The position numbers were made by a program, and so were the translations under genes. DNA of 64,000 bases from an uncultured Duganella sp. (GTDB lineage: Bacteria; Pseudomonadota; Gammaproteobacteria; Burkholderiales; Burkholderiaceae_D): NCBI GenBank assembly GCA_963515135.1, contig CAUPXZ010000015.1, forward strand, positions 36,181-100,180, read 5' to 3'. This document shows, one piece after another, positions 1 through 64,000 of the stretch (its first letter is position 1; every line of letters starts with the position of its first letter). The notes beneath the pieces were generated by a model, which was given only the letters and a program-made list of their open reading frames with translations, had not been told where the DNA came from and did not search any database.

Positions 1-2337
1 GAAACCGCCTACTCCCGCACCGTGCCGCTGCCATCCGGCGGCGCCATCGTCATCGACCACACCGAAGCGCTGGTGTCGGTCGACGTCAACTCGGCCCGCG
101 CCACCCGCGGCTCCGACATCGAAACCACCGCCTTCAACACCAACTGCGAAGCCGCCGAAGAGGTGGCCCGCCAGCTGCGCCTGCGCGACTTGGGCGGCCT
201 GATCGTGATCGACTTCATCGACATGGAAGTGGCCAAGAACCAGCGCGAAGTGGAACAGCGCCTGAAGGACGCGCTGCACCACGACCGCGCCCGTGTGCAG
301 ATGGGCAAGATTTCCCGCTTCGGCCTGATGGAACTGTCGCGCCAGCGCCTGCGTCCGTCGCTGTCGGAAGGTTCGCACGTCGCCTGCCCGCGCTGCTCGG
401 GCACCGGCCATATCCGCGATACCGAATCGTCGGCGCTGCAAGTGCTGCGCATCATCCAGGAAGAGGCGATGAAGGAAAACTCGGCCACCATCCACGTGCA
501 AGTGCCGGTGGATGTGGCGGCTTTCCTGCTGAACGAGAAGCGCAGCGAAGTGCTGAAGATCGAGACGCGTCACCGCATCAACGTCATCCTGGTGCCGAAC
601 AAGCACCTGGAAACCCCGCACTACAAGCTGGAACGCATCAAGCACGACGATCCACGCCTGGAAGACAGCGCCGCCAGCTACTCGCTGGCCGAGCAGGCCG
701 AAACCGACATGGCTTACAGCAAGCGCCAGAAGGAAGAAACCAAGCCGCGCCAGGAAGCCATGGTCAAGACCATCACTCCTGACCAACCGGCACCGCTGGT
801 TGAGCGCAAGCCGACCGAGACCGTCATCAAGCCGGCACCGGCGCCAGCACCAACGCCGGCACCGCAAGGTTTCTTTGCCAAGCTGATCAGCTTCTTCACC
901 GGCGCGCCAGCCGCCCCTGCCCTGCCGCAGCAGCCGACCATCGTGGTCAAAGCGCCTGCCGCAGGCGACCGTGGCGGTGACCGCAACGCCCGTGGCCCGC
1001 GTGGCCGCAGCCGTAACGGCAAAGGCGGCCGTGGCGAACGCGACGAGAAAGAAGCCGGCGCAGCCCGTCCAGCACAGGAAGAAGGCAAGGCGGCAGACGC
1101 CAGTGGCCGTCCGCCACGTCAGCCGCGTCCACCGCGCGAACCACGCGAGGGCCGTGAGCCACGCGAGCAGGTCGCCGCTGAAGGCCAGGGCCGCGAGCGT
1201 GCCGAACGCGCCGAGCGCCCTGAGCGCGGCGAGCGTCCACCACGTCAGCCACGCGAGCCGCGCGGCGACAAGGCGCCGGTCGAAGCCAAAGTGGAAGAGT
1301 TGGCATTGAACGCCGCCGTACCGTCGACCGGTCCGGCAACCGAAGCTGCCACCAGCATCCTGAAGTCGGCGCCGAACGCCGGTCCCGACGGTGACGAAAA
1401 CGACGTCGCGGGCGAAGGTGACGAGCCACGCCGCCGCCGCCGCCGTGGTGGCCGCAACCGCAATCGCCGTGAACGCGAAGGCGTTGAGGGTCAGGAAGAC
1501 GCAGCCGGCGAAGCTGGTGAACAAGCTGAGCTGAGCTTTGCTCCGGCCGCCGCTGTTGCCGTTGCCGAGTCCGCCGCCGTGGCCGAAGCAGCCAGCGCCG
1601 CACCGGAAGTGCTTGCTGCCGCGCCAGTTGTGGAAGCAGCAGCCCCAGTCGCCGCCGCCGAAGCGGACATCGCGCCAGCCGCCGCCCCGGCCGCTGAACC
1701 GGTGGCCGTCGAGCCGGTCGCTGCCGCCGAGCCTGCCGTTACCGCGCCAGTCGCCGCTGTCGAGCCAGCTGTTGCAGCCGAGCCAGCTGTTGCAGCCGAG
1801 CCAGCTGTTGCAGCCGAGCCAGCCGTTGCAGCCGAGCCTGTAACTGCGGCCCCGGTCGTGGCTGCTGAACCTGTCGCACCGGCACCGGTTGTTGCCGAGC
1901 CAGTTGCTGCCGAGCCGGTCGTTGCCGCGCCAGCTGCACCGGCAGAAGCTGCGCCAGTCGCCGAGCCAACCGCTGTGGTCGCCGTCGCCGCCGAGCCGGT
2001 TGCAGCTGCCCCGGCACCAGTGGAAGCGGCTGTCGTTGCTGCCGCAGTGGAAGCCGCGCCAGTGGCCGCCGAGCCGGTTGCTCCGGTTGCTGCCGCCGAG
2101 CCGGTCGCCGCGCCAGTGGTGGAAGCAGCACCAGTTGCCGCCGCTCCAGCGCCAGTCGACCTGCAAGCCGTTCTCGGTTCCGCCGGCCTGACGCTGGCGG
2201 CCACAGACCCGGCCAAGCTGCGCGCCGCCCAGGAAGCTGCGGCGCAGGTGGTACAGCCGGTCCGCGTGCCACGCGAACGCAAGCCGTTGCCGCCGCAGAA
2301 CGACGAACCGCTGATCCAGGTCGACACCCGCCGTTAA
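1..2337 (+). CDS. rne: Ribonuclease E, 5'-truncated by the window edge
   Basis: Motifs [32 protein letters not shown] and Zn-link CPRCSGTG, followed by a long Arg-rich and Ala/Pro/Glu-rich disordered tail. Confidence 0.97.
1762..1838 (+). repeat. 18-bp tandem repeat (about 4.3 copies) encoding EPAVAA in the RNase E tail
   Basis: gagccagctgttgcagcc three times exactly, then one copy with a single mismatch, then a partial copy. Confidence 0.92.
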
Positions 2338-2353
2338 TCTGATCGATTCAGCC

Positions 2354-2384
2354 AAAAAGGGAAGCCTCGCGCTTCCCTTTTTTT
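2354..2384 (+). terminator. Intrinsic terminator of rne
   Basis: aaaaagggaagc-ctcgc-gcttccc followed by T7. Confidence 0.9.
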
Positions 2385-2507
2385 ATTGGCGCGGCAAGCA
2401 GACCTGCTCCTTCGAGCAGGACGTAAAATTGCCGCTCGTGGTATCGTAGCTGGTTGGCCGCGCGAGGGCGCGTCGCCGTTTTCAAAAACAGCAAGATTGC
2501 AATACCC

Positions 2508-3617
2508 ATGGCAGAAAAGATTATCATGATGACCCAGCAACGTGGCGACGTGCCGGTCATCCCCTCCACGCTGGAAACACCGACCGGCCTGCTGAGCGAC
2601 CAGCTGGCGCGGCCGCTGCACGACCTGCGCATTTCAGTCACCGACCGCTGCAATTTCCGCTGCGTGTACTGCATGCCGAAGGCGGTGTTCGACAACGATT
2701 ACCAATACCTGCCGCACACCTCACTGCTGTCGTTTGAAGAAATCACCCGCATCGCCAGGCTGTTCATCGCCCACGGCGTCGAGAAAATCCGCCTGACCGG
2801 CGGCGAGCCGCTGCTGCGCAAGCACATCGAGCGGCTGGTCGGCATGCTGGCCGAGCTGAAGACCGTCAGCGGCAAGCCGCTCGACCTGACCCTGACCACC
2901 AATGCCTCACTGCTGGCGCGCAAAGCCCAGTCGCTGAAAGACGCCGGCCTGCAACGCGTGACGGTATCGCTGGACGCACTGGACAACGCCACCTTCCAGC
3001 GCATGAACGATGTCGACTTTTCCGTCGACGATGTGTTGAAGGGTATCGACGCCGCCCACCAGGTCGGCCTGGGACCGATCAAGATCAATATGGTGGTCAA
3101 GGGCGGCATGAACGACCAGGAGATCCTGCCGATGGCGCGTCATTTCCGTGGCTCGCCCTACATCCTGCGCTTCATCGAGTACATGGACGTGGGCGCCTCG
3201 AACGGCTGGAGGATGGATGAAGTGATACCATCGTCCGAGGTGGTGCGCCGCATCGGCGCCGAACTGCCGCTGGTGCCGCTGCAAGCCAACTACGCCGGCG
3301 AGACGGCAGCACGCTGGCGCTATGCCGACGGCAGCGGCGAAATCGGCGTGATTTCCAGTGTATCCCAGGCGTTTTGCTCGGACTGTACTCGCGCGCGGCT
3401 GTCGACTGAGGGTAAACTGTACACCTGTCTGTTCGCCACCAGCGGCCACGACCTGCGCGCACTGCTGCGGGAAGGCCGTAGCGATGCCGAAATCAGCAGC
3501 GCGCTGGCGCATCTGTGGCGCGCGCGCGGCGACCGCTACTCGGAGCTGCGCACCCAGCAGACAGCCGAGCTGCGGCGCAGCGCGAACAAAGTGGAAATGT
3601 CTTACATCGGGGGGTAG
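2508..3617 (+). CDS. moaA: GTP 3',8-cyclase (radical SAM)
   Basis: [28 protein letters not shown] and C-terminal MSYIGG. ATG at 2508 chosen as start. Confidence 0.96.
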
Positions 3618-3619
3618 TT

Positions 3620-5527
3620 TTGTCTTTGAAGAGCAAGGTCACCGGATTGATACTGGCGGGCGGACGCGGCACCCGCATGGGCCGCGTCGACAAGGGGTTG
3701 CAACCGTTTCGCGGTGCGACGCTGGCGGCGCATGTGCTGGCGCGCCTGGCGCCGCAGGTGGCGTCGCTGGCGGTCAATGCCAATCGCAACCTGCCGCAGT
3801 ATCAGGCGCTGGCGGGCGAGTCGCCGGTGCTGCCGGATTATCTGGATGGTTTCGCCGGTCCGCTGGCCGGCTTGCAGGTTGGCTTGCAGTTCTGCCCGAC
3901 CGAATTGCTGTTGACGGCGCCGTGCGATTCGCCCTTCTTCCCGCAGGATATGGCCGAGCGCCTGCACACGGCGCTGGTGGCCGAAGGCGCCGATCTGGCG
4001 ATGGCCGTGACCATGGAGCGCGATCCGGAACAGCCGCATGCCGCGCCGTTCCGCCAGCCGCATCCCGTTTTCAGCCTGGTAAAGGCCGGCGTGCTGCCGC
4101 AGCTGGAAGCCTATCTGGAAACCGGCGCGCGCCGCATGGAAGGCTTCTACAAAACGCTGCGCGTGGCCGAAGTGCTGTTCGATGACAGCGCCGCCTTCGG
4201 CAACATCAACACGCTCGAAGACCTGCATCACCACGAGCGTGCCGCCACCACCACGCCCGCCCCGCTGGCGAGCGCGGCGCCGGACGGCGACCCGGCCGCG
4301 TTGGCGGTCGAAGAGGCGCAACGCCTGATCTGCGCGCGCATCGCGCCGGTCGAGGCGACCGAGCGGCTTCCGCTGCTGGCCGCGCTGGACCGCGTGCTGG
4401 CAGAAGACGTCATCTCGCCGATCAACGTCCCCGCCTACGACAACTCGGCGATGGACGGCTACGCGCTGCGCGGCGCCGACCTGCCGACCGCAGGCGCGAC
4501 CACCACCTTCAAGACCATCGGCATCGCCTACGCCGGCCACCCGTTCACGCAAACGCCGCAAGCCCACCAATGCGTGCGCATCATGACCGGCGCCGCCATC
4601 CCGCCCGGCTGCGACAGCGTGCTGCCGCAGGAACTGGCCGCCAGCATCGACGGCGATCAAGTCACCATCGCTCACCACGCCATCCGCGCCGGCGCCAACC
4701 TGCGCCGCGCCGGCGAAGACCTGCAAGCTGGCGGCATCGCCATCGCCAAAGGGAAATTGCTGCGCCCGGCGGACCTGGGGCTGATCGCCTCCCTCGGCAT
4801 CGGCGCAGTGACGGTCAAGCGCAAGCTGAAGGTCGCCTTCTTCTCCACCGGCGACGAACTGCGCTCGCTCGGCGAACCGCTGGAAGACGGCTGCGTCTAC
4901 GACAGCAACCGCTACACTCTGTTCGGCATGCTGCAACGCCTCGGCTGCGAAGTGCTCGACATGGGCGTGGTACGCGACGACCCGCAAGCATTGGAAGCGG
5001 CGCTGCGCGAAGCCGCCAGCAAGGCCGACGCCATCATCACCTCCGGCGGCGTTTCCGAAGGCGCAGCCGACCACACGCGCGACATCATGGCGCTGCTGGG
5101 CGACGTCGCCTTCTGGAAGCTCGCCATGCGGCCAGGCCGGCCGCTGGCCTTCGGCAAAGTCCAGACCGGGCGGGACAGCGCCTGGCTGTTCGGCCTGCCC
5201 GGCAATCCGGTCGCCGTCATGGTGTCGTTCTACATGTTCGCCCGCCCGGCCCTGCTGCGCATGATGGGCGCCGACAGCACACTGCAAACCATGCAGGCGC
5301 GTGCCACGCAAGCGATCCGCAAGCGTCCCGGCCGCACCGAGTACCAGCGCGGCATCGTCAGCAAGGCGGACGACGGCGCACCGCAGGTGCGCCTGACCGG
5401 CGCCCAGGGCTCCGGCATCCTCAGCTCCATGACCGAGGCCAACTGCATCGTCGTGCTGCACCACGACCAGGCCAACGTCGCCGCCGGCCAGCTGGTCGAG
5501 GTTATGCTGTTCGACGGGCTTGTGTAG
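3620..5527 (+). CDS. mobA-moeA: Fusion of Mo-cofactor guanylyltransferase MobA and molybdopterin molybdotransferase MoeA
   Basis: N-half has GLILAGGRGTRMG, GPLAG, PCDSPF and FGNINT. C-half has NSAMDGYA, STGDEL, TSGGVS and GLPGNP. No stop between them. TTG start at 3620 (or 3626) inferred. Confidence 0.9.
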   Translation: MSLKSKVTGLILAGGRGTRMGRVDKGLQPFRGATLAAHVLARLAPQVASLAVNANRNLPQYQALAGESPVLPDYLDGFAGPLAGLQVGLQFCPTELLLTAPCDSPFFPQDMAERLHTALVAEGADLAMAVTMERDPEQPHAAPFRQPHPVFSLVKAGVLPQLEAYLETGARRMEGFYKTLRVAEVLFDDSAAFGNINTLEDLHHHERAATTTPAPLASAAPDGDPAALAVEEAQRLICARIAPVEATERLPLLAALDRVLAEDVISPINVPAYDNSAMDGYALRGADLPTAGATTTFKTIGIAYAGHPFTQTPQAHQCVRIMTGAAIPPGCDSVLPQELAASIDGDQVTIAHHAIRAGANLRRAGEDLQAGGIAIAKGKLLRPADLGLIASLGIGAVTVKRKLKVAFFSTGDELRSLGEPLEDGCVYDSNRYTLFGMLQRLGCEVLDMGVVRDDPQALEAALREAASKADAIITSGGVSEGAADHTRDIMALLGDVAFWKLAMRPGRPLAFGKVQTGRDSAWLFGLPGNPVAVMVSFYMFARPALLRMMGADSTLQTMQARATQAIRKRPGRTEYQRGIVSKADDGAPQVRLTGAQGSGILSSMTEANCIVVLHHDQANVAAGQLVEVMLFDGLV

Positions 5528-6629
5528 CCACCACCAGCATGCCGCAGGCCAGCGCCGCGAAGGCCCACTGCAGGCCGACGGCATGCGCGACAAAACCGAT
5601 CAGTCCCGGCCCCGCCAGGATGCCGGCATAGCCGATGGTTGAAATCGCGCTCACCGCCAGGCCGGCCGGCATGTCACGCTGACTGCCGGCCGCCGAGAAC
5701 AGCACCGGCACAATATTCGACGCGCCGCAGCCGATCAGCGCGAAGCCCGGCAGCGCCAGCCACGCCGACGGCGCCAGCACCACGATGAAGAAGCCGGCGG
5801 CGGCGGCCAGTCCGCCCAGCAGCAGAATGCGGCGGCCACCGAAGCGCTGCACGATCCTGTCGCCGTTCAGACGGCCGATGGTCATGGCCACCGCGAACGC
5901 CGCGTAACCCAGGCCGCCCTGCGCGCCGCTCATGCCGCCCGCAGTCAGCATCACCGCGCTCCAGTCGAGCACCGCGCCCTCGGCCAGGAACACGAACATG
6001 CACAGCACGCCGATCAGCACCACCGCGCCGCGCGGCATGACCAGCAAGGGCGCGTCGCGCTCCGAGGCCGGCGCCTCGCGCAGCAGGTGCGGCGCCGCCG
6101 CCAGCAGCACGCCCGCGACAGCGATGGTCATCGCCACCGAGGCGCTGACGATGTCCATGCCCAGCCACAGCATCAAACTCATGCCGCCGGCGCCGGCAAT
6201 GCCGCCGACGCTGAACATGCCGTGGAAGCCCGACATCAGCGCGCCGCCGTAATCCTTCTCGACGATCACCGCCTGCACATTCATCGACACATCCAGCGTG
6301 CCGATGGTGGCGCCGAACAGGAACAAGGCCAGTCCCAGCAAGGGCGCGCTGGGCGCGATCGCCAGCAGCGGAAACACCGCGCAGCAGCCCAGGCCGGACC
6401 ACATGATCACGCGGCGGCAGCCGTAGCGCGCCGCCAGCACGCCGGTCACCGGCATCGCCATCAGCGAGCCGATGCCGAGGCATAGCAGCAGCAAGCCCAG
6501 CTGCGCCGCTTCGACACCGGTGCGTGCCTGCGCATACGGCACCAGCGGCGCCCACGAAGACATGGCCATGCCGGCCGCGAGGAAAGCCAGGCGCGTCGAC
6601 ACGCGCTGTTGTAAACCAGTAGTTTTCAT
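5502..6629 (-). CDS. MFS transporter (YbjJ-like)
   Basis: About 12 hydrophobic segments, with LDVSMNVQA, MSGFHGMFSVG, AEGAVLDWS and GRLNGD. Confidence 0.85.
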   Translation of the reverse strand: MKTTGLQQRVSTRLAFLAAGMAMSSWAPLVPYAQARTGVEAAQLGLLLLCLGIGSLMAMPVTGVLAARYGCRRVIMWSGLGCCAVFPLLAIAPSAPLLGLALFLFGATIGTLDVSMNVQAVIVEKDYGGALMSGFHGMFSVGGIAGAGGMSLMLWLGMDIVSASVAMTIAVAGVLLAAAPHLLREAPASERDAPLLVMPRGAVVLIGVLCMFVFLAEGAVLDWSAVMLTAGGMSGAQGGLGYAAFAVAMTIGRLNGDRIVQRFGGRRILLLGGLAAAAGFFIVVLAPSAWLALPGFALIGCGASNIVPVLFSAAGSQRDMPAGLAVSAISTIGYAGILAGPGLIGFVAHAVGLQWAFAALACGMLVVATQARRTA

Positions 6630-6634
6630 TGTTT

Positions 6635-7414
6635 TTAAGCGTTAGCGCGTTGAATACGGGTGCCGGCGGCGGCATAGGCCTGCGTCACATCATCGGCGGT
6701 TTCCGCTTCGACGATCAGATGGGTTAATTGGGCGATCGGCAGCACGCGGTAGTGGGCCATCGCGCCGATCTTGGCGGCGGTGGCGACCACGGCGGTGGCC
6801 TTGCTTTGCGCGGCAAGGCGGCGCTTGAACTCCGCCTCTTCGTAATCGACCGCCGTTACGCCGGCCTGCAAATCGACGCCGCAGGCGCCGATGAAATACA
6901 GGTCGGGATGGATCAGTTCCAGCTCGCGCATGGCGGTCGCGCCGACGCTGCCGCCCAGGCTCTGCTTGATGCGGCCGCCGATCATGATCAGGTCCACATG
7001 CGGCTTTTCCAGCAGGCACGCGGCGATCGACGGCGCATTGGTCAGCACCGTCACCGGCGCCACCGGCAGCGCTTCCGCGATGGCGAGGTTGCTGGAACCG
7101 GCGTCGAGGAACACCGTGCTGCCCGGCGCGATCAGGGTCGCCGCAGCGGCGGCCAGGCGCGCCTTGCCGTCCTGACCACGCGCCATGCGCTGCACCAGCG
7201 TGCCGGCTTCCGGCCCGGCCGGCATGCGCACGGCGCCGCCGTAGACCTTCTGGCACAAGCCGGCCGCAGCGAGGTCGCGCAGGTCGCGTCGGATGGTGTC
7301 TTCGGTAACGTTGAGTTCACGCGCCAGCGCGGCGGCCAGCACGCGGCCGTCTGCAGCGAGTTGCTTAAGTATTAATTCATGCCGTTCGGGCAGGAGGAGA
7401 GCTTGAGTTTTCAT
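6635..7414 (-). CDS. DeoR/GlpR-family transcriptional regulator
   Basis: HTH motif VTEDTIRRDL..L, KVYGGA, FLDAGSS and VLTNAP. Confidence 0.9.
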   Translation of the reverse strand: MKTQALLLPERHELILKQLAADGRVLAAALARELNVTEDTIRRDLRDLAAAGLCQKVYGGAVRMPAGPEAGTLVQRMARGQDGKARLAAAAATLIAPGSTVFLDAGSSNLAIAEALPVAPVTVLTNAPSIAACLLEKPHVDLIMIGGRIKQSLGGSVGATAMRELELIHPDLYFIGACGVDLQAGVTAVDYEEAEFKRRLAAQSKATAVVATAAKIGAMAHYRVLPIAQLTHLIVEAETADDVTQAYAAAGTRIQRANA

Positions 7415-7452
7415 GCGCACATTGTACACAAATACGCGCAAACGTGCACAAC
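7413..7452 (-). promoter_or_regulatory. Putative leaderless promoter with 10-bp phased operator repeats for the DeoR gene
   Basis: Minus-strand TACAAT (7421-7426) lies 6 nt before the ATG. Plus-strand units: atgcgcacat / tgtacacaaa / tacgcgcaaa / cgtgcacaac. Confidence 0.55.
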
Positions 7453-8972
7453 TAAGGATTTGTGCGCATCACACCCGGTAAAAACAGGCGCGCATCCATG
7501 ATTTTCAGGTTGGGGCTGATCGCGGGCCGGAAGTCCATCAGCGCCAGGATATCGCGCTCGACGTCGATATCCGGCGCAATTTCGATCAGCTCCAGCCCGG
7601 ACTGACCATTGTTCAGCACCAGCCGGAACACGCAGCGCTCGGTGACGAACAGCGCCTCCTGTCCGCGCCGCGCGGCGTATTCGCCGCTGTAGGTGCGGTG
7701 CTCGACTTCGTGGACGAACTTGCGCGTGCTCCCGCCGGCGGCGGTGAAGGTGCCGACAAATACTACCTTGCGCGCATTCTGGCTGATGTTGATGAAGCCA
7801 CCGGCGCCAGCCAGCTTGCTGCCAAATTTGCTGACATTCAGATTGCCCATGCGGTCCGCCTGCGCCAGGCCGAGGATGGCGACATCCAGCCCGCCGCCGT
7901 CGTAGAAATCGAACTGGTAAGGCTGGTCGATCACCGCCTCCGCATTGACGGCCGCGCCGAAGTTCAGGCCCGCCGCCGGCATGCCGCCGATCACACCCGC
8001 CTCCGCCGTCAGCGTCACCTGCTCCAGCATCTGCTCCTCGGCCGCCACCACCGCCACGCCCTCCGGCATGCCGATGCCGAGGTTGACCACGTCGCCGGGT
8101 TGCAGCTCCATCAGCGCGCGGCGCGCGATCACCTTGCGGTCCGACAGCGGCATCTCGCCCAGCGCCGACAAGGCCACCCGCGCCTCGCTGGCGAAGGCCG
8201 GGTTATAGTCTTCGGCAAACGTCTGCATGTGATATTCGGGCCGCTCGGCCACCACCACATGGTTCACCAGAATGCCCGGAATCTTCACCTGGCGCGGATT
8301 CAGCGCGCCACGTGTCGCCAGCCGCTCGACCTGCACGATGACGATGCCGCCCGAATTGTGCGCGGCCATGGCGATCGCCAGCGCCTCCAGCGTCAGCGCC
8401 TCGCGCTCCATCGTCACGTTGCCGCTGGCGTCGGCAGTGGTGCCGCGTATCAGCGCCACCTGTATCGGATGGGCCTTATAGAAAAGGTATTCCTTGCCGC
8501 CCAGCGTGATCAGCTCGACCAGGTCTTCGGTGCTGCGCTCGTTGATTTTGCCGCCGCCATGGCGCGGGTCAACAAACGTGCCGAGTCCCACATGCGTCAG
8601 CAATCCCGGCTTGCCGGCGGCGGTGTCGCGGAACAGCTGGCTGATGACGCCCTGTGGCAGGTTGTACGCCTCCACCTTGCCGCCGATGGCCAGTTGCTGC
8701 AACCTGGGCACCAGGCTCCAGTGACCGCCGATGATGCGCCGCACCAGCCCTTCATGTCCAAGATGATTCAGGCCGCGCTGCTTGCCGTCGCCCTGCCCCG
8801 CAGCGTAGATCAGGGTCAGGTCGCGCGGCGCGGCGGTGGCCAGGAAGCGCTGCTCCAGCGCCACCGCCAGGTTCTCGGCGAAGCCGACGCCGACAAAGCC
8901 GCCGGTGGCGATGGTGTCGCCGTCGCGTATCAGGCCTGCCGCGTGTGCCGCACTCACCACCTTGCCGTTCAT
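7452..8972 (-). CDS. Family I acyl-CoA:acetate/propionate CoA-transferase (YdiF/Pct-like)
   Basis: [34 protein letters not shown], catalytic Glu in [16 protein letters not shown] and [10 protein letters not shown]. Confidence 0.9.
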
Positions 8973-8982
8973 GCCGCGCTCC

Positions 8983-10272
8983 TTAGTCGGTATCGGGGTC
9001 GCTCTTGTCCAGCTCCGCGCCCATCAGCAATTGCGCCTGCTCGCTCGGCAGCGCCTCCACCGATTTCAGCTTGCGCGCCATGACGCGGCTGCGTGTTTCG
9101 GCCGATTCGATATTCTTGGCCGCGCGCTCCAGCGTCAGTTTGGTGGCCGCCAGGACGTCGCCGAATTTGGCGAACTCGGTCTTCACCGCGCCCAGCACCT
9201 GCCACACTTCCGACGAGCGCTTCTCCAGCGCCAGCGTGCGGAAGCCCATTTGCAGGCTATTCAGCAGCGCGGTCAGCGTCGACGGGCCGGCGATGCTGAT
9301 GCGGTGCAGGCGTTGCAGCTCGTCGGCCAGGCCAGGACGGCGCATCACCTCCGCGTACAGGCCTTCGGTCGGCAGGAACAGAATCGCAAAGTCGGTGGTA
9401 TGCGGCGGCGACACGTATTTCTCGGAGATGGTGCGGGCCTCGCCGCGCACCGCGCGTTCCAGTTCGCGGCCGGCCAGCGCCACGCCTTCCGCGTCGGCGC
9501 TGTCGGCCGCTTCCAGCAGGCGTTCGTACTGCTCCTTGGGGAACTTAGCGTCGATCGGCATCCACACCGGCGCGCCGCCCTCGTTCTGCCCCGGCAGCTT
9601 GAGCGCGAATTCCACGCGCGCGCCGCTGCCGGCGATGGTCTCGACATTCTTCGCGTATTGGTCCGGCGTGAGCACCTGCTCCAGCAGCATTTCCAGCTGC
9701 ACCTCGCCCCAGGTGCCGCGCGTCTTGACGTTGGTCAGCACGCGTTTCAGGTCGCCGACGCCCAGCGCCAGCTGCTGCATTTCGCCCAGCCCCTGGTGCA
9801 CGCGTTCCAGCCGCTCGGACACCTGCTGGAACGACGCCGTCAAGCGCGACTCCAGCGTCGCGTGCAGCTTCTCGTCCACCGTCTTGCGCATCTCTTCCAG
9901 GCGCGCGCCGTTGTCGGCTTGCAGATCCTTGATCTTCAGTTCCAGCGTGGCGCGGATTTCCTCCATGCGCTGATGCATGGTATCGGAGAACAGTTTCAGG
10001 CTGCGCGCCTGCTCGTTGCGGCCGACCAGACCTTGCGCCTCCAGCTGGCGGCGCATCGCTTCAAACTGCTGCACCGAGGCGGCGTTGCTGGCTTGCGCGG
10101 TGGTCTGCAACTGCATCCGCACCTCGCGCTCGACGCGCTCGATGCGCTCGGCCAGATCGACCGCCGGCGCCGTGGCGACAGTCCCCGCGCGGCCGCGCAA
10201 TAGCGTGACCACCTGCAACACGATGACGGCGGCCAGCGCCGCCAGCAATACCAAAAACTCGTTCTGGCTCAT
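8983..10272 (-). CDS. rmuC: DNA recombination protein RmuC
   Basis: N-terminal TM helix and coiled coil, then [18 protein letters not shown] and [17 protein letters not shown]. Confidence 0.93.
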
Positions 10273-10276
10273 GGCA

Positions 10277-10669
10277 TCAATCCGGCTTGTTGCGCATCCA
10301 GTCCGCAGTCTGGAAGAAGGAATTCATCAGCCGCACCCGCAGCTCGGTGTCGATGCCGACATCTTCCATCGCCCACGCCATGCAGCGCAGCCACTGGTCG
10401 CGCTCCTGCGTGCCGATGGCGAACGGCATGTGCCGCATGCGCAGGCGCGGGTGGCCGTGCGCCTGCTGATACAGGTCCGGGCCGCCCATCCAGCCGCTGA
10501 GGAACATGAACAGGCGCTGGTTGGCGTTCTCCAGCGACGGCCCGTGCACCGAGCGCAGCAGCTGGAACTCCGGTTCAAGTGCCATCAAATCATAAAAGCG
10601 GTCGACCATCGCGCGGATGGTCGACTCGCCGCCAATTACTTCATAGAGGGTGCGGGATTCTTCAGTCAT
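10277..10669 (-). CDS. Group II truncated hemoglobin
   Basis: TLYEVIGG, VDRFYD, FLSGWMGGPDLY, HPRLRMRH and ERDQWL. Alternative start at 10678. Confidence 0.92.
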   Translation of the reverse strand: MTEESRTLYEVIGGESTIRAMVDRFYDLMALEPEFQLLRSVHGPSLENANQRLFMFLSGWMGGPDLYQQAHGHPRLRMRHMPFAIGTQERDQWLRCMAWAMEDVGIDTELRVRLMNSFFQTADWMRNKPD

Positions 10670-10684
10670 ACCCGCCATGATAGC

Positions 10685-11917
10685 TTATACGAGGGCCAGC
10701 TTGCGCAGGCGCCGCGTGGAGGACCAGCTCTCCACATCGGCGCTGTCGCGGATCGCGTCGCAGGCATCGACAACGCGCGCCAGTTGCGCGCGATCGAGTC
10801 CGGAATTGAGCGTCAGCCGCACCAGCGATCGGTTCTTCGGCGTGGCCGGCGCGCAGAACATGGCACCGTAGACGCCATGGTTTTCCAGCAGCTTGCGCAA
10901 GGCCAGCGTCTTCGGCTCCGGTCCGGCTTCCAGCGCGATGATCTGCTCGGTGCCGTCGCTGACGTTGTAGCCCAGCTCACTCAACGCCCGGCGCAGCACG
11001 CGCGCATGGTTGCGCAGCGTGGCGCGGCGCTCATCGGCGGCGGCGATGAAGTCGATCGCCGCGTCGAACCACGCCAGTTCATGCCCCAGCAGGCAGGAAC
11101 TGAAAATCGCCGGGCGCGACTCCGACAGGAAGTAGCCCTTGAAATAGCTGCTGCAGGTGATGAAGCCGGCGCGCCCGGCGAACGCCTTGGCCAGTGACGC
11201 CGTGCGGAAATGCACCCGCTCGCTCAAGCCCAGCGCCGCCACCAGCCCGGCGCCGCGCGGCCCGTGCGTGCCCAGCGAATGCGACTCGTCGACGATCAGC
11301 AGGCAGCCATGCCGCTCGGCGAGGTCGGCCAGTGCGGCCAGCGGCGCGACGCTGCCGTTGGTGCTGTACAGCGCATCGACCACGATCAGGCCGCGCCCGT
11401 GGCGCTGCAGCTGCTTCTGCAAATGCTCCATGTCGTTGTGCAGGAAGGACACCGCCAGCGCGCTGGCCGACTGCACCCCTTCCCACAGCGAGGCATGCGC
11501 CTGCATGTCGAGATAGACCGGCACGCCCGGCCCGGCCAGCGTCTGCACCAGGCCGACGTTGGCGGCCCAGCCGGATTGCGCCAGGATGCCGTCCTCGGCG
11601 CCCATGAACTGCGCCAGCTTGCGCTCCAGCCGGTGCTGCGCGCTGCCCTGCTGCAGATACACGGCCGACATCAGCATCTCGCCCTGGCTGTGCTGCAGCG
11701 CCGCCACCTGCGCGCCCACCAGCGCCGGCGCGCCGGCCAGACACAGATAATCGTTCCCGGCCAGGAATACCGCGTTGGCCGGCGTCGGCTGCCACGCGTG
11801 CGGATGCTCGCCGCCGAGCAGCTGGCCGATGCGGGTGACGTAGTGCAAGTCCATGCGGCGGCTGACAAAGTCGGGGAAACCGGCCGGTTGTTGGTCTTTG
11901 GCAATGGCGTAGCTCAT
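10685..11917 (-). CDS. jqsA: CAI-1/LAI-1-type alpha-hydroxyketone autoinducer synthase (PLP-dependent, AONS-like)
   Basis: NDYL, QSGWAANVGL, AHASLWEG, VDESHSLGTHG, PLP-Lys in SLAKAF, PAIFSS and FCAPATP. AGGAG RBS; next to a cognate-type kinase and response regulator. Confidence 0.88.
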   Translation of the reverse strand: MSYAIAKDQQPAGFPDFVSRRMDLHYVTRIGQLLGGEHPHAWQPTPANAVFLAGNDYLCLAGAPALVGAQVAALQHSQGEMLMSAVYLQQGSAQHRLERKLAQFMGAEDGILAQSGWAANVGLVQTLAGPGVPVYLDMQAHASLWEGVQSASALAVSFLHNDMEHLQKQLQRHGRGLIVVDALYSTNGSVAPLAALADLAERHGCLLIVDESHSLGTHGPRGAGLVAALGLSERVHFRTASLAKAFAGRAGFITCSSYFKGYFLSESRPAIFSSCLLGHELAWFDAAIDFIAAADERRATLRNHARVLRRALSELGYNVSDGTEQIIALEAGPEPKTLALRKLLENHGVYGAMFCAPATPKNRSLVRLTLNSGLDRAQLARVVDACDAIRDSADVESWSSTRRLRKLALV

Positions 11918-12002
11918 GGCATATCTCCTAAGGTCTTAGACAAAAAGGTTGTTTTTTTGAGAACCGAAGCGCCCACGATGCGGCGAAAAAAAACCGCCGA
12001 GA

Positions 12003-12016
12003 TTGATGCGGATCAA
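12003..12016. promoter_or_regulatory. FNR/Anr-type box (TTGA-N6-TCAA)
   Basis: TTGATGCGGATCAA is an exact match to TTGAT-N4-ATCAA. Confidence 0.7.
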
Positions 12017-12068
12017 CTCCAGCCTTGATATCTCCAAACCCGTTGTAAATTAAGGGGATGATGGCAAC

Positions 12069-12082
12069 TTGATAAAAGTCAA
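12069..12082. promoter_or_regulatory. Second FNR-type box (TTGA-N6-TCAA)
   Basis: TTGATAAAAGTCAA, one mismatch to the FNR consensus, ending 8 nt before the jqsS ATG. Confidence 0.6.
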
Positions 12083-12090
12083 ACGTCATC

Positions 12091-13362
12091 ATGAGGCCGA
12101 CACTGCACGAACGCTGGAAGCGCTGGCAGCACGGACTGGTGCAGTCCCTGCTGCTGTACCACGGCCGCGAAGACCACGCGACCGTGCGTGTGCTGCTGCT
12201 GTCGTGCATCGGCACCGTGGGCATGCCGCTGTACTACGTGATCTGGCAGCACTTCTTTCCGCAGGAGTACGAATCCTTGCCGCTGCGCCTGCTCGGCATC
12301 CTGCTGTGCGCGCTGGGCCTGTTCGCCCACCAGTTCAGCCGGCAGATGCTCAATCTGTACCTGCTGGTCACGCTCAGCTACATTTTCCCGTTCTTCTTCA
12401 CCTTCATGTTTTTGATGAATCACGCATCCGGCGTGTGGAGCGAGTCGCTGCTGATCGGGTTGGTGGTGCTGTTCCATTTCGATACCGGCCTGGCGCTGCG
12501 CGCCTACCTGATCGGCACCGGGCTGGGCTGCGCGGCGGCGGCCGCGCTGGGCGCCGCCGACATGCTGCTCAGCCGCGCGGTGCTGCAGCAGTTGCCGATC
12601 CACTGGTTCACCATCGCCGTGCTGTCGGTGGCCAAGATCAGCCGCCATGTGCTGGCACAGGAAAAGCTGGCCGGCATGGGCGCCGGCCTGGCCACCGTGG
12701 CGCACGAGCTGCGCACGCCGCTGACCAGCGTCGACGCCAATGTGCGCGGCCTGCTGCGCATAATGGCCGATGCCCGGGCTCAGGGCCAGAGCGCCGCCGA
12801 CCGCCTGACCATCATCGACGCGCTGGCGCGCATCCAGTTCGAGGTGCGCCATATGAACCACATGATCGACCTGTTCTTGCTGAGCGCGACGGCGGTGCGG
12901 CAGAACCTGCGTCCGGTGGAGACGGTGTCGATGGAGACGGTGGTGGAGGCGGTGCTGAAACGCTATCCCTTTACCAGCGCCAAGCAGCAGAAAATGGTGC
13001 GGCTGGAGATCCGCCACAACTTCCAGTTCGCCGGCCAGACCGAGCTGGCGGTGGTGGTACTGCTGAACCTGCTGCGCAACGCGCTGCGCGCGGTGCAGCG
13101 CGCTGGCAAGGGCCGCGTGCGCATCGTCATCGACGGCGCCCACCAGCCGCCACGGCTGCTATTCATCGACACCGGCTGCGGCATCCCGCGGCCGCAACTG
13201 GCAATGATCTTCCGCCGCTTCTACTCGCATCCGCCGCACAACGGCGCCGGCATCGGCCTGGCGCTGTGCAAGGAAATCATGGACGCCTGGCGCGCCAACA
13301 TCCGCTGCGTATCGCGCGAGAGCGCCTATGCCATTTTTATTCTGGAATTCCCCGTGAGGTGA
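12091..13362 (+). CDS. jqsS: CqsS/LqsS-type membrane sensor histidine kinase
   Basis: About 6 TM helices including PFFFTFMFLMN, H-box AHELRTPL, NLLRNA, DTGCGI and GIGLA. Confidence 0.85.
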   Translation: MRPTLHERWKRWQHGLVQSLLLYHGREDHATVRVLLLSCIGTVGMPLYYVIWQHFFPQEYESLPLRLLGILLCALGLFAHQFSRQMLNLYLLVTLSYIFPFFFTFMFLMNHASGVWSESLLIGLVVLFHFDTGLALRAYLIGTGLGCAAAAALGAADMLLSRAVLQQLPIHWFTIAVLSVAKISRHVLAQEKLAGMGAGLATVAHELRTPLTSVDANVRGLLRIMADARAQGQSAADRLTIIDALARIQFEVRHMNHMIDLFLLSATAVRQNLRPVETVSMETVVEAVLKRYPFTSAKQQKMVRLEIRHNFQFAGQTELAVVVLLNLLRNALRAVQRAGKGRVRIVIDGAHQPPRLLFIDTGCGIPRPQLAMIFRRFYSHPPHNGAGIGLALCKEIMDAWRANIRCVSRESAYAIFILEFPVR

Positions 13363-13365
13363 ATC

Positions 13366-14373
13366 ATGCATCTGCCCGTCTACGCCCATCCCACGCTGAC
13401 CGTGCTGATCGACGACAGCGATTCGTTCCTGCGCAGCCTGTCGTTCCAGCTCGACCCCATGCTGGCCAACAAAACTTTCCACGACACCGTCGAAGCGCTG
13501 CACTGGCTGCGCGCCAGCGCGCCGGACAGCAGCGTGCCGCTGCACGTCAACTTCGACATGCAGAACCTGCCGGCCGACCAGTGCAACGTGACGCTGGAGC
13601 TGGAGCGCATCTACCGCATCGCCGAGCAGCGCGAGCGCTTCGCCATCCCGTCGGTATTGGTGGTGGATTACTCAATGCCGCAAATGAACGGGCTGGAATT
13701 CTGCGAGGCGGTGGCGCACCTGCCGTGCAAGAAGATCCTGTTTACCGGCGCGGCCGATGAGAAGGTCGCGGTCAGCGCCTTCAACCGCGGCCTGATCGAC
13801 CGCTACATCAAGAAGAGCGACGATCACGCGCTGGACATCCTGGAAATGGAGATCGCCACCATGCAGGACTGTTACTTCGACAGCCGCTCGGACACTCTGC
13901 GCGAAATGGTGGCGCTGCACGATTACCGCTTCCTGACCGATCCGGCGCTGGCCGAAGTGGTGCGGGAACTCAAGCGCACAATGGGCTTTGTCGAGCATTA
14001 CATCTTCCCCAACCCCACCGGCATCCTGTTCCTCGACCAGCATGGCAAGCCGACCTTGATGGTGATCGAGACCGAACAAAGCATGCAGTCGCAATACGAG
14101 ATCGCCCGCGACAGCGACGCCCCGCGCTCGCTGCTGAAGGCATTGGTGGAACGGCGCGTGCTGACCTTCTTCAGCGATCCGTTCGGTGACGGCATGTACA
14201 CCAGCGCCAAGGCCCAGAACTGGCACCGCTACAGCGCAGCGCCGCACATCTGCCAGGGCAAGGAGAGCTACTACTGGGCGCTGTTCGACCTGCCTGGCCA
14301 CTACTTCGACCAGCCGCCCGCCACCTATGCGCAGTTCCTGCGCGAGCTGCAGCCGCAGGCGGTTGCGGCCTAG
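13366..14373 (+). CDS. jqsR: LqsR-type response regulator (REC domain with insertion, non-HTH output)
   Basis: TVLIDDS, VVDYSMPQMNGLEF and KILFTG..DEK..AFN.GLIDRYI. Starts 3 bp after jqsS. Confidence 0.83.
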   Translation: MHLPVYAHPTLTVLIDDSDSFLRSLSFQLDPMLANKTFHDTVEALHWLRASAPDSSVPLHVNFDMQNLPADQCNVTLELERIYRIAEQRERFAIPSVLVVDYSMPQMNGLEFCEAVAHLPCKKILFTGAADEKVAVSAFNRGLIDRYIKKSDDHALDILEMEIATMQDCYFDSRSDTLREMVALHDYRFLTDPALAEVVRELKRTMGFVEHYIFPNPTGILFLDQHGKPTLMVIETEQSMQSQYEIARDSDAPRSLLKALVERRVLTFFSDPFGDGMYTSAKAQNWHRYSAAPHICQGKESYYWALFDLPGHYFDQPPATYAQFLRELQPQAVAA

Positions 14374-14374
14374 C

Positions 14375-14404
14375 CGTCGTCCCCGCGCCGGCGCGGGGAC
14401 GACG
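14375..14404. repeat. Perfect 30-bp CGTC-tagged palindrome between convergent genes
   Basis: cgtcgtccccgcgcc|ggcgcggggacgacg. Confidence 0.85.
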
Positions 14405-14408
14405 CGGG

Positions 14409-16943
14409 TCAAGCCTCGCGCAGCGTTTGCAGCGGCGGCTGGCGCAGCACATTGCGCAGCCCCAGCCAGCCGCCGGCGATGGCGCACAGCGCGCCGGCCA
14501 CCAGGCCGACCAGCCACACCGCCGGGCTGAACTGCCAGGCGAATTTGAACTGGTACGTCGCCAGCGCCCAGCCCATGGCCGCCGCGCCGCTTGCCGCCAG
14601 CACGCCGGACAGCGCGCCCACCAGCGTGAACTCGATCAGCTGCGCCTGCGACAACTGCTTGCGGGTGGCGCCCAGCGCGCGCAGCAGGCCGGCCTCGCGG
14701 GTGCGCTCGTCCTGGGATCCCATCAGCGCCGCATACAGCACCAGCACGCCGGAGGCCAGCGTGAAGATGAACAGGAACTCCACCGCCGTGATCACCTGGT
14801 CCAGCACCGCCTGCACCTGGCGCAGAATGCCGCCGACATCGACGATGGTCAGGTTCGGATAATCGCGCGTCAGCGCGTTCATCAGCGCGCCCTGGCCTGG
14901 CGGCAGGTGGAACGCGGTCAGCCAGCTTTGCGAGATGTCGGTCATCGCCGCCGGGTTGATGATGGCGAAGAAGTTGACCCGCATCGAGCCCCAGTCCAGC
15001 TTGCGGATGCTGGTGATGGTCACGTCCACCGGCGAACCGGCGATCTCGAAGCGCAGCTTGTCGCCCAGCTTCCAGCGCAGCGTCTTGGCGATGCCCTCTT
15101 CCACCGATACTTCGGGGGAACCCGGCTTGTCCTCGAACCACTTGCCCTGCACGATCTTGTTCTCGGCCTGCATCTGCGCCATGGTCGACAGATTGAACTC
15201 GCGGTCGGCCAGGCCGCGCGCGCGGTCCTCGGTGTAAGTCTCAGCGGTGACCGGCACGCCGTTCACCTGCGTCAGGCGACCGCGTATCATCGGGTACTGC
15301 GGCGCATAGTCGACGCCCGCCGCCTTCAAGCGGCTGGCGATGTCCTTACCCTGCTCCGGCTGGATGTTGATGATGAAGCGGTTCGGCGCATCCGGCGGCG
15401 TGGCGTTGCGCCAGGCGGTCATCAGGTCGCCGCGCACCACGGTCAGCACCAGCAGCGCCATCATCCCCAGCGCCAGCGACACCACCTGCACGATGGTGGC
15501 GCCGGGACGCCGCTGCAGCGACGTCACCGCGAAGCGCCAGCTCTGATGGTCGACCGCGCCGCGCAGGGAACGCAGCGAACGCAGTCCCAGCCAGGCCACC
15601 AGCCCGAACACCGCAAACGCGCCGAAGAAGCCGAGCGCCGTGTACAGCGCCATCATCGGATCGCCCGCCTGCCACAGCAGCAGCGCGACGAAGCCGCCCA
15701 TGCCGAAGCCGTAGGTGGCCAGCGCGCCGGCCTTCGGCGGCTCCTGCTCGCGGCGGATCACGCGGTTGTGCGGCACTTTGCGCAGCTGCAGGATAGGCGG
15801 CAGCGCGAAGGCTGCCAGCAGCAGGATGCCGATCGCCATGCCTTGCAGCGCCGGGAAGATGGTCGGCGCCGGCAGTTCGGCCGACACCAGCGAGCCCAGC
15901 ACTTCCAGCAGCACATAGTGCGCGCCGAAGCCGACCGCCACGCCCAGCGCGCTGCCCACCACGCCCACCAGCAGGAACTCGATCAGGTACATGGCAGTGA
16001 CCTGGTTCTGCGTCAGCCCCAGGCAGCGCAGCATGGCGCAGGCGTCGAGGTGGCGCTGCATGAAGCGGCGCGCGGCCATCGCCACGGCCACCGCCGCCAG
16101 CATCGCCGACAGCAGGCCGACCAGCGACAGGAAGCGGTCGGCGCGTTCCAGCGTGGTTTGCATCTCGGGACGGCCATCGAGCGACTCGACGCGCACGCCC
16201 TTGATGTTGTGATTCTTGATTTCCGCCTTCAGCCACGCTTCATAATCGCTGGCCGCTTGCGCGCCGCCCTTCAGCGCCGGCGGCGCCGCCACCAGCATGC
16301 GGTAGTTGACGCGCGAGCCGGGCTGGACCAGGTTGGTAGCGTCGAGGTCGGACAAGGCAAACATCACGCGCGGCGCGAAGGCCATGAAGTTGGCGCCGCG
16401 ATCCGGCTCGCCGGCGATCAGCTGCGTGATGGTGAATTGCTTGTCGCCCAGCTGGATCTGCTGGCCGACGGCGGTGTTCAAACTGCCCAGCAGGCCCGGC
16501 TCCACCCACACGGTGCCGGGCGCGGGCACGCCGCTGGCGGCGGCGCCGATGCTTTGTTCGGCCTGCGCCGCGTCGGTGGTGGTCTTGACCTTGCCGCGCA
16601 GCGGATAGCCGGGGCCGACCGCCTTCAGCGCCGACAGCACCGATGTCGATAACTCACCCTCGCCCGCCTGCGCCATGCTGGGGAAGCTGATGGTGTCGGT
16701 CACCACCAGTCCGCGCCGCACGGCTTGCGCGCGCCAGTCGGCACGCACCGGCAGATCGGCGCTGACCACTACATCGGCGCCCAGCAGCTGGTGGGCATCG
16801 CGATCCAGCCCGCTGCGCAAGCGGTCGATGAAGAAGCCGGTGGCGGACAAGGCGGCCACCGCCACCGTCAGCGCGATCAGCAGAAAGCGCAGTTGGCCGG
16901 CGCGCCAGTCGCGCGCCGTCATGTTGAGGGCGAGTTTGAACAT
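14409..16943 (-). CDS. ABC transporter permease, YbbP/FtsX-like
   Basis: RDWRAG, LLGAD, LKAVGPGYPLRG, PPDAPNRFIINIQ, REFNLS and DWGSMRVNFF, with two FtsX-type TM blocks. Confidence 0.88.
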   Translation of the reverse strand: MFKLALNMTARDWRAGQLRFLLIALTVAVAALSATGFFIDRLRSGLDRDAHQLLGADVVVSADLPVRADWRAQAVRRGLVVTDTISFPSMAQAGEGELSTSVLSALKAVGPGYPLRGKVKTTTDAAQAEQSIGAAASGVPAPGTVWVEPGLLGSLNTAVGQQIQLGDKQFTITQLIAGEPDRGANFMAFAPRVMFALSDLDATNLVQPGSRVNYRMLVAAPPALKGGAQAASDYEAWLKAEIKNHNIKGVRVESLDGRPEMQTTLERADRFLSLVGLLSAMLAAVAVAMAARRFMQRHLDACAMLRCLGLTQNQVTAMYLIEFLLVGVVGSALGVAVGFGAHYVLLEVLGSLVSAELPAPTIFPALQGMAIGILLLAAFALPPILQLRKVPHNRVIRREQEPPKAGALATYGFGMGGFVALLLWQAGDPMMALYTALGFFGAFAVFGLVAWLGLRSLRSLRGAVDHQSWRFAVTSLQRRPGATIVQVVSLALGMMALLVLTVVRGDLMTAWRNATPPDAPNRFIINIQPEQGKDIASRLKAAGVDYAPQYPMIRGRLTQVNGVPVTAETYTEDRARGLADREFNLSTMAQMQAENKIVQGKWFEDKPGSPEVSVEEGIAKTLRWKLGDKLRFEIAGSPVDVTITSIRKLDWGSMRVNFFAIINPAAMTDISQSWLTAFHLPPGQGALMNALTRDYPNLTIVDVGGILRQVQAVLDQVITAVEFLFIFTLASGVLVLYAALMGSQDERTREAGLLRALGATRKQLSQAQLIEFTLVGALSGVLAASGAAAMGWALATYQFKFAWQFSPAVWLVGLVAGALCAIAGGWLGLRNVLRQPPLQTLREA

Positions 16944-17963
<1,020 letters not shown>

Positions 17964-18150
17964 TTACTGGGTTGCTTAAGTAAGCCATCTTATCGCATGC
18001 GGCGGATAGCGTGTCGGCACATCTTGCAAAGCCGTGTTACTGTGGTGCGTAAGGACCGGAAAACACCATTAAAAGTGCGTGATTACTTCGATATTTCCTT
18101 TTGAAATCATGCTCTTACAAAAGGGTATTAACGATATTACGACATACCTT

Positions 18151-18179
18151 TTGACTTCCTGCACCAATAGCGCAATAAT
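18151..18179 (+). promoter_or_regulatory. Putative sigma70-type promoter for prkA
   Basis: TTGACT-N17-AATAAT, about 210 nt upstream of the ATG. Confidence 0.5.
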
Positions 18180-18392
18180 CAATTTCATAGACGTAAGAAG
18201 CGTTACGACCAACACATAAAAGCCGCATCCGGCCCATAAAGCCAGCTCAAGGACACGGGCAATCCGTTCCAACAAAAGAAGCTGACCAGAAGAAAAATAA
18301 GATCGAAAGGGATTAGACGAATCAGAGCCAGGGCAGGCGAACTGCCGGTGACTCGTGACATGCAGGTTTCCATCATTAAAGGACATTCAAAC

Positions 18393-20315
18393 ATGACCAT
18401 TTTTGACAACTACGCCGCACGATACGAACGGACCAAAGAAGAAGAGATGTCCCTCAAGGAATATCTCGAACTTTGCAAGAAAGACCGGCTTACCTATGCC
18501 AGCGCCGCCGAGCGCATGCTGGCGGCGATCGGCGAACCGACCCTGATCGACACGCGTAACGACACGCGGCTGTCGCGTATTTTCGCCAACAAGGTAATCA
18601 AGATCTATCCGGCCTTCCGCGAGTTCTACGGCACCGAGGAAGTGATCGAGCAAGTGGTGTCCTACTTCCGCCACGCGGCGCAGGGGCTGGAGGAGCGCAA
18701 GCAAATCCTCTACCTGCTGGGGCCGGTGGGCGGCGGCAAGTCGTCGATCGCCGAAAAGCTGAAGTCGCTGATGGAGCATGTGCCCTTTTATTGCCTGAAG
18801 GGGTCGCCGGTCAACGAGTCGCCGCTGGGCCTGTTCAACGAGGATGAGGACGGCACCATCCTGGAAGAAGACTACGGCATCCCGCGCCGCTACCTGCGCA
18901 ATATTCCGTCGCCGTGGGCGGTCAAGCGCCTGCACGAGTTCAACGGCGACATCAACCAGTTCCGCGTGGTCAAGCGCTATCCGTCGGTGCTGAAGCAGAT
19001 CGGCATTTCCAAGACCGAACCGGGCGACGAGAACAACCAGGACATTTCCTCGCTGGTCGGCAAGGTCGACATCCGCAAGCTGGAGGATTATTCGCAGGAC
19101 GACCCGGACGCCTACAGCTACTCCGGCGGCCTGTGCCTGGCCAACCAGGGCCTGATGGAATTCGTCGAGATGTTCAAGGCACCGATCAAGGTGCTGCACC
19201 CGCTGCTGACCGCCACCCAGGAGGGCAACTACAAGGGCACCGAAGGCTTCGGCGCGATTCCGTTCGACGGCGTGGTGCTGGCGCACTCCAACGAATCCGA
19301 ATGGAAGACCTTCAAGAACAACCGCAACAACGAGGCCTTCCTCGACCGTATCTATATTGTCAAAGTGCCGTACTGCCTGCGCGTCACCGACGAGATCAAG
19401 ATTTACGACAAGCTGCTGTTCAATTCCTCGCTGTCGGCGGCGCCCTGCGCGCCCGGCACCTTGCGCATGATGGCACAGTTCGCCATCCTGTCGCGGCTGA
19501 AGGATCCTGAAAATTCCAGCGTGTTCAGCAAGATGCTGGTCTACGATGGCGAAAACCTGAAGGATACCGATCCGAAAGCCAAGTCGATCCACGAATACGT
19601 CGATTACGCCGGTGTGGACGAGGGCATGAACGGCCTGTCGACCCGCTTTGCGTTCAAAATCCTGTCCAAGGTGTTCAACTTCGACAATACTGAAGTGGCA
19701 GCCAATCCGGTGCATCTGCTGTACGTGCTGGAGCAGCAGGTCGAGCGCGAGCAGTTCCCGCCGGAACTGGAACAGAAATACTTCTCGTACATCAAGGAGC
19801 ACCTGGCGCAGCGCTATGTCGAGTTCATCGGCAAGGAGATACAGACCGCCTACCTGGAATCGTATTCCGAGTACGGCCAGAACATCTTCGACCGCTATGT
19901 GACGTTTGCCGATTTCTGGATCCAGGACCAGGAATACCGCGATCCGGACACCGGCGAAAGTTTCGACCGCGAGTCGCTGAACAACGAGCTGGAGAAAATC
20001 GAGAAGCCGGCCGGCATTTCGAATCCGAAGGACTTCCGCAACGAGATCGTCAACTTCGGGCTGCGCGCGCGCGCCAATAACGGCGGCAAGAATCCGGCGT
20101 GGACCAGCTATGAAAAATTCCGCACCGTGATCGAGAAGAAGATGTTCTCCAATACGGAAGAGCTGCTGCCGGTGATTTCGTTCAACGCCAAGGCCAGCGC
20201 GGAGGACGCCAACAAGCACGCCGACTTTGTCGCGCGCATGGTGGAGAAAGGCTACACGGCCAAGCAGGTACGCTTGCTGTGCGAATGGTATCTGCGCGTG
20301 AGGAAGTCGTCCTAA
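18393..20315 (+). CDS. prkA: PrkA/YeaG family AAA+ Ser protein kinase
   Basis: Walker A GPVGGGKS, KTEPGDENNQDIS, EFVEMFK and EAFLDR. AAGGA RBS before the ATG at 18393. Confidence 0.95.
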   Translation: MTIFDNYAARYERTKEEEMSLKEYLELCKKDRLTYASAAERMLAAIGEPTLIDTRNDTRLSRIFANKVIKIYPAFREFYGTEEVIEQVVSYFRHAAQGLEERKQILYLLGPVGGGKSSIAEKLKSLMEHVPFYCLKGSPVNESPLGLFNEDEDGTILEEDYGIPRRYLRNIPSPWAVKRLHEFNGDINQFRVVKRYPSVLKQIGISKTEPGDENNQDISSLVGKVDIRKLEDYSQDDPDAYSYSGGLCLANQGLMEFVEMFKAPIKVLHPLLTATQEGNYKGTEGFGAIPFDGVVLAHSNESEWKTFKNNRNNEAFLDRIYIVKVPYCLRVTDEIKIYDKLLFNSSLSAAPCAPGTLRMMAQFAILSRLKDPENSSVFSKMLVYDGENLKDTDPKAKSIHEYVDYAGVDEGMNGLSTRFAFKILSKVFNFDNTEVAANPVHLLYVLEQQVEREQFPPELEQKYFSYIKEHLAQRYVEFIGKEIQTAYLESYSEYGQNIFDRYVTFADFWIQDQEYRDPDTGESFDRESLNNELEKIEKPAGISNPKDFRNEIVNFGLRARANNGGKNPAWTSYEKFRTVIEKKMFSNTEELLPVISFNAKASAEDANKHADFVARMVEKGYTAKQVRLLCEWYLRVRKSS

Positions 20316-20381
20316 GCAGTATCCGCGCGCCACTTGTGCACGAGTGGCGCGCCGCCGACCAATAGCAGCAGGAGGCATCTT

Positions 20382-21650
20382 TTGACTTACCTCATCGACC
20401 GACGTTTGCAGGGCAAGAACAAGTCCGCAGTCAATCGCGAACGCTTCTTGCGACGTTACAAATCGCAGATCAAGGACGCGGTGGGCCGCGCCATCAAGGG
20501 CCGTTCCATCACCGACGTCGAGAACGGCGAAAAAGTTTCCATCCCGGTCAAGGATGTGAGCGAGCCCTCGTTCGGCCACGCCCATGGCGGCGTATGGGAA
20601 GTGGTCAACCCCGGCAACCAGGAATACCAGAAAGGCGACCAGATCAACCGCCCCAAAGGCGGCGCCGGTTCGGGACGCGGCAAGGCCGGCAATAGCGACC
20701 AGATGACCGAAGACGACTTCATCTTCGAACTGTCGCGCGAAGAATTCATGAACTACTTCTTCGAAGACCTGGAACTGCCGCACATGGTCAAGACCCAGCT
20801 GACCGCCACCACCGATTTCAAGAACCAGCGCGCCGGCTACAATATGTCCGGCACGCCATCGAACATCCATGTGCTGCGCTCGCTGCGCGGCGCGCTGGGC
20901 CGGCGCATCGCGGTCGGCGGGCCATCGCGCAAGCGGCTGGCGGAAGCCGAGCGCGAACTGGAACAACTGCTGCTGGATGGCGTGCCGCTGCAGGACCAGC
21001 GCGTGGTCGAGCTGAAAAAACTGATCCACCACCTGCACACGCGCATCCTGGCAATCCCCTACATCGACCCGTTCGACCTGCGCTACACCAACCGCATCAA
21101 GGTGCCGAAGCCGATGACGCAGGCGGTGATGTTCTGCATCATGGACGTCTCCGGCTCGATGGACGAGACCCGCAAGGACACCGCCAAGCGCTTCTTCATC
21201 CTGCTCTACCTGTTCCTCAAGCGCGTGTACGACAAGATCGACGTGGTGTTCATCCGCCACCACACGGCGGCGGCCGAGGTGGACGAGGAAGAATTCTTCC
21301 ACTCGCGCGAATCGGGCGGCACGGTGGTGTCGTCGGCGCTGCATCTGCTGGACAAGATCATCGACGAGCGCTACGGCGCCGGCAGCTATAACTCCTACGT
21401 GGCGCAGGCCTCCGACGGCGACAACTGGGACAACGACTCGGTGCTGTGCCGCCAGTTGCTGACCAACACCATCATGCCCAAGGTGCAGTATTACACCTAT
21501 GTCGAGATCACCGACGGCCCGCCGCAAAACCTGTGGGAGCAGTATTCGCAGGTGCCGGACCATCACCCGCACTTTGCCATGCAGAAGATTGTGACGCCGG
21601 CCGACATCTACCCGGTATTCCGTGAACTGTTCAAGAAGCAGCCGAAATAA
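20382..21650 (+). CDS. yeaH: YeaH/YhbH (DUF444) vWA-domain protein
   Basis: IDRRLQGKNKSAVNRERFL, MDVSGSM, SGGT and QASDGDNW. GGAGG RBS before the TTG at 20382. Confidence 0.93.
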   Translation: MTYLIDRRLQGKNKSAVNRERFLRRYKSQIKDAVGRAIKGRSITDVENGEKVSIPVKDVSEPSFGHAHGGVWEVVNPGNQEYQKGDQINRPKGGAGSGRGKAGNSDQMTEDDFIFELSREEFMNYFFEDLELPHMVKTQLTATTDFKNQRAGYNMSGTPSNIHVLRSLRGALGRRIAVGGPSRKRLAEAERELEQLLLDGVPLQDQRVVELKKLIHHLHTRILAIPYIDPFDLRYTNRIKVPKPMTQAVMFCIMDVSGSMDETRKDTAKRFFILLYLFLKRVYDKIDVVFIRHHTAAAEVDEEEFFHSRESGGTVVSSALHLLDKIIDERYGAGSYNSYVAQASDGDNWDNDSVLCRQLLTNTIMPKVQYYTYVEITDGPPQNLWEQYSQVPDHHPHFAMQKIVTPADIYPVFRELFKKQPK

Positions 21651-21652
21651 TC

Positions 21653-23194
21653 ATGAACGACATGACCACGCCCAAGCCGAAACATCCGAACGCCCTGCCC
21701 GAACAGTCCGAATGGACCTTCGAACTGATCGAGCAGATCCATCAGGAAATCCGCCGCGTGGCCGCAGGCTTCGGGCTGGATACCTATCCGAACCAGCTGG
21801 AAATCATCACCGCCGAACAGATGATGGATGCCTACACCTCGGTCGGCATGCCGGTGTCGTATAACCACTGGTCGTTCGGCAAGCATTTCCTCAGCACCGA
21901 GAAAGGCTACAAGCGCGGACAGATGGGCCTGGCGTACGAGATCGTCATCAATTCCGATCCGTGCATCGCCTACCTGATGGAGGAAAACAGCCTGACCATG
22001 CAGGCGCTGGTCATCGCCCACGCTGCCTACGGGCACAACTCCTTTTTCAAGGGCAACTACCTGTTCCGCACCTGGACCGACGCCGAGGCGATCGTCGACT
22101 ACATGGTGTTCGCCAAGAACTACATCGCCGAGTGCGAGCAGCGGCATGGCATCGACGCGGTGGAGCTGCTGCTCGATTCCTGCCATGCGATCCAGAACTA
22201 CGGCGTCGACCGCTACAAGCGGCCGGCCAAGCTGTCGCTGATGGAGGAGCGCGCGCGGCAAAAAGAACGCGAAGCCTATGTGCAGTCGCAGATCAACGAC
22301 CTGTGGCGCACCTTGCCGCGCCGCGAGGAAGAAGAGACCGCCAAGGCGGCCAAGCGCTTCCCGGCCGAGCCGGAGGAAAACCTGCTGTACTTCATCGAGA
22401 AATATGCGCCGCTGCTGGAGCCGTGGCAGCGCGAGATGGTGCGGATAGTACGCAAGATCTCTCAGTATTTCTACCCACAGCGCCAGACCCAGGTGATGAA
22501 CGAGGGCTGGGCCACTTTCTGGCATTACACCATCCTCAACCAGTTGTACGACGAGGGCGTGATCGGCGACGGCTTCATGATGGAGTTCCTGAAGAGCCAT
22601 ACCAATGTGGTCTACCAGCCGCCGGTCAACAGCCCCTACTACAGCGGCATCAATCCCTACGCGCTCGGCTTCGCGATGATGACCGATATTCGCCGCATCT
22701 GCGAGCATCCTACCGACGAAGACCGCGAATGGTTCCCTGACATCGCCGGCAGCGACTGGCGCAAGACGCTGGACTTCGCCATGCGCAACTTCAAGGACGA
22801 GAGCTTTATCGCGCAATACCTGTCGCCCAAGCTGATACGCGAGTTTCACTTCTTCGCCGTGCTGGACGACGATAACAACGAGAAGCTCAACGTCTCGGCG
22901 ATCCACGACGACAGCGGCTACCGATACGTGCGCCAGCAGCTGGCGGAACAATATAATCTGGGCAACCGTGAGCCCAACATCCAGGTCTGGTCGGTCAATA
23001 CCCAGGACGACCGGGCGCTGACCCTGCGCCATAGCCAGTTCCAGCGCCGCCCGCTGAACCAGCAGGCCGGTGAAGTGCTGAAGCATGTTGCGCGCTTATG
23101 GGGCTTCGACGTCCACCTGGAAACAGTGGGGCCGAGAGGCGAAGTCGTCAGTTCTCTCGAAGTCCGACGGGAAAAACGCGGCCGCAATTCCTGA
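21653..23194 (+). CDS. ycgB: SpoVR/YcgB family protein
   Basis: HWSFGK, AYEIVIN, HAAYGHNSFFK, MNEGWATFWH and NPYALG. Confidence 0.94.
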   Translation: MNDMTTPKPKHPNALPEQSEWTFELIEQIHQEIRRVAAGFGLDTYPNQLEIITAEQMMDAYTSVGMPVSYNHWSFGKHFLSTEKGYKRGQMGLAYEIVINSDPCIAYLMEENSLTMQALVIAHAAYGHNSFFKGNYLFRTWTDAEAIVDYMVFAKNYIAECEQRHGIDAVELLLDSCHAIQNYGVDRYKRPAKLSLMEERARQKEREAYVQSQINDLWRTLPRREEEETAKAAKRFPAEPEENLLYFIEKYAPLLEPWQREMVRIVRKISQYFYPQRQTQVMNEGWATFWHYTILNQLYDEGVIGDGFMMEFLKSHTNVVYQPPVNSPYYSGINPYALGFAMMTDIRRICEHPTDEDREWFPDIAGSDWRKTLDFAMRNFKDESFIAQYLSPKLIREFHFFAVLDDDNNEKLNVSAIHDDSGYRYVRQQLAEQYNLGNREPNIQVWSVNTQDDRALTLRHSQFQRRPLNQQAGEVLKHVARLWGFDVHLETVGPRGEVVSSLEVRREKRGRNS

Positions 23195-23257
23195 CCAACT
23201 AATATATAAGGCTTTTTCTGGACCGTGCGCTGCGGGCACGGCTCTTGCAAGAGTCCG

Positions 23258-23297
23258 AACCGGGGTCGGCGAAGGCGCGCTGATCCCGGTTTTTTTT
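23258..23297 (+). terminator. Intrinsic terminator after spoVR
   Basis: aaccggggtcggcg...cgctgatcccgg followed by T8. Confidence 0.82.
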
Positions 23298-23711
23298 ACC
23301 GCAGGCACGGCACGGGCAGGAAGTCAATATGTTTCTGAAGCTACTTGTATAGTAGTGCCCGCAAGAATTTCATAGTAGTAACATTTACGGCCAAATTATC
23401 AATTGCGTGTAGTAAAGCTACCTACATAAAATTCCGTTTTTGGCCTTAAGGGAAAACTAAGTAACGTCATGGTGCGCCAGCGCCCAAAAATGCGCCGGAG
23501 AGTCTTGCTCGTTGAGCCAGAACGGTGCAAAGTGAGCGCTACCATATAGGAAAACCCTATGAAATTTAACCGGTTTTAGGGATGAAAAATCTATGTAAAA
23601 TCAAGAATTCGTATGTATAATTCGCCGACGTCCCGGATGCGGCTGTTGTTTTGTGTCGCCATTTTGGGGTTTAAGTAGCACCAAAGAGAGTTGGTATTGG
23701 AGAAAGCAGGC

Positions 23712-24374
23712 ATGAATTTCACGCACAACGAGAAAAGCACCGGGAAGAACTTTACAGGCATAACGATTGTCGTTTTGTTGCACTTGCTGGTCGCTTATGG
23801 GATCGTGACGGGCTTGGGAACACGTCTGGTGCATAAGATGATCGCACCAGTGGAGACCAAGATCATCGAGGAGGTCAAACCTCCTCCACCGAAAGAGCTC
23901 CCACCACCGCCACCACCGCCAGAGATGAAGGCACCACCACCGCCATTCATCCCGCCAGTTGAGGTGAACGTGCAGCAGCCGCCACCGCCGAACAACACGA
24001 TCGCTAATGCGACCAACGTGAAGCCGGCAACCACCGAGATCCAGAAGGCACCGCCAGCTCCACCGGCAGCGCCTCCAGGCCCTCCGAAAACCGGTGTGCG
24101 TACTGCAGCAGTGGTTGACTTCAGCACTTGCGCCAAACCGGAATGGCCGAAGTCGTCGCTGCGTAACGAGGAAACCGGCACTGTGCAATTGTCGTTCCTG
24201 ATTTCCGCTGACGGTCGCGTTACCGAAAGCAAGGTAGTGAAATCGAGTGGCTTCAGGGACCTCGATAAAGCTGCGGTCGCTGGTATCGGTAAATGCCGCT
24301 TCAAACCGGCAACCGTTGATGGCACCCCGCAAGAAGGCTGGCAGCAGATGCAATACGTCTGGACGCTGGAGTAA
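23712..24374 (+). CDS. tonB: Energy transducer TonB
   Basis: N-terminal TM helix with His, poly-Pro linker, and C-terminal SSGFRDLDKAA..RFKPA. Confidence 0.9.
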   Translation: MNFTHNEKSTGKNFTGITIVVLLHLLVAYGIVTGLGTRLVHKMIAPVETKIIEEVKPPPPKELPPPPPPPEMKAPPPPFIPPVEVNVQQPPPPNNTIANATNVKPATTEIQKAPPAPPAAPPGPPKTGVRTAAVVDFSTCAKPEWPKSSLRNEETGTVQLSFLISADGRVTESKVVKSSGFRDLDKAAVAGIGKCRFKPATVDGTPQEGWQQMQYVWTLE

Positions 24375-24458
24375 AACCGAGACAATCCATCGTCTCACTT
24401 AGTAATTTTCGTTGTCATTACGCCAGCGATCTGATTATTTTATCAATTTGGAGGAAGC

Positions 24459-25373
24459 ATGTTTAAGAATACCCGTTTGTCCGCTGTACTGGCCGCTGTG
24501 CTGTTCTCGGTGACCGCAGCAACCGCCCTGGTGAGCGCTCCTGCCTTTGCGCAAGAGCAAGCCTCGGCACCTGCTGCTGCTCCAGCAGCTGATGCAGCAG
24601 CGCCAGCACCAGCAGCGGATGCGGCCGCAGCACCAGCAGCTGACGCAGCTGCTCCAGCACCAGCCGCCGGTGGCCACGGTGCCGAAGAAGTGGAAAACCC
24701 ATACGGCTTCAAAGCAGTTTGGGATGCAGGTTTCGTATCGCGCGCTACCCTGATCATTCTGTCGCTGATGTCGATGGGTTCGTGGTACATCATCATCACC
24801 AAACTGATCGACCAGACCAAGATCTTCAAACAGTCGAAAGAAACTTCGGCCAAGTTCTGGAAAGCTTCGTCGATCGCTGCTGGTTCGGCTACCCTGACCG
24901 AAGGCTCGCCATTCCGCTTCATCGCTGAAACCGGCACCAAGGCTACCCAGCACCACGACGGCGCCCTGCTGGAACAAATCGACCTGTCGACCTGGGTTAC
25001 CATGTCGATCCAGCGCGCTGTGGACAAAGTTCAATCGCGTCTGCAAGATGGCCTGTCGTTCCTGGCAACCGTTGGTTCGACCTCGCCGTTCATCGGTCTG
25101 TTCGGTACCGTTTGGGGTATTTACAATGCGCTGATCGCCATCGGCATGTCGGGTAACGCATCGATCGACAAAGTGGCAGGTCCAGTGGGTGAAGCGCTGA
25201 TCATGACCGCTTTCGGTCTGTTCGTGGCAGTTCCAGCCGTTCTGGGTTACAACTGGCTGGTACGTCGTAACAAGTCGGCAATGGAAGACGTACGTGCTTT
25301 CTCGGCTGACGTTCACTCGGTGCTGATCTCGGGCGCAATGTCGACCGCTACCGGCTCCAAAAAAGTAGGCTAA
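24459..25373 (+). CDS. exbB: MotA/TolQ/ExbB proton channel with signal peptide and Ala/Pro-rich extension
   Basis: LATVGSTSPFIGLFGTVWGI and GEALIMTAFGLFVAVPA. GGAGG RBS. Confidence 0.92.
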   Translation: MFKNTRLSAVLAAVLFSVTAATALVSAPAFAQEQASAPAAAPAADAAAPAPAADAAAAPAADAAAPAPAAGGHGAEEVENPYGFKAVWDAGFVSRATLIILSLMSMGSWYIIITKLIDQTKIFKQSKETSAKFWKASSIAAGSATLTEGSPFRFIAETGTKATQHHDGALLEQIDLSTWVTMSIQRAVDKVQSRLQDGLSFLATVGSTSPFIGLFGTVWGIYNALIAIGMSGNASIDKVAGPVGEALIMTAFGLFVAVPAVLGYNWLVRRNKSAMEDVRAFSADVHSVLISGAMSTATGSKKVG

Positions 25374-25379
25374 TTAACC

Positions 25380-25808
25380 ATGTCCATGTCCGTAGGCTCC
25401 GATAGCGGAGACGAAGATCAAGTCATGTCAGAAATCAACACGACGCCCCTGGTGGACATCATGTTGGTTCTGCTGATTATCTTCCTGATCACGAGCCCGG
25501 TTGTGCTGAAGCTGATTAAAATTCAGCTGCCAGAAGAAACCAACCAGGTTATTCAGACCAAACCGGAAGACGTTAACATCGTTGTGAGCAAGGATGGCGA
25601 CATCTACTGGAATCAGAAGAAAATGCGCGACGCCAATGAGCTGTTCGATTTTCTGAAGGTGGAAGCAGTGAAGTTGCCTCAGCCGGAAGTACACGTACGT
25701 GGTGACCAAGAAACCAAGTACGAATCGATCGGCAAGGTTATTTACACTACCCAGCGTGCTGGTATTCAGAAGGTCGGTTTCATCACCGAACCGCCTGATA
25801 AGGGTTAA
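25380..25808 (+). CDS. exbD: ExbD/TolR
   Basis: EINTTPLVDIMLVLLIIF. Confidence 0.92.
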   Translation: MSMSVGSDSGDEDQVMSEINTTPLVDIMLVLLIIFLITSPVVLKLIKIQLPEETNQVIQTKPEDVNIVVSKDGDIYWNQKKMRDANELFDFLKVEAVKLPQPEVHVRGDQETKYESIGKVIYTTQRAGIQKVGFITEPPDKG

Positions 25809-25867
25809 TACCTGATAGCGCATCGCAGGCCTGTCATGCAGGCCTGCCCTTCTAAAAAGGAAACATC

Positions 25868-26296
25868 ATGAGTATGAATGTCGGCTCCCCATCCGCAGGC
25901 GCGGATCCGGAACCAATGATGGAAATGAATATGACGCCCCTCATCGACGTGATGCTGGTGCTGATTATCATGATGATCATTACGATTCCTAAAGCCAACC
26001 ACTCGGTCAACCTGAACATGCCGGTCGGCACCCCGCCGCCGCCAACCAAGGAACCAGTGGTCGTGACGATTGACGTCGACTTCGACGGTACGATTCTGTG
26101 GGATAACGTGGTTGTACCTGACCGCGGCACCCTGGAAGCGAAACTGACCGATGTCGCCGCGCAAGCGGATCAGCCGGAAGTGCATCTGCGTCCGAACAAG
26201 CTGGTCTCGTACAAAGTCGTCGCAGGCGTGATGGCTTCGGCCCAGCGTCTGGGCGTGACCAAGATTGGTCTGGTCGGTAACGAACAGTTCCAGTAA
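25868..26296 (+). CDS. exbD: Second ExbD/TolR
   Basis: EMNMTPLIDVMLVLIIMM. Confidence 0.9.
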   Translation: MSMNVGSPSAGADPEPMMEMNMTPLIDVMLVLIIMMIITIPKANHSVNLNMPVGTPPPPTKEPVVVTIDVDFDGTILWDNVVVPDRGTLEAKLTDVAAQADQPEVHLRPNKLVSYKVVAGVMASAQRLGVTKIGLVGNEQFQ

Positions 26297-26367
26297 TAAG
26301 TCCCATGTACAATAATAGGCAGGACCATTCCTGCCTATTTGCTTTTTTGAAGAAAGAAAACTCACCC

Positions 26368-27591
26368 ATGACCAAGTTTCGTCTCGCTCATCTCGGCCTG
26401 GTAATGGCCGCGATTGGTTTTACTGCAGCAGCCCCCATCGCAGGTTTCTCGTCGGTCGCCTACGCAGCAGAAACGGTGCGCGCAGAAATCGGCAAACCAT
26501 TGCAAGAAGCACAGAAACTGGCCGCGGCCGGCAAGAATAAAGAAGCGCTTGCCAAACTGAAAGAAACCGACTCCGTCGGCGGCAAATCCGCCAACGAAAC
26601 CTATCTGATCGAGCGCACCCGCGCTTCGGCGGCCGCTGCCGCCGGCGATAACGACGCAGCCGCCAAGGCCTTCGAATCGGTGATCAATTCCGGCAAGCTG
26701 TCGGCTGCCGAACAACCAAAATTCACCCAAGCCCTGGCCGGCATCTACTACCGCGCCAAGGACTATCCTAAGGCCATCACCTGGATTCAGCGCGCGCTGA
26801 AAGACAATCCGAACGACGGCCAGATGCGCGAACTGCTGATCCAGACCTACTACATCAGCGGCAAATACGCGGAAGCGGCCAAGGAACTGCAATCGAACAA
26901 GAACGCCTCCGAGCAGTCGCTGCAGATGCTGGCCAATATCCAGCTGAAGCAGAACGACAAGGCCGGCTACGTACAGACGCTGGAAAAGCTGGCCGGTTCG
27001 TATCCGAAATCGAGCTACTGGGCCGACCTGCTGAACCGCGTCGCCGGCAAGCCGGGCTTCTCGTCGAGCCTGGGCCTGGACGTGCTGCGTCTGCGCCTGG
27101 CCAACGGCCTGCTGACCAAGCCAGCCGAGTACATGGAAATGGCCCAGCTGTCGCTGCAAGCCGGCAATCCAGCTGAAGCGATCAAGATCATCGACCAGGG
27201 CTACAAAAAAGGCGCGCTGGGCACCGGCACCGACGCCGCCCGTCACCAGCGTCTGAAAGACCTGGCCGCCAAGACCCAGACCGAGTTCGACGCCAAAGCC
27301 GCCACCGTGGAAGCCGAAGCGGTCAAAGCCAAGGATGCCGACGCACTGGCCAACCTGGGCTACGGCCTGGTATCGGCTGGCAAAGCCGACAAAGGTTTGG
27401 CGCTGATGGACCAGGCAGTCAAGCTGGGCACCGGCCGCAATCCGGAAGCGATCAAGCTGCACTACGGCATCGCCCAAAGCGTCGCCGGCAAGAAAGCTCC
27501 TGCGCTGGCCACGCTGAAAACCGTCAAAGGCACCGACGGCACCGCCGATCTGGCCCGCTACTGGACGCTGAACATCAACCACCCGATGTAA
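26368..27591 (+). CDS. Exported all-helical tetratricopeptide-repeat protein
   Basis: Signal peptide ending in AYA, with TPR-like helices such as LAGIYYRAKDYPKAITWIQRAL. Confidence 0.8.
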   Translation: MTKFRLAHLGLVMAAIGFTAAAPIAGFSSVAYAAETVRAEIGKPLQEAQKLAAAGKNKEALAKLKETDSVGGKSANETYLIERTRASAAAAAGDNDAAAKAFESVINSGKLSAAEQPKFTQALAGIYYRAKDYPKAITWIQRALKDNPNDGQMRELLIQTYYISGKYAEAAKELQSNKNASEQSLQMLANIQLKQNDKAGYVQTLEKLAGSYPKSSYWADLLNRVAGKPGFSSSLGLDVLRLRLANGLLTKPAEYMEMAQLSLQAGNPAEAIKIIDQGYKKGALGTGTDAARHQRLKDLAAKTQTEFDAKAATVEAEAVKAKDADALANLGYGLVSAGKADKGLALMDQAVKLGTGRNPEAIKLHYGIAQSVAGKKAPALATLKTVKGTDGTADLARYWTLNINHPM

Positions 27592-27610
27592 TTCGGGCAG
27601 GTCAATGCGC

Positions 27611-27648
27611 AAAGCGCTGTCCCGGCCCCGCCGGACAGCGCTTTTTTT
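27611..27648 (+). terminator. Intrinsic terminator after the TPR gene
   Basis: aaagcgctgtcc...ggacagcgc followed by T7. Confidence 0.88.
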
Positions 27649-27650
27649 AT

Positions 27651-27740
27651 TCCGGGGTCAGGTCCCCCATTTCTACACGGGCTCAGCCGCGCGCGGCTGC
27701 GCGGCTGAGCCCGTGTAGAAATGGGGGACCTGACCCCGGA
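27651..27740. repeat. 90-bp palindromic element (perfect 42-bp arms, 6-nt loop), REP/MITE-like
   Basis: tccggggtcaggtcccccatttctacacgggctcagccgcgc, then gcggct, then the exact reverse complement. Confidence 0.93.
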
Positions 27741-27811
27741 GTTGGTTTTTTTTCGCTTTGAGGGATTCCCCGTATAATCTCTTATTTGCGACAAGTTTCC
27801 CCCAGATTCCC

Positions 27812-28768
27812 ATGAAGGTATTTCGAGGTCTTCCCAATGCAGCGGCGCGCGCGCCCTGCGCGCTCACGATCGGCAACTTTGACGGTGTCCACCTGGGCCA
27901 CCAGGCATTGCTGGCCCGCGTGCGCACCGCCGCCGACCGCCTCGGCCTGGAAGCGGCCGTGATGACCTTCGAACCGCATCCGCGCGAGTTCTTCGCGCAC
28001 AAGTCCGGCGATCTGTCGAAGGCGCCGGCGCGCATCGCCAACCTGCGCGACAAGCTGCAATCGCTGTCCGACAACGGCATCGACCGCGTCATCGTCGAGC
28101 ATTTCTCGGCTTCGTTCGCCGGCCTGACGCCGCAGGAGTTCACTGAAAAAGTGCTGGTCGAGGGCCTGCACGTCAAATGGCTGATGGTCGGCGACGATTT
28201 CTGCTACGGCGCCCGCCGCGCCGGCAATGTGCAGATGCTGCTTGAAGCCGGCCACAAATACGGCTTCCACGTCGAGACCCTGCCGACCGTGATGAACGGC
28301 AGCACCCGCATTTCCTCCTCCGCCGTACGCGCCGCGCTGGCCGAGGGTGACTTCCTGCACGCCGAAGCGCTACTGGGCCACCCCTACGCCATCTCCGGCC
28401 ATGTGATCCACGGCCAGAAACTGGGCCGCACGCTGGGCTTCCCGACGCTGAACCTGCGCGTACCGCATCGCCCGGCGCTGTCCGGCATCTTCATCGTGCA
28501 GGTGCATGGCCTGGGCGAACAGCCGCTGCCGGCCGTCGCCAGCCTCGGCGTGCGCCCCACCGTCGACGACAGCGGCCGCGTGCTGCTGGAGGTGCATGTA
28601 TTCGACTTCGCGCAGAATTGCTACGGCAAACAGGTGCGCGTCGAGTTCCTGCAAAAGATCCGCGACGAGGAAAAATACGTCGACCTGCCGACGCTGACGG
28701 CCGCCATCAACAACGACGCCGACATCGCCCGCAGCTTCTTCGCCAAGCGTGCCACCGACCGAATTTGA
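27812..28768 (+). CDS. ribF: Bifunctional riboflavin kinase/FAD synthetase
   Basis: IGNFDGVHLGH, TFEPHP, ISSSAVR, GRTLGFPT and GVRPT. Confidence 0.96.
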   Translation: MKVFRGLPNAAARAPCALTIGNFDGVHLGHQALLARVRTAADRLGLEAAVMTFEPHPREFFAHKSGDLSKAPARIANLRDKLQSLSDNGIDRVIVEHFSASFAGLTPQEFTEKVLVEGLHVKWLMVGDDFCYGARRAGNVQMLLEAGHKYGFHVETLPTVMNGSTRISSSAVRAALAEGDFLHAEALLGHPYAISGHVIHGQKLGRTLGFPTLNLRVPHRPALSGIFIVQVHGLGEQPLPAVASLGVRPTVDDSGRVLLEVHVFDFAQNCYGKQVRVEFLQKIRDEEKYVDLPTLTAAINNDADIARSFFAKRATDRI

Positions 28769-28831
28769 CCGCGCGATCAGCTACGCGCGCCGGCTACCCA
28801 GAACACCCGAATAAATCACTGATCGAATACC

Positions 28832-31699
28832 ATGTCCGATAACAAATCCGCAAAAAAGCCAGAAAGTAAATACCCGGTCAACATGACCGAAACCCCATTC
28901 CCGATGCGCGGCGATATGGCCAAGCGCGAGCCGAACTGGATCAAGCAATGGCAAGACAAGAAAATCTATGAGCGCGTGCGCGCCGCCGCTGCCGGCCGTC
29001 CTAAATTCATCCTGCACGACGGTCCGCCGTACGCCAACGGCGACATCCACATCGGTCACGCCGTCAACAAGATCCTGAAAGACATGGTGGTCAAGGCCCG
29101 CACCTTCGCCGGCTTCGACGCGCCTTACGTGCCGGGCTGGGATTGCCACGGCATGCCGATCGAGATCCAGATCGAAAAACAATACGGCAAGAACCTGCCG
29201 ACCGCCGACGTGCTGACCAAGGCGCGCGCCTACGCCTATGAGCAGGTCGACCGCCAGCGCAAGGACTTCATCCGTCTGGGCGTGCTGGGCGAATGGCAGA
29301 ATCCTTACCTGACCATGAACTTCTCCAACGAAGCCGACGAGCTGCGCTCGCTCGGCAAGATGCTGGAAAAAGGCTATGTCTATCGCGGCCTGAAGCCGGT
29401 CAACTGGTGCTTCGACTGCCAGTCGGCACTGGCCGAAGCGGAAGTGGAATACCAGGACAAGCGCGATCCGGCCATCGACGTCGGCTTCAAGTTCGCCGAA
29501 TTCGACAAGCTGGCCGCCGCCTTCGGCCTGGATAAGCTGCCAACCGAAAACGGCTTCATCGTCATCTGGACCACCACGCCATGGACCATCCCGTCCAACC
29601 AGGCGCTGAACGTCAATCCTGAACTGAAATACGCGCTGGTCGAAACCACGCGCGACGGCCAGCCTTTGCTGCTGATCCTGGCGCAAGACCTGGTGGAGTC
29701 CAGCCTGGCGCGCTACAAACTGGAAGGCACCACCATCGCCACCTGCGACGGCGCAGCGCTGGGCGGCATCAGCTTCCGCCATCCGCTGCACGCCTCGGAC
29801 GCGTTCTACGACCGCCTGTCGCCAATGTACCTGGCCGACTATGTGACCGCCGACAGCGGCACCGGCGTGGTCCACTCGGCGCCAGCCTATGGCCTGGACG
29901 ACTTTATCTCGTGCAAAGCGCACGGCATGAAGGACGACCAGATCCTGACGCCAGTGCTGGGCGACGGCAAATACGCCGAATCGCTGCCGCTGTTCGGCGG
30001 CATGACCATCTGGGAAGCCTCCAAGCCGATCTGCGCCGCGCTGAAGGAAGTGGGCGCGTTGTTCGAAGTGAAGATGTTCGATCACAGTTATATGCACTGC
30101 TGGCGCCACAAGACGCCGATCATCTACCGCGCCACCTCGCAGTGGTTCGCCGGCATGGACGTGCATCCGAAAGACGGCGGCGCCACGCTGCGCCAGGCCG
30201 CGCTGGCCGGCATCGAGCAGACCGCATTCTTCCCGGACTGGGGCAAGGCGCGCCTGCACGGCATGATCGCCAACCGTCCTGACTGGACCCTGTCGCGTCA
30301 GCGGCAGTGGGGCGTGCCCATGGCCTTCGTGGTACACAAAGAGAGCGGCGCGCTGCACCCGCGCACGCAGGAACTGCTGGAGCAGGTCGCCGTGCTGATC
30401 GAAAAAGGCGGCATCGACGCCTGGCAGGCGCTGGACCTGAAAGACCTGATCGGCGATGAAGCGTCGGACTACGTCAAGAACAAGGACACGCTGGACGTCT
30501 GGTTCGACTCCGGCAGCACCCACCAGACCGTGCTGCGCGGCTCGCACAAGGAACAATCGGCCTTCCCTGCCGACCTGTATCTGGAAGGTTCGGACCAGCA
30601 CCGCGGCTGGTTCCACTCGTCGCTGCTGACTTCCTCGATGCTGAATGGCGCGCCGCCGTACAAAGCTCTCTTGACCCACGGCTTCGTGGTCGACGGCGAA
30701 GGCAAGAAGATGTCCAAGTCGATCGGCAACACCATCGCGCCGCAGGACGTGTGGAACAAGCTGGGTGCCGACATGCTGCGTCTGTGGGTGGCCTCGACCG
30801 ACTACACCGGCGAGCTGTCGATCTCCGACGAGATCCTCAAGCGCGTGACCGAATCGTATCGCCGCATCCGCAACACGCTGCGCTTCCTGCTGGCCAACCT
30901 GTCGGACTTCGACTATGCCAAGGATGCCGTGCCGGCCGCCGAGCTGCTGGAGATCGACCGCTACGCCATCGCCAACATGGCGGCGCTGCAGAAGGAAATC
31001 GAAGCGCACTATATGCAGTATGAGTTCCAGCCGGTGATGTCCAAGCTGCAGAACTACTGTTCGGAAGACTTGGGCGGCTTCTATCTCGACGTGCTGAAGG
31101 ACCGCCTGTACACCACCGGCGTGACGTCGGTGTCGCGCCGTTCGGCGCAGACCGCGCTGTACCACATCACGCACAGCCTGCTGCGCGTGATGGCGCCGGC
31201 GCTGTCCTTCACCGCCGAGGAAGCATGGGAAATCTTCGCCGGCACCGAAGGCTGGAAAGCCAGCGACGAAACCATCTTCACCCAGACCTGGTGGCAACTG
31301 CCGGAACTGGCGGACGCCGAGGCGCTGCTGGCGAAGTACACCGCGCTGCGCGCGGTGCGCACCGACGTCACCAAGCAGCTGGAAGACCTGCGCACCTCGG
31401 GCGCGATCGGCTCCTCGTTGCAGGCGGAACTGAGCATCAAGGCCGCCGGCGACAAGTTCAAGGTGCTGGCCAGCCTGGAAGATGATTTGAAGTTCATCTT
31501 CATCACCTCGCTGGCATCGGTGAGCGAAGTGGCGTCGGAAGCGGAAGAAGCGGTCAACGTGGCCGCATCGACCGCCGAGAAGTGCGAGCGCTGCTGGCAT
31601 TACCGCGCCGACGTCGGCACCCACGCCGACCACCCTACCCTGTGCGGCCGCTGCTACAGCAACCTGTTTGGTGCGGGCGAAAAACGCAAGTTCGCATAA
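28832..31699 (+). CDS. ileS: Isoleucine--tRNA ligase
   Basis: [42 protein letters not shown] and a C-terminal Zn finger. Confidence 0.98.
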
Positions 31700-31708
31700 G
31701 ATATTGCA

Positions 31709-31735
31709 CGTCGCCCCCGCGCAAGCGGGGGCCCA
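31709..31735 (+). repeat. CGTC-tagged REP-like unit
   Basis: cgtcgcccccgc-gcaa-gcgggggccca between ileS and lspA. Confidence 0.7.
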
Positions 31736-31757
31736 TGCTGACGTAAATTCCTAATCT

Positions 31758-32261
31758 ATGGCAACCAAAAAAATCTTCCCGACCAAGTCCTCGTCCAGCA
31801 TCACGCCATGGCTGGGCATCGCCGCGCTGATCATCCTGATCGACCAGCTGACCAAGATCACCATCAACAAAACCTTCCAGTATGGCGAAGAAAAGGTCAT
31901 CACCTCCTTCTTCAACCTCGTGCTGGCGTATAACAAGGGCGCGGCCTTCAGCTTCCTCAGCAACAGCGGCGGCTGGCAGCGTTACTTCTTCACCGCCATC
32001 GGCATCGGCGCGGCGGTGTTCATCATCTACCTGCTGAAGAAGCACAGCGCGCAGCGCATGTTCTCGTGGGCGCTGTCGCTGGTGCTGGGCGGTGCGATCG
32101 GCAACGTCATCGACCGCCTGTTGTACGGCCACGTGGTCGACTTCCTGGATTTCCACTGGCCTGGCCTGGGCCACTTCCCGGCGTTCAATGTGGCCGATTC
32201 GGCCATCTGTGTCGGCGCCGCCCTGTTCATCCTGGACGAACTGCGCCGGGTGAACAAATAA
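31758..32261 (+). CDS. lspA: Lipoprotein signal peptidase II
   Basis: DQLTK, NKGAAFS, GNVIDR, VVDFL and FNVADS. Confidence 0.97.
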
Positions 32262-32273
32262 CGGAGCCGCATC

Positions 32274-33500
32274 ATGATGGAACTGACTGGTAAGAAAATC
32301 GTCCTCGGCCTGTCCGGCGGCGTGGCCTGCTACAAGGCTGCAGAACTGTGCCGCGCCTTCAGCAAGGCCGGCGCCACGGTGCAGGTGGTCATGACCGAAG
32401 CGGCTACCCACTTCATTACGGCGGTCACCATGCAGGCCCTGTCGGGCCGCCCGGTGTACACCGACCAGTGGGACGCGCGCGTCAACAACAATATGGCCCA
32501 CATCGACGTCACGCGCGATGCGGACGCCATCATCATCGCGCCCTGCTCGACGGACTTCATCCGCAAGCTGGCGCACGGCGCCTGCGACGACCTGCTGTCG
32601 ACCATGTGCGTGGCCCGTCCGCGCCATGTGCCGCTGCTGATCGCGCCGGCCATGAACGTCGAGATGTGGCAGAACCCCGCCACCCAGCGCAATGTGCAAA
32701 CCTTGCGCGACGACGGCATCGTCATCTTCGGCCCGGCGGCCGGCGACCAGGCCTGCGGCGAAGTGGGCCTGGGCCGCATGCTGGAGCCAGAACAACTGCT
32801 GGAAGAAGTGATCGCCGCCTTCCAGCCGAAAGTCCTGGCGGGCAAGCGCATCATGATCACCGCCGGCCCGACCTTCGAGCCGATTGATCCGGTGCGCGGC
32901 ATCACCAATCTGTCCTCGGGCAAGATGGGCTACGCTGTGGCGCGCGCCGCGCGCGAGGCCGGCGCCGAAGTGGTGCTGGTGTCCGGCCCGGTGACGCTGC
33001 CGGTGCCGTTCGGCGTGCAGCGCGTCAGCGTGCAAAGCGCGCAGCAAATGTATGACGCGGTGATGGCCGACGTCGAACAGCAGCATATCTTCATCGCCGT
33101 AGCGGCGGTGGCCGACTGGCGCATCGCCAATGCCAGCGATCAGAAACTGAAGAAGAACCCGAACGGCACCGCGCCCGACCTGAAGTTCGAGCAGAACCCG
33201 GACATCCTGGCTTCGGTGGCCGCGCGCACCAACCTGGCCGGCCATCCGTACTGCGTGGGGTTCGCCGCCGAATCGGAAAACCTGGTCCAATTCGGCGCCG
33301 ACAAGCGCGAGAAAAAAGGCATTCCCCTGCTGGTCGGGAATATCGGCCACCATACCTTCGGCCAGGACGACAACACCATCATCCTGTTCGACGAAAACGG
33401 CCACACCATTTTGCCGCGCGCCGACAAACTGACGCTGGCGCGCCAGCTGATTTCCGAGATCTCCAAGCGGATCTCGCAACACTCCTTATTTGCCAAGTAA
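32274..33500 (+). CDS. coaBC: Phosphopantothenoylcysteine decarboxylase/ligase
   Basis: GGVACYK, PAMN, QACG, TAGPT, DPVR..NLSSGKMG and GFAAES. Confidence 0.96.
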   Translation: MMELTGKKIVLGLSGGVACYKAAELCRAFSKAGATVQVVMTEAATHFITAVTMQALSGRPVYTDQWDARVNNNMAHIDVTRDADAIIIAPCSTDFIRKLAHGACDDLLSTMCVARPRHVPLLIAPAMNVEMWQNPATQRNVQTLRDDGIVIFGPAAGDQACGEVGLGRMLEPEQLLEEVIAAFQPKVLAGKRIMITAGPTFEPIDPVRGITNLSSGKMGYAVARAAREAGAEVVLVSGPVTLPVPFGVQRVSVQSAQQMYDAVMADVEQQHIFIAVAAVADWRIANASDQKLKKNPNGTAPDLKFEQNPDILASVAARTNLAGHPYCVGFAAESENLVQFGADKREKKGIPLLVGNIGHHTFGQDDNTIILFDENGHTILPRADKLTLARQLISEISKRISQHSLFAK

Positions 33501-33950
33501 ATGAAAAACGTAGACGTAAAAATTCTCGACCCACGCATGAAAGACCAACTGCCGGCGTACGCAACGCCTGGCTCGGCGGGGCTGGATCTGCGCGCCTGCA
33601 TCGACGCGCCGATGGTGATCGAGGCCGGCCAGACCGTGCTGATTCCTACCGGCCTGGCGATTCACGTCGCCGATCCGGGCTACGCCGCCATGATCCTGCC
33701 GCGCAGCGGCATGGGCCACAAAAACGGCATCGTGCTGGGGAATCTGGTAGGCTTGATCGACTCCGACTATCAGGGTCAGTTGATGATCTCGACCTGGAAC
33801 CGCGGCCACAGCGCCTTCACGCTGCAGCCGATGGAACGTCTGGCGCAGTTGATCATCGTGCCGGTGCTGCAAGTCGGCTTTAATGTGGTGGAAGAATTCG
33901 ACACCACCGAACGTGGCGCCGGCGGTTTCGGCAGCACTGGAAAACACTAA
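33501..33950 (+). CDS. dut: dUTP diphosphatase
   Basis: [18 protein letters not shown] and [10 protein letters not shown]. Confidence 0.98.
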
Positions 33951-33974
33951 ATAAAAATGGAGACGAGCGCAGGG

Positions 33975-35069
33975 ATGAACAAGACGAATAAATTTGGCAC
34001 ATTCTCCCTGGCGATGGCCGCCGCTGCGGCCACGCTGAGCGGCTGCTCCACCTTGCAATCGCAACCGGCCGCTCCTGAGCCGGCGCCTTCGGTGGTCAGC
34101 ACCGTCACCGAAGCGCCGCCGCAGGTCACCGCCAGGATGGCCGCCGCGCGCCAGCAACTGAGCCAGATGGTGGCGCTGCAGGATCGCCTGTACCGCGTCG
34201 CCGGCCCGCTGTTGATCAACAACGCGGACCTGTGCCGCACGCAGGCCCGTAACCTGCTCGGCTTCACGGCCAAGAACAAATACTCTTATCCCGGCGAATT
34301 CAGCGACGCCGCCGCCGCCGTGCTGAACTACAGCGACCGCCTGGAAGTGGCTACCGTATTGGCCGGCAGCGGCGCCGCGCGCGCGGGGCTGCGCAAGGGC
34401 GACATCCTGATCGCCGCCGACGGCAAGCTGCTGCCGGTCGGCGCCAATGCCGAAAGCGACGCGGCGGCGGTGCTCGGCCCGCTGGTCAGCAACAATAAAT
34501 TTCTCAACCTGACGGTGCAGCGCGGCGGCGCCAATCAGCAGCTGCGGGTGCCGGTCACGCGCGCCTGCGCCTTCAAGATCGACATCGGCAACTCGGACAA
34601 CATCAACGCCTATTCCGACGGCCAGCGCGTGATGATCACGCGCGGCATGGTCAATTTCGCGCAGAGCGACGAAGCCATCGCCTACGTGCTGGCCAAGGAC
34701 ATCGCCCACAATGTGCTGGGCCACGCGGCCACCACCAAGCAGGCCTACACGGTGGGCGGCATCATCGACAACCTGGTGGCGGTGCGTCCCGACCTGTCGA
34801 TGCTGATCGGCAGCGCCGGCGTGAAGCCGATGCCGCAGGAGCTGGACGCGGCGGCCGACAATCTGTCGCTGTACATGGTGGCCCGCGCCGGCTACAACGT
34901 CGCTGGCGCGCGCGCTTTCTGGCAGCGTCTGGCCACGCAATATCCGGCCACCGTATTGAACGGTTATACTGCCAACCACCCGGCCGTGAACTACCGCCTG
35001 GGCGTGATCGACAAGACGGTGTCGGCGATCCGCAGCAAGCAGGCGGCCAAGCAGCCGCTGGTTCCTTAA
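33975..35069 (+). CDS. Lipoprotein with PDZ and M48-peptidase-like domains; Zn motif degenerate
   Basis: Lipobox LSGC, PDZ-like AARAGLRKGDIL, INAYSDG, AYVLAKDIAH, ARAGY and NHP. Confidence 0.75.
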   Translation: MNKTNKFGTFSLAMAAAAATLSGCSTLQSQPAAPEPAPSVVSTVTEAPPQVTARMAAARQQLSQMVALQDRLYRVAGPLLINNADLCRTQARNLLGFTAKNKYSYPGEFSDAAAAVLNYSDRLEVATVLAGSGAARAGLRKGDILIAADGKLLPVGANAESDAAAVLGPLVSNNKFLNLTVQRGGANQQLRVPVTRACAFKIDIGNSDNINAYSDGQRVMITRGMVNFAQSDEAIAYVLAKDIAHNVLGHAATTKQAYTVGGIIDNLVAVRPDLSMLIGSAGVKPMPQELDAAADNLSLYMVARAGYNVAGARAFWQRLATQYPATVLNGYTANHPAVNYRLGVIDKTVSAIRSKQAAKQPLVP

Positions 35070-35085
35070 TTCCTGAGAGCGCGCC

Positions 35086-35481
35086 ATGAACAAATCCGGC
35101 CTGATCGCAATCGCATTGATGTTGACGGCCGGCTCAGCGCAAGCCGCGCAGTGGCTGAAGGTAGGCGGCACCCGAAGCGTCACCTATTATATGGACAAGG
35201 CCAGCGTGATCAAGGCCGACAAGACGCGCAAGGTCTGGTCGATGCAGACCTTCACCCGCATGCAGAAAGCGCCCGAGGGCAAGCTGTATCGCTCGGCGAA
35301 GATGCTGCATGTGTACGGCTGCGAAGATCACACCACCACCCTGCTGGCACAGGTCTACTACCCGGAAGCGATGGGCAAGGGCGAGCCGGTGGAGAACTAC
35401 AAGTTCGAGAAATTCAGCCCGGAAGATATCGTGCCGGACAGCGCCTTCGACAGCGTGCTGGTCGCGGCCTGCAAGGACTAG
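35086..35481 (+). CDS. Exported protein, surface-adhesin-E-like
   Basis: Signal peptide (AQA), W..YYMD...RKVW pattern, two Cys and C-terminal IVPDS...AC. Confidence 0.65.
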   Translation: MNKSGLIAIALMLTAGSAQAAQWLKVGGTRSVTYYMDKASVIKADKTRKVWSMQTFTRMQKAPEGKLYRSAKMLHVYGCEDHTTTLLAQVYYPEAMGKGEPVENYKFEKFSPEDIVPDSAFDSVLVAACKD

Positions 35482-35606
35482 CCGGGGAAATTCGGGAAGA
35501 CGGTCGCCATCAGCCAGGTCAGGCCGGCGCAGACCAGCACCGCGCCTATCAGCACGACTAATAAACGACCGAATTTGGGCGATCCGTCATCTTCCTTCTG
35601 AGGCAT
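35478..35606 (-). CDS. 42-aa single-pass membrane protein (absent from the ORF track)
   Basis: MPQKEDDGSPKFGRLLVVLIGAVLVCAGLTWLMATVFPNFPG*. AGGGA RBS upstream. The ORF fills the intergenic gap, and its stop shares CTAG with the convergent gene. Confidence 0.65.
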   Translation of the reverse strand: MPQKEDDGSPKFGRLLVVLIGAVLVCAGLTWLMATVFPNFPG

Positions 35607-35650
35607 GTCCGATCCCTGCAAGGTTTAGTCAGCCGTAGTATATTCCATTC

Positions 35651-36673
35651 ATGGACTCTATCGACCTCGAAGTATTGAAAACCAGCGCCGCGTGGATCGC
35701 GGCGGGCCGCCGCTGTGAGCTGATCACCGTCATCAAGACCTGGGGCTCCAGCCCGCGCCCGATCGGCGCCACGCTGGCCATCTGCGAGGACGGCACAGTG
35801 ATCGGTTCCGTCTCCGGCGGCTGCATCGAGGACGACCTGATCGCGCGCGTGCGCGACGAAGGCATCAGCCGCACCATTCCGGAGATTGTCAGCTACGGCA
35901 TCACCGCCGACGAGGCGCACCGTTTCGGTTTGCCTTGCGGCGGCACGATAGAACTGTCGATCGAGCCGCTGTCAGAGCACAGCCGCATCGGCGAACTGCT
36001 GGAGCGACTGGAACGGCATGAACTGGTGCAGCGCCGGCTGGATCTGCGCAGCGGCGAGGTGGAACTGTCCAAAGCGGCGCCGGGCGCGCAAATGCAGGTC
36101 AGCGAACATGCGATGGTGACCCTGCACGGCCCGCGCTGGCGGCTGCTGATTATCGGCGCCGGGCAGCTGTCGCGCTTCCTGGCGCAGATCGCGCTGGCCA
36201 TGGATTACAGCGTGATCGTCTGCGATCCGCGCGAAGAATACCGCGCCGGCTGGCACGTCGACGGCGTGCAACTGGTGCACGAGATGCCGGATGATGTGGT
36301 GCTGGCGATGAACCTGGATCGCCGCAGCGCGGTGGTGGCGCTGACGCACGATCCGAAGCTGGACGATCTGGCGCTGATGGAGGCGCTGAAGTCGGACGCG
36401 TTTTATGTCGGCGCGATCGGCTCGCGCCTGAACAACAACAAGCGCCGCGAGCGGCTGCTGGAATTCGACCTGACACCGGAACAGCTGGCGCGCCTGCATG
36501 GACCGATCGGGCTGTACATCGGCAGCAAGACGCCTTCCGAAATCGCCATCTCCATCCTGGCCGAAATGACCGCGATCAAAAACGGCGTGCCGACCAACCT
36601 GATCGTGCCGCACGCCGCCGCGCCGACCAAGCCCGGCGACGCCGTATGCGTGGTGGAGAGCGGCGCGGTCTAG
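35651..36673 (+). CDS. xdhC: XdhC/CoxI family Moco-insertion accessory protein
   Basis: WGSSPRPIG, GSVSGGCIE, GLPCGG, THDPKLD, YVGAIGSR and GPIGL..GSKTP.EIAISILAE. Confidence 0.92.
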   Translation: MDSIDLEVLKTSAAWIAAGRRCELITVIKTWGSSPRPIGATLAICEDGTVIGSVSGGCIEDDLIARVRDEGISRTIPEIVSYGITADEAHRFGLPCGGTIELSIEPLSEHSRIGELLERLERHELVQRRLDLRSGEVELSKAAPGAQMQVSEHAMVTLHGPRWRLLIIGAGQLSRFLAQIALAMDYSVIVCDPREEYRAGWHVDGVQLVHEMPDDVVLAMNLDRRSAVVALTHDPKLDDLALMEALKSDAFYVGAIGSRLNNNKRRERLLEFDLTPEQLARLHGPIGLYIGSKTPSEIAISILAEMTAIKNGVPTNLIVPHAAAPTKPGDAVCVVESGAV

Positions 36674-36783
36674 CACTGCAGCCGATTCCAGCGCAAGAAT
36701 CGGCTAGTGCGGCGCGCGCGGATACGCGACAATAGCGGACGGCAGCGCCATCCCGTGCTGCCGCTACACACCACGGAATCCGC

Positions 36784-37656
36784 ATGAGCACCGCCAACCT
36801 GTTACGTCTTATCCTGCTCGCCGCCATCTGGGGCGGCTCCTTCCTGTTCATGCGCATTGCCGCGCCGGTGCTGGGCGCCGCAGTCCTGATCGAATACCGC
36901 GTGCTGTTCGCCGCCATCTTCCTGGCCGTGGTTGGCCTGTTCCTGAAAAAATCGCTGGACTGGAAACAGCACTGGAAGCACTACTTCATCCTCGGCCTGT
37001 TCAATTCCGCCCTGCCGTTTCTGATGTTCGCATTCGCCGCGCGCACGCTGTCGGCCTCGCTGCTGGCGGTGCTCAACGCCACCACGCCACTGTGGGGCAC
37101 CTTGATCGCCGCCGTCTGGTCGCGCAGCATGGTCAGCGGCAAAGTACTGCTCGGCCTTGCGCTGGGCACCTGCGGTGTCGCGCTGCTGGTCGGCTTCGAC
37201 CACGTCAGCTCCAAGCCGGGTGCCGGCCTCGCCATCGCCGCCGTGCTGTTCGCCTCCTTCAACTACGGCGTCGCCAGCAACTACGCCAAGCAGGCCAAGT
37301 CGGTCGAGCCGTTCGCCAACGCGCACGGCTCGATGTGGGCATCGGCGCTGATGGTGCTGCCGGTGGTGCCGTTTTTCCCGGCGCCGGGCGCGCATACCAT
37401 CGGCATCATGGGCGCGGTGATCGCGCTGGCGGTGCTGTGCAGCGGCGTGGCTTACCTGATCTACTTCCGCTTGATCCAGGACGTCGGCCCGTCGTCGGCG
37501 CTGACGGTGACTTTCCTTAGCCCGCTGTTCGGCATCCTGTGGGGCGTGCTATTCCTCAGCGAGACGGTCGGCTGGTACACCTTTGCCGGCGCCGCCATCG
37601 TCATTGCCGGCACAGTGCTGGTGACCGGTTTCCGTTTCAAGGCGCGCGCGGCATGA
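36784..37656 (+). CDS. DMT/EamA family transporter
   Basis: IWGGSFLFMR, about 10 TM helices, and TVTFLSPLFGILWG. Confidence 0.88.
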   Translation: MSTANLLRLILLAAIWGGSFLFMRIAAPVLGAAVLIEYRVLFAAIFLAVVGLFLKKSLDWKQHWKHYFILGLFNSALPFLMFAFAARTLSASLLAVLNATTPLWGTLIAAVWSRSMVSGKVLLGLALGTCGVALLVGFDHVSSKPGAGLAIAAVLFASFNYGVASNYAKQAKSVEPFANAHGSMWASALMVLPVVPFFPAPGAHTIGIMGAVIALAVLCSGVAYLIYFRLIQDVGPSSALTVTFLSPLFGILWGVLFLSETVGWYTFAGAAIVIAGTVLVTGFRFKARAA

Positions 37657-38567
37657 AACCCTACACACTGGAGCTGCCGCCAGACTACCGCCTGGACGAT
37701 GTGCTGGCTTTTCACCGACGCGACACCGAAAGCATCGCCGAAGAAGTCAGCGCCGAGCGACTGCGCAAAGGCGTGCTGCTGGAGGGCGTGCCAGTGCTGC
37801 TCGACATCGCGCTGCCGCCGTCCAGCCGCGCGGCGGCGGCGGCCGGCGCCATCGCCAGCATCACGGCGCATGCCGACGGTACGCTGAGCGCAGCGGGCCA
37901 GCAGCAAGCACGCGACGCGGTGCTGAATATCCTCGGCCTGCGCATCGATCCCGCAGCGTTCTATGCCTTCGTCAAAAAGGACCAACTGTTCGCCACGCTC
38001 GTGCGCAAGCAACCGGGTTTGCGCATCGTCCAATCGGCCACCGTATTTGAGGCGCTGACCTGGGCCATCATCGGCCAGCAAATCAACCTCTCGTTTGCGA
38101 TTGCACTGCGCCGCACCTTCATCCTGCAAGCCGGCCGCCAACATAGCAGCGGTCTATGGTGCTACCCGGACGCCAATACTGCCGCCGCGCTGTCAGTAGA
38201 CGACCTGACCACCCGCAAATTCTCCCGCGCCAAAGCCGACACCCTGCTGCGCCTCGCATCGCTGGTCGCCAGCGGCGAACTGCGACTGGATCTCGCGCCA
38301 GACAACAGCATCGAACAGATCTCCGCCGCGCTGCTGGCAGTCAAAGGCATCGGCCCCTGGACCGTTAACTACGGCCTGCTGCGCGGCTATGGTTACGCCG
38401 ACTGCTCGCTGCATGGCGACGTCGCCGTCCGGGCCGCGCTGCAAACGCTGCTCGGCGAAGAAACCAAGCCGGACATCAAGCGCACCGAAGAAATCCTGGC
38501 CCGCTACAGCCCTCACCGCACCATGGCCGCCGCCCACCTGTGGGCCAGCTTGCACCCGCGCGACTAA
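37653..38567 (+). CDS. alkA: AlkA-type DNA-3-methyladenine glycosylase (AlkA_N plus HhH-GPD, no Ada domain)
   Basis: FEALTWAIIGQQI, HhH motif LLAVKGIGPWT, GDVAV and YSPHRT..AHLW. ATGA overlap with the DMT gene. Confidence 0.85.
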   Translation: MKPYTLELPPDYRLDDVLAFHRRDTESIAEEVSAERLRKGVLLEGVPVLLDIALPPSSRAAAAAGAIASITAHADGTLSAAGQQQARDAVLNILGLRIDPAAFYAFVKKDQLFATLVRKQPGLRIVQSATVFEALTWAIIGQQINLSFAIALRRTFILQAGRQHSSGLWCYPDANTAAALSVDDLTTRKFSRAKADTLLRLASLVASGELRLDLAPDNSIEQISAALLAVKGIGPWTVNYGLLRGYGYADCSLHGDVAVRAALQTLLGEETKPDIKRTEEILARYSPHRTMAAAHLWASLHPRD

Positions 38568-38573
38568 TTCCGC

Positions 38574-38604
38574 TTGAGCCTCACGCTGCGTGAGGCTTTA
38601 CGCT
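38574..38604 (+). promoter_or_regulatory. MerR-type promoter/operator
   Basis: -35 TTGAGC (38574-79), 19-bp spacer, -10 TACGCT (38599-604). Perfect dyad agcctcacgc-t-gcgtgaggct (38577-97). Confidence 0.85.
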
Positions 38605-38630
38605 CTCCTTCAACTCAACAAGGAGAGAAC

Positions 38631-39461
38631 ATGCCTCATCCCGCCCCACCGAAGCCCAGCGCCTGGATAACAGCCACCGCACGCGCCGCGCATCAGCTGT
38701 ACGACCAACCCATCCTGCACGATCCGCTCGCCCTGCGCATCCTCGGACCCGAGCGCGAAGCGGCGTTGCGCGCAGACGTCCAGCGCCAGCAACATCCGCT
38801 GGCTGCGGCCCTGCGCGCCACCATGGCGGTCCGCGCCCGCCTTGCCGAAGACAGCTGGCACGAAGCGCAGCAACGCGGCGCGACGCAATACGTCATCCTT
38901 GGCGCGGGTCTCGACACCTATGCCTATCGCGCGCCGCTACCGCCCGGCGTGCACGTGTACGAGACCGACCTGCCGGCAATGCTGCAATGGAAGCGCGGCT
39001 GCCTGAGCGCCGCCGGCATCGGCGAACCGTCACGGCTGCGCTACGTCGCCACAGATTTTTCCGCCACGCCGTTGCTTGAAGACTTGCAGCAGGCCGGCTT
39101 CAACGCAGCACTGCCGGCGTGCTTTTCGTGGCTCGGCGTCAGTATGTACCTCAAGCCGGATGACGTCATGCGTACGCTGAGCGACATCGCCAACTGCGCG
39201 CCGGGCAGCAGCATCGTCTTCGACTACTGCGTGCACCGCCGGCACCTCAGCGAACAGGAATGCGCGGGGCTCGACTTCGTCGCCGCCTCGCTGTCCACGC
39301 AAGGCGAACCTCTGCACAGCACTTTCGAGCCGCAGCTGCTGGAACACATGTTGCGCCACCACGGCTTCCGCCACATCGAGCACTTCGGACCGGAGCAACT
39401 CGATGCGCTGTACGGCGCGAAGCTGAGCGGCATCTTCCGCCTGGTCCGCGCCACGGTATAA
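38631..39461 (+). CDS. SAM-dependent methyltransferase, LCM/TIGR00027-like
   Basis: ATARA, DPLA, VRAR, QYVILGAGLDT, YETDLP and WLGVSMYL. AAGGAG RBS. Confidence 0.87.
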   Translation: MPHPAPPKPSAWITATARAAHQLYDQPILHDPLALRILGPEREAALRADVQRQQHPLAAALRATMAVRARLAEDSWHEAQQRGATQYVILGAGLDTYAYRAPLPPGVHVYETDLPAMLQWKRGCLSAAGIGEPSRLRYVATDFSATPLLEDLQQAGFNAALPACFSWLGVSMYLKPDDVMRTLSDIANCAPGSSIVFDYCVHRRHLSEQECAGLDFVAASLSTQGEPLHSTFEPQLLEHMLRHHGFRHIEHFGPEQLDALYGAKLSGIFRLVRATV

Positions 39462-39471
39462 ACTGTCGGAC

Positions 39472-40512
39472 ATGGAGAAAACCGTACTGAAGATCGGCGA
39501 ACTGGCCGCGCGTTCCGGCCTCACCGTGCGCGCACTGCACCACTATGACGACATCGGCCTGCTGACGCCGTCGGCACGCGCAGATTCCGGCTATCGCCTG
39601 TACCACCGCGACGACGTCGCGCGCCTGCACAAGATCCAGGCGCTGCGCAAGTTCGGCATGTCGCTGGCGGACATCGCCACCTTCCTCGCCAGCCCGGACG
39701 CGCCGTTTGCCGATGTGGTCTCGCAGCAGATCGCCGCGCTGGACCAGCAGATCAAGCAAGCCTCCACGCTGCGCGAGCAACTCGGCCGCCTGCAACAGCA
39801 AATGAGCGGCGACGGCGATCCGGCGCTGGAGGACTGGCTCGGCGCGCTGGAACACATGAAGCTCTATGAAGCGTACTTCACGCCCGAAGAACTGCGCCGC
39901 CTGCCCTTCTGGCAGCAGGACGCGCGCCGCAACGCCAAATGGCGCGCGATGACGGAGGAATTGAAATCGCTGATGGCGCGCGGCGTGCCCACCGACAGCG
40001 AAGCAGCGACCGCGCTGGCGCAGCGCTGGATGGAAACGCTGGAACAGGACACCGGCGCCAATCTCGCATTCGCGATGCGCATGACCGCCATGCTGCAACA
40101 GCAGAAAGACGCCGGCGAGAACTCGCCGATCAGCGACAAGGTGCGGCAGTATAGCTATCTCGGCGAGGCCTTCATGGCGCGCAAGATGGCCATCTACGCC
40201 AAGTACCTGAGCGCAGACGAAATGCAGCAACTGCGCGCCAACAGCCGCAAGCCGGCGCCCGAAGCCACCGCGCTTTACCTCAAGCTGCAACGCCAGATGG
40301 ACGATGGCGTGCCGCCGGAAGATCCGTCATCGCAGGTACTGGCGCGCGAATGGCAGCAGATGATGCGCAAGCGCGTCGGCGACAGCCCCGGTCTGCAAGC
40401 CCGCATCGATCTCGCGCACGACAACGAGCCGGAACTGCTGCGCGGCACCTGGCTCAGCGAAGCCACGGTCGCTTACGTCCGCAAAGCCGTGGCTGCTTGC
40501 GGGCTGGTTTGA
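39472..40512 (+). CDS. MerR-family regulator with tandem TipAS-like drug-binding domains (AlbA-like)
   Basis: IGELAARSGLTVRALHHYDDIGLL..SGYRLY. The duplicated C-terminal unit is GVPTDSEAATALAQRW / GVPPEDPSSQVLAREW. Confidence 0.85.
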   Translation: MEKTVLKIGELAARSGLTVRALHHYDDIGLLTPSARADSGYRLYHRDDVARLHKIQALRKFGMSLADIATFLASPDAPFADVVSQQIAALDQQIKQASTLREQLGRLQQQMSGDGDPALEDWLGALEHMKLYEAYFTPEELRRLPFWQQDARRNAKWRAMTEELKSLMARGVPTDSEAATALAQRWMETLEQDTGANLAFAMRMTAMLQQQKDAGENSPISDKVRQYSYLGEAFMARKMAIYAKYLSADEMQQLRANSRKPAPEATALYLKLQRQMDDGVPPEDPSSQVLAREWQQMMRKRVGDSPGLQARIDLAHDNEPELLRGTWLSEATVAYVRKAVAACGLV

Positions 40513-40558
40513 TCCGGCATAAAGTGAAAGCCTGATTCCCGCTCTACGATGGTGCCCT

Positions 40559-41026
40559 ATGGACGATCATCTCAACAACCTCTACGAAACCGATGCCCTG
40601 ATCTGGACCGACACCCAGATCGCCCTGCTACGCGCCGGAAAATTCGATCAGCTGGATGTGGAGAACATCATTTCCGAGCTGGGGTATCAAGTGCGAAAAG
40701 ACAAAAACGAGGTGGCCAGCCGGCTGCGCGGCTTGATCGCGCACCTGCTGAAATACCAGTTTCAGCCACAGCGGCGCTCACGCAGTTGGGTCAGGACCAT
40801 CCTTAACCATCGCATCGGAATTTTGGGCATTTTCAGTCAGATGCCCAGTCTGCGGCCGCAAATTGAAGAATATGTCGCGCATAACTATCCCAAGGCAGCG
40901 CGCGACGCAGCACGGGAAACCAAACTCCCATCATCCCTGTTCCCCGCAGAAAACCCCTACACCGTCGATCAAATCCTCGACGAAGATTTTTTCCCGGGCG
41001 AAAACGAAAAAGCCGTTGAACCTTAA
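40559..41026 (+). CDS. DUF29 family protein
   Basis: LYETDALIW, LD..NII.EL, LIAHLLKYQFQP, SW..TI, PSL and FP..NPYTVDQILD.DFFP. Confidence 0.85.
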   Translation: MDDHLNNLYETDALIWTDTQIALLRAGKFDQLDVENIISELGYQVRKDKNEVASRLRGLIAHLLKYQFQPQRRSRSWVRTILNHRIGILGIFSQMPSLRPQIEEYVAHNYPKAARDAARETKLPSSLFPAENPYTVDQILDEDFFPGENEKAVEP

Positions 41027-41043
41027 CGGTATCAACGGCTTTT
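41007..41043. terminator. Bidirectional terminator between DUF29 and the tRNA
   Basis: aaaaagccgttga...tcaacggctttt. Confidence 0.8.
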
Positions 41044-41049
41044 AATGTT

Positions 41050-41126
41050 TGGTTGCGGGGACAGGATTTGAACCTGTGACCTTCGGGTTATGAGCCCGAC
41101 GAGCTGCCAGACTGCTCCACCCCGCG
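41050..41126 (-). tRNA. tRNA-fMet (CAT), initiator
   Basis: cgcggggtggagcagtctggcagctcgtcgggctCATaacccgaaggtcacaggttcaaatcctgtccccgcaacca. C1:A72 mismatch, GGG/CCC anticodon stem and encoded CCA. Confidence 0.97.
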
Positions 41127-41137
41127 TCTGTGCCGTT

Positions 41138-41166
41138 ATTATAGGGCAAAACCCTCGCTTAGGCAA
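41138..41166 (-). promoter_or_regulatory. Sigma70 promoter of tRNA-fMet
   Basis: TTGCCT-N17-TATAAT on the minus strand, 11 nt upstream of the tRNA. Confidence 0.85.
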
Positions 41167-41285
41167 TATCAATCCTAAAAACAAGTGCGATAGATCGAAT
41201 AAATGCCAAGTCAGCGTCGCCGCACGCCTGCCGCGCAGGCGGCAATCGGTGTAAAGTAAGCATAAACCGACCTGACTACTTGTTT

Positions 41286-41870
41286 ATGAAATACTGTTCC
41301 GAATGCGCCTCTCCCGTCAGCCTCAGCATTCCGGCTGGCGATAACCGTCCCCGCTATGTGTGCGCCAACTGCGCCGCCATCCATTACCAGAACCCGAAAA
41401 TGGTGCTGGGCTCGATCCCGGTATGGGAGAGCGACGGCGAGCTGAAGGTGCTGCTGTGCAAGCGCGCGATCGAACCGCGCTACGGTTATTGGACGCTGCC
41501 GGCCGGCTTCATGGAAAACAATGAAACCACCGCCGAAGCCGCGATGCGCGAGACCGAGGAAGAGGCTGGCGCCAATATCCAGCTTGGCAATCTGTTCACG
41601 CTGCTCAACGTGGCTCATGTGCACCAGGTACACATGTTCTACCTGGCCGAACTGATCGACCTCGACTTCCAGCCCGGCGAGGAAAGCCTGGAAGTGCAAC
41701 TGTTCAGCGAAAAGGACATCCCATGGGACGACCTGGCTTTCCCCACCATCCGCACCACGCTGGAACTGTTCTTCGCCGACCGCATCAAAATCCGTGAGGG
41801 CGGCAGCTACGGCTTCCACACGCAGGACATCACGCGCGCGATGCGCGCCGACATCGAACCGACCACGTGA
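41286..41870 (+). CDS. Nudix hydrolase with N-terminal Zn ribbon
   Basis: YCSEC...CANC..HYQNP and Nudix box [18 protein letters not shown]. Confidence 0.9.
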
Positions 41871-41880
41871 CGCATCACCT

Positions 41881-42609
41881 ATGATACCGTGGCTCGACAC
41901 CCACACGCCGTTCCCCGACGTCGCCACCGCATTGACGACGGAAGCGCCCGGCCTGCTGGCGGCCGGCGCCGACCTGTCGCCGCAGCGTTTGCTGATGGCC
42001 TACCAGCACGGCATCTTCCCGTGGTTCTCCGAAGGTCAGCCGATCCTGTGGTGGAGCACCGACCCGCGCATGGTGCTGATGACGGACCAGTTCCGCATCT
42101 CCGATTCATTAAAGAAAACCTTGCGCAAAGTCCAACGCAGCATCGACCAGGGCGGCCGCTGGCAAGTGCGTTTCGACAGCGCTTTCGAGCAAGTGATGCG
42201 CGCCTGTGCCGCGCCGCGCCGCGACGGTCCCGGCACCTGGATTTCGGCAGAGATCATCGCCGGCTACAGCGGCCTGCACCGGATGGGCTACGCCCACTCG
42301 GCCGAGCTGTGGCTGGATGGCGAACTGGTCGGCGGCGCCTACGGCGTCAGCATCGGCCGCATGTTCTACGGCGAATCGATGTTTGCGCGTGTCACCGATG
42401 GTTCCAAGATCGCGCTGGCCTACCTGGTGCGCTTCCTGCGCCGGCACGGCGTGCAGATGATCGATTGTCAACAGGAAACCGGCCACCTGGCCTCGCTGGG
42501 CGCGGCGCCGATCCCGCGCGCGCAATTCCTGGCGCATCTGCGCAACAATATTGAATTGCCTCAGATCACCGTATGGGAACCGATTGCACCACTCGCTCCA
42601 GACAGTTAA
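41881..42609 (+). CDS. aat: Leucyl/phenylalanyl-tRNA--protein transferase
   Basis: [35 protein letters not shown] and IDCQQ. Confidence 0.94.
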
Positions 42610-42647
42610 GCTAACATAGAGACTCAACCCAAGCCGATAGGACGTGC

Positions 42648-43376
42648 ATGACGTACCTGAACGACCTGCCCTTCGCGACGCTGCAGTTTTACACCACGGC
42701 GCCCTACCCTTGCAGCTATCTGGACGCGCGCCAGGCGCGCTCGCAGGTGGCCACGCCTTCGCACCTGATCAACGCCGATGTCTACTCGGAGCTGGTCAAG
42801 AACGGTTTCCGCCGCAGCGGCATCTTTACCTACCGTCCCTATTGCGACGGCTGCCAGGCCTGCATCCCGGTGCGGGTGGTCACCGACGAGTTCAAGCCCA
42901 ACCGTACCCAGCGCCGCGCCTGGATGAAGCATGGCGACCTGCGCGCCGGCGTCGCCACGCTGTCGTTCTCCGACGAGCATTACGACCTCTATCTGCGCTA
43001 CCAGAGCAAGCGCCACGCCGGCGGAGGCATGGACCAGGACAGCCGCGACCAGTACGCGCAGTTCCTGCTGCAAAGCCGGGTCAACACGCGGCTGGTGGAA
43101 TTCCGTGAGCCGGGCGGCACGCTGCGCATGGTCAGCATCATCGACGTGCTGTCGGACGGGCTGTCGTCGGTGTACACCTTCTTCGATCCCGACATGGAGA
43201 ACGCCTCCTACGGCACCTTCAACGTGCTGTGGCAAATCGAACAAGCCCGCGAACTGAAGCTGCCGTATGTGTATCTGGGCTACTGGATCAAGGAAAGCCC
43301 GAAAATGTCCTACAAAACCAACTTCAAACCGCTGGAAGCGCGGGTAAAAGGCATGTGGAGCGTGCTGGACGCCTGA
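42648..43376 (+). CDS. bpt: ATE-like Asp/Glu leucyltransferase (Bpt)
   Basis: [37 protein letters not shown] and KMSYK. Confidence 0.9.
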
Positions 43377-43412
43377 TAAAATACGGGCGAATTACACACC
43401 ATACGCCCGCCC

Positions 43413-44450
43413 ATGTCCAAATTCCTGTATTCCCTGGCCCGTCCGATGCTGTTCTCGATGGACGCAGAAGACGCCCACCACTTCACCCTCCCCGCACTGA
43501 AGCGCGCCGCCGCGCTGGGCCTGACCAAAATGGTGGCCCAACCCAAGGCCGATCCGCGCACCGTGATGGGCATCACCTTCAAGAACCCGGTCGGCCTGGC
43601 CGCCGGCCTGGACAAGGACGGCGCCTACATCGACGCGCTGGCCGACCTCGGCTTCGGCTCGATCGAAGTCGGCACCGTGACGCCGCGCGCACAGGCCGGC
43701 AATCCGAAGCCGCGCATGTTCCGCCTGCCGGAAGCGCACGCCATCATCAACCGCATGGGCTTCAATAACGGCGGCGTCGACGCCTTTGTGGCCAATGTGC
43801 AGGCGTCGCGCTTCTACCAGAACAAGGAAGGCGTGCTGGGCCTGAACATCGGCAAGAACGCCGCCACGCCGATCGAAAACGCCACCGACGATTACCTGCA
43901 CTGCCTGGAGAAGGTCTATCCCTACGCCAGCTACGTCACCGTCAACATCTCGTCGCCCAACACCAAGAACCTGCGCCAGCTGCAAGGGGGGTCGGAACTG
44001 GACGGCCTGCTGAGCACACTGAAGGACGCCCAGTTGCGCCTGGCCGACCAGCACCAGCGCTACGTGCCGCTGGCGCTGAAGATCGCGCCGGACATGGACG
44101 GCGACCAGGTCAAGAACATTGCCGACGCGCTGATCCGCCACAAGATCGACGGCGTCATCGCCACCAACACCACGCTGAACCGCGACGCCGTCACCGGCAT
44201 GCTGCATGGCGCCGAAGCGGGCGGCCTGTCGGGCGCGCCGGTGTTCCAGTTCTCGAATACTGTGATCCGTTTGCTCAAGGCCGAACTGGGCGACGCGCTG
44301 CCGATCATCGGCGTCGGCGGCATCATACAAGGCACGGATGCGAAGGTCAAAATGCAATGCGGCGCGCAGCTGGTGCAGCTGTACAGCGGCCTGATCTACG
44401 CCGGTCCGGCGCTGATCAAGGATTGCGCCGACGCCTTGCGCGGCCACTAA
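43413..44450 (+). CDS. pyrD: Quinone-dependent dihydroorotate dehydrogenase
   Basis: [28 protein letters not shown] and GGLSG. Confidence 0.97.
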
Positions 44451-44462
44451 GCGGAGTTCGGC

Positions 44463-45512
44463 ATGGAAAAGGTACAACTGGGCACCAGCCACCTGAACGT
44501 CAGCAAGATCTGTCTCGGCACGATGACCTGGGGCGAGCAGAACACCGAAGCGGAAGCCCATGCCCAGCTCGATTACGCGATCGAACGCGGCATCAACTTC
44601 ATCGACACAGCGGAAATGTACCCGGTGATGACGCGCGCGGAAACGCAGGGCGCGACCGAACGCTACATCGGCACCTGGCTGAAGAAAACCGGCCGGCGCG
44701 ACCAGGTGGTGCTGGCCACCAAGGCCGCCGGTCCCAACTCGGCGATCGGCTGGATACGCGGCGGCCGCGCGCGCAATTTCGACGCCGCCAACCTGAAGGC
44801 GGCGGTGGACAGCAGCCTGAAGCGGCTGCAAACCGAACATATCGATTTATACCAATTGCACTGGCCCAGCCGCAACGTGCCTGTGTTCGGCAACAACGTC
44901 TTCAATCCCAAGCACGAGCGCAACAGCGTGCCGATCGAGGAAACGCTGGCGGCGCTGGAAGACCTGGTCAAGGCCGGCAAGATCGGCGCGATCGGCGTGT
45001 CGAACGAATCGTGCTGGGGCGTGAACGAATTCATCAAGCGGTCCGAGATGAAAAGCCTGCCGCGCATCGCCAGCATCCAGAACCTGTACAACCTGACCGC
45101 GCGCCATTACGAAACCAGCTTGCTGGACGAGACCTGCTACCGCGAAAACGTCAGTCTGCTGGCTTACAGCCCGCTCGCCTTCGGCCAGCTGACCGGCAAA
45201 TACATCGACGATCCGACGGCGCACGGCCGCCTGACCATCTTCCCGTCGAACTGGAGTCCGCGCTACGTGCGTCCGGCCACGGTAGCGGCGGCAACGCGCT
45301 ACGCCCAGCTGGCGCGCGACAACGGCCTGACGCCAACCCAACTGGCGCTGGCCTGGTGTTATTCGCGCTGGTTCGTGGCCTCCACCATCATCGGCGCCAC
45401 CAATCTGGACCAGCTCAAGCACAATATCGATGCCTACGCCATCCAGCTACCGCTGGACCTGATCAAGCAAGTGGACCAGATCCACGCCGAAATCACCAAC
45501 CCTGGTCAATAG
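44463..45512 (+). CDS. tas: Aldo/keto reductase, Tas-like
   Basis: LGTMTWGEQN, DTAEMYP, DLYQLHWP, GVSNE and AYSPL. Confidence 0.85.
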   Translation: MEKVQLGTSHLNVSKICLGTMTWGEQNTEAEAHAQLDYAIERGINFIDTAEMYPVMTRAETQGATERYIGTWLKKTGRRDQVVLATKAAGPNSAIGWIRGGRARNFDAANLKAAVDSSLKRLQTEHIDLYQLHWPSRNVPVFGNNVFNPKHERNSVPIEETLAALEDLVKAGKIGAIGVSNESCWGVNEFIKRSEMKSLPRIASIQNLYNLTARHYETSLLDETCYRENVSLLAYSPLAFGQLTGKYIDDPTAHGRLTIFPSNWSPRYVRPATVAAATRYAQLARDNGLTPTQLALAWCYSRWFVASTIIGATNLDQLKHNIDAYAIQLPLDLIKQVDQIHAEITNPGQ

Positions 45513-45621
45513 CAAGACGACACTATATCTAAAACTTGAATATCATTAGTCATAACGATTAGTGGGCAGTATAAGCGCCCACTGATATGCTTTTTACTAT
45601 TCATACTTTCAAGAGACAACG

Positions 45622-47976
45622 ATGTTACGTCCACTGCTGCTGACCAGCCTGATTTCCTCCATTGTCCTTCCCGCTTTCGCCCAGGAGCAACCTGTCGACG
45701 GGGAACTGCAATCCATCGTTGTCACCGGCACCTATGCCAAGAACCGCCGTACCATCGATACCGAATCGCCGGTCGATATCATCGGCGCGCGCGAGCTGCA
45801 GGCCAGCGGCTCGACCGAGCTGGCCACCGTGCTGGGCCGCGTGCTGCCGTCGCTGAATTTCCCGCGCCCGTCCGGCGCCGATGCGTCCGACGCGGTGCGC
45901 CCGGCGCAACTGCGCGGCCTGTCGCCGGATCAGGTGCTGGTGCTGGTCAATGGCAAGCGCCGTCATGCGTCGTCGGTGGTCAACGTCAATGGCACGCAGG
46001 GGCGCGGCTCGGCGCCGGTCGATCTGAATGCAATTCCGCTGTCGGCCATCGACCACATCGAGGTGCTGCGCGATGGCGCGGCGGCGCAGTACGGCTCCGA
46101 TGCGATTGCCGGCGTCATCAACATCATCCTGAAAAAAGGCGCCAACGGCGGGGATGCCGAGATCGGCTTCGGCGAATACCAGGAGCGCGACGGCAAGCAA
46201 GTGTCGGTACGCGGCTCCACCGGCTTCAGCCTCGGTGATGACGGCTGGGTACGCATCGCGGTTGACGCAGCCGACCGCGATCCGACCAACCGCGCCGGCG
46301 CCGACTTCCGCAATCCGGCCGAGCCGCGCTACGGCAAGGTCAACCAGCGCTTCGGCGATCCGGAAACCAAGCCGCGCGCGCTGTTCGTCAACAGCCAGTA
46401 CCGTGTGACCGATGATATCGACTGGTACGCCTTCGCCAACTACGGCCAGCGCGAGACCTCGGCAGCGGCCACCTGGCGTACCGCGCTGAACGGCACCGCG
46501 CAGCGCACGCCGCTGTTCCCGGAAGGCTTCCTGCCGCTGCAAAACAGCAAGTCGACCGACACTTCGTTCGTCACCGGCCTGCGCGGCGAGGCGACCGGCT
46601 GGCGCTGGGACCTGAGCGCCAACTACGGCAGCAATGAATTCAAGCTGGACCTGGACAACACCGTCAATCAGGACTTGGGCGCCAATAGCCCGACCCACTT
46701 CTACGCCGGCAAGCTGAAAAACACGCAAGCGCTGCTGAACTTCGATGTGGCCAAGGAGTTCCCGATCGACGGCTTCAGCGGCCCGCTGACGGTGGCGCTG
46801 GGCGCCGAGTACCGCCACGAAAAGTATGAGATCGGTGCCGGCGATCTGGCGTCGTACACCGGCAGCGGTGCGCAGGGCTTCTCCGGTTTCCGTCCGGTCA
46901 ACGCCGGCAGCAACAGCCGTCACAACGAATCGATCTACGCCAACTTCGAGGCGGAGATCACCAAGCAGTTCTCGGCCTCGGCCGCCGTGCGTCACGAGCG
47001 CTACAGCGACTTCGGCAACACCACCTCGGCCAAGGCATCGACCCGTTACGCCTTCAACGAGGCGGTATCGCTGCGCGCGACGGCCTCTTCCGGCTTCCGC
47101 GCGCCGTCGCTGGCGCAACAGTTCTACACCATCACCACCACTAATTTCTCGGTGGTCAACGGCGTCAACACACCGATCGAGACCGGCACCTTCGCGGTCG
47201 GCAGCGCCGCCGCCGCCGCGCTGGGGGCGACGCCGCTGAAGGCCGAGAAAGCCCGCAACTACAGCCTCGGCCTCCAATTGCAGCCGACCCGCAACTGGAC
47301 CGCCTCGATCGATGCCTACCGTATCGACATCGACGACCGCATCGCGCTGTCGGCCAATATGACCCTGAACACCGCGCTGCGCAACACGCTGGCCAGCCAG
47401 GGCATTCTGGTGGGCGCCGGCCGCTACTTCACCAACGCCATCGACACCCGCACCACCGGCGTCGATATCCTGAACACCTATCGTTTGGATACGCGCAACG
47501 CCGGCCGCTTCGACTTCACCGCCGCCTACAACCACAACAAGACTTCACTGGAGCATGTGAATGCCAACCCGGCGGTGCTGACCGCCAACGGCCTGACCTT
47601 GATCGACCGCCAGACCATCAACCGCAACACGGTCGGCTCGCCGAAGGACAAGTTCAGCCTGGCGACCGACTGGTCGCTGGCGGACTTTGGCGCACGCGCC
47701 GTGGTCACGCGCTACGGCAGCTTCACCGTGCCGCAGAACAGCGCGACACTGGATCAGACCTACGATCCGCAATGGGTATTGGACCTGTCGGCCAGCGTCA
47801 AGCTGGGCAAAAACTGGCGCCTGACGGTGGGCATCGACAACGCGACCGACCGTTATCCGGACCAGGTCACGTCGGCCGGCAACCTGAACACCAACGGCAT
47901 CTACCCGTACAGCGGCTGGGCGCCGAACGGCTTCAACGGCCGCTACTACTACGCCAAGGCCGGCTTCAGCTGGTAA
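45622..47976 (+). CDS. TonB-dependent outer-membrane receptor
   Basis: Signal peptide, TonB-box-like SIVVTG, plug IEVLRDGAAAQYGSDAIAGVINI, GFRAPSL and C-terminal W. Confidence 0.93.
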   Translation: MLRPLLLTSLISSIVLPAFAQEQPVDGELQSIVVTGTYAKNRRTIDTESPVDIIGARELQASGSTELATVLGRVLPSLNFPRPSGADASDAVRPAQLRGLSPDQVLVLVNGKRRHASSVVNVNGTQGRGSAPVDLNAIPLSAIDHIEVLRDGAAAQYGSDAIAGVINIILKKGANGGDAEIGFGEYQERDGKQVSVRGSTGFSLGDDGWVRIAVDAADRDPTNRAGADFRNPAEPRYGKVNQRFGDPETKPRALFVNSQYRVTDDIDWYAFANYGQRETSAAATWRTALNGTAQRTPLFPEGFLPLQNSKSTDTSFVTGLRGEATGWRWDLSANYGSNEFKLDLDNTVNQDLGANSPTHFYAGKLKNTQALLNFDVAKEFPIDGFSGPLTVALGAEYRHEKYEIGAGDLASYTGSGAQGFSGFRPVNAGSNSRHNESIYANFEAEITKQFSASAAVRHERYSDFGNTTSAKASTRYAFNEAVSLRATASSGFRAPSLAQQFYTITTTNFSVVNGVNTPIETGTFAVGSAAAAALGATPLKAEKARNYSLGLQLQPTRNWTASIDAYRIDIDDRIALSANMTLNTALRNTLASQGILVGAGRYFTNAIDTRTTGVDILNTYRLDTRNAGRFDFTAAYNHNKTSLEHVNANPAVLTANGLTLIDRQTINRNTVGSPKDKFSLATDWSLADFGARAVVTRYGSFTVPQNSATLDQTYDPQWVLDLSASVKLGKNWRLTVGIDNATDRYPDQVTSAGNLNTNGIYPYSGWAPNGFNGRYYYAKAGFSW

Positions 47977-47979
47977 GCA

Positions 47980-49590
47980 TCACGCCGCCGTCAGCCGGCG
48001 CGCCACTGCGCGCGCTGGCACTGACGGCGGCCCGCCCGCAAGTTTGAACACACTGACCGCCTGCGCCAGCAAGTCCGCCTGATCGCGCATGCTCTGGGCG
48101 GCGGCGGCGGCCTGCTCGACCAGTGCAGCATTCTGCTGCGTCACGTCGTCAATCGACACAATCGCCTGATTCACCTGCTCGATGCCGGTGCTCTGCTCGC
48201 TGCTGGCGGCGCTGATCTGGTGCATGATCTCCGCCACCTGCCGCACCGATTGCACGATGCTCTGCATGGTGCTGCCCGCCTGATCCACCAGCGCCGAACC
48301 GGCATCCACCGTCTCCACCGAGCGCCCAATCAATTCCTTGATCTCCTTGGCCGCCGACGCCGAACGCTGCGCCAGGTTGCGGACCTCCGATGCCACCACC
48401 GCAAAGCCCCGGCCCTGCTCGCCGGCGCGCGCCGCTTCCACCGCCGCGTTCAACGCCAGAATATTGGTCTGGAACGCAATCCCGTCAATCACGCTGATGA
48501 TGTCGACAATCTTGCTGGAACTCTCCTTGATCGCGCCCATGGTGCTCACCACCTCGCCCACCACCTGGCCACCCTTGGTGGCGTAATCCGAAGCGGCCAC
48601 CACCAGCCTGGTGGCCTGCCGTGCATTCTCCGCATTTTGCGACACGGTCGAGGTCAGCTCTTCCATCGACGAGGCCGTCTCCTCCAGACTGGACGCCTGC
48701 TGCTCCGTGCGCGACGACAAATCCATATTGCCACTGGCAATCTCATTCGACGCCGTGGTGATGGTATCCGTGCCCGAGCGCACCTGGCCCACCGTGCGCG
48801 CCAGCGACGCGTTCATGTCGATCAGCGCGCGCAGCAACTGGCCGGTCTCATCGGTGGTAGTGCATTCCATGCGCATGGTCAGGTCGCCGCCGGCCACCGC
48901 CTGCGCCATATCCACCGCGCGGTTCAGCGGCCGCGTAATGCTGCGCGTAATCACCAGCAACACCCACGCCGCCAATGCGGCCGCCACCACCGTCAGTACA
49001 ATCATCGTGTTGCGCGAACTGCTGTACGACTGCTCGGCCACCGCCGACGTCGCCTCGATTGCCGCACTTTGATATTTGACCAGCTCGGTCAGCGCGTTCA
49101 GGTAAGCCGTCTGTTCCTTGCGCACTGTGGACAGCAGATACTTGACCGACTCGTCGCGCCGGCTCTGATCGGGCGACATCCTAAGGAACTCGCTTTGCAC
49201 CACCGAGTATTTTTCGCGTGCGTCCAGTACCGCCTGCAACTTGGCCTTGCTTTGCGGATCATCGTCATCGGCAATCAGCCTGCCCAGCTTGTCGAGGCGC
49301 TCGCCATTTTCCACGCGCCGTTTCTCCACCCGCTCCAGCTCGGTTTTGACCACTGCCGGATCGGTCGACAGCATCGCATTACGCATGGCCCTGGCGACGT
49401 CGTTCAGACCGCCTATTGTTTCATAAGCCAGTATGACCTTGGGCACTTTGTCGATCGCCAAGTCCTTGGTGTTGTCGTTCAAGCGGCCGAGCTTGGCGAT
49501 ACCCTCGACGGAAATGCCGATCATGAAGATGATGGCGACGCCCAGGCCGGCCGCCAGGCGGTAGCCGATTTTCCAATTACCGAAACTCAT
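47980..49590 (-). CDS. Methyl-accepting chemotaxis protein (4HB sensor, HAMP)
   Basis: Two TM helices and [34 protein letters not shown]. Confidence 0.95.
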
Positions 49591-49706
49591 CACGCGCTCC
49601 CCGGTGTTGGTTGCAGGGATTCAGTATATGGTTATTTCGATACGAAAATGGGAGAAATTGCGGGACTGTTATGCCGCCGCCACAATCATGTAGCGGCGGC
49701 AAGGGA

Positions 49707-50639
49707 TCAGGAAGCGTCGCCGCCGTTGAGCGCGGCGTCGATGTCGGCGCGGGTCAGGTCCGGCGCGAATTGCTGGATGAAGTGGTAGGCATACGAGCGC
49801 AGGTAAGCGCCTTTGCGCACCGCCAGACGGGTGGTGTTCTGCGCGAACAGGTGCGAGGCTTCCACCGCGCGCATGCCCTTGTCGCGGCCATGGTCGAAGG
49901 CCATCGAGGCGACGATGCCGACGCCCAGGCCCAGCGACACATACTGCTTGATCACGTCCGAATCCATCGCGGTCAGCACGATGTCCGGCCGCACGGCGGC
50001 CTGCGCGAAGGCCGCATCGATGTGGCCACGGCCGGTGAAGCCGACGTCATAAGTGATCAGCGGGAACTCGGCCAGGTCTTCCAGCCGGATCGGCGAACGC
50101 GACAGCAAGGGATGGCCATCCGGCACCACGATCAAGTGGCTCCAGCGGTAACACGGGAACGACACCAGCTCCGGGAACTGCGACAAACCTTCGGTGGCAA
50201 TGCCGATATCGGTCTTGCCCGACAAAATCCATTCGGCGATGTGCTCGGGCGCGCTCTGCTGCAGGGCGATGCGCACATCCGGATACGCGGTACGGAAACT
50301 CTGCACCACCTTCGGCAAGGCATAGCGCGCCTGCGTGTGGGTCGCCGCCACGCTCAGCGTGCCGCTCTGCTGGCCGGTGTATTCCAGGCTGGCCTGTTGC
50401 AGATTCTCGGCCTCGATCAGCAGGCGGTCGATAATCTTCAGGATACCCTTGCCCGGCTCGGTCATGCCGGTCAGACGCTTGCCGTTACGTTCGAAAATGA
50501 CCACGCCCAGCTCGTCCTCAAGCTCGCGGATCTGGCGCGACACGCCAGGCTGCGAGGTGAACAGCGCATTCGCCACCTCGGTCAGGTTATAGCCGCGACG
50601 GGCGGCTTCGCGGATCGACCGCAACTGCTGGAAATTCAT
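49707..50639 (-). CDS. cbl: CysB/Cbl(SsuR)-family LysR regulator
   Basis: [33 protein letters not shown] and DSDVIK.YV. Confidence 0.85.
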
Positions 50640-51706
50640 ATGGATGCTCCTTCGTCGACGAACACGCGCACGCGCTTCGGACGTACCACCAGGGTTTCGC
50701 CTTCTTTCAGGCCGAGGCTGCTGAAGCGCTCGTTCGGAATGACGGCCTCGATCAGTTCGGCGTTGTCGCCGCGTTCCAGGTCCAGCTGGGCCAGCGGGCC
50801 GATCGCATGCGCGCGGCGCAGCTTGACCACGATGCCTTCGGCGCCAGGCGTGTAACGGTCCACATCCAGCTCGTGCGGACGCACATAGGCGGTGCCCTTG
50901 CCTGCCGCGCCGGCCTCGGACGGCACGTTGAAACTGGCTTCGCCGGTGGCCAGCACGCCATCCTGCACGCGGCCGTGGAACACATTGACGTTGCCCAGGA
51001 AACCGTAGACAAACGGCGAGGCCGGATGGTTGTACACCTCGTCCGGCGCGCCGATCTGCTCGACGTTACCTTTGTTCATCAGCACCACCTGGTCGGCCAC
51101 TTCCAGCGCTTCTTCCTGGTCGTGGGTGACGAAGATCGAGGTCACATGCAGTTCGTCATGCAGGCGACGCAGCCAGCGGCGCAGCTCTTTACGCACCTTG
51201 GCATCAAGCGCGCCGAACGGTTCGTCCAGCAGCAACACGCGCGGCTCCACCGCCAGCGCGCGCGCCAGCGCGATACGCTGACGCTGGCCGCCCGACAGTT
51301 GCGGCGGGTAGCGGTCGGCCAGCCAGTCCAGCTGCACCAGTTCCAGCAGGTCTTTGACCTTGCGGCGGATCTGCTCTTCCGATGGACGTTCCGAACGCGG
51401 CTTGACGCGCAGGCCGAAGGCGACGTTCTCGAACACGGTCATGTGCTTGAACAGCGCATAGTGCTGGAACACGAAGCCGACCTGGCGCTCGCGCACATGG
51501 CGGTCCGATGCATCGTTACCGTCCAGCACCACCTGGCCCGAATCCGGATGTTCCAGGCCGGCGATGCAGCGCAGCAGCGTGGTCTTGCCGCAACCCGACG
51601 GCCCCAGCAGCGCGGTCAGTTCACCCTGCGGGAAATCCAGCGAGATGTTGTTGAGAGCGACGAAATCGCCGAAACGTTTGTTGATGTTTTTTACTTGGAT
51701 CGTCAT
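50636..51706 (-). CDS. cysA: Sulfate ABC transporter ATPase
   Basis: [23 protein letters not shown] and [17 protein letters not shown]. Confidence 0.95.
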
Positions 51707-51710
51707 GGTA

Positions 51711-52601
51711 TTACTCCGAAGTACGTTTGTCGTCGGCGATGGATTCGTTCAGGCGCCAGGCGATAAAAGATTTCACAACCAGCGTCACCAGCGCCAGCAG
51801 CGCCAGCAGCGACGCCACGGCAAAGGCGGCGGCAAAGTTGTATTCGTTGTACAGAATCTCGACTTGCAGCGGCATGGTGTTGGTCTCGCCGCGGATGTGG
51901 CCGGACACCACCGACACCGCGCCGAACTCGCCCATGGCGCGGGCGTTACACAGGATCACGCCGTACAGCAGGCCCCACTTGATGTTCGGCAGCGTCACGC
52001 GGCGGAAGGTGTCCCAGCCGGACGCGCCCAGCACGATGGCGGCCTCTTCCTCTTCGCTGCCCTGCGCCTGCATCAGCGGGATCAGCTCGCGCGCCACGAA
52101 CGGGAAGGTGACGAAGATGGTCGCCAGCACGATGCCTGGCACCGCGAACAGGATCTTGATGTCGTGCTCCATCAGCCACGGGCCGAACCAGCCCTGCGCG
52201 CCGAACAGCAGCACATAGATCAGGCCGGAAATCACCGGCGACACCGAGAACGGCAGGTCGATCAGCGTCAGCAGGAAGCTTTTGCCCCAGAATTCGAACT
52301 TGGCGATGCACCACGACGCCGCCACGCCGAACACCAGGTTCAGCGGCACGGCGATGGCGGCGGTAATCAAGGTCAGCTTGATGGCCGAGATCGCATCTTC
52401 CTCAACAATGGCGGTGACGTAGGCGTCCCAGCCTTTTTTCAGCGCCTCGAAGAACACCGCCACCAGCGGAATGAACAGGAACAGCGTCAGGAACAGCAGT
52501 GCAATGGCGACCAGCACGCCGCGCACCCAGCGCGGTTCCAGGATATCGGCTTTCGACGGCAGTTCGCCGCGACGGACTTGAGTTACAGGAGCTCCGCTCA
52601 T
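51711..52601 (-). CDS. cysW: Sulfate ABC transporter permease
   Basis: [22 protein letters not shown] and [11 protein letters not shown]. Confidence 0.95.
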
Positions 52602-52602
52602 T

Positions 52603-53478
52603 TTATTTCCCCGACTTTCCGCGAGCCCAGGCTTGCAACAGGTTGATCGCCAACAACAGAATGAAGGACACCACCAGCATCACCAGCGCAATCGCGGTGG
52701 CGCCGGCATAGTCGTACTGCTCCAGCTTGGTAATGATGAACAGCGGCGTGATCTCGGACACCATCGGCATATTGCCGGCGATGAAAATCACCGAGCCGAA
52801 CTCGCCGGTGGCGCGCGCGAAGGCCAGCGCGAAGCCGGTCATCAGCGACGGCAGGATGGTCGGGAACACCACGCGCGCGAAGGTCTGCCAGGCATTGGCG
52901 CCCAGGCTCGCGGCGGCCTCTTCCAGCTCGCGCTCGGCATCTTCCAGCACCGGCTGCACGGTGCGCACCACGAACGGCAGGCCGATGAAGGTCAGCGCGA
53001 TCACCACGCCGAGCGGCGTGAACGCCACCTTGATGCCGAGGTAGCCTTCAATGAACTGGCCCAGCCAGCCATTGGCCGAGTACAGCGCGGTCAGCGTGAT
53101 GCCGGCGACGGCGGTCGGCAAGGCGAACGGCAGGTCGACCAGCGCGTCGACGATGCGTTTGCCGGGAAACTCATAGCGCACCAGCACCCACGCCACGATG
53201 CCGCCGAAGATGACGTTGATGAAGGCGCCAATCAGCGAGGCGCCAAACGTCAGCTTGTAGGAGGCCATCACGCGCGCCGAGGTGACCGTGGTCCAGAACG
53301 AATCCCAGGTCAGGGTGAACGTTTTGAGGAACACGGCCGACAGCGGGATCAGCACGATCAGCGTCAGGTAGAAAATGGTGAAGCCCAGCGACAGCCGGAA
53401 TCCCGGCATCACGCGGAACGGTGCGCCCCGTTTGGCCACTGGTGTGGTGGCCGCAGACGCTGCAAGAACAGCAGACAT
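52603..53478 (-). CDS. cysT: Sulfate ABC transporter permease
   Basis: [21 protein letters not shown] and [12 protein letters not shown]. Confidence 0.95.
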
Positions 53479-53573
53479 GTATGCTCCCTTATTACAAAAC
53501 CTTCTATAAGGGCTGCATGTTCTCACCTATGTCTCATAATACAAACGAAGCATTAGTCATTTGATTAGATCAT

Positions 53574-54350
53574 TCAGCTATATACGAGCTTGACCGCGAC
53601 GGCAACGAGCGTTACCGCCAGGATACCGCGCAGCAAACGTTCGGGAACCGCGCGGGCGGCGTAGGCGCCAAGGGTGATGCCGGGCAGCGAGCCGACCAGC
53701 AAGGTCAGCAGCAGCGACCAGTCGATCGAACCCAGCCACCAGTGGCCGACGGCGGCGATCGCGGTCAGGGGTACGGCGTAGGCGATGTCGGTGCCGGCCA
53801 CTTCGGCGGCGCTCAGGCGTGGGTAGAGCATCACCAGCACGGTGGCGCCAATCGCGCCAGCGCCGATGGACGAGACGGTCACCAGCACGCCCAGCACGGC
53901 GCCGGTGAAGACGGTGGCGCCATGCAACGCCCTACCCTGTAACTGGCGTTCCGGATGTGCCGTGATCCAGGCCAGCATCTTGCGCTTGAATAACAGGGCA
54001 ATCACGGTCAGGCCCACCGAACCGGCGATGGTATAGCGGATGATCTGGCCCATTTCCTGGCTGAGGGTGCCGAAGTATTTGAGGCCGATACTGGCCAGCA
54101 GCGCGGCAGGCAGCGCGCCGATGCACAGGCGACGCACGATGTCCCAATGGACCGTGCCGCGCAAACGGTGGGTGAATGTGCCGACGCCTTTGGTCAGCGA
54201 GGCAAACGCGAGGTCGGTGCCGACCGCCACGGCGGGCGTGACGCCGAACAGCAAGGTCAGTAGCGGCGTCATCAGCGAACCGCCGCCGACGCCGGTCATG
54301 CCGACCAGCAGGCCGACCGCGAATCCTGATGCGACAAACTGCAAATCCAT
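53574..54350 (-). CDS. TauE/SafE (TSUP) sulfite-exporter family protein
   Basis: GMTGVGGGSLMTP, AVGTDL and GTDIAYAVP. Confidence 0.88.
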   Translation of the reverse strand: MDLQFVASGFAVGLLVGMTGVGGGSLMTPLLTLLFGVTPAVAVGTDLAFASLTKGVGTFTHRLRGTVHWDIVRRLCIGALPAALLASIGLKYFGTLSQEMGQIIRYTIAGSVGLTVIALLFKRKMLAWITAHPERQLQGRALHGATVFTGAVLGVLVTVSSIGAGAIGATVLVMLYPRLSAAEVAGTDIAYAVPLTAIAAVGHWWLGSIDWSLLLTLLVGSLPGITLGAYAARAVPERLLRGILAVTLVAVAVKLVYS

Positions 54351-54422
54351 AGCACTTCCCCAAAGTAGGCCCGAAGGTTACCTACTCTGGGGAAAGATCC
54401 AAACAACGAAAAACTAATAAGC

Positions 54423-55061
54423 TTATTTGTTCGGTTGCGGCGTTACGCGCAGGTACGGACGCTCGGCGGTGAAGCCTTTCGGATATTTCTGCTTCAGCAC
54501 TTCCGGATCTTGCACGGTCAGCGGGATGATGACGTCATCGCCATCCTTCCAGTTGCCTGGGGTGGCGACGGTGTAGCCATCGGTCAGTTGCAGCGCATCG
54601 ATCACGCGCAGCACTTCGTCGAAGTTGCGGCCGGTGCTCATCGGATAGGTGATGGTCAGGCGCACCTTCTTGTTCGGGTCGATGACGAACAGCGAACGCA
54701 CGGTGGCGGTGGCCGACGCCTCAGGGTGAATCATGTCGTACAGCGTGGAAACCTTGCGGTCCGCATCGGCAACGATCGGGAAACCGACCACGGTCTTTTG
54801 CGTTTCCTCGATATCCTTGATCCAGTTCTTGTGCGATTCAGCAGGATCGACCGACAGCGCGATGGCTTTCACATTGCGCTTGTCGAATTCCGGTTTCAGC
54901 TTGGCGGTCAGGCCCAGCTCGGTGGTGCAGACCGGCGTGAAGTCTGCCGGGTGCGAGAACAGCACTACCCAGGAATTGCCAGCCCATTCATGGAACTTCA
55001 GCGGGCCGATGGAAGAATCTTGTTCGAAATCAGGCGCGGTATCGCCCAGACGGATGGTCAT
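54423..55061 (-). CDS. 1-Cys peroxiredoxin (Prx6, LsfA-like)
   Basis: FSHPADFTPVCTTE and YPMSTGRNFDE. Confidence 0.93.
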   Translation of the reverse strand: MTIRLGDTAPDFEQDSSIGPLKFHEWAGNSWVVLFSHPADFTPVCTTELGLTAKLKPEFDKRNVKAIALSVDPAESHKNWIKDIEETQKTVVGFPIVADADRKVSTLYDMIHPEASATATVRSLFVIDPNKKVRLTITYPMSTGRNFDEVLRVIDALQLTDGYTVATPGNWKDGDDVIIPLTVQDPEVLKQKYPKGFTAERPYLRVTPQPNK

Positions 55062-55630
55062 GATAAGGTCTCCAGAGTAGAAAAGGTCGCGCTATTGTGC
55101 GCTTGCTCTGCTAAAAAATACAAGGTTTCCAGCCCCTCGGGCCAGTCGCCCAAACCGGACTCCGCATTGATGTGTCCCAGCGGGCCACCATTGATGAAGC
55201 GACTCTGCCAGCGACGCGCCCACAACTCGGCGCGCGGCGCGGCCATCCACGGATCGTTGGTGCTGCCGACCATGATCGACGGCACCGGCAACGCCTGCTG
55301 CGGCAGCAGCGACGCCACATTGAATTTATCCGGGTCGGCGGGCGCCACCAGCAGCACGCCGACCACGCCCTCCGGATCGCGCGCCACGCTGAGCGCGGTG
55401 GCCAGCGCGCCGAAGCTGTGGCCGACGATCAGCGTGGGGCCTGGGGCGCGTTGGCGCAGCTCGTCCACCCGAGCCGACCAGCGCGGCAGATCCGGTACTT
55501 CCCAATCATCCTGTTGCACCCGCTCGAAAGCGGGGAACAGGCGTTGCCAGCGGCTCTGCCAGTGGTCCGGTCCGCTGTTATGCAGACCAGGCGCTATCAG
55601 CACGCGACACTGTTCAAAGGCGCTGGCCAT
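55058..55630 (-). CDS. RBBP9/YdeN-type alpha/beta hydrolase
   Basis: PGL..S..HWQ..W, GHSFG, STNDPW and GHIN. Confidence 0.87.
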   Translation of the reverse strand: MASAFEQCRVLIAPGLHNSGPDHWQSRWQRLFPAFERVQQDDWEVPDLPRWSARVDELRQRAPGPTLIVGHSFGALATALSVARDPEGVVGVLLVAPADPDKFNVASLLPQQALPVPSIMVGSTNDPWMAAPRAELWARRWQSRFINGGPLGHINAESGLGDWPEGLETLYFLAEQAHNSATFSTLETLS

Positions 55631-55635
55631 ATGGA

Positions 55636-56640
55636 TTACTTGCTAGGCTGATAGATCTGGTCGAACAGGCCACCGTCGGCGAAGTGGGTCTTCTGCGCCT
55701 TGGTCCAGCCGCCAGCCACCTCCGCGATGGTGAACAGCTTCACCGCAGGGAATTGCGACGCGTATTTCTTCGACGCTTTTTCGGTGGCTGGACGGTAGTA
55801 GTTTTTGGCGATGATGTCCTGCGCTTCGTCGGTGTACAGGAAGTTCAGGTAAGCCTCGGCCACTTTGCGGGTGCCGCGCTTGTCGACCACCTTGTCGACC
55901 ACGGCCACTGGCGGTTCTGCCAGGATCGAGACCGACGGTGCGACGATGTCGAACTTGGTTGGGCCCAGTTCCTTGATCGCCAGCAGCGCTTCGTTTTCCC
56001 AGGCGATCAGCACGTCGCCGATGCCGCGTTCCACGAAGGTGGTGGTGGCGCCGCGCGCGCCGGAATCCAGCACCGGCACGTTTTTATACAGCTTGGTCAG
56101 GAAGTCCTTGGCGGTGGCTTCGCTGCCGCCTGGCTGGCGCAGCGCGTAGCCGTAGGCGGCCAGGTGGTTCCAGCGGGCGCCGCCGGAGGTTTTTGGATTC
56201 GGGGTGATCACCGACACGCCTGGCTTGACCAGATCGGCCCAGTCCTTGATGGCTTTCGGGTTGCCCTTGCGCACCAGGAACACGATGGTCGAGGTGTAGG
56301 GGGTGCTGTTGTGCGGCAGTTTTTTCTGCCATTCAGGCGACAGCAGCTTGTGTTCGGCGATGGCGTCGATGTCGTACGCCAGGGCCAGCGAAACGACGTC
56401 GGCTTCCAGGCCGTCGATCACGGCGCGGCCTTGCTTGCCGGAGCCGCCGTGCGATTGCTTGATCTTGACGTTGTCGCCGGTCTTGGCTTTCCACTCTTTG
56501 GCAAATGCGGTGTTGACGTCCTGATACAGCTCGCGGGTCGGGTCATACGACACGTTCAGCAGCGAGATGTCCGCAGCCAGGGCTGGCGCGATGGCGGTTA
56601 CGGCGAGAATAGCAGCGGCAATGATTTTTTTGGACAGCAT
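55636..56640 (-). CDS. sbp: Sulfate-binding periplasmic protein
   Basis: [33 protein letters not shown] and [11 protein letters not shown]. Confidence 0.96.
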
Positions 56641-56728
56641 TTGATTCCCCTAGTAGTGAAGGACTCCAGATTACTGCCCGGCTTTATAAATGAGAACTAA
56701 GCTTTTATCAGTTCTATATACCGGAAAA

Positions 56729-57115
56729 TCATATGAACCTGTTATACAACACCACACCCCAGGTGGCGATCGCCAGCAAACAGGTCAACAGCACTGCCGC
56801 GCTGCCGAAATCCTTGGCATTTTTCGACAAGGGGTGGCGTTCCAGCGACACCCGGTCCACCACTGCCTCGATCGAGGAATTGATCAACTCGACAATCAGG
56901 ATCAGCAGCAACACGCCGATCAGCACCAGTTTCTCAAACGCCGACACCTTCAACAGCAGCGCGATGATGACGCCGACCGCGAATACACTGACTTCCTGGC
57001 GGAATGCGTGTTCACTGCGCCACGCGGCGCGGAAGCCGTCCATGGAATAACGAAACGCCGTGAAAATACGCTTGAGACCGCTCTTGCTCTTGAATTCGCT
57101 GACTGGTTGTTCCAT
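56729..57115 (-). CDS. dgkA: Diacylglycerol kinase
   Basis: E.AFRQE, VELINSSIEAVVDR and AKDFGSAAV. Confidence 0.93.
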   Translation of the reverse strand: MEQPVSEFKSKSGLKRIFTAFRYSMDGFRAAWRSEHAFRQEVSVFAVGVIIALLLKVSAFEKLVLIGVLLLILIVELINSSIEAVVDRVSLERHPLSKNAKDFGSAAVLLTCLLAIATWGVVLYNRFI

Positions 57116-57219
57116 GGTGGGTGTCGTAATCGTGAATAGCATATTATGCATGGAATTCCGCTTTTTTCCACATTATGGTATAAATCAATTATCGCATTCT
57201 GCATTGCACCAACCACATC

Positions 57220-57999
57220 ATGAAAATCGAAACCGTTCCCGAGCAAAAGACCACTATCCAGGTGATCGAGCGCATGGTGGCGCTGCTCGATGCCCTGGCG
57301 AAATACCCAGACCCCGTCAGCCTGAAGGAATTATCCAAGGTCTCGGGGCTACACCCGTCCACCGCGCACCGGATTTTGAACGACATGGTGGTCACCCGCT
57401 TTGTCGACCGGGTCGAACCGGGCACTTACCGGCTCGGCATGCGGCTGCTGGAACTGGGCAATGTGGTCAAGAGCCGGCTGTCGGTGCGCGAGGCCGCGCT
57501 GGACTTTATGCGTGCACTGCACAAAAAAACCCAGCAGACCATCAACCTGTCGGTGCGCCAGGGCGACGAGATCGTCTACATCGACCGCGCCTTCTCGGAG
57601 CGTTCGGGCATGCAGGTGGTGCGCGCCATCGGCGGCCGCGGCCCCTTGCACCTGACCTCGACCGGCAAGCTGTTCCTGTCGGTGGATGAACCGAAGGCCA
57701 TCCGCGCCTATGCCACGCGCACCGGCCTGGCCGGGCACAACAAGAATTCGATCACCGATCTGGGCAAGCTGGAACGCGAGCTGGGCCTGGTGAAGTCGCG
57801 CGGCTACTCGCGCGATAATGAAGAGCTGGAACTGGGGGTGCGCTGCATGGCCGCCGGCATCTACGACGACAGCGGCAAGCTGATTGCCGGGCTGTCGATC
57901 TCGGCGCCGGCCGACCGTCTGCAGGAAGACTGGCTGGAAGATCTGGTGAGCACCGCCAGCCAGATCTCCGCCACGCTGGGTTACATCCCGGTCGAATAA
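57220..57999 (+). CDS. IclR-family regulator
   Basis: HTH motif GLHPSTAHRIL, PLHLTSTGK and DNEELELGVRCMA. Confidence 0.92.
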   Translation: MKIETVPEQKTTIQVIERMVALLDALAKYPDPVSLKELSKVSGLHPSTAHRILNDMVVTRFVDRVEPGTYRLGMRLLELGNVVKSRLSVREAALDFMRALHKKTQQTINLSVRQGDEIVYIDRAFSERSGMQVVRAIGGRGPLHLTSTGKLFLSVDEPKAIRAYATRTGLAGHNKNSITDLGKLERELGLVKSRGYSRDNEELELGVRCMAAGIYDDSGKLIAGLSISAPADRLQEDWLEDLVSTASQISATLGYIPVE

Positions 58000-59051
58000 G
58001 GCGTGCTGGACACACCGCCGCCCACCAGGTTGGCCGGGCGCAGCGCTTCCAGCCATTTGCGCATGCGGCCGGCATCGGCGGTACGCGATTGCTTGCCCTT
58101 CGAATCGAGGAACACCATGATCACCGAGCGGCCTTCGATCACCGCCTGCATCAGCAGGCAGCGCCCGGCTTCATTGATGAAGCCGGTTTTCTGCAGGCCG
58201 ATTGCCCAGTCCGGGCTGGCCACCAGATGGTTGGTGGTGCCGAATTGCATCGGACGGCCATTGCTGGTTTCCACCATGGCTTTCGGATCGGTCGAGAACT
58301 GGCGCAGCACCGGCTGCTGATAGGCCGCCATCGCCAGCTTGGCCAGGTCGCGCGCGCTGGCCACATTCATTTTCGACAGACCGCTGGAATCAACGTAATG
58401 CGTGTCGCTCATGCCCAGTTCACGCGCCTTGGCGTTCATCGCTTCGACGAAGGCCGGCTTGCCGCCCGGGTAGTTGCGGCCCAGCGCCGAGGCGGCGCGG
58501 TTTTCCGAGCTCATCAGCGCGATGTGCAGCATATTGGCGCGCGTCATCTGCGTGCCGACTTTCAGGCGCGAGCTGCTGAATTTCGCGCGGTCCACGTCTT
58601 CGTCGGTCACGGTGAGGATTTCGTCCATGTCCTGCTTGGATTCCACTACGATCAGGCCGGTCATCATCTTGGTGATGGAGGCGATCGGCAAGGCGACGTT
58701 GGAATTCTTCTCGAACAAAACTTCCGAATTGGCCTGGTCCAGCACCAGCGCCACGTTGGAGGCCAGCGACAGCGGATCGTCGGTCTTGTTGAGGCCGGCG
58801 AGATCGCCCATGGTCGGCATGGCCGGGGCGGCCGCCAGCACGCGTTGGTACACCACTTTGCGCTTGCCGTTGACCTTGACCGCGCGCTTGACCACGCGAT
58901 CCTGGGCCACCGGCGCGGCCAGGCGCACCGTTTGGCGTTTTTTCTTCACCACCTGTTTTTTGGGCGCAGCGCCGCTGTCGGTTGCCGGCGCAGCAATGGC
59001 TGCGGACGCAAACATCAGCGAGATCAGCGCGCTTAATGCGAGTTTAATCAT
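57981..59051 (-). CDS. pbpG: D-alanyl-D-alanine endopeptidase (PBP7)
   Basis: SxxK (ASITK), SxN (SSEN) and KTG (LQKTGFINEAGRC). Confidence 0.88.
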   Translation of the reverse strand: MIKLALSALISLMFASAAIAAPATDSGAAPKKQVVKKKRQTVRLAAPVAQDRVVKRAVKVNGKRKVVYQRVLAAAPAMPTMGDLAGLNKTDDPLSLASNVALVLDQANSEVLFEKNSNVALPIASITKMMTGLIVVESKQDMDEILTVTDEDVDRAKFSSSRLKVGTQMTRANMLHIALMSSENRAASALGRNYPGGKPAFVEAMNAKARELGMSDTHYVDSSGLSKMNVASARDLAKLAMAAYQQPVLRQFSTDPKAMVETSNGRPMQFGTTNHLVASPDWAIGLQKTGFINEAGRCLLMQAVIEGRSVIMVFLDSKGKQSRTADAGRMRKWLEALRPANLVGGGVSSTPYSTGM

Positions 59052-59180
59052 TCGTATCCCCAAAAAAGAAATTCACCAAACCGGTTGCAGTGTAGCAAAT
59101 CACTGCGCGAGCGCAAGAAAATTTAACACTCGCGGCATCAATGGTTGTGTCCACGCAATATAGGAAAAGACAAGCTAGAT

Positions 59181-59876
59181 CTATTCAACAAATTTAACAA
59201 ATTCCGTCAGCGCCATACGCTCAGTGAGTAAAGAGTTTTCGATCTTGCTCAAATCCGCAACACCCAGCGCCATGCCGCACACCACAGTTTCACTGTCCGG
59301 CAGCGCCAGTTGCTCGGCGATGAGGCGGTGATACTGGGTAAAAGCGGCTTGCGGGCAAGTATCCAGACCGCGTCCGCGCGCGGCCACCATAATGTTCTGC
59401 AGGAACATGCCGTAGTCCAGCCACGAGCCCTGCTCCATGATGCGGTCGATGGTGAAGATCAGGCCGACCGGCGCGCCGAAGAACTCGTAGTTCTTGCCAT
59501 GCTGCGCGGCCATGCCGGTTTTGTTGTCGCGAGTCAGGCCCAGTAGCGCATATAAATCCCAGCCGACCTTGCGGCGGCGGTCGATATACGGCGAGACCCA
59601 TTGCTGCGGATAGTAGGCGTACTCTTCCTTGTGCTGTTGCGCCTGCTCTGGATCGTTATGTGCGGCCAGGATGGCGGAAGACAAGCGCTGTTTGCGCTCG
59701 CCCTGCAACACGTAGACTTTCCACGGCTGCGTATTGGTACCGGACGGCGCCCTGCCGGCCACTTGCAGAATCTGCGCTATATCTTCGCGCGACACCGGTG
59801 TCGGCAAATACGCGCGGATGGAGCGGCGCGAGGTAATCGCGGCGTCGACAGCCTGCTGCTCAGCATTGGAAATCAT
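59181..59876 (-). CDS. Nitroreductase family protein
   Basis: RRSIRAY, APSGTNTQPW and GLDTCPQ. Confidence 0.9.
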   Translation of the reverse strand: MISNAEQQAVDAAITSRRSIRAYLPTPVSREDIAQILQVAGRAPSGTNTQPWKVYVLQGERKQRLSSAILAAHNDPEQAQQHKEEYAYYPQQWVSPYIDRRRKVGWDLYALLGLTRDNKTGMAAQHGKNYEFFGAPVGLIFTIDRIMEQGSWLDYGMFLQNIMVAARGRGLDTCPQAAFTQYHRLIAEQLALPDSETVVCGMALGVADLSKIENSLLTERMALTEFVKFVE

Positions 59877-59886
59877 GCGTTCTCGC

Positions 59887-60798
59887 TCACTTTGGTTTCT
59901 TGACCACGAATATCACACCGGTCACGGCCAGCGCCATGCCGGCCATGCCCAGGGCGTTAAAAGCTTCGCCAAACATCAGCCAGGCCATGATAGCGGTAGT
60001 CGGCGGCGTCAGATACAGCAAGCTGGTGACCTGCGTGGCGTCATTTCTGCGGATCAAGGCGAACAGCAGGAAAATCGCGCAGATCGACACGCCAAAAATC
60101 GACCACAGCAACGCACCAATAAAGCGCGGCGTCCACTGCACCGCAGCAAAATCCGGGCCAAGGCCTTCGAAGATGATTGCCAGCGGCAAAACCAGCAGGG
60201 TCGAGGCGGCAAACTGGATCACCGTGCCCACCCGCAGGTCGAACTGCGGGCAATAATGTTTCTGATACAGCGTGCCGGAGGTGATGCTGAGCAAGGCCAG
60301 CAGGCACAGCAGAATCGCCGGGACCGACAGGCCCACCAGCTGAATTTTGGCCGCCACCACCAGCGCCACGCCACCGATGCCGAACAGCAATCCCAGCCAT
60401 TGGCGCGGCAGCACTTTTTCACCAATCAGCGGCGCGGCGAAGGCGGTCAGGATCGGCTGCATGCCCACAATCAGTGCGGACAAGCCCGCCGGCATGCCCT
60501 GCTTGATGGCGCACCAGACGCCAATCAGATAGCCGGCCTGCACCAGCAAGCCGGCCACCGCGATGTGACCGATCTGGCTTTTCGCCGGCCACGACGCCTT
60601 CAGCACCAGCACCACGGGCAGCAGCACCGCCAGCACGCCGATAAAGCGCAACAAGATGAAGGTCAGCGGCGGCGCGTAAGGCAGGCCGAACTTGGCCACG
60701 ATGAAGCCGCTACTCCATAACAGCACGAAAAACATCGGAATCGGCGACAAAAAGCTGGCGTGACGCGGCGCTGATATGGCGTTGGGGACGTTGGACAT
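59887..60798 (-). CDS. DMT/EamA family transporter
   Basis: FVLLWSSGFI, GMQPILTA, GTLYQK and VTSLLYLTPP. Start codon uncertain. Confidence 0.87.
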   Translation of the reverse strand: MSNVPNAISAPRHASFLSPIPMFFVLLWSSGFIVAKFGLPYAPPLTFILLRFIGVLAVLLPVVLVLKASWPAKSQIGHIAVAGLLVQAGYLIGVWCAIKQGMPAGLSALIVGMQPILTAFAAPLIGEKVLPRQWLGLLFGIGGVALVVAAKIQLVGLSVPAILLCLLALLSITSGTLYQKHYCPQFDLRVGTVIQFAASTLLVLPLAIIFEGLGPDFAAVQWTPRFIGALLWSIFGVSICAIFLLFALIRRNDATQVTSLLYLTPPTTAIMAWLMFGEAFNALGMAGMALAVTGVIFVVKKPK

Positions 60799-60970
60799 CG
60801 GACTGGCTTGTGAACTAAAAGGCAATTGGCGGCGGATTCCGCTGCCACCAGAGGTAGTCCCGAGTCTAACACGTCAGACAACCTCACACCGGCAGGCCGC
60901 TATTTTCCTTGCTCTGGCGGGGAAGTTGCGCTCGGGAATTAGCTAGCACAACTATGTAAGCATTCTTTGA

Positions 60971-61039
60971 TGCAACGCACAAAAAAGCGCTTGACTTAAT
61001 TTCTGAGGAGCTTAAAATTGATCGTGTTGCGTTGCACAA
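60971..61039 (+). promoter_or_regulatory. phaP promoter flanked by two PhaR-type boxes
   Basis: TTGACT-N16-TAAAAT (60991-61018), with TGCAACGCACAA (60971-82) and TGCGTTGCACAA (61028-39). Confidence 0.65.
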
Positions 61040-61135
61040 TTTGTTGTTCGGTCTGAAACGAGGGTTGTTTGTTTCTCGCCGACGGTAGAGACACAATCAG
61101 TATTTCAATCAACGAACTATTTTCTGGAGATTTAA

Positions 61136-61696
61136 ATGTTTTCGATTCCTGAGCAATTTTCCAATGCGACCAAAGCTAACTTCGAAGCTCAATTCGCTAT
61201 CTTCTCGACCCTGACCAATAAAGCGTTCGAAGGCGTGGAGAAATTTGTCGACCTGAACCTGACCGCTGCCAAGGCATCGCTGGAAGAATCGTCGGCCGCT
61301 ACCAAGCAATTGCTGTCCGCAAAAGATCCACAAGAATTCTTCTCGCTGGCCGCAGCTCAGGCTCAACCAAGCGCAGAAAAAACCCTGGCTTATGGTCGTC
61401 ACCTGGCAACCATCGCCACCAGCACCGGCGCCGAATTCAGCAAGGCCGCAGAAACCCAAATCGCCGAAACCAACCGCAAGGTTATTTCGCTGGTAGACGA
61501 AGTCAGCAAAAACGCGCCAGCCGGTTCGGAAAATGCTGTTGCTCTGTTTAAATCGGCGATCGGCAATGCAAACGCCGGTTACGAGCAATTCACCAAAACC
61601 GCCAAACAGGCTGTTGAATCGTTTGAAACCAACGTCAGCTCCGCAGTAAATCAATTCAGCGCCGCTGCCGCAAAGGTAACGCCAGCTAAAAAGTAA
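61136..61696 (+). CDS. phaP: Phasin (PHA granule protein)
   Basis: [24 protein letters not shown] and NAGYEQ. GGAG RBS. Confidence 0.92.
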
Positions 61697-61732
61697 ATAG
61701 GATACCCGGCACGGTAGGGTGCCGACTCCTGG

Positions 61733-61762
61733 AAAGCCCCGGTTAATCCGGGGCTTTTTTTT
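61733..61762 (+). terminator. phaP terminator
   Basis: aaagccccgg-ttaat-ccggggc followed by T8. Confidence 0.9.
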
Positions 61763-61765
61763 ATG

Positions 61766-61825
61766 CGGGGTCAGATCCGACATTAGTGCATGAGCCCGTG
61801 TGCGATTGTGGGACCTGACCCCGGA
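61766..61825. repeat. Shorter, degenerate copy of the 27651-27740 element
   Basis: cggggtcagatcc...tgagcccgtgt.........ggacctgaccccggagttg. Confidence 0.8.
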
Positions 61826-61878
61826 GTTGCGCTAAAAACCGGCGCAAATACGCTAATTTTTAGCATGGATAGGGCGAT

Positions 61879-61911
61879 AAAAAAGCCGCACAGCTTGCGC
61901 TGGCGGCTTTT
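61879..61911 (-). terminator. Terminator of the liv operon
   Basis: aaaaaagccgc...gcggctttt. Confidence 0.75.
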
Positions 61912-61926
61912 GGGGGGTGAAGAGGC

Positions 61927-62649
61927 TTATTCGCCCAGGTAGGCGGCTTTGACGCGGGGATCGTCCAGCATGGCGCTGGCGGCGCCAGTCATGGTGATGC
62001 TGCCGGAGTCCATGACATAACCGCGATGCGCGGCTTGCAACGCGAGTTTGGCATTCTGTTCGACCAGCAGGATGGTAATCCCCTCTTTCGATACATTGCG
62101 AATCACTTCGAAAATCTTTTCGACCATAATCGGTGACAAACCCATCGATGGCTCATCCAGCAATAATAATTTTGGATGAGACATTAAGGCGCGCGCCATC
62201 GCCAGCATTTGCTGTTCACCGCCAGATAAAGTACCCGCCAATTGTTGCGAGCGTTCTTTTAAACGCGGGAATACATCAAACCATTTGGCGATATCCGATT
62301 CAATACCTGCTTTATCGTTGCGCGTATAAGCGCCCATCATCAGATTTTCAACGATCGACATGCGGGTAAATACGCCACGGCCCTCCGGCACCATTGCCAG
62401 CTTTTTTTCAACTAAATGGAAAGATTTTCTGCCTTTTAATGATTCGCCTTGATAAGTAATCGTGCCTTCGACTTTGCATGGTGGCAGCGTGCCGGTAATG
62501 GCTTTCAACGTCGTGGTTTTACCGGCGCCATTCGCGCCTATTAACGCAATTAACTCGCCCTGATTAACTTCAAGATCGATTCCCTTGACGGCTTTAATGC
62601 CGCCATATGCGACTTTCAGTCCCGATACTTTTAGAACGTTGTCGCTCAT
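61927..62649 (-). CDS. livF: Branched-chain amino-acid ABC ATPase
   Basis: GANGAGKT, VPEGR, LSGGEQQML, DEPSMGL and LVEQNA. Confidence 0.93.
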   Translation of the reverse strand: MSDNVLKVSGLKVAYGGIKAVKGIDLEVNQGELIALIGANGAGKTTTLKAITGTLPPCKVEGTITYQGESLKGRKSFHLVEKKLAMVPEGRGVFTRMSIVENLMMGAYTRNDKAGIESDIAKWFDVFPRLKERSQQLAGTLSGGEQQMLAMARALMSHPKLLLLDEPSMGLSPIMVEKIFEVIRNVSKEGITILLVEQNAKLALQAAHRGYVMDSGSITMTGAASAMLDDPRVKAAYLGE

Positions 62650-63419
62650 TAGTGCGATCCTCCCAGGTAGGCGTCAATTACCGCCTGATTGCTTTGTATT
62701 TCCGCCGGCAAACCTTCGGCGATCGGTTTGCCGTATTCCAGCACCATCAGCCGGTCGCACAAGCTCATCATCATCTTGACATCGTGTTCAATTAACAACA
62801 CCGTCTTGCCTTGCTGTTTGATTTTGATCAACAGTTCGCGTAATGCCAATTTCTCGGTCGCGTTCATGCCGGCTGCCGGTTCGTCCAGCGCCAACAGCTG
62901 CGGATCGGTGGCCAGCGCGCGTGCGATTTCCAGACGGCGCTGGTCGCCATAGGACAGGAATTTGGAGGTGCGGTTGGCGAACTGGCCGATGCCGACGAAA
63001 TCCAGCAGCTCCTGCGCCCGCTGGCGGATCGACGCCTCTTCCTCGCGCGCCGCCTTGTGGCGGAAAATCGCGCCAAACACGCCCTGCTTCGAGCGCACGT
63101 GACGGCCCACCATGACGTTTTCCAGCGCCGTCATCTCGCCGAACAGGCGGATATTCTGGAAAGTGCGGGCGATGCCTGCCTTGGCCACCTCATGTGGCGC
63201 CGATGGCGAATACGGCTTGCCGGCCAGTTCGAAGGTGCCGGTGTCCGGCTGGTACAGCCCGGTGATCACATTGAAGAACGTGGTCTTGCCGGCGCCGTTC
63301 GGGCCGATCAGGCCGTAAATCTGGCCCTGCATGATCTTGATGCCAACATCGGTCAGCGCCTGCAAACCGCCGAAACGCTTGTTGACACCGGCGATCTGGA
63401 GAATTACTTGTTCAGTCAT
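62649..63419 (-). CDS. livG: Branched-chain amino-acid ABC ATPase
   Basis: GPNGAGKT, ARTFQNIRLF, LSYGDQRRLE and DEPAAGMN. Confidence 0.93.
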   Translation of the reverse strand: MTEQVILQIAGVNKRFGGLQALTDVGIKIMQGQIYGLIGPNGAGKTTFFNVITGLYQPDTGTFELAGKPYSPSAPHEVAKAGIARTFQNIRLFGEMTALENVMVGRHVRSKQGVFGAIFRHKAAREEEASIRQRAQELLDFVGIGQFANRTSKFLSYGDQRRLEIARALATDPQLLALDEPAAGMNATEKLALRELLIKIKQQGKTVLLIEHDVKMMMSLCDRLMVLEYGKPIAEGLPAEIQSNQAVIDAYLGGSH

Positions 63420-63432
63420 TATTGCCTCTTCC

Positions 63433-64000
63433 TCACGCTGCCATGACGCCAGTCGATTGATTCTTGCTGTCGGAATCGCCATCCGGGCGATCCTCATGCT
63501 TGGGCGCGGGCCACAGGCCGGCCGGACGATTCAGCATGATCAGCACCATGGCCAGGCCGTACAGCAGCTGACGCAGCACTTCCGCCTCGATCAGCACATG
63601 GCCGAACAGCTTCTCCTGCAACGGCTCCACCACGTGACGCAGCACCTCCGGCAAGGCCGCCAGCAACGCGCCGCCCATGATGACGCCAGGAATATGGCCT
63701 ATGCCGCCCAGCACCACCATCGCCAGCACGGCGATCGACTCGGTCAGCGAGAACGATTCCGGCGACACAAAGCCCTGGAACGAGCCGAACATGGCGCCGG
63801 CGACGCCACCGAACGACGCGCCCATCGAAAACGCCAACAGTTTGACGTTGCGGGTATTGATGCCCATCGCCTTGGCGGCGATCTCATCCTCGCGGATCGC
63901 CACCCAGGCACGGCCCAGGCGCGAGTGTTGCAGGCGCGAGGTGACGAACACCACCGCCACGCACAGCAGCAGGAACAGGAAGTAATAGGCATTCACCGAA
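63433..64000 (-). CDS. livM: Branched-chain amino-acid ABC permease, 5'-truncated
   Basis: SRLGRAWVAIREDEIAA, MVVLGG and RPAGLWP. Confidence 0.9.
   Translation of the reverse strand, partial: SVNAYYFLFLLLCVAVVFVTSRLQHSRLGRAWVAIREDEIAAKAMGINTRNVKLLAFSMGASFGGVAGAMFGSFQGFVSPESFSLTESIAVLAMVVLGGIGHIPGVIMGGALLAALPEVLRHVVEPLQEKLFGHVLIEAEVLRQLLYGLAMVLIMLNRPAGLWPAPKHEDRPDGDSDSKNQSTGVMAA

What the first reader, a model, noticed from the sequence alone, without database searches (positions are those of the whole stretch)
38574..40512. Candidate sense-sequester-methylate antibiotic resistance operon: MerR promoter, LCM-type methyltransferase, AlbA-like regulator
Seen: a MerR-type promoter (TTGAGC-N19-TACGCT with a perfect agcctcacgc-t-gcgtgaggct dyad) lies directly upstream of the methyltransferase, and the regulator follows only 10 bp after it. 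Known: TipA and AlbA bind antibiotics and activate their own promoters. From recall, the Streptomyces tipA operator has the same CCTCACG..CGTGAGG core, and this protein's C-terminal region resembles the Klebsiella albicidin-binding AlbA. The LCM family includes carboxyl O-methyltransferases. Inference: the drug induces both a sponge protein and an enzyme that methylates it, possibly on a terminal carboxylate like those of albicidin/cystobactamid-type oligoarylamides. I do not know of a described AlbA-plus-methyltransferase pairing.
Basis: partly seen in the sequence, partly recalled or inferred. Interest (0 to 1): 0.8.

Follow-up and report, generated by a model that had tools for sequence, protein, structure and literature searches.

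The report
AlbA drug-sensor operon with methylating enzyme
A drug-trapping regulator gene sits behind one predicted promoter with a methyl-transferring enzyme that likely disarms whatever the regulator captures; in relatives the two are fused into one protein or paired with an altered spare fatty-acid-synthesis gene, which suggests the untested trigger is an inhibitor of that pathway.

Summary
A TipA/AlbA-type operator with 19-bp spacing precedes an LCM-family (OPCMT-like) methyltransferase (38631-39461) and, 10 bp later, a full-length AlbA homologue (39472-40512). The pairing is not chance. 117 of 120 listed long homologues of the enzyme are fused to an AlbA ligand-binding domain, 92 of them to a whole AlbA. 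AlbA-linked enzymes form one clade, and the window's gene looks like a fission product under purifying selection.

New here: in the window's genus the slot between operator and albA is variable. Of 105 loci, 53 are empty, 23 hold the intact enzyme alone, 4 a truncated enzyme, 22 a second, altered accD (acetyl-CoA carboxylase beta), 2 both, and 1 is unresolved. That accD differs at two positions that also differ in an andrimid producer's AdmT.

Best reading: an inducible sense-trap-methylate defence against an acidic small molecule, most plausibly an ACC carboxyltransferase inhibitor. Albicidin is doubtful, because this copy keeps 0 of 3 key albicidin-binding residues. Binding, co-transcription, substrate and resistance are untested. 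Burkholderia-type fusions lack the extra accD. I found no description in the papers searched. Verdict: new variant of a known kind.

The parts
38574..38604 (+). Predicted sigma-70 promoter of MerR type: -35 TTGAGC, 19-bp spacer, -10 TACGCT
   Evidence: Sequence. Same register as K. oxytoca palbA and the tipA/mta/skgA probes. An equivalent site lies upstream in 104 of 105 genus albA loci.
38577..38597 (.). Operator dyad (10-1-10 perfect inverted repeat), predicted AlbA binding site
   Evidence: Unique in the genome. 6 of 8 bases per half-site match K. oxytoca CCTGACGT.
38620..38625 (+). Shine-Dalgarno-like AAGGAG before the methyltransferase ATG
38631..39461 (+). SAM-dependent methyltransferase, LCM/TIGR00027 family, OPCMT-like (276 aa); likely fission product of an AlbA-methyltransferase fusion
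   Evidence: Model pLDDT 93 with Rv0731c/ML2640c as top folds. Residue mapping, tree, dN/dS.
39472..40512 (+). Full-length AlbA-family MerR regulator (346 aa): HTH about aa 1-110, coiled coil, tandem TipAS ligand-binding domain
39856..40512 (+). Possible short in-frame AlbAS-like sponge isoform from Met129 (inferred, not shown)
   Evidence: Met129 is invariant in 114 of 114 aligned regulators and lies two residues before the K. oxytoca AlbAS start.
37653..38567 (+). Context: AlkA-like DNA glycosylase ending 6 bp before the -35; not under the operator
   Evidence: Also upstream of many empty-slot loci.
40559..41026 (+). Context: DUF29 gene 46 bp after albA; membership of the operon unknown
   Evidence: Similar ORFs follow albA in 5 of 10 cargo loci inspected.

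Best explanation
The locus is a predicted self-induced detoxification operon: an AlbA-family regulator likely binds the dyad, likely traps an acidic small-molecule antibiotic in its tandem TipAS tunnel, and would then raise transcription of itself and of a SAM-dependent enzyme that likely O-methylates the compound's anionic oxygen and disarms it. Shown by sequence: the promoter geometry, both protein families, the retained carboxylate-clamp and SAM residues, the conserved linkage, the natural fusions, and the altered accD in sister loci. Inferred: DNA binding, induction, co-transcription, a shared ligand for sensor and enzyme, and resistance. History (inferred): the enzyme came from a one-chain HTH-TipAS-TipAS-methyltransferase protein, lost its AlbA part stepwise and came to lie upstream of a resident albA. 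In the window's clade it stood beside a second accD, and descendants kept one or the other. The ligand class I commit to is an inhibitor of acetyl-CoA carboxylase carboxyltransferase, at about 0.35-0.4 given the mechanism. It could be an andrimid/moiramide-type acyl-succinimide whose anionic enolate is the warhead, or a carboxylic acid that inhibits directly or as its CoA ester.
For: Operator identity and uniqueness. DNA-contact residues R17/H20/H21/Y38 of AlbA correspond to R20/H23/H24/Y41 here. Fusions: 92 HTH+LBD+MT and 25 LBD+MT among 120 listed long homologues; uninterrupted single ORFs in 5 named-genome loci; a fusion-to-fission series at one locus in genus g7. All 77 AlbA-linked enzymes fall on one side of an SH-100 branch and 70 of 71 unlinked ones on the other. 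26 of 28 close enzyme matches in the genus lie between operator and albA. Enzyme omega 0.13-0.22 against the 12 nearest loci. Nearest solved relatives ML2640c and Rv0731c are proven small-molecule carboxyl methyltransferases; their clamp T20/Y194 maps to S10/Y173. Precedent for defensive carboxyl methylation by a TcmP-like enzyme: Spm on pyochelin. For the ACC class: 24 of 24 accD2-signature matches in the genus and 10 of 11 in metagenomes lie at an AlbA operator; accD2 is a second copy in 5 of 5 genomes checked; omega about 0.11; its start overlaps the enzyme's stop in a two-gene locus; it is altered at E. coli positions 203 and 230, as is the accD of a Vibrio andrimid cluster; the moiramide warhead binds as an anionic enolate.
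Against: Nothing functional was measured. The window's genome has no accD2. Five genomes with fused or adjacent AlbA-enzyme pairs outside the family each gave a single accD match, so the ACC link is local and may be a separate recruit to a multi-drug sensor. T203/A230 also occurs in 32 other AccD proteins of unknown status. S. aureus has Thr at 203 although andrimid and moiramide B are active against it. 53 of 105 genus loci have an empty slot, 4 carry truncated enzymes and 2 enzymes have a decayed operator and no adjacent albA, so the cargo is often dispensable. The window's own regulator lost W133 and the carboxylate-anchoring R181, which most relatives keep. OPCMT substrates tested in print are carboxylates; an alcohol mimic was not accepted and no enol appears in the passages read. 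E189 of ML2640c is Leu here and in all 148 linked or unlinked rows counted.
Confidence: 0.66

Rival explanations
1. One reading: the operon traps albicidin/cystobactamid-type oligoarylamides and esterifies their terminal aromatic carboxylate.
For: AlbA homology over the whole ligand-binding domain; F16, N24, W27, W56, L60, W162 and W195 kept. The albicidin carboxylate end sits in the C-terminal subdomain, the part that stays fused to the enzyme longest. OPCMTs accept rigid aromatic acids. R181 is kept in 15 of 19 enzyme-bearing loci.
Against: 0 of 3 of N75/R181/Q205 kept in the window's copy; N75 kept in only 4 of 19 enzyme loci and 0 of 21 accD2 loci. A gyrase poison does not explain a spare accD under the same operator.
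Confidence: 0.13
2. General acid-detoxification regulon: the sensor is promiscuous, the enzyme esterifies assorted plant or microbial carboxylic acids, and accD2 is an independent recruit that supports fatty-acid synthesis under that stress.
For: OPCMTs and AlbA/TipA proteins are promiscuous. Fusions occur without accD2. The C-terminal ligand subdomain changes fast, omega up to 0.8-0.95. Mta is named for activating multidrug transporters. This rival shares most steps with the best explanation and differs in ligand breadth.
Against: Enzyme-only and accD2-only loci are interleaved in one 42-row regulator clade with only 2 loci holding both, as expected if either gene covers the same threat. accD2 changes cluster around the oxyanion-hole and CoA-channel segment.
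Confidence: 0.25
3. The enzyme is a circuit element rather than a resistance enzyme: it methylates the bound inducer to reset the sensor, or methylates a protein carboxyl group as LCMT1 does.
For: Fusion to a transcription factor fits feedback control. LCMT1, PPM1 and TYW4 rank next in fold similarity (Z 23-24.5).
Against: The best fold and the only sequence matches in the PDB are the small-molecule enzymes. The enzyme persists after separation from the regulator. Replacement by accD2 fits protection better than signalling.
Confidence: 0.08
4. The enzyme is a decaying passenger that landed behind the albA promoter and has no current link to the regulator's ligand.
For: 4 truncated copies in the genus, 2 of them in the window's own 5-member subclade. 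The regulator's pocket is eroded in that subclade.
Against: Intact ORF with catalytic residues and omega 0.13-0.22. Ancient fusion clade.
Confidence: 0.05

Closest known systems
AlbA (AlbAL/AlbAS) of Klebsiella oxytoca
   Same: MerR HTH plus tandem TipAS domain, 19-bp-spacer promoter with the same dyad register, conserved DNA-contact residues, probable internal start.
   Different: Described as activating its own gene and protecting by sequestration; 'methyltransferase' and 'operon' occur 0 times in the main text of the two 2026 preprints. Here an enzyme is the first gene, and the albicidin triad is not kept.
TipA (S. lividans), Mta (B. subtilis), SkgA (Caulobacter)
   Same: Operator core identical to the tipA probe; TipAS domain; Mta controls further resistance genes (transporters).
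   Different: Single TipAS domain; no drug-modifying enzyme or target copy in the passages read.
OPCMT-like carboxyl methyltransferases (ML2640c, Rv0731c, MnMT4; PMC10193983)
   Same: Top structural match (Z 26.4, rmsd 3.1 over 269 residues), N-terminal helical domain, SAM residues and hydroxyl clamp.
   Different: About 23-25% identity; T20 is Ser, E189 is Leu; not reported as drug-induced or fused to a regulator.
Spm, staphylococcal pyochelin methyltransferase (PMC10592502)
   Same: TcmP-like enzyme that disarms a competitor's metabolite by carboxyl methylation.
   Different: Described as Fur/iron-controlled and in an operon with fhuD1; no sequence comparison was made here.
AdmT, andrimid self-resistance AccD paralogue
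   Same: Second accD copy; positions 203 and 230 differ from housekeeping AccD in both the Vibrio adm-cluster gene and accD2.
   Different: Separate origin and different residues (F/R against S/A). accD2 lies under an AlbA operator, in genomes with no close match to the adm aminomutase (32-34% hits only in 5 of 5 genomes), and is absent from the window's own genome.

Membership tests
AlbA (tandem-TipAS MerR regulator) | N-terminal MerR HTH plus two TipAS repeats, about 346-348 aa | tested here: met
AlbA (tandem-TipAS MerR regulator) | Dyad overlapping the -35 in a 19-bp-spacer promoter upstream of its own gene | tested here: met
   It lies 898 bp upstream, with one gene between. The SELEX motif ACNCTNACG is matched at 6 of its 7 specified bases (G for C at the second base).
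AlbA (tandem-TipAS MerR regulator) | DNA-contact residues R17, H20, H21, Y38 | tested here: met
   R20, H23, H24, Y41; correspondence taken from spacing, as no full-length K. oxytoca sequence was aligned
AlbA (tandem-TipAS MerR regulator) | Short in-frame isoform AlbAS | tested here: inconclusive
   Met129 invariant in 114 of 114; translation not testable
Albicidin-binding AlbA in the strict sense | N75, R181, Q205 albicidin-recognition residues | tested here: not met
   T205, D313, R337
Albicidin-binding AlbA in the strict sense | Binds albicidin and is activated by it | not testable with these tools
   Needs binding and reporter assays
LCM / TIGR00027 methyltransferase | HMM score above curated cut-offs | tested here: met
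OPCMT-like carboxyl methyltransferase | N-terminal helical domain plus Rossmann domain, about 300 aa | tested here: met
OPCMT-like carboxyl methyltransferase | Clamp T20/Y194 and SAM residues R28, R90, D135, D164, E189 | tested here: inconclusive
   Y173, R18, R68, D113 and D142 kept; T20 is S10 (hydroxyl kept); E189 is L168
OPCMT-like carboxyl methyltransferase | Forms methyl esters of small-molecule acids | not testable with these tools
   Needs enzyme assay
AdmT-like resistant AccD (relatives' accD2, not in the window) | Second accD copy beside a housekeeping copy | tested here: met
   5 of 5 genomes; 1 more
AdmT-like resistant AccD (relatives' accD2, not in the window) | Lies in an andrimid biosynthetic cluster | tested here: not met
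   Flanks are alkA, operator and albA; no close aminomutase match
AdmT-like resistant AccD (relatives' accD2, not in the window) | Active carboxyltransferase with raised inhibitor IC50 | not testable with these tools
   Indirect only: G204/G205 kept, omega about 0.11, and a sister-type allele is the only accD found in a 100%-complete genome (G880)

The most novel reading that the evidence does not exclude
AlbA-type proteins are the hub of a three-tier inducible defence against acetyl-CoA carboxylase inhibitors in non-producers: one sensor traps the drug, a methyltransferase born as its C-terminal fusion caps the drug's anionic warhead (possibly the first enzyme to inactivate andrimid-class antibiotics), and an interchangeable drug-insensitive AccD replaces the target. 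The widespread 630-aa fusion would be a one-protein sense-trap-destroy machine.
Probability: 0.27. Interest if true: 0.85.

Novelty: new variant of a known kind. Interest (0 to 1): 0.66.

Why it matters
AlbA is studied as a sequestration-only resistance factor against drug leads (albicidin, cystobactamids, PBDs), and the natural ligands of its many homologues are open (PMC6078987 says so for AlbB). This locus shows the same switch wired to a predicted drug-modifying enzyme and, in sister species, to a replacement target. The cargo gives a concrete, cheap test of what these sensors detect. It also names a candidate inactivation route for ACC inhibitors, a class listed among new-mode-of-action candidates. 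The promoter is a ready biosensor, and the fusion family offers uncharacterised small-molecule methyltransferases with a built-in binding domain.

Tried and rejected
Complex prediction of the ligand-binding domain with the enzyme gave no answer (score 0.00); it is not used for or against binding. Order-wide operator scan of 401 genomes: 35 with a match, and apart from albA-linked sites the 30 loci read looked like chance, with no new cargo. Genus g14: 1 of 36 genomes had the enzyme. Genus g23: 2 of 110 had the accD2 signature, one with an operator and one without. Andrimid self-resistance as the reason for accD2 was rejected. A link to the albicidin cluster gene albVI (recalled as TcmP-like) could not be checked; the hits in PMC7966384 that were shown concerned AlbVIII. 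PMC3853940 and PMC12809767 passages added nothing. Liu 2008 (AdmT) and Silvers 2016 (moiramide structure) were not held, so contact residues were not read and M203L for Pantoea AdmT is recalled only. Earlier findings of the scan: nothing by sequence, words or relatives. The longer upstream TTG start at 38574 listed overlaps the promoter and was rejected in favour of ATG 38631, which has the SD and matches homologue starts. A Burkholderia-wide neighbourhood survey was not run.
Full report
1. OBSERVATION. The -35 is at 38574, the spacer is 19 bp, the -10 is at 38599-38604, and a perfect 10-1-10 dyad spans 38577-38597. The core is unique in the genome; only 2 of 50 perfect 10-1-10 repeats sit in such a promoter frame. 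The 276-aa ORF at 38631-39461 passes the PF04072 and TIGR00027 cut-offs. After 10 bp comes a 346-aa MerR protein with two TipAS stretches whose residues 129-341 match K. oxytoca AlbAS (E 8e-30). Each is single-copy in the genome by the queries used. The nearest named homologues are from Duganella, so I treat the host as Duganella-like.

2. THE OPERATOR IS AN AlbA/TipA OPERATOR. K. oxytoca palbA reads TTGAC-CCTGACGT-C-ACGTCAGG with a 19-bp spacer (bioRxiv 10.64898/2026.10.20.760489; abstract, passages and section 8 read). The window reads TTGAG-CCTCACGC-T-GCGTGAGG in the same register. The core equals the tipA probe in PMC7762955 (passages). The SELEX motif and its conservation are in bioRxiv 10.64898/2026.09.21.753095 (abstract, passages, sections 3 and 9). 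In a sample of 300 family genomes, 84 had an albA match. I read the best 29, and 28 have the operator 46-92 bp before the match; one of them, G081, is unpublished. So the default is operator-albA, and the window has a gene in between.

3. THE SLOT IS VARIABLE. Of 119 genus genomes, 105 have an albA match, and all 105 loci were read. 53 are empty; 19 hold the intact enzyme (own included); 4 hold the enzyme fused to a TipAS subdomain; 4 a truncated enzyme; 22 an accD paralogue (accD2); 2 enzyme plus accD2; 1 is unresolved (broken albA). From the other side, 26 of the 28 closest enzyme matches (53% identity or more) are in the slot. The other two sit at the same chromosomal position with a decayed operator and no adjacent albA. 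35 weaker matches remain: one is a truncated slot copy; of 5 others inspected, 2 have an AlbA-like operator about 80 bp upstream without an adjacent albA and 3 do not. All 24 accD2-signature matches in the genus lie in the slot. Cargo promoters have a TA-T -10 in 51 of 51 loci, whereas 48 of 53 empty-slot promoters start the -10 with C. On a FastTree of 102 genus regulators (3 lacked a whole ORF) plus 12 fusion parts, cargo needs 2 changes, the enzyme 5 and accD2 3. Enzyme-only and accD2-only loci are interleaved in one 42-row clade (SH 100). I infer an ancestor with both genes and reciprocal loss; the tree is unrooted and kin are not independent. In a two-gene locus the enzyme's stop overlaps the accD2 start.

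4. THE ENZYME COMES FROM A FUSION. A search for longer homologues found 128 and listed 120; 92 carry HTH, ligand domain and enzyme, 25 ligand domain and enzyme, and 3 other partners. Named ones include Burkholderia ubonensis, B. stagnalis, B. vietnamiensis, Cupriavidus, Janthinobacterium, Glaciimonas, Paludibacterium and Syntrophobacteraceae. 21 of 119 normal-length homologues also carry TipAS parts. The ESM Atlas holds a 60-member LCM+MerR+TipAS cluster, possibly the query's own. In a capped genome scan (best 80 of 586 confirmed), 2 loci were operator-enzyme-albA, 5 whole fusions (one with a partly deleted HTH, one without a pattern-matched operator), 1 ligand-domain fusion, 1 albA-operator-enzyme, and 71 had no AlbA link in the DNA held. 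In genus g7, 7 of 58 genomes have the enzyme: 3 whole fusions and 4 HTH-less forms, with an operator in 6 of 7; 3 of the 4 HTH-less genomes have a separate albA. A FastTree of 161 enzyme domains was built from 25 genus loci, 78 scan loci, 40 of 120 long and 18 of 119 near homologues. It puts all 77 AlbA-linked rows in an 89-row clade (SH 100) with 1 unlinked row, while 70 of 71 unlinked rows fall outside. The window's gene nests among TipAS-fused rows. The rows were chosen by likeness to the window's protein and no AU test was run. Fused AlbA parts form a clade apart from the genus regulators, so the enzyme was paired with a different albA than the one it was born with (inference).

5. WHAT THE ENZYME LIKELY DOES. 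The model (pLDDT 93) matches Rv0731c and ML2640c best (E 1.6e-18; Z 26.4), then LCMT1, TYW4 and PPM1. Both mycobacterial proteins methylate small-molecule carboxylates through a Thr20/Tyr194 clamp acting on an ionised substrate (PMC10193983; passages and section 6). Mapping gives S10, Y173, R18, R68, G91/G93, D113 and D142 kept and E189 replaced by Leu. Omega against 18 intact loci is 0.13-0.22 for the 12 nearest, 0.36 for two and 0.44-0.50 for the four farthest, where high GC probably compresses dS. A defensive precedent is Spm, a TcmP-like enzyme that disarms pyochelin (PMC10592502; passages).

6. WHICH LIGAND. Albicidin recognition by AlbAS rests on N75, R181 and Q205 (PMC6078987; passages). 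By the alignment these are T205, D313 and R337 here; W133 and Y169 are replaced too, while seven N-terminal or hydrophobic contacts are kept. R181 is kept in 15 of 19 enzyme loci, 21 of 21 accD2 loci and 49 of 52 empty loci, so an anion-anchoring Arg is usual and the window's small subclade is the odd one. accD2 is a second copy, forms one clade (SH-aLRT 99) with omega about 0.11, and lies at an AlbA operator in 10 of 11 metagenome matches, the eleventh contig being too short. In another genus it follows an operator with no adjacent albA. Relative to E. coli AccD it has M203S, A211C, G226A, A228T, P230A and changes at 234-240, with the glycines at 204/205 kept. The accD of the V. coralliilyticus andrimid cluster has M203F and P230R. 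AdmT confers andrimid resistance (PMC6269866, passages; PMC13151354, passages and section 10); the M203L change of Pantoea AdmT is recalled, as that paper was not held. The butuanimide-resistance position M241 of A. baylyi corresponds to E. coli 224 if A. baumannii numbering holds. The moiramide warhead binds as an anionic enolate, which a clamp for an ionised oxygen could methylate (inference). An acid activated to a CoA ester, as TOFA is, would fit equally. Against this reading: the window has no accD2; five outside genomes with the fusion or pair have one accD match each; T203/A230 occurs in 32 of 120 other AccD homologues of unknown status; S. aureus has Thr there; and half the genus has an empty slot.

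7. MECHANISM AND ODDS. Inducible sense-trap-methylate defence: 0.66. Given that, an ACC carboxyltransferase inhibitor is my first choice (about 0.35-0.4), ahead of a broad set of acids and of oligoarylamides. The rivals overlap with it in their first steps and are scored separately. No step beyond sequence was shown.

8. NOVELTY. AlbA, TipA, OPCMTs, Spm and AdmT are each known. I found no description of an AlbA-methyltransferase operon or fusion, or of accD under an AlbA operator, in these searches: (8 papers listed; TipAS+methyltransferase+MerR, 3 papers, one opened), (1 review, listing only; listings only). The word methyltransferase is absent from the main text of both 2026 preprints. Subscription papers such as Sikandar 2018 (seen only as a reference) and preprint supplements were not seen and may bear on this. 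The fusion's domain architecture is visible in public annotations. Verdict: a new variant of a known kind, interest 0.66; up to 0.85 if the ACC-inhibitor reading holds.

Noticed in passing
window 37653-38567 (+): An AlkA-like glycosylase ends 6 bp before the -35, with no terminator listed between. It is upstream of albA in many genus loci whatever the cargo, so read-through may add basal expression; a role against DNA-binding drugs is untested.
   Followed up: partly
window 40559-41026 (+), 41008-41043, 41050-41126 (-): A DUF29 gene follows albA by 46 bp, then a 12-bp-arm inverted repeat flanked by A/T runs (likely a two-way terminator) and a tRNA-Met on the other strand.
   Followed up: partly
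L226:10991-12867 (Pseudoalteromonas donghaensis plasmid NZ_CP032092.1): A LysR gene divergent from an AdmT-like accD (Leu at 203, Arg at 230) on a mobilizable plasmid, with no andrimid cluster in the 12 kb either side; the LysR-accD pair is laid out as in the Vibrio adm cluster.
   Followed up: partly
L286 (G880:C12:133098-133964): The only accD found in this 100%-complete genome is of the altered, accD2-sister type and has no operator, suggesting the variant replaced the housekeeping gene.
   Followed up: partly
L291, L292 (G325, G369), about 80 bp before the enzyme: Stand-alone, more distant methyltransferases with AlbA-like operators in genomes whose albA slot is empty: possible control in trans.
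   Followed up: partly
L179:3822-4643 and L183 (Acidobacteria): An accD-like gene (47-49% identity) lies just upstream of an AlbA-unlinked LCM methyltransferase; it may be the housekeeping gene.
   Followed up: no
P0303, P0310; P0355, P0356: The same enzyme clade is also fused to a radical-SAM (RlmN-like) domain, and in Desulfovibrio to a MerR HTH with no TipAS hit on record.
   Followed up: no
P0157-P0238 (32 of 120 AccD homologues): A set of AccD proteins (Solimicrobium, Sapientia and unnamed) carries T203 with A230 together; whether they are housekeeping or extra copies was not checked.
   Followed up: no
window 40213-40512 (regulator C-terminal subdomain): This subdomain changes much faster than the DNA-binding domain (omega 0.24-0.95 against 0.07-0.39), and the window's subclade lost W133 and R181 equivalents.
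   Followed up: partly
window about 18000-27000 and 59000-63000: GC falls to 0.51-0.61 against about 0.63-0.66 elsewhere; possibly acquired DNA or RNA genes.
   Followed up: no
G000:C2:373007: The only other perfect dyad in a 19-bp-spacer promoter lies beside another MerR-type gene, probably a metal-responsive regulator.
   Followed up: no
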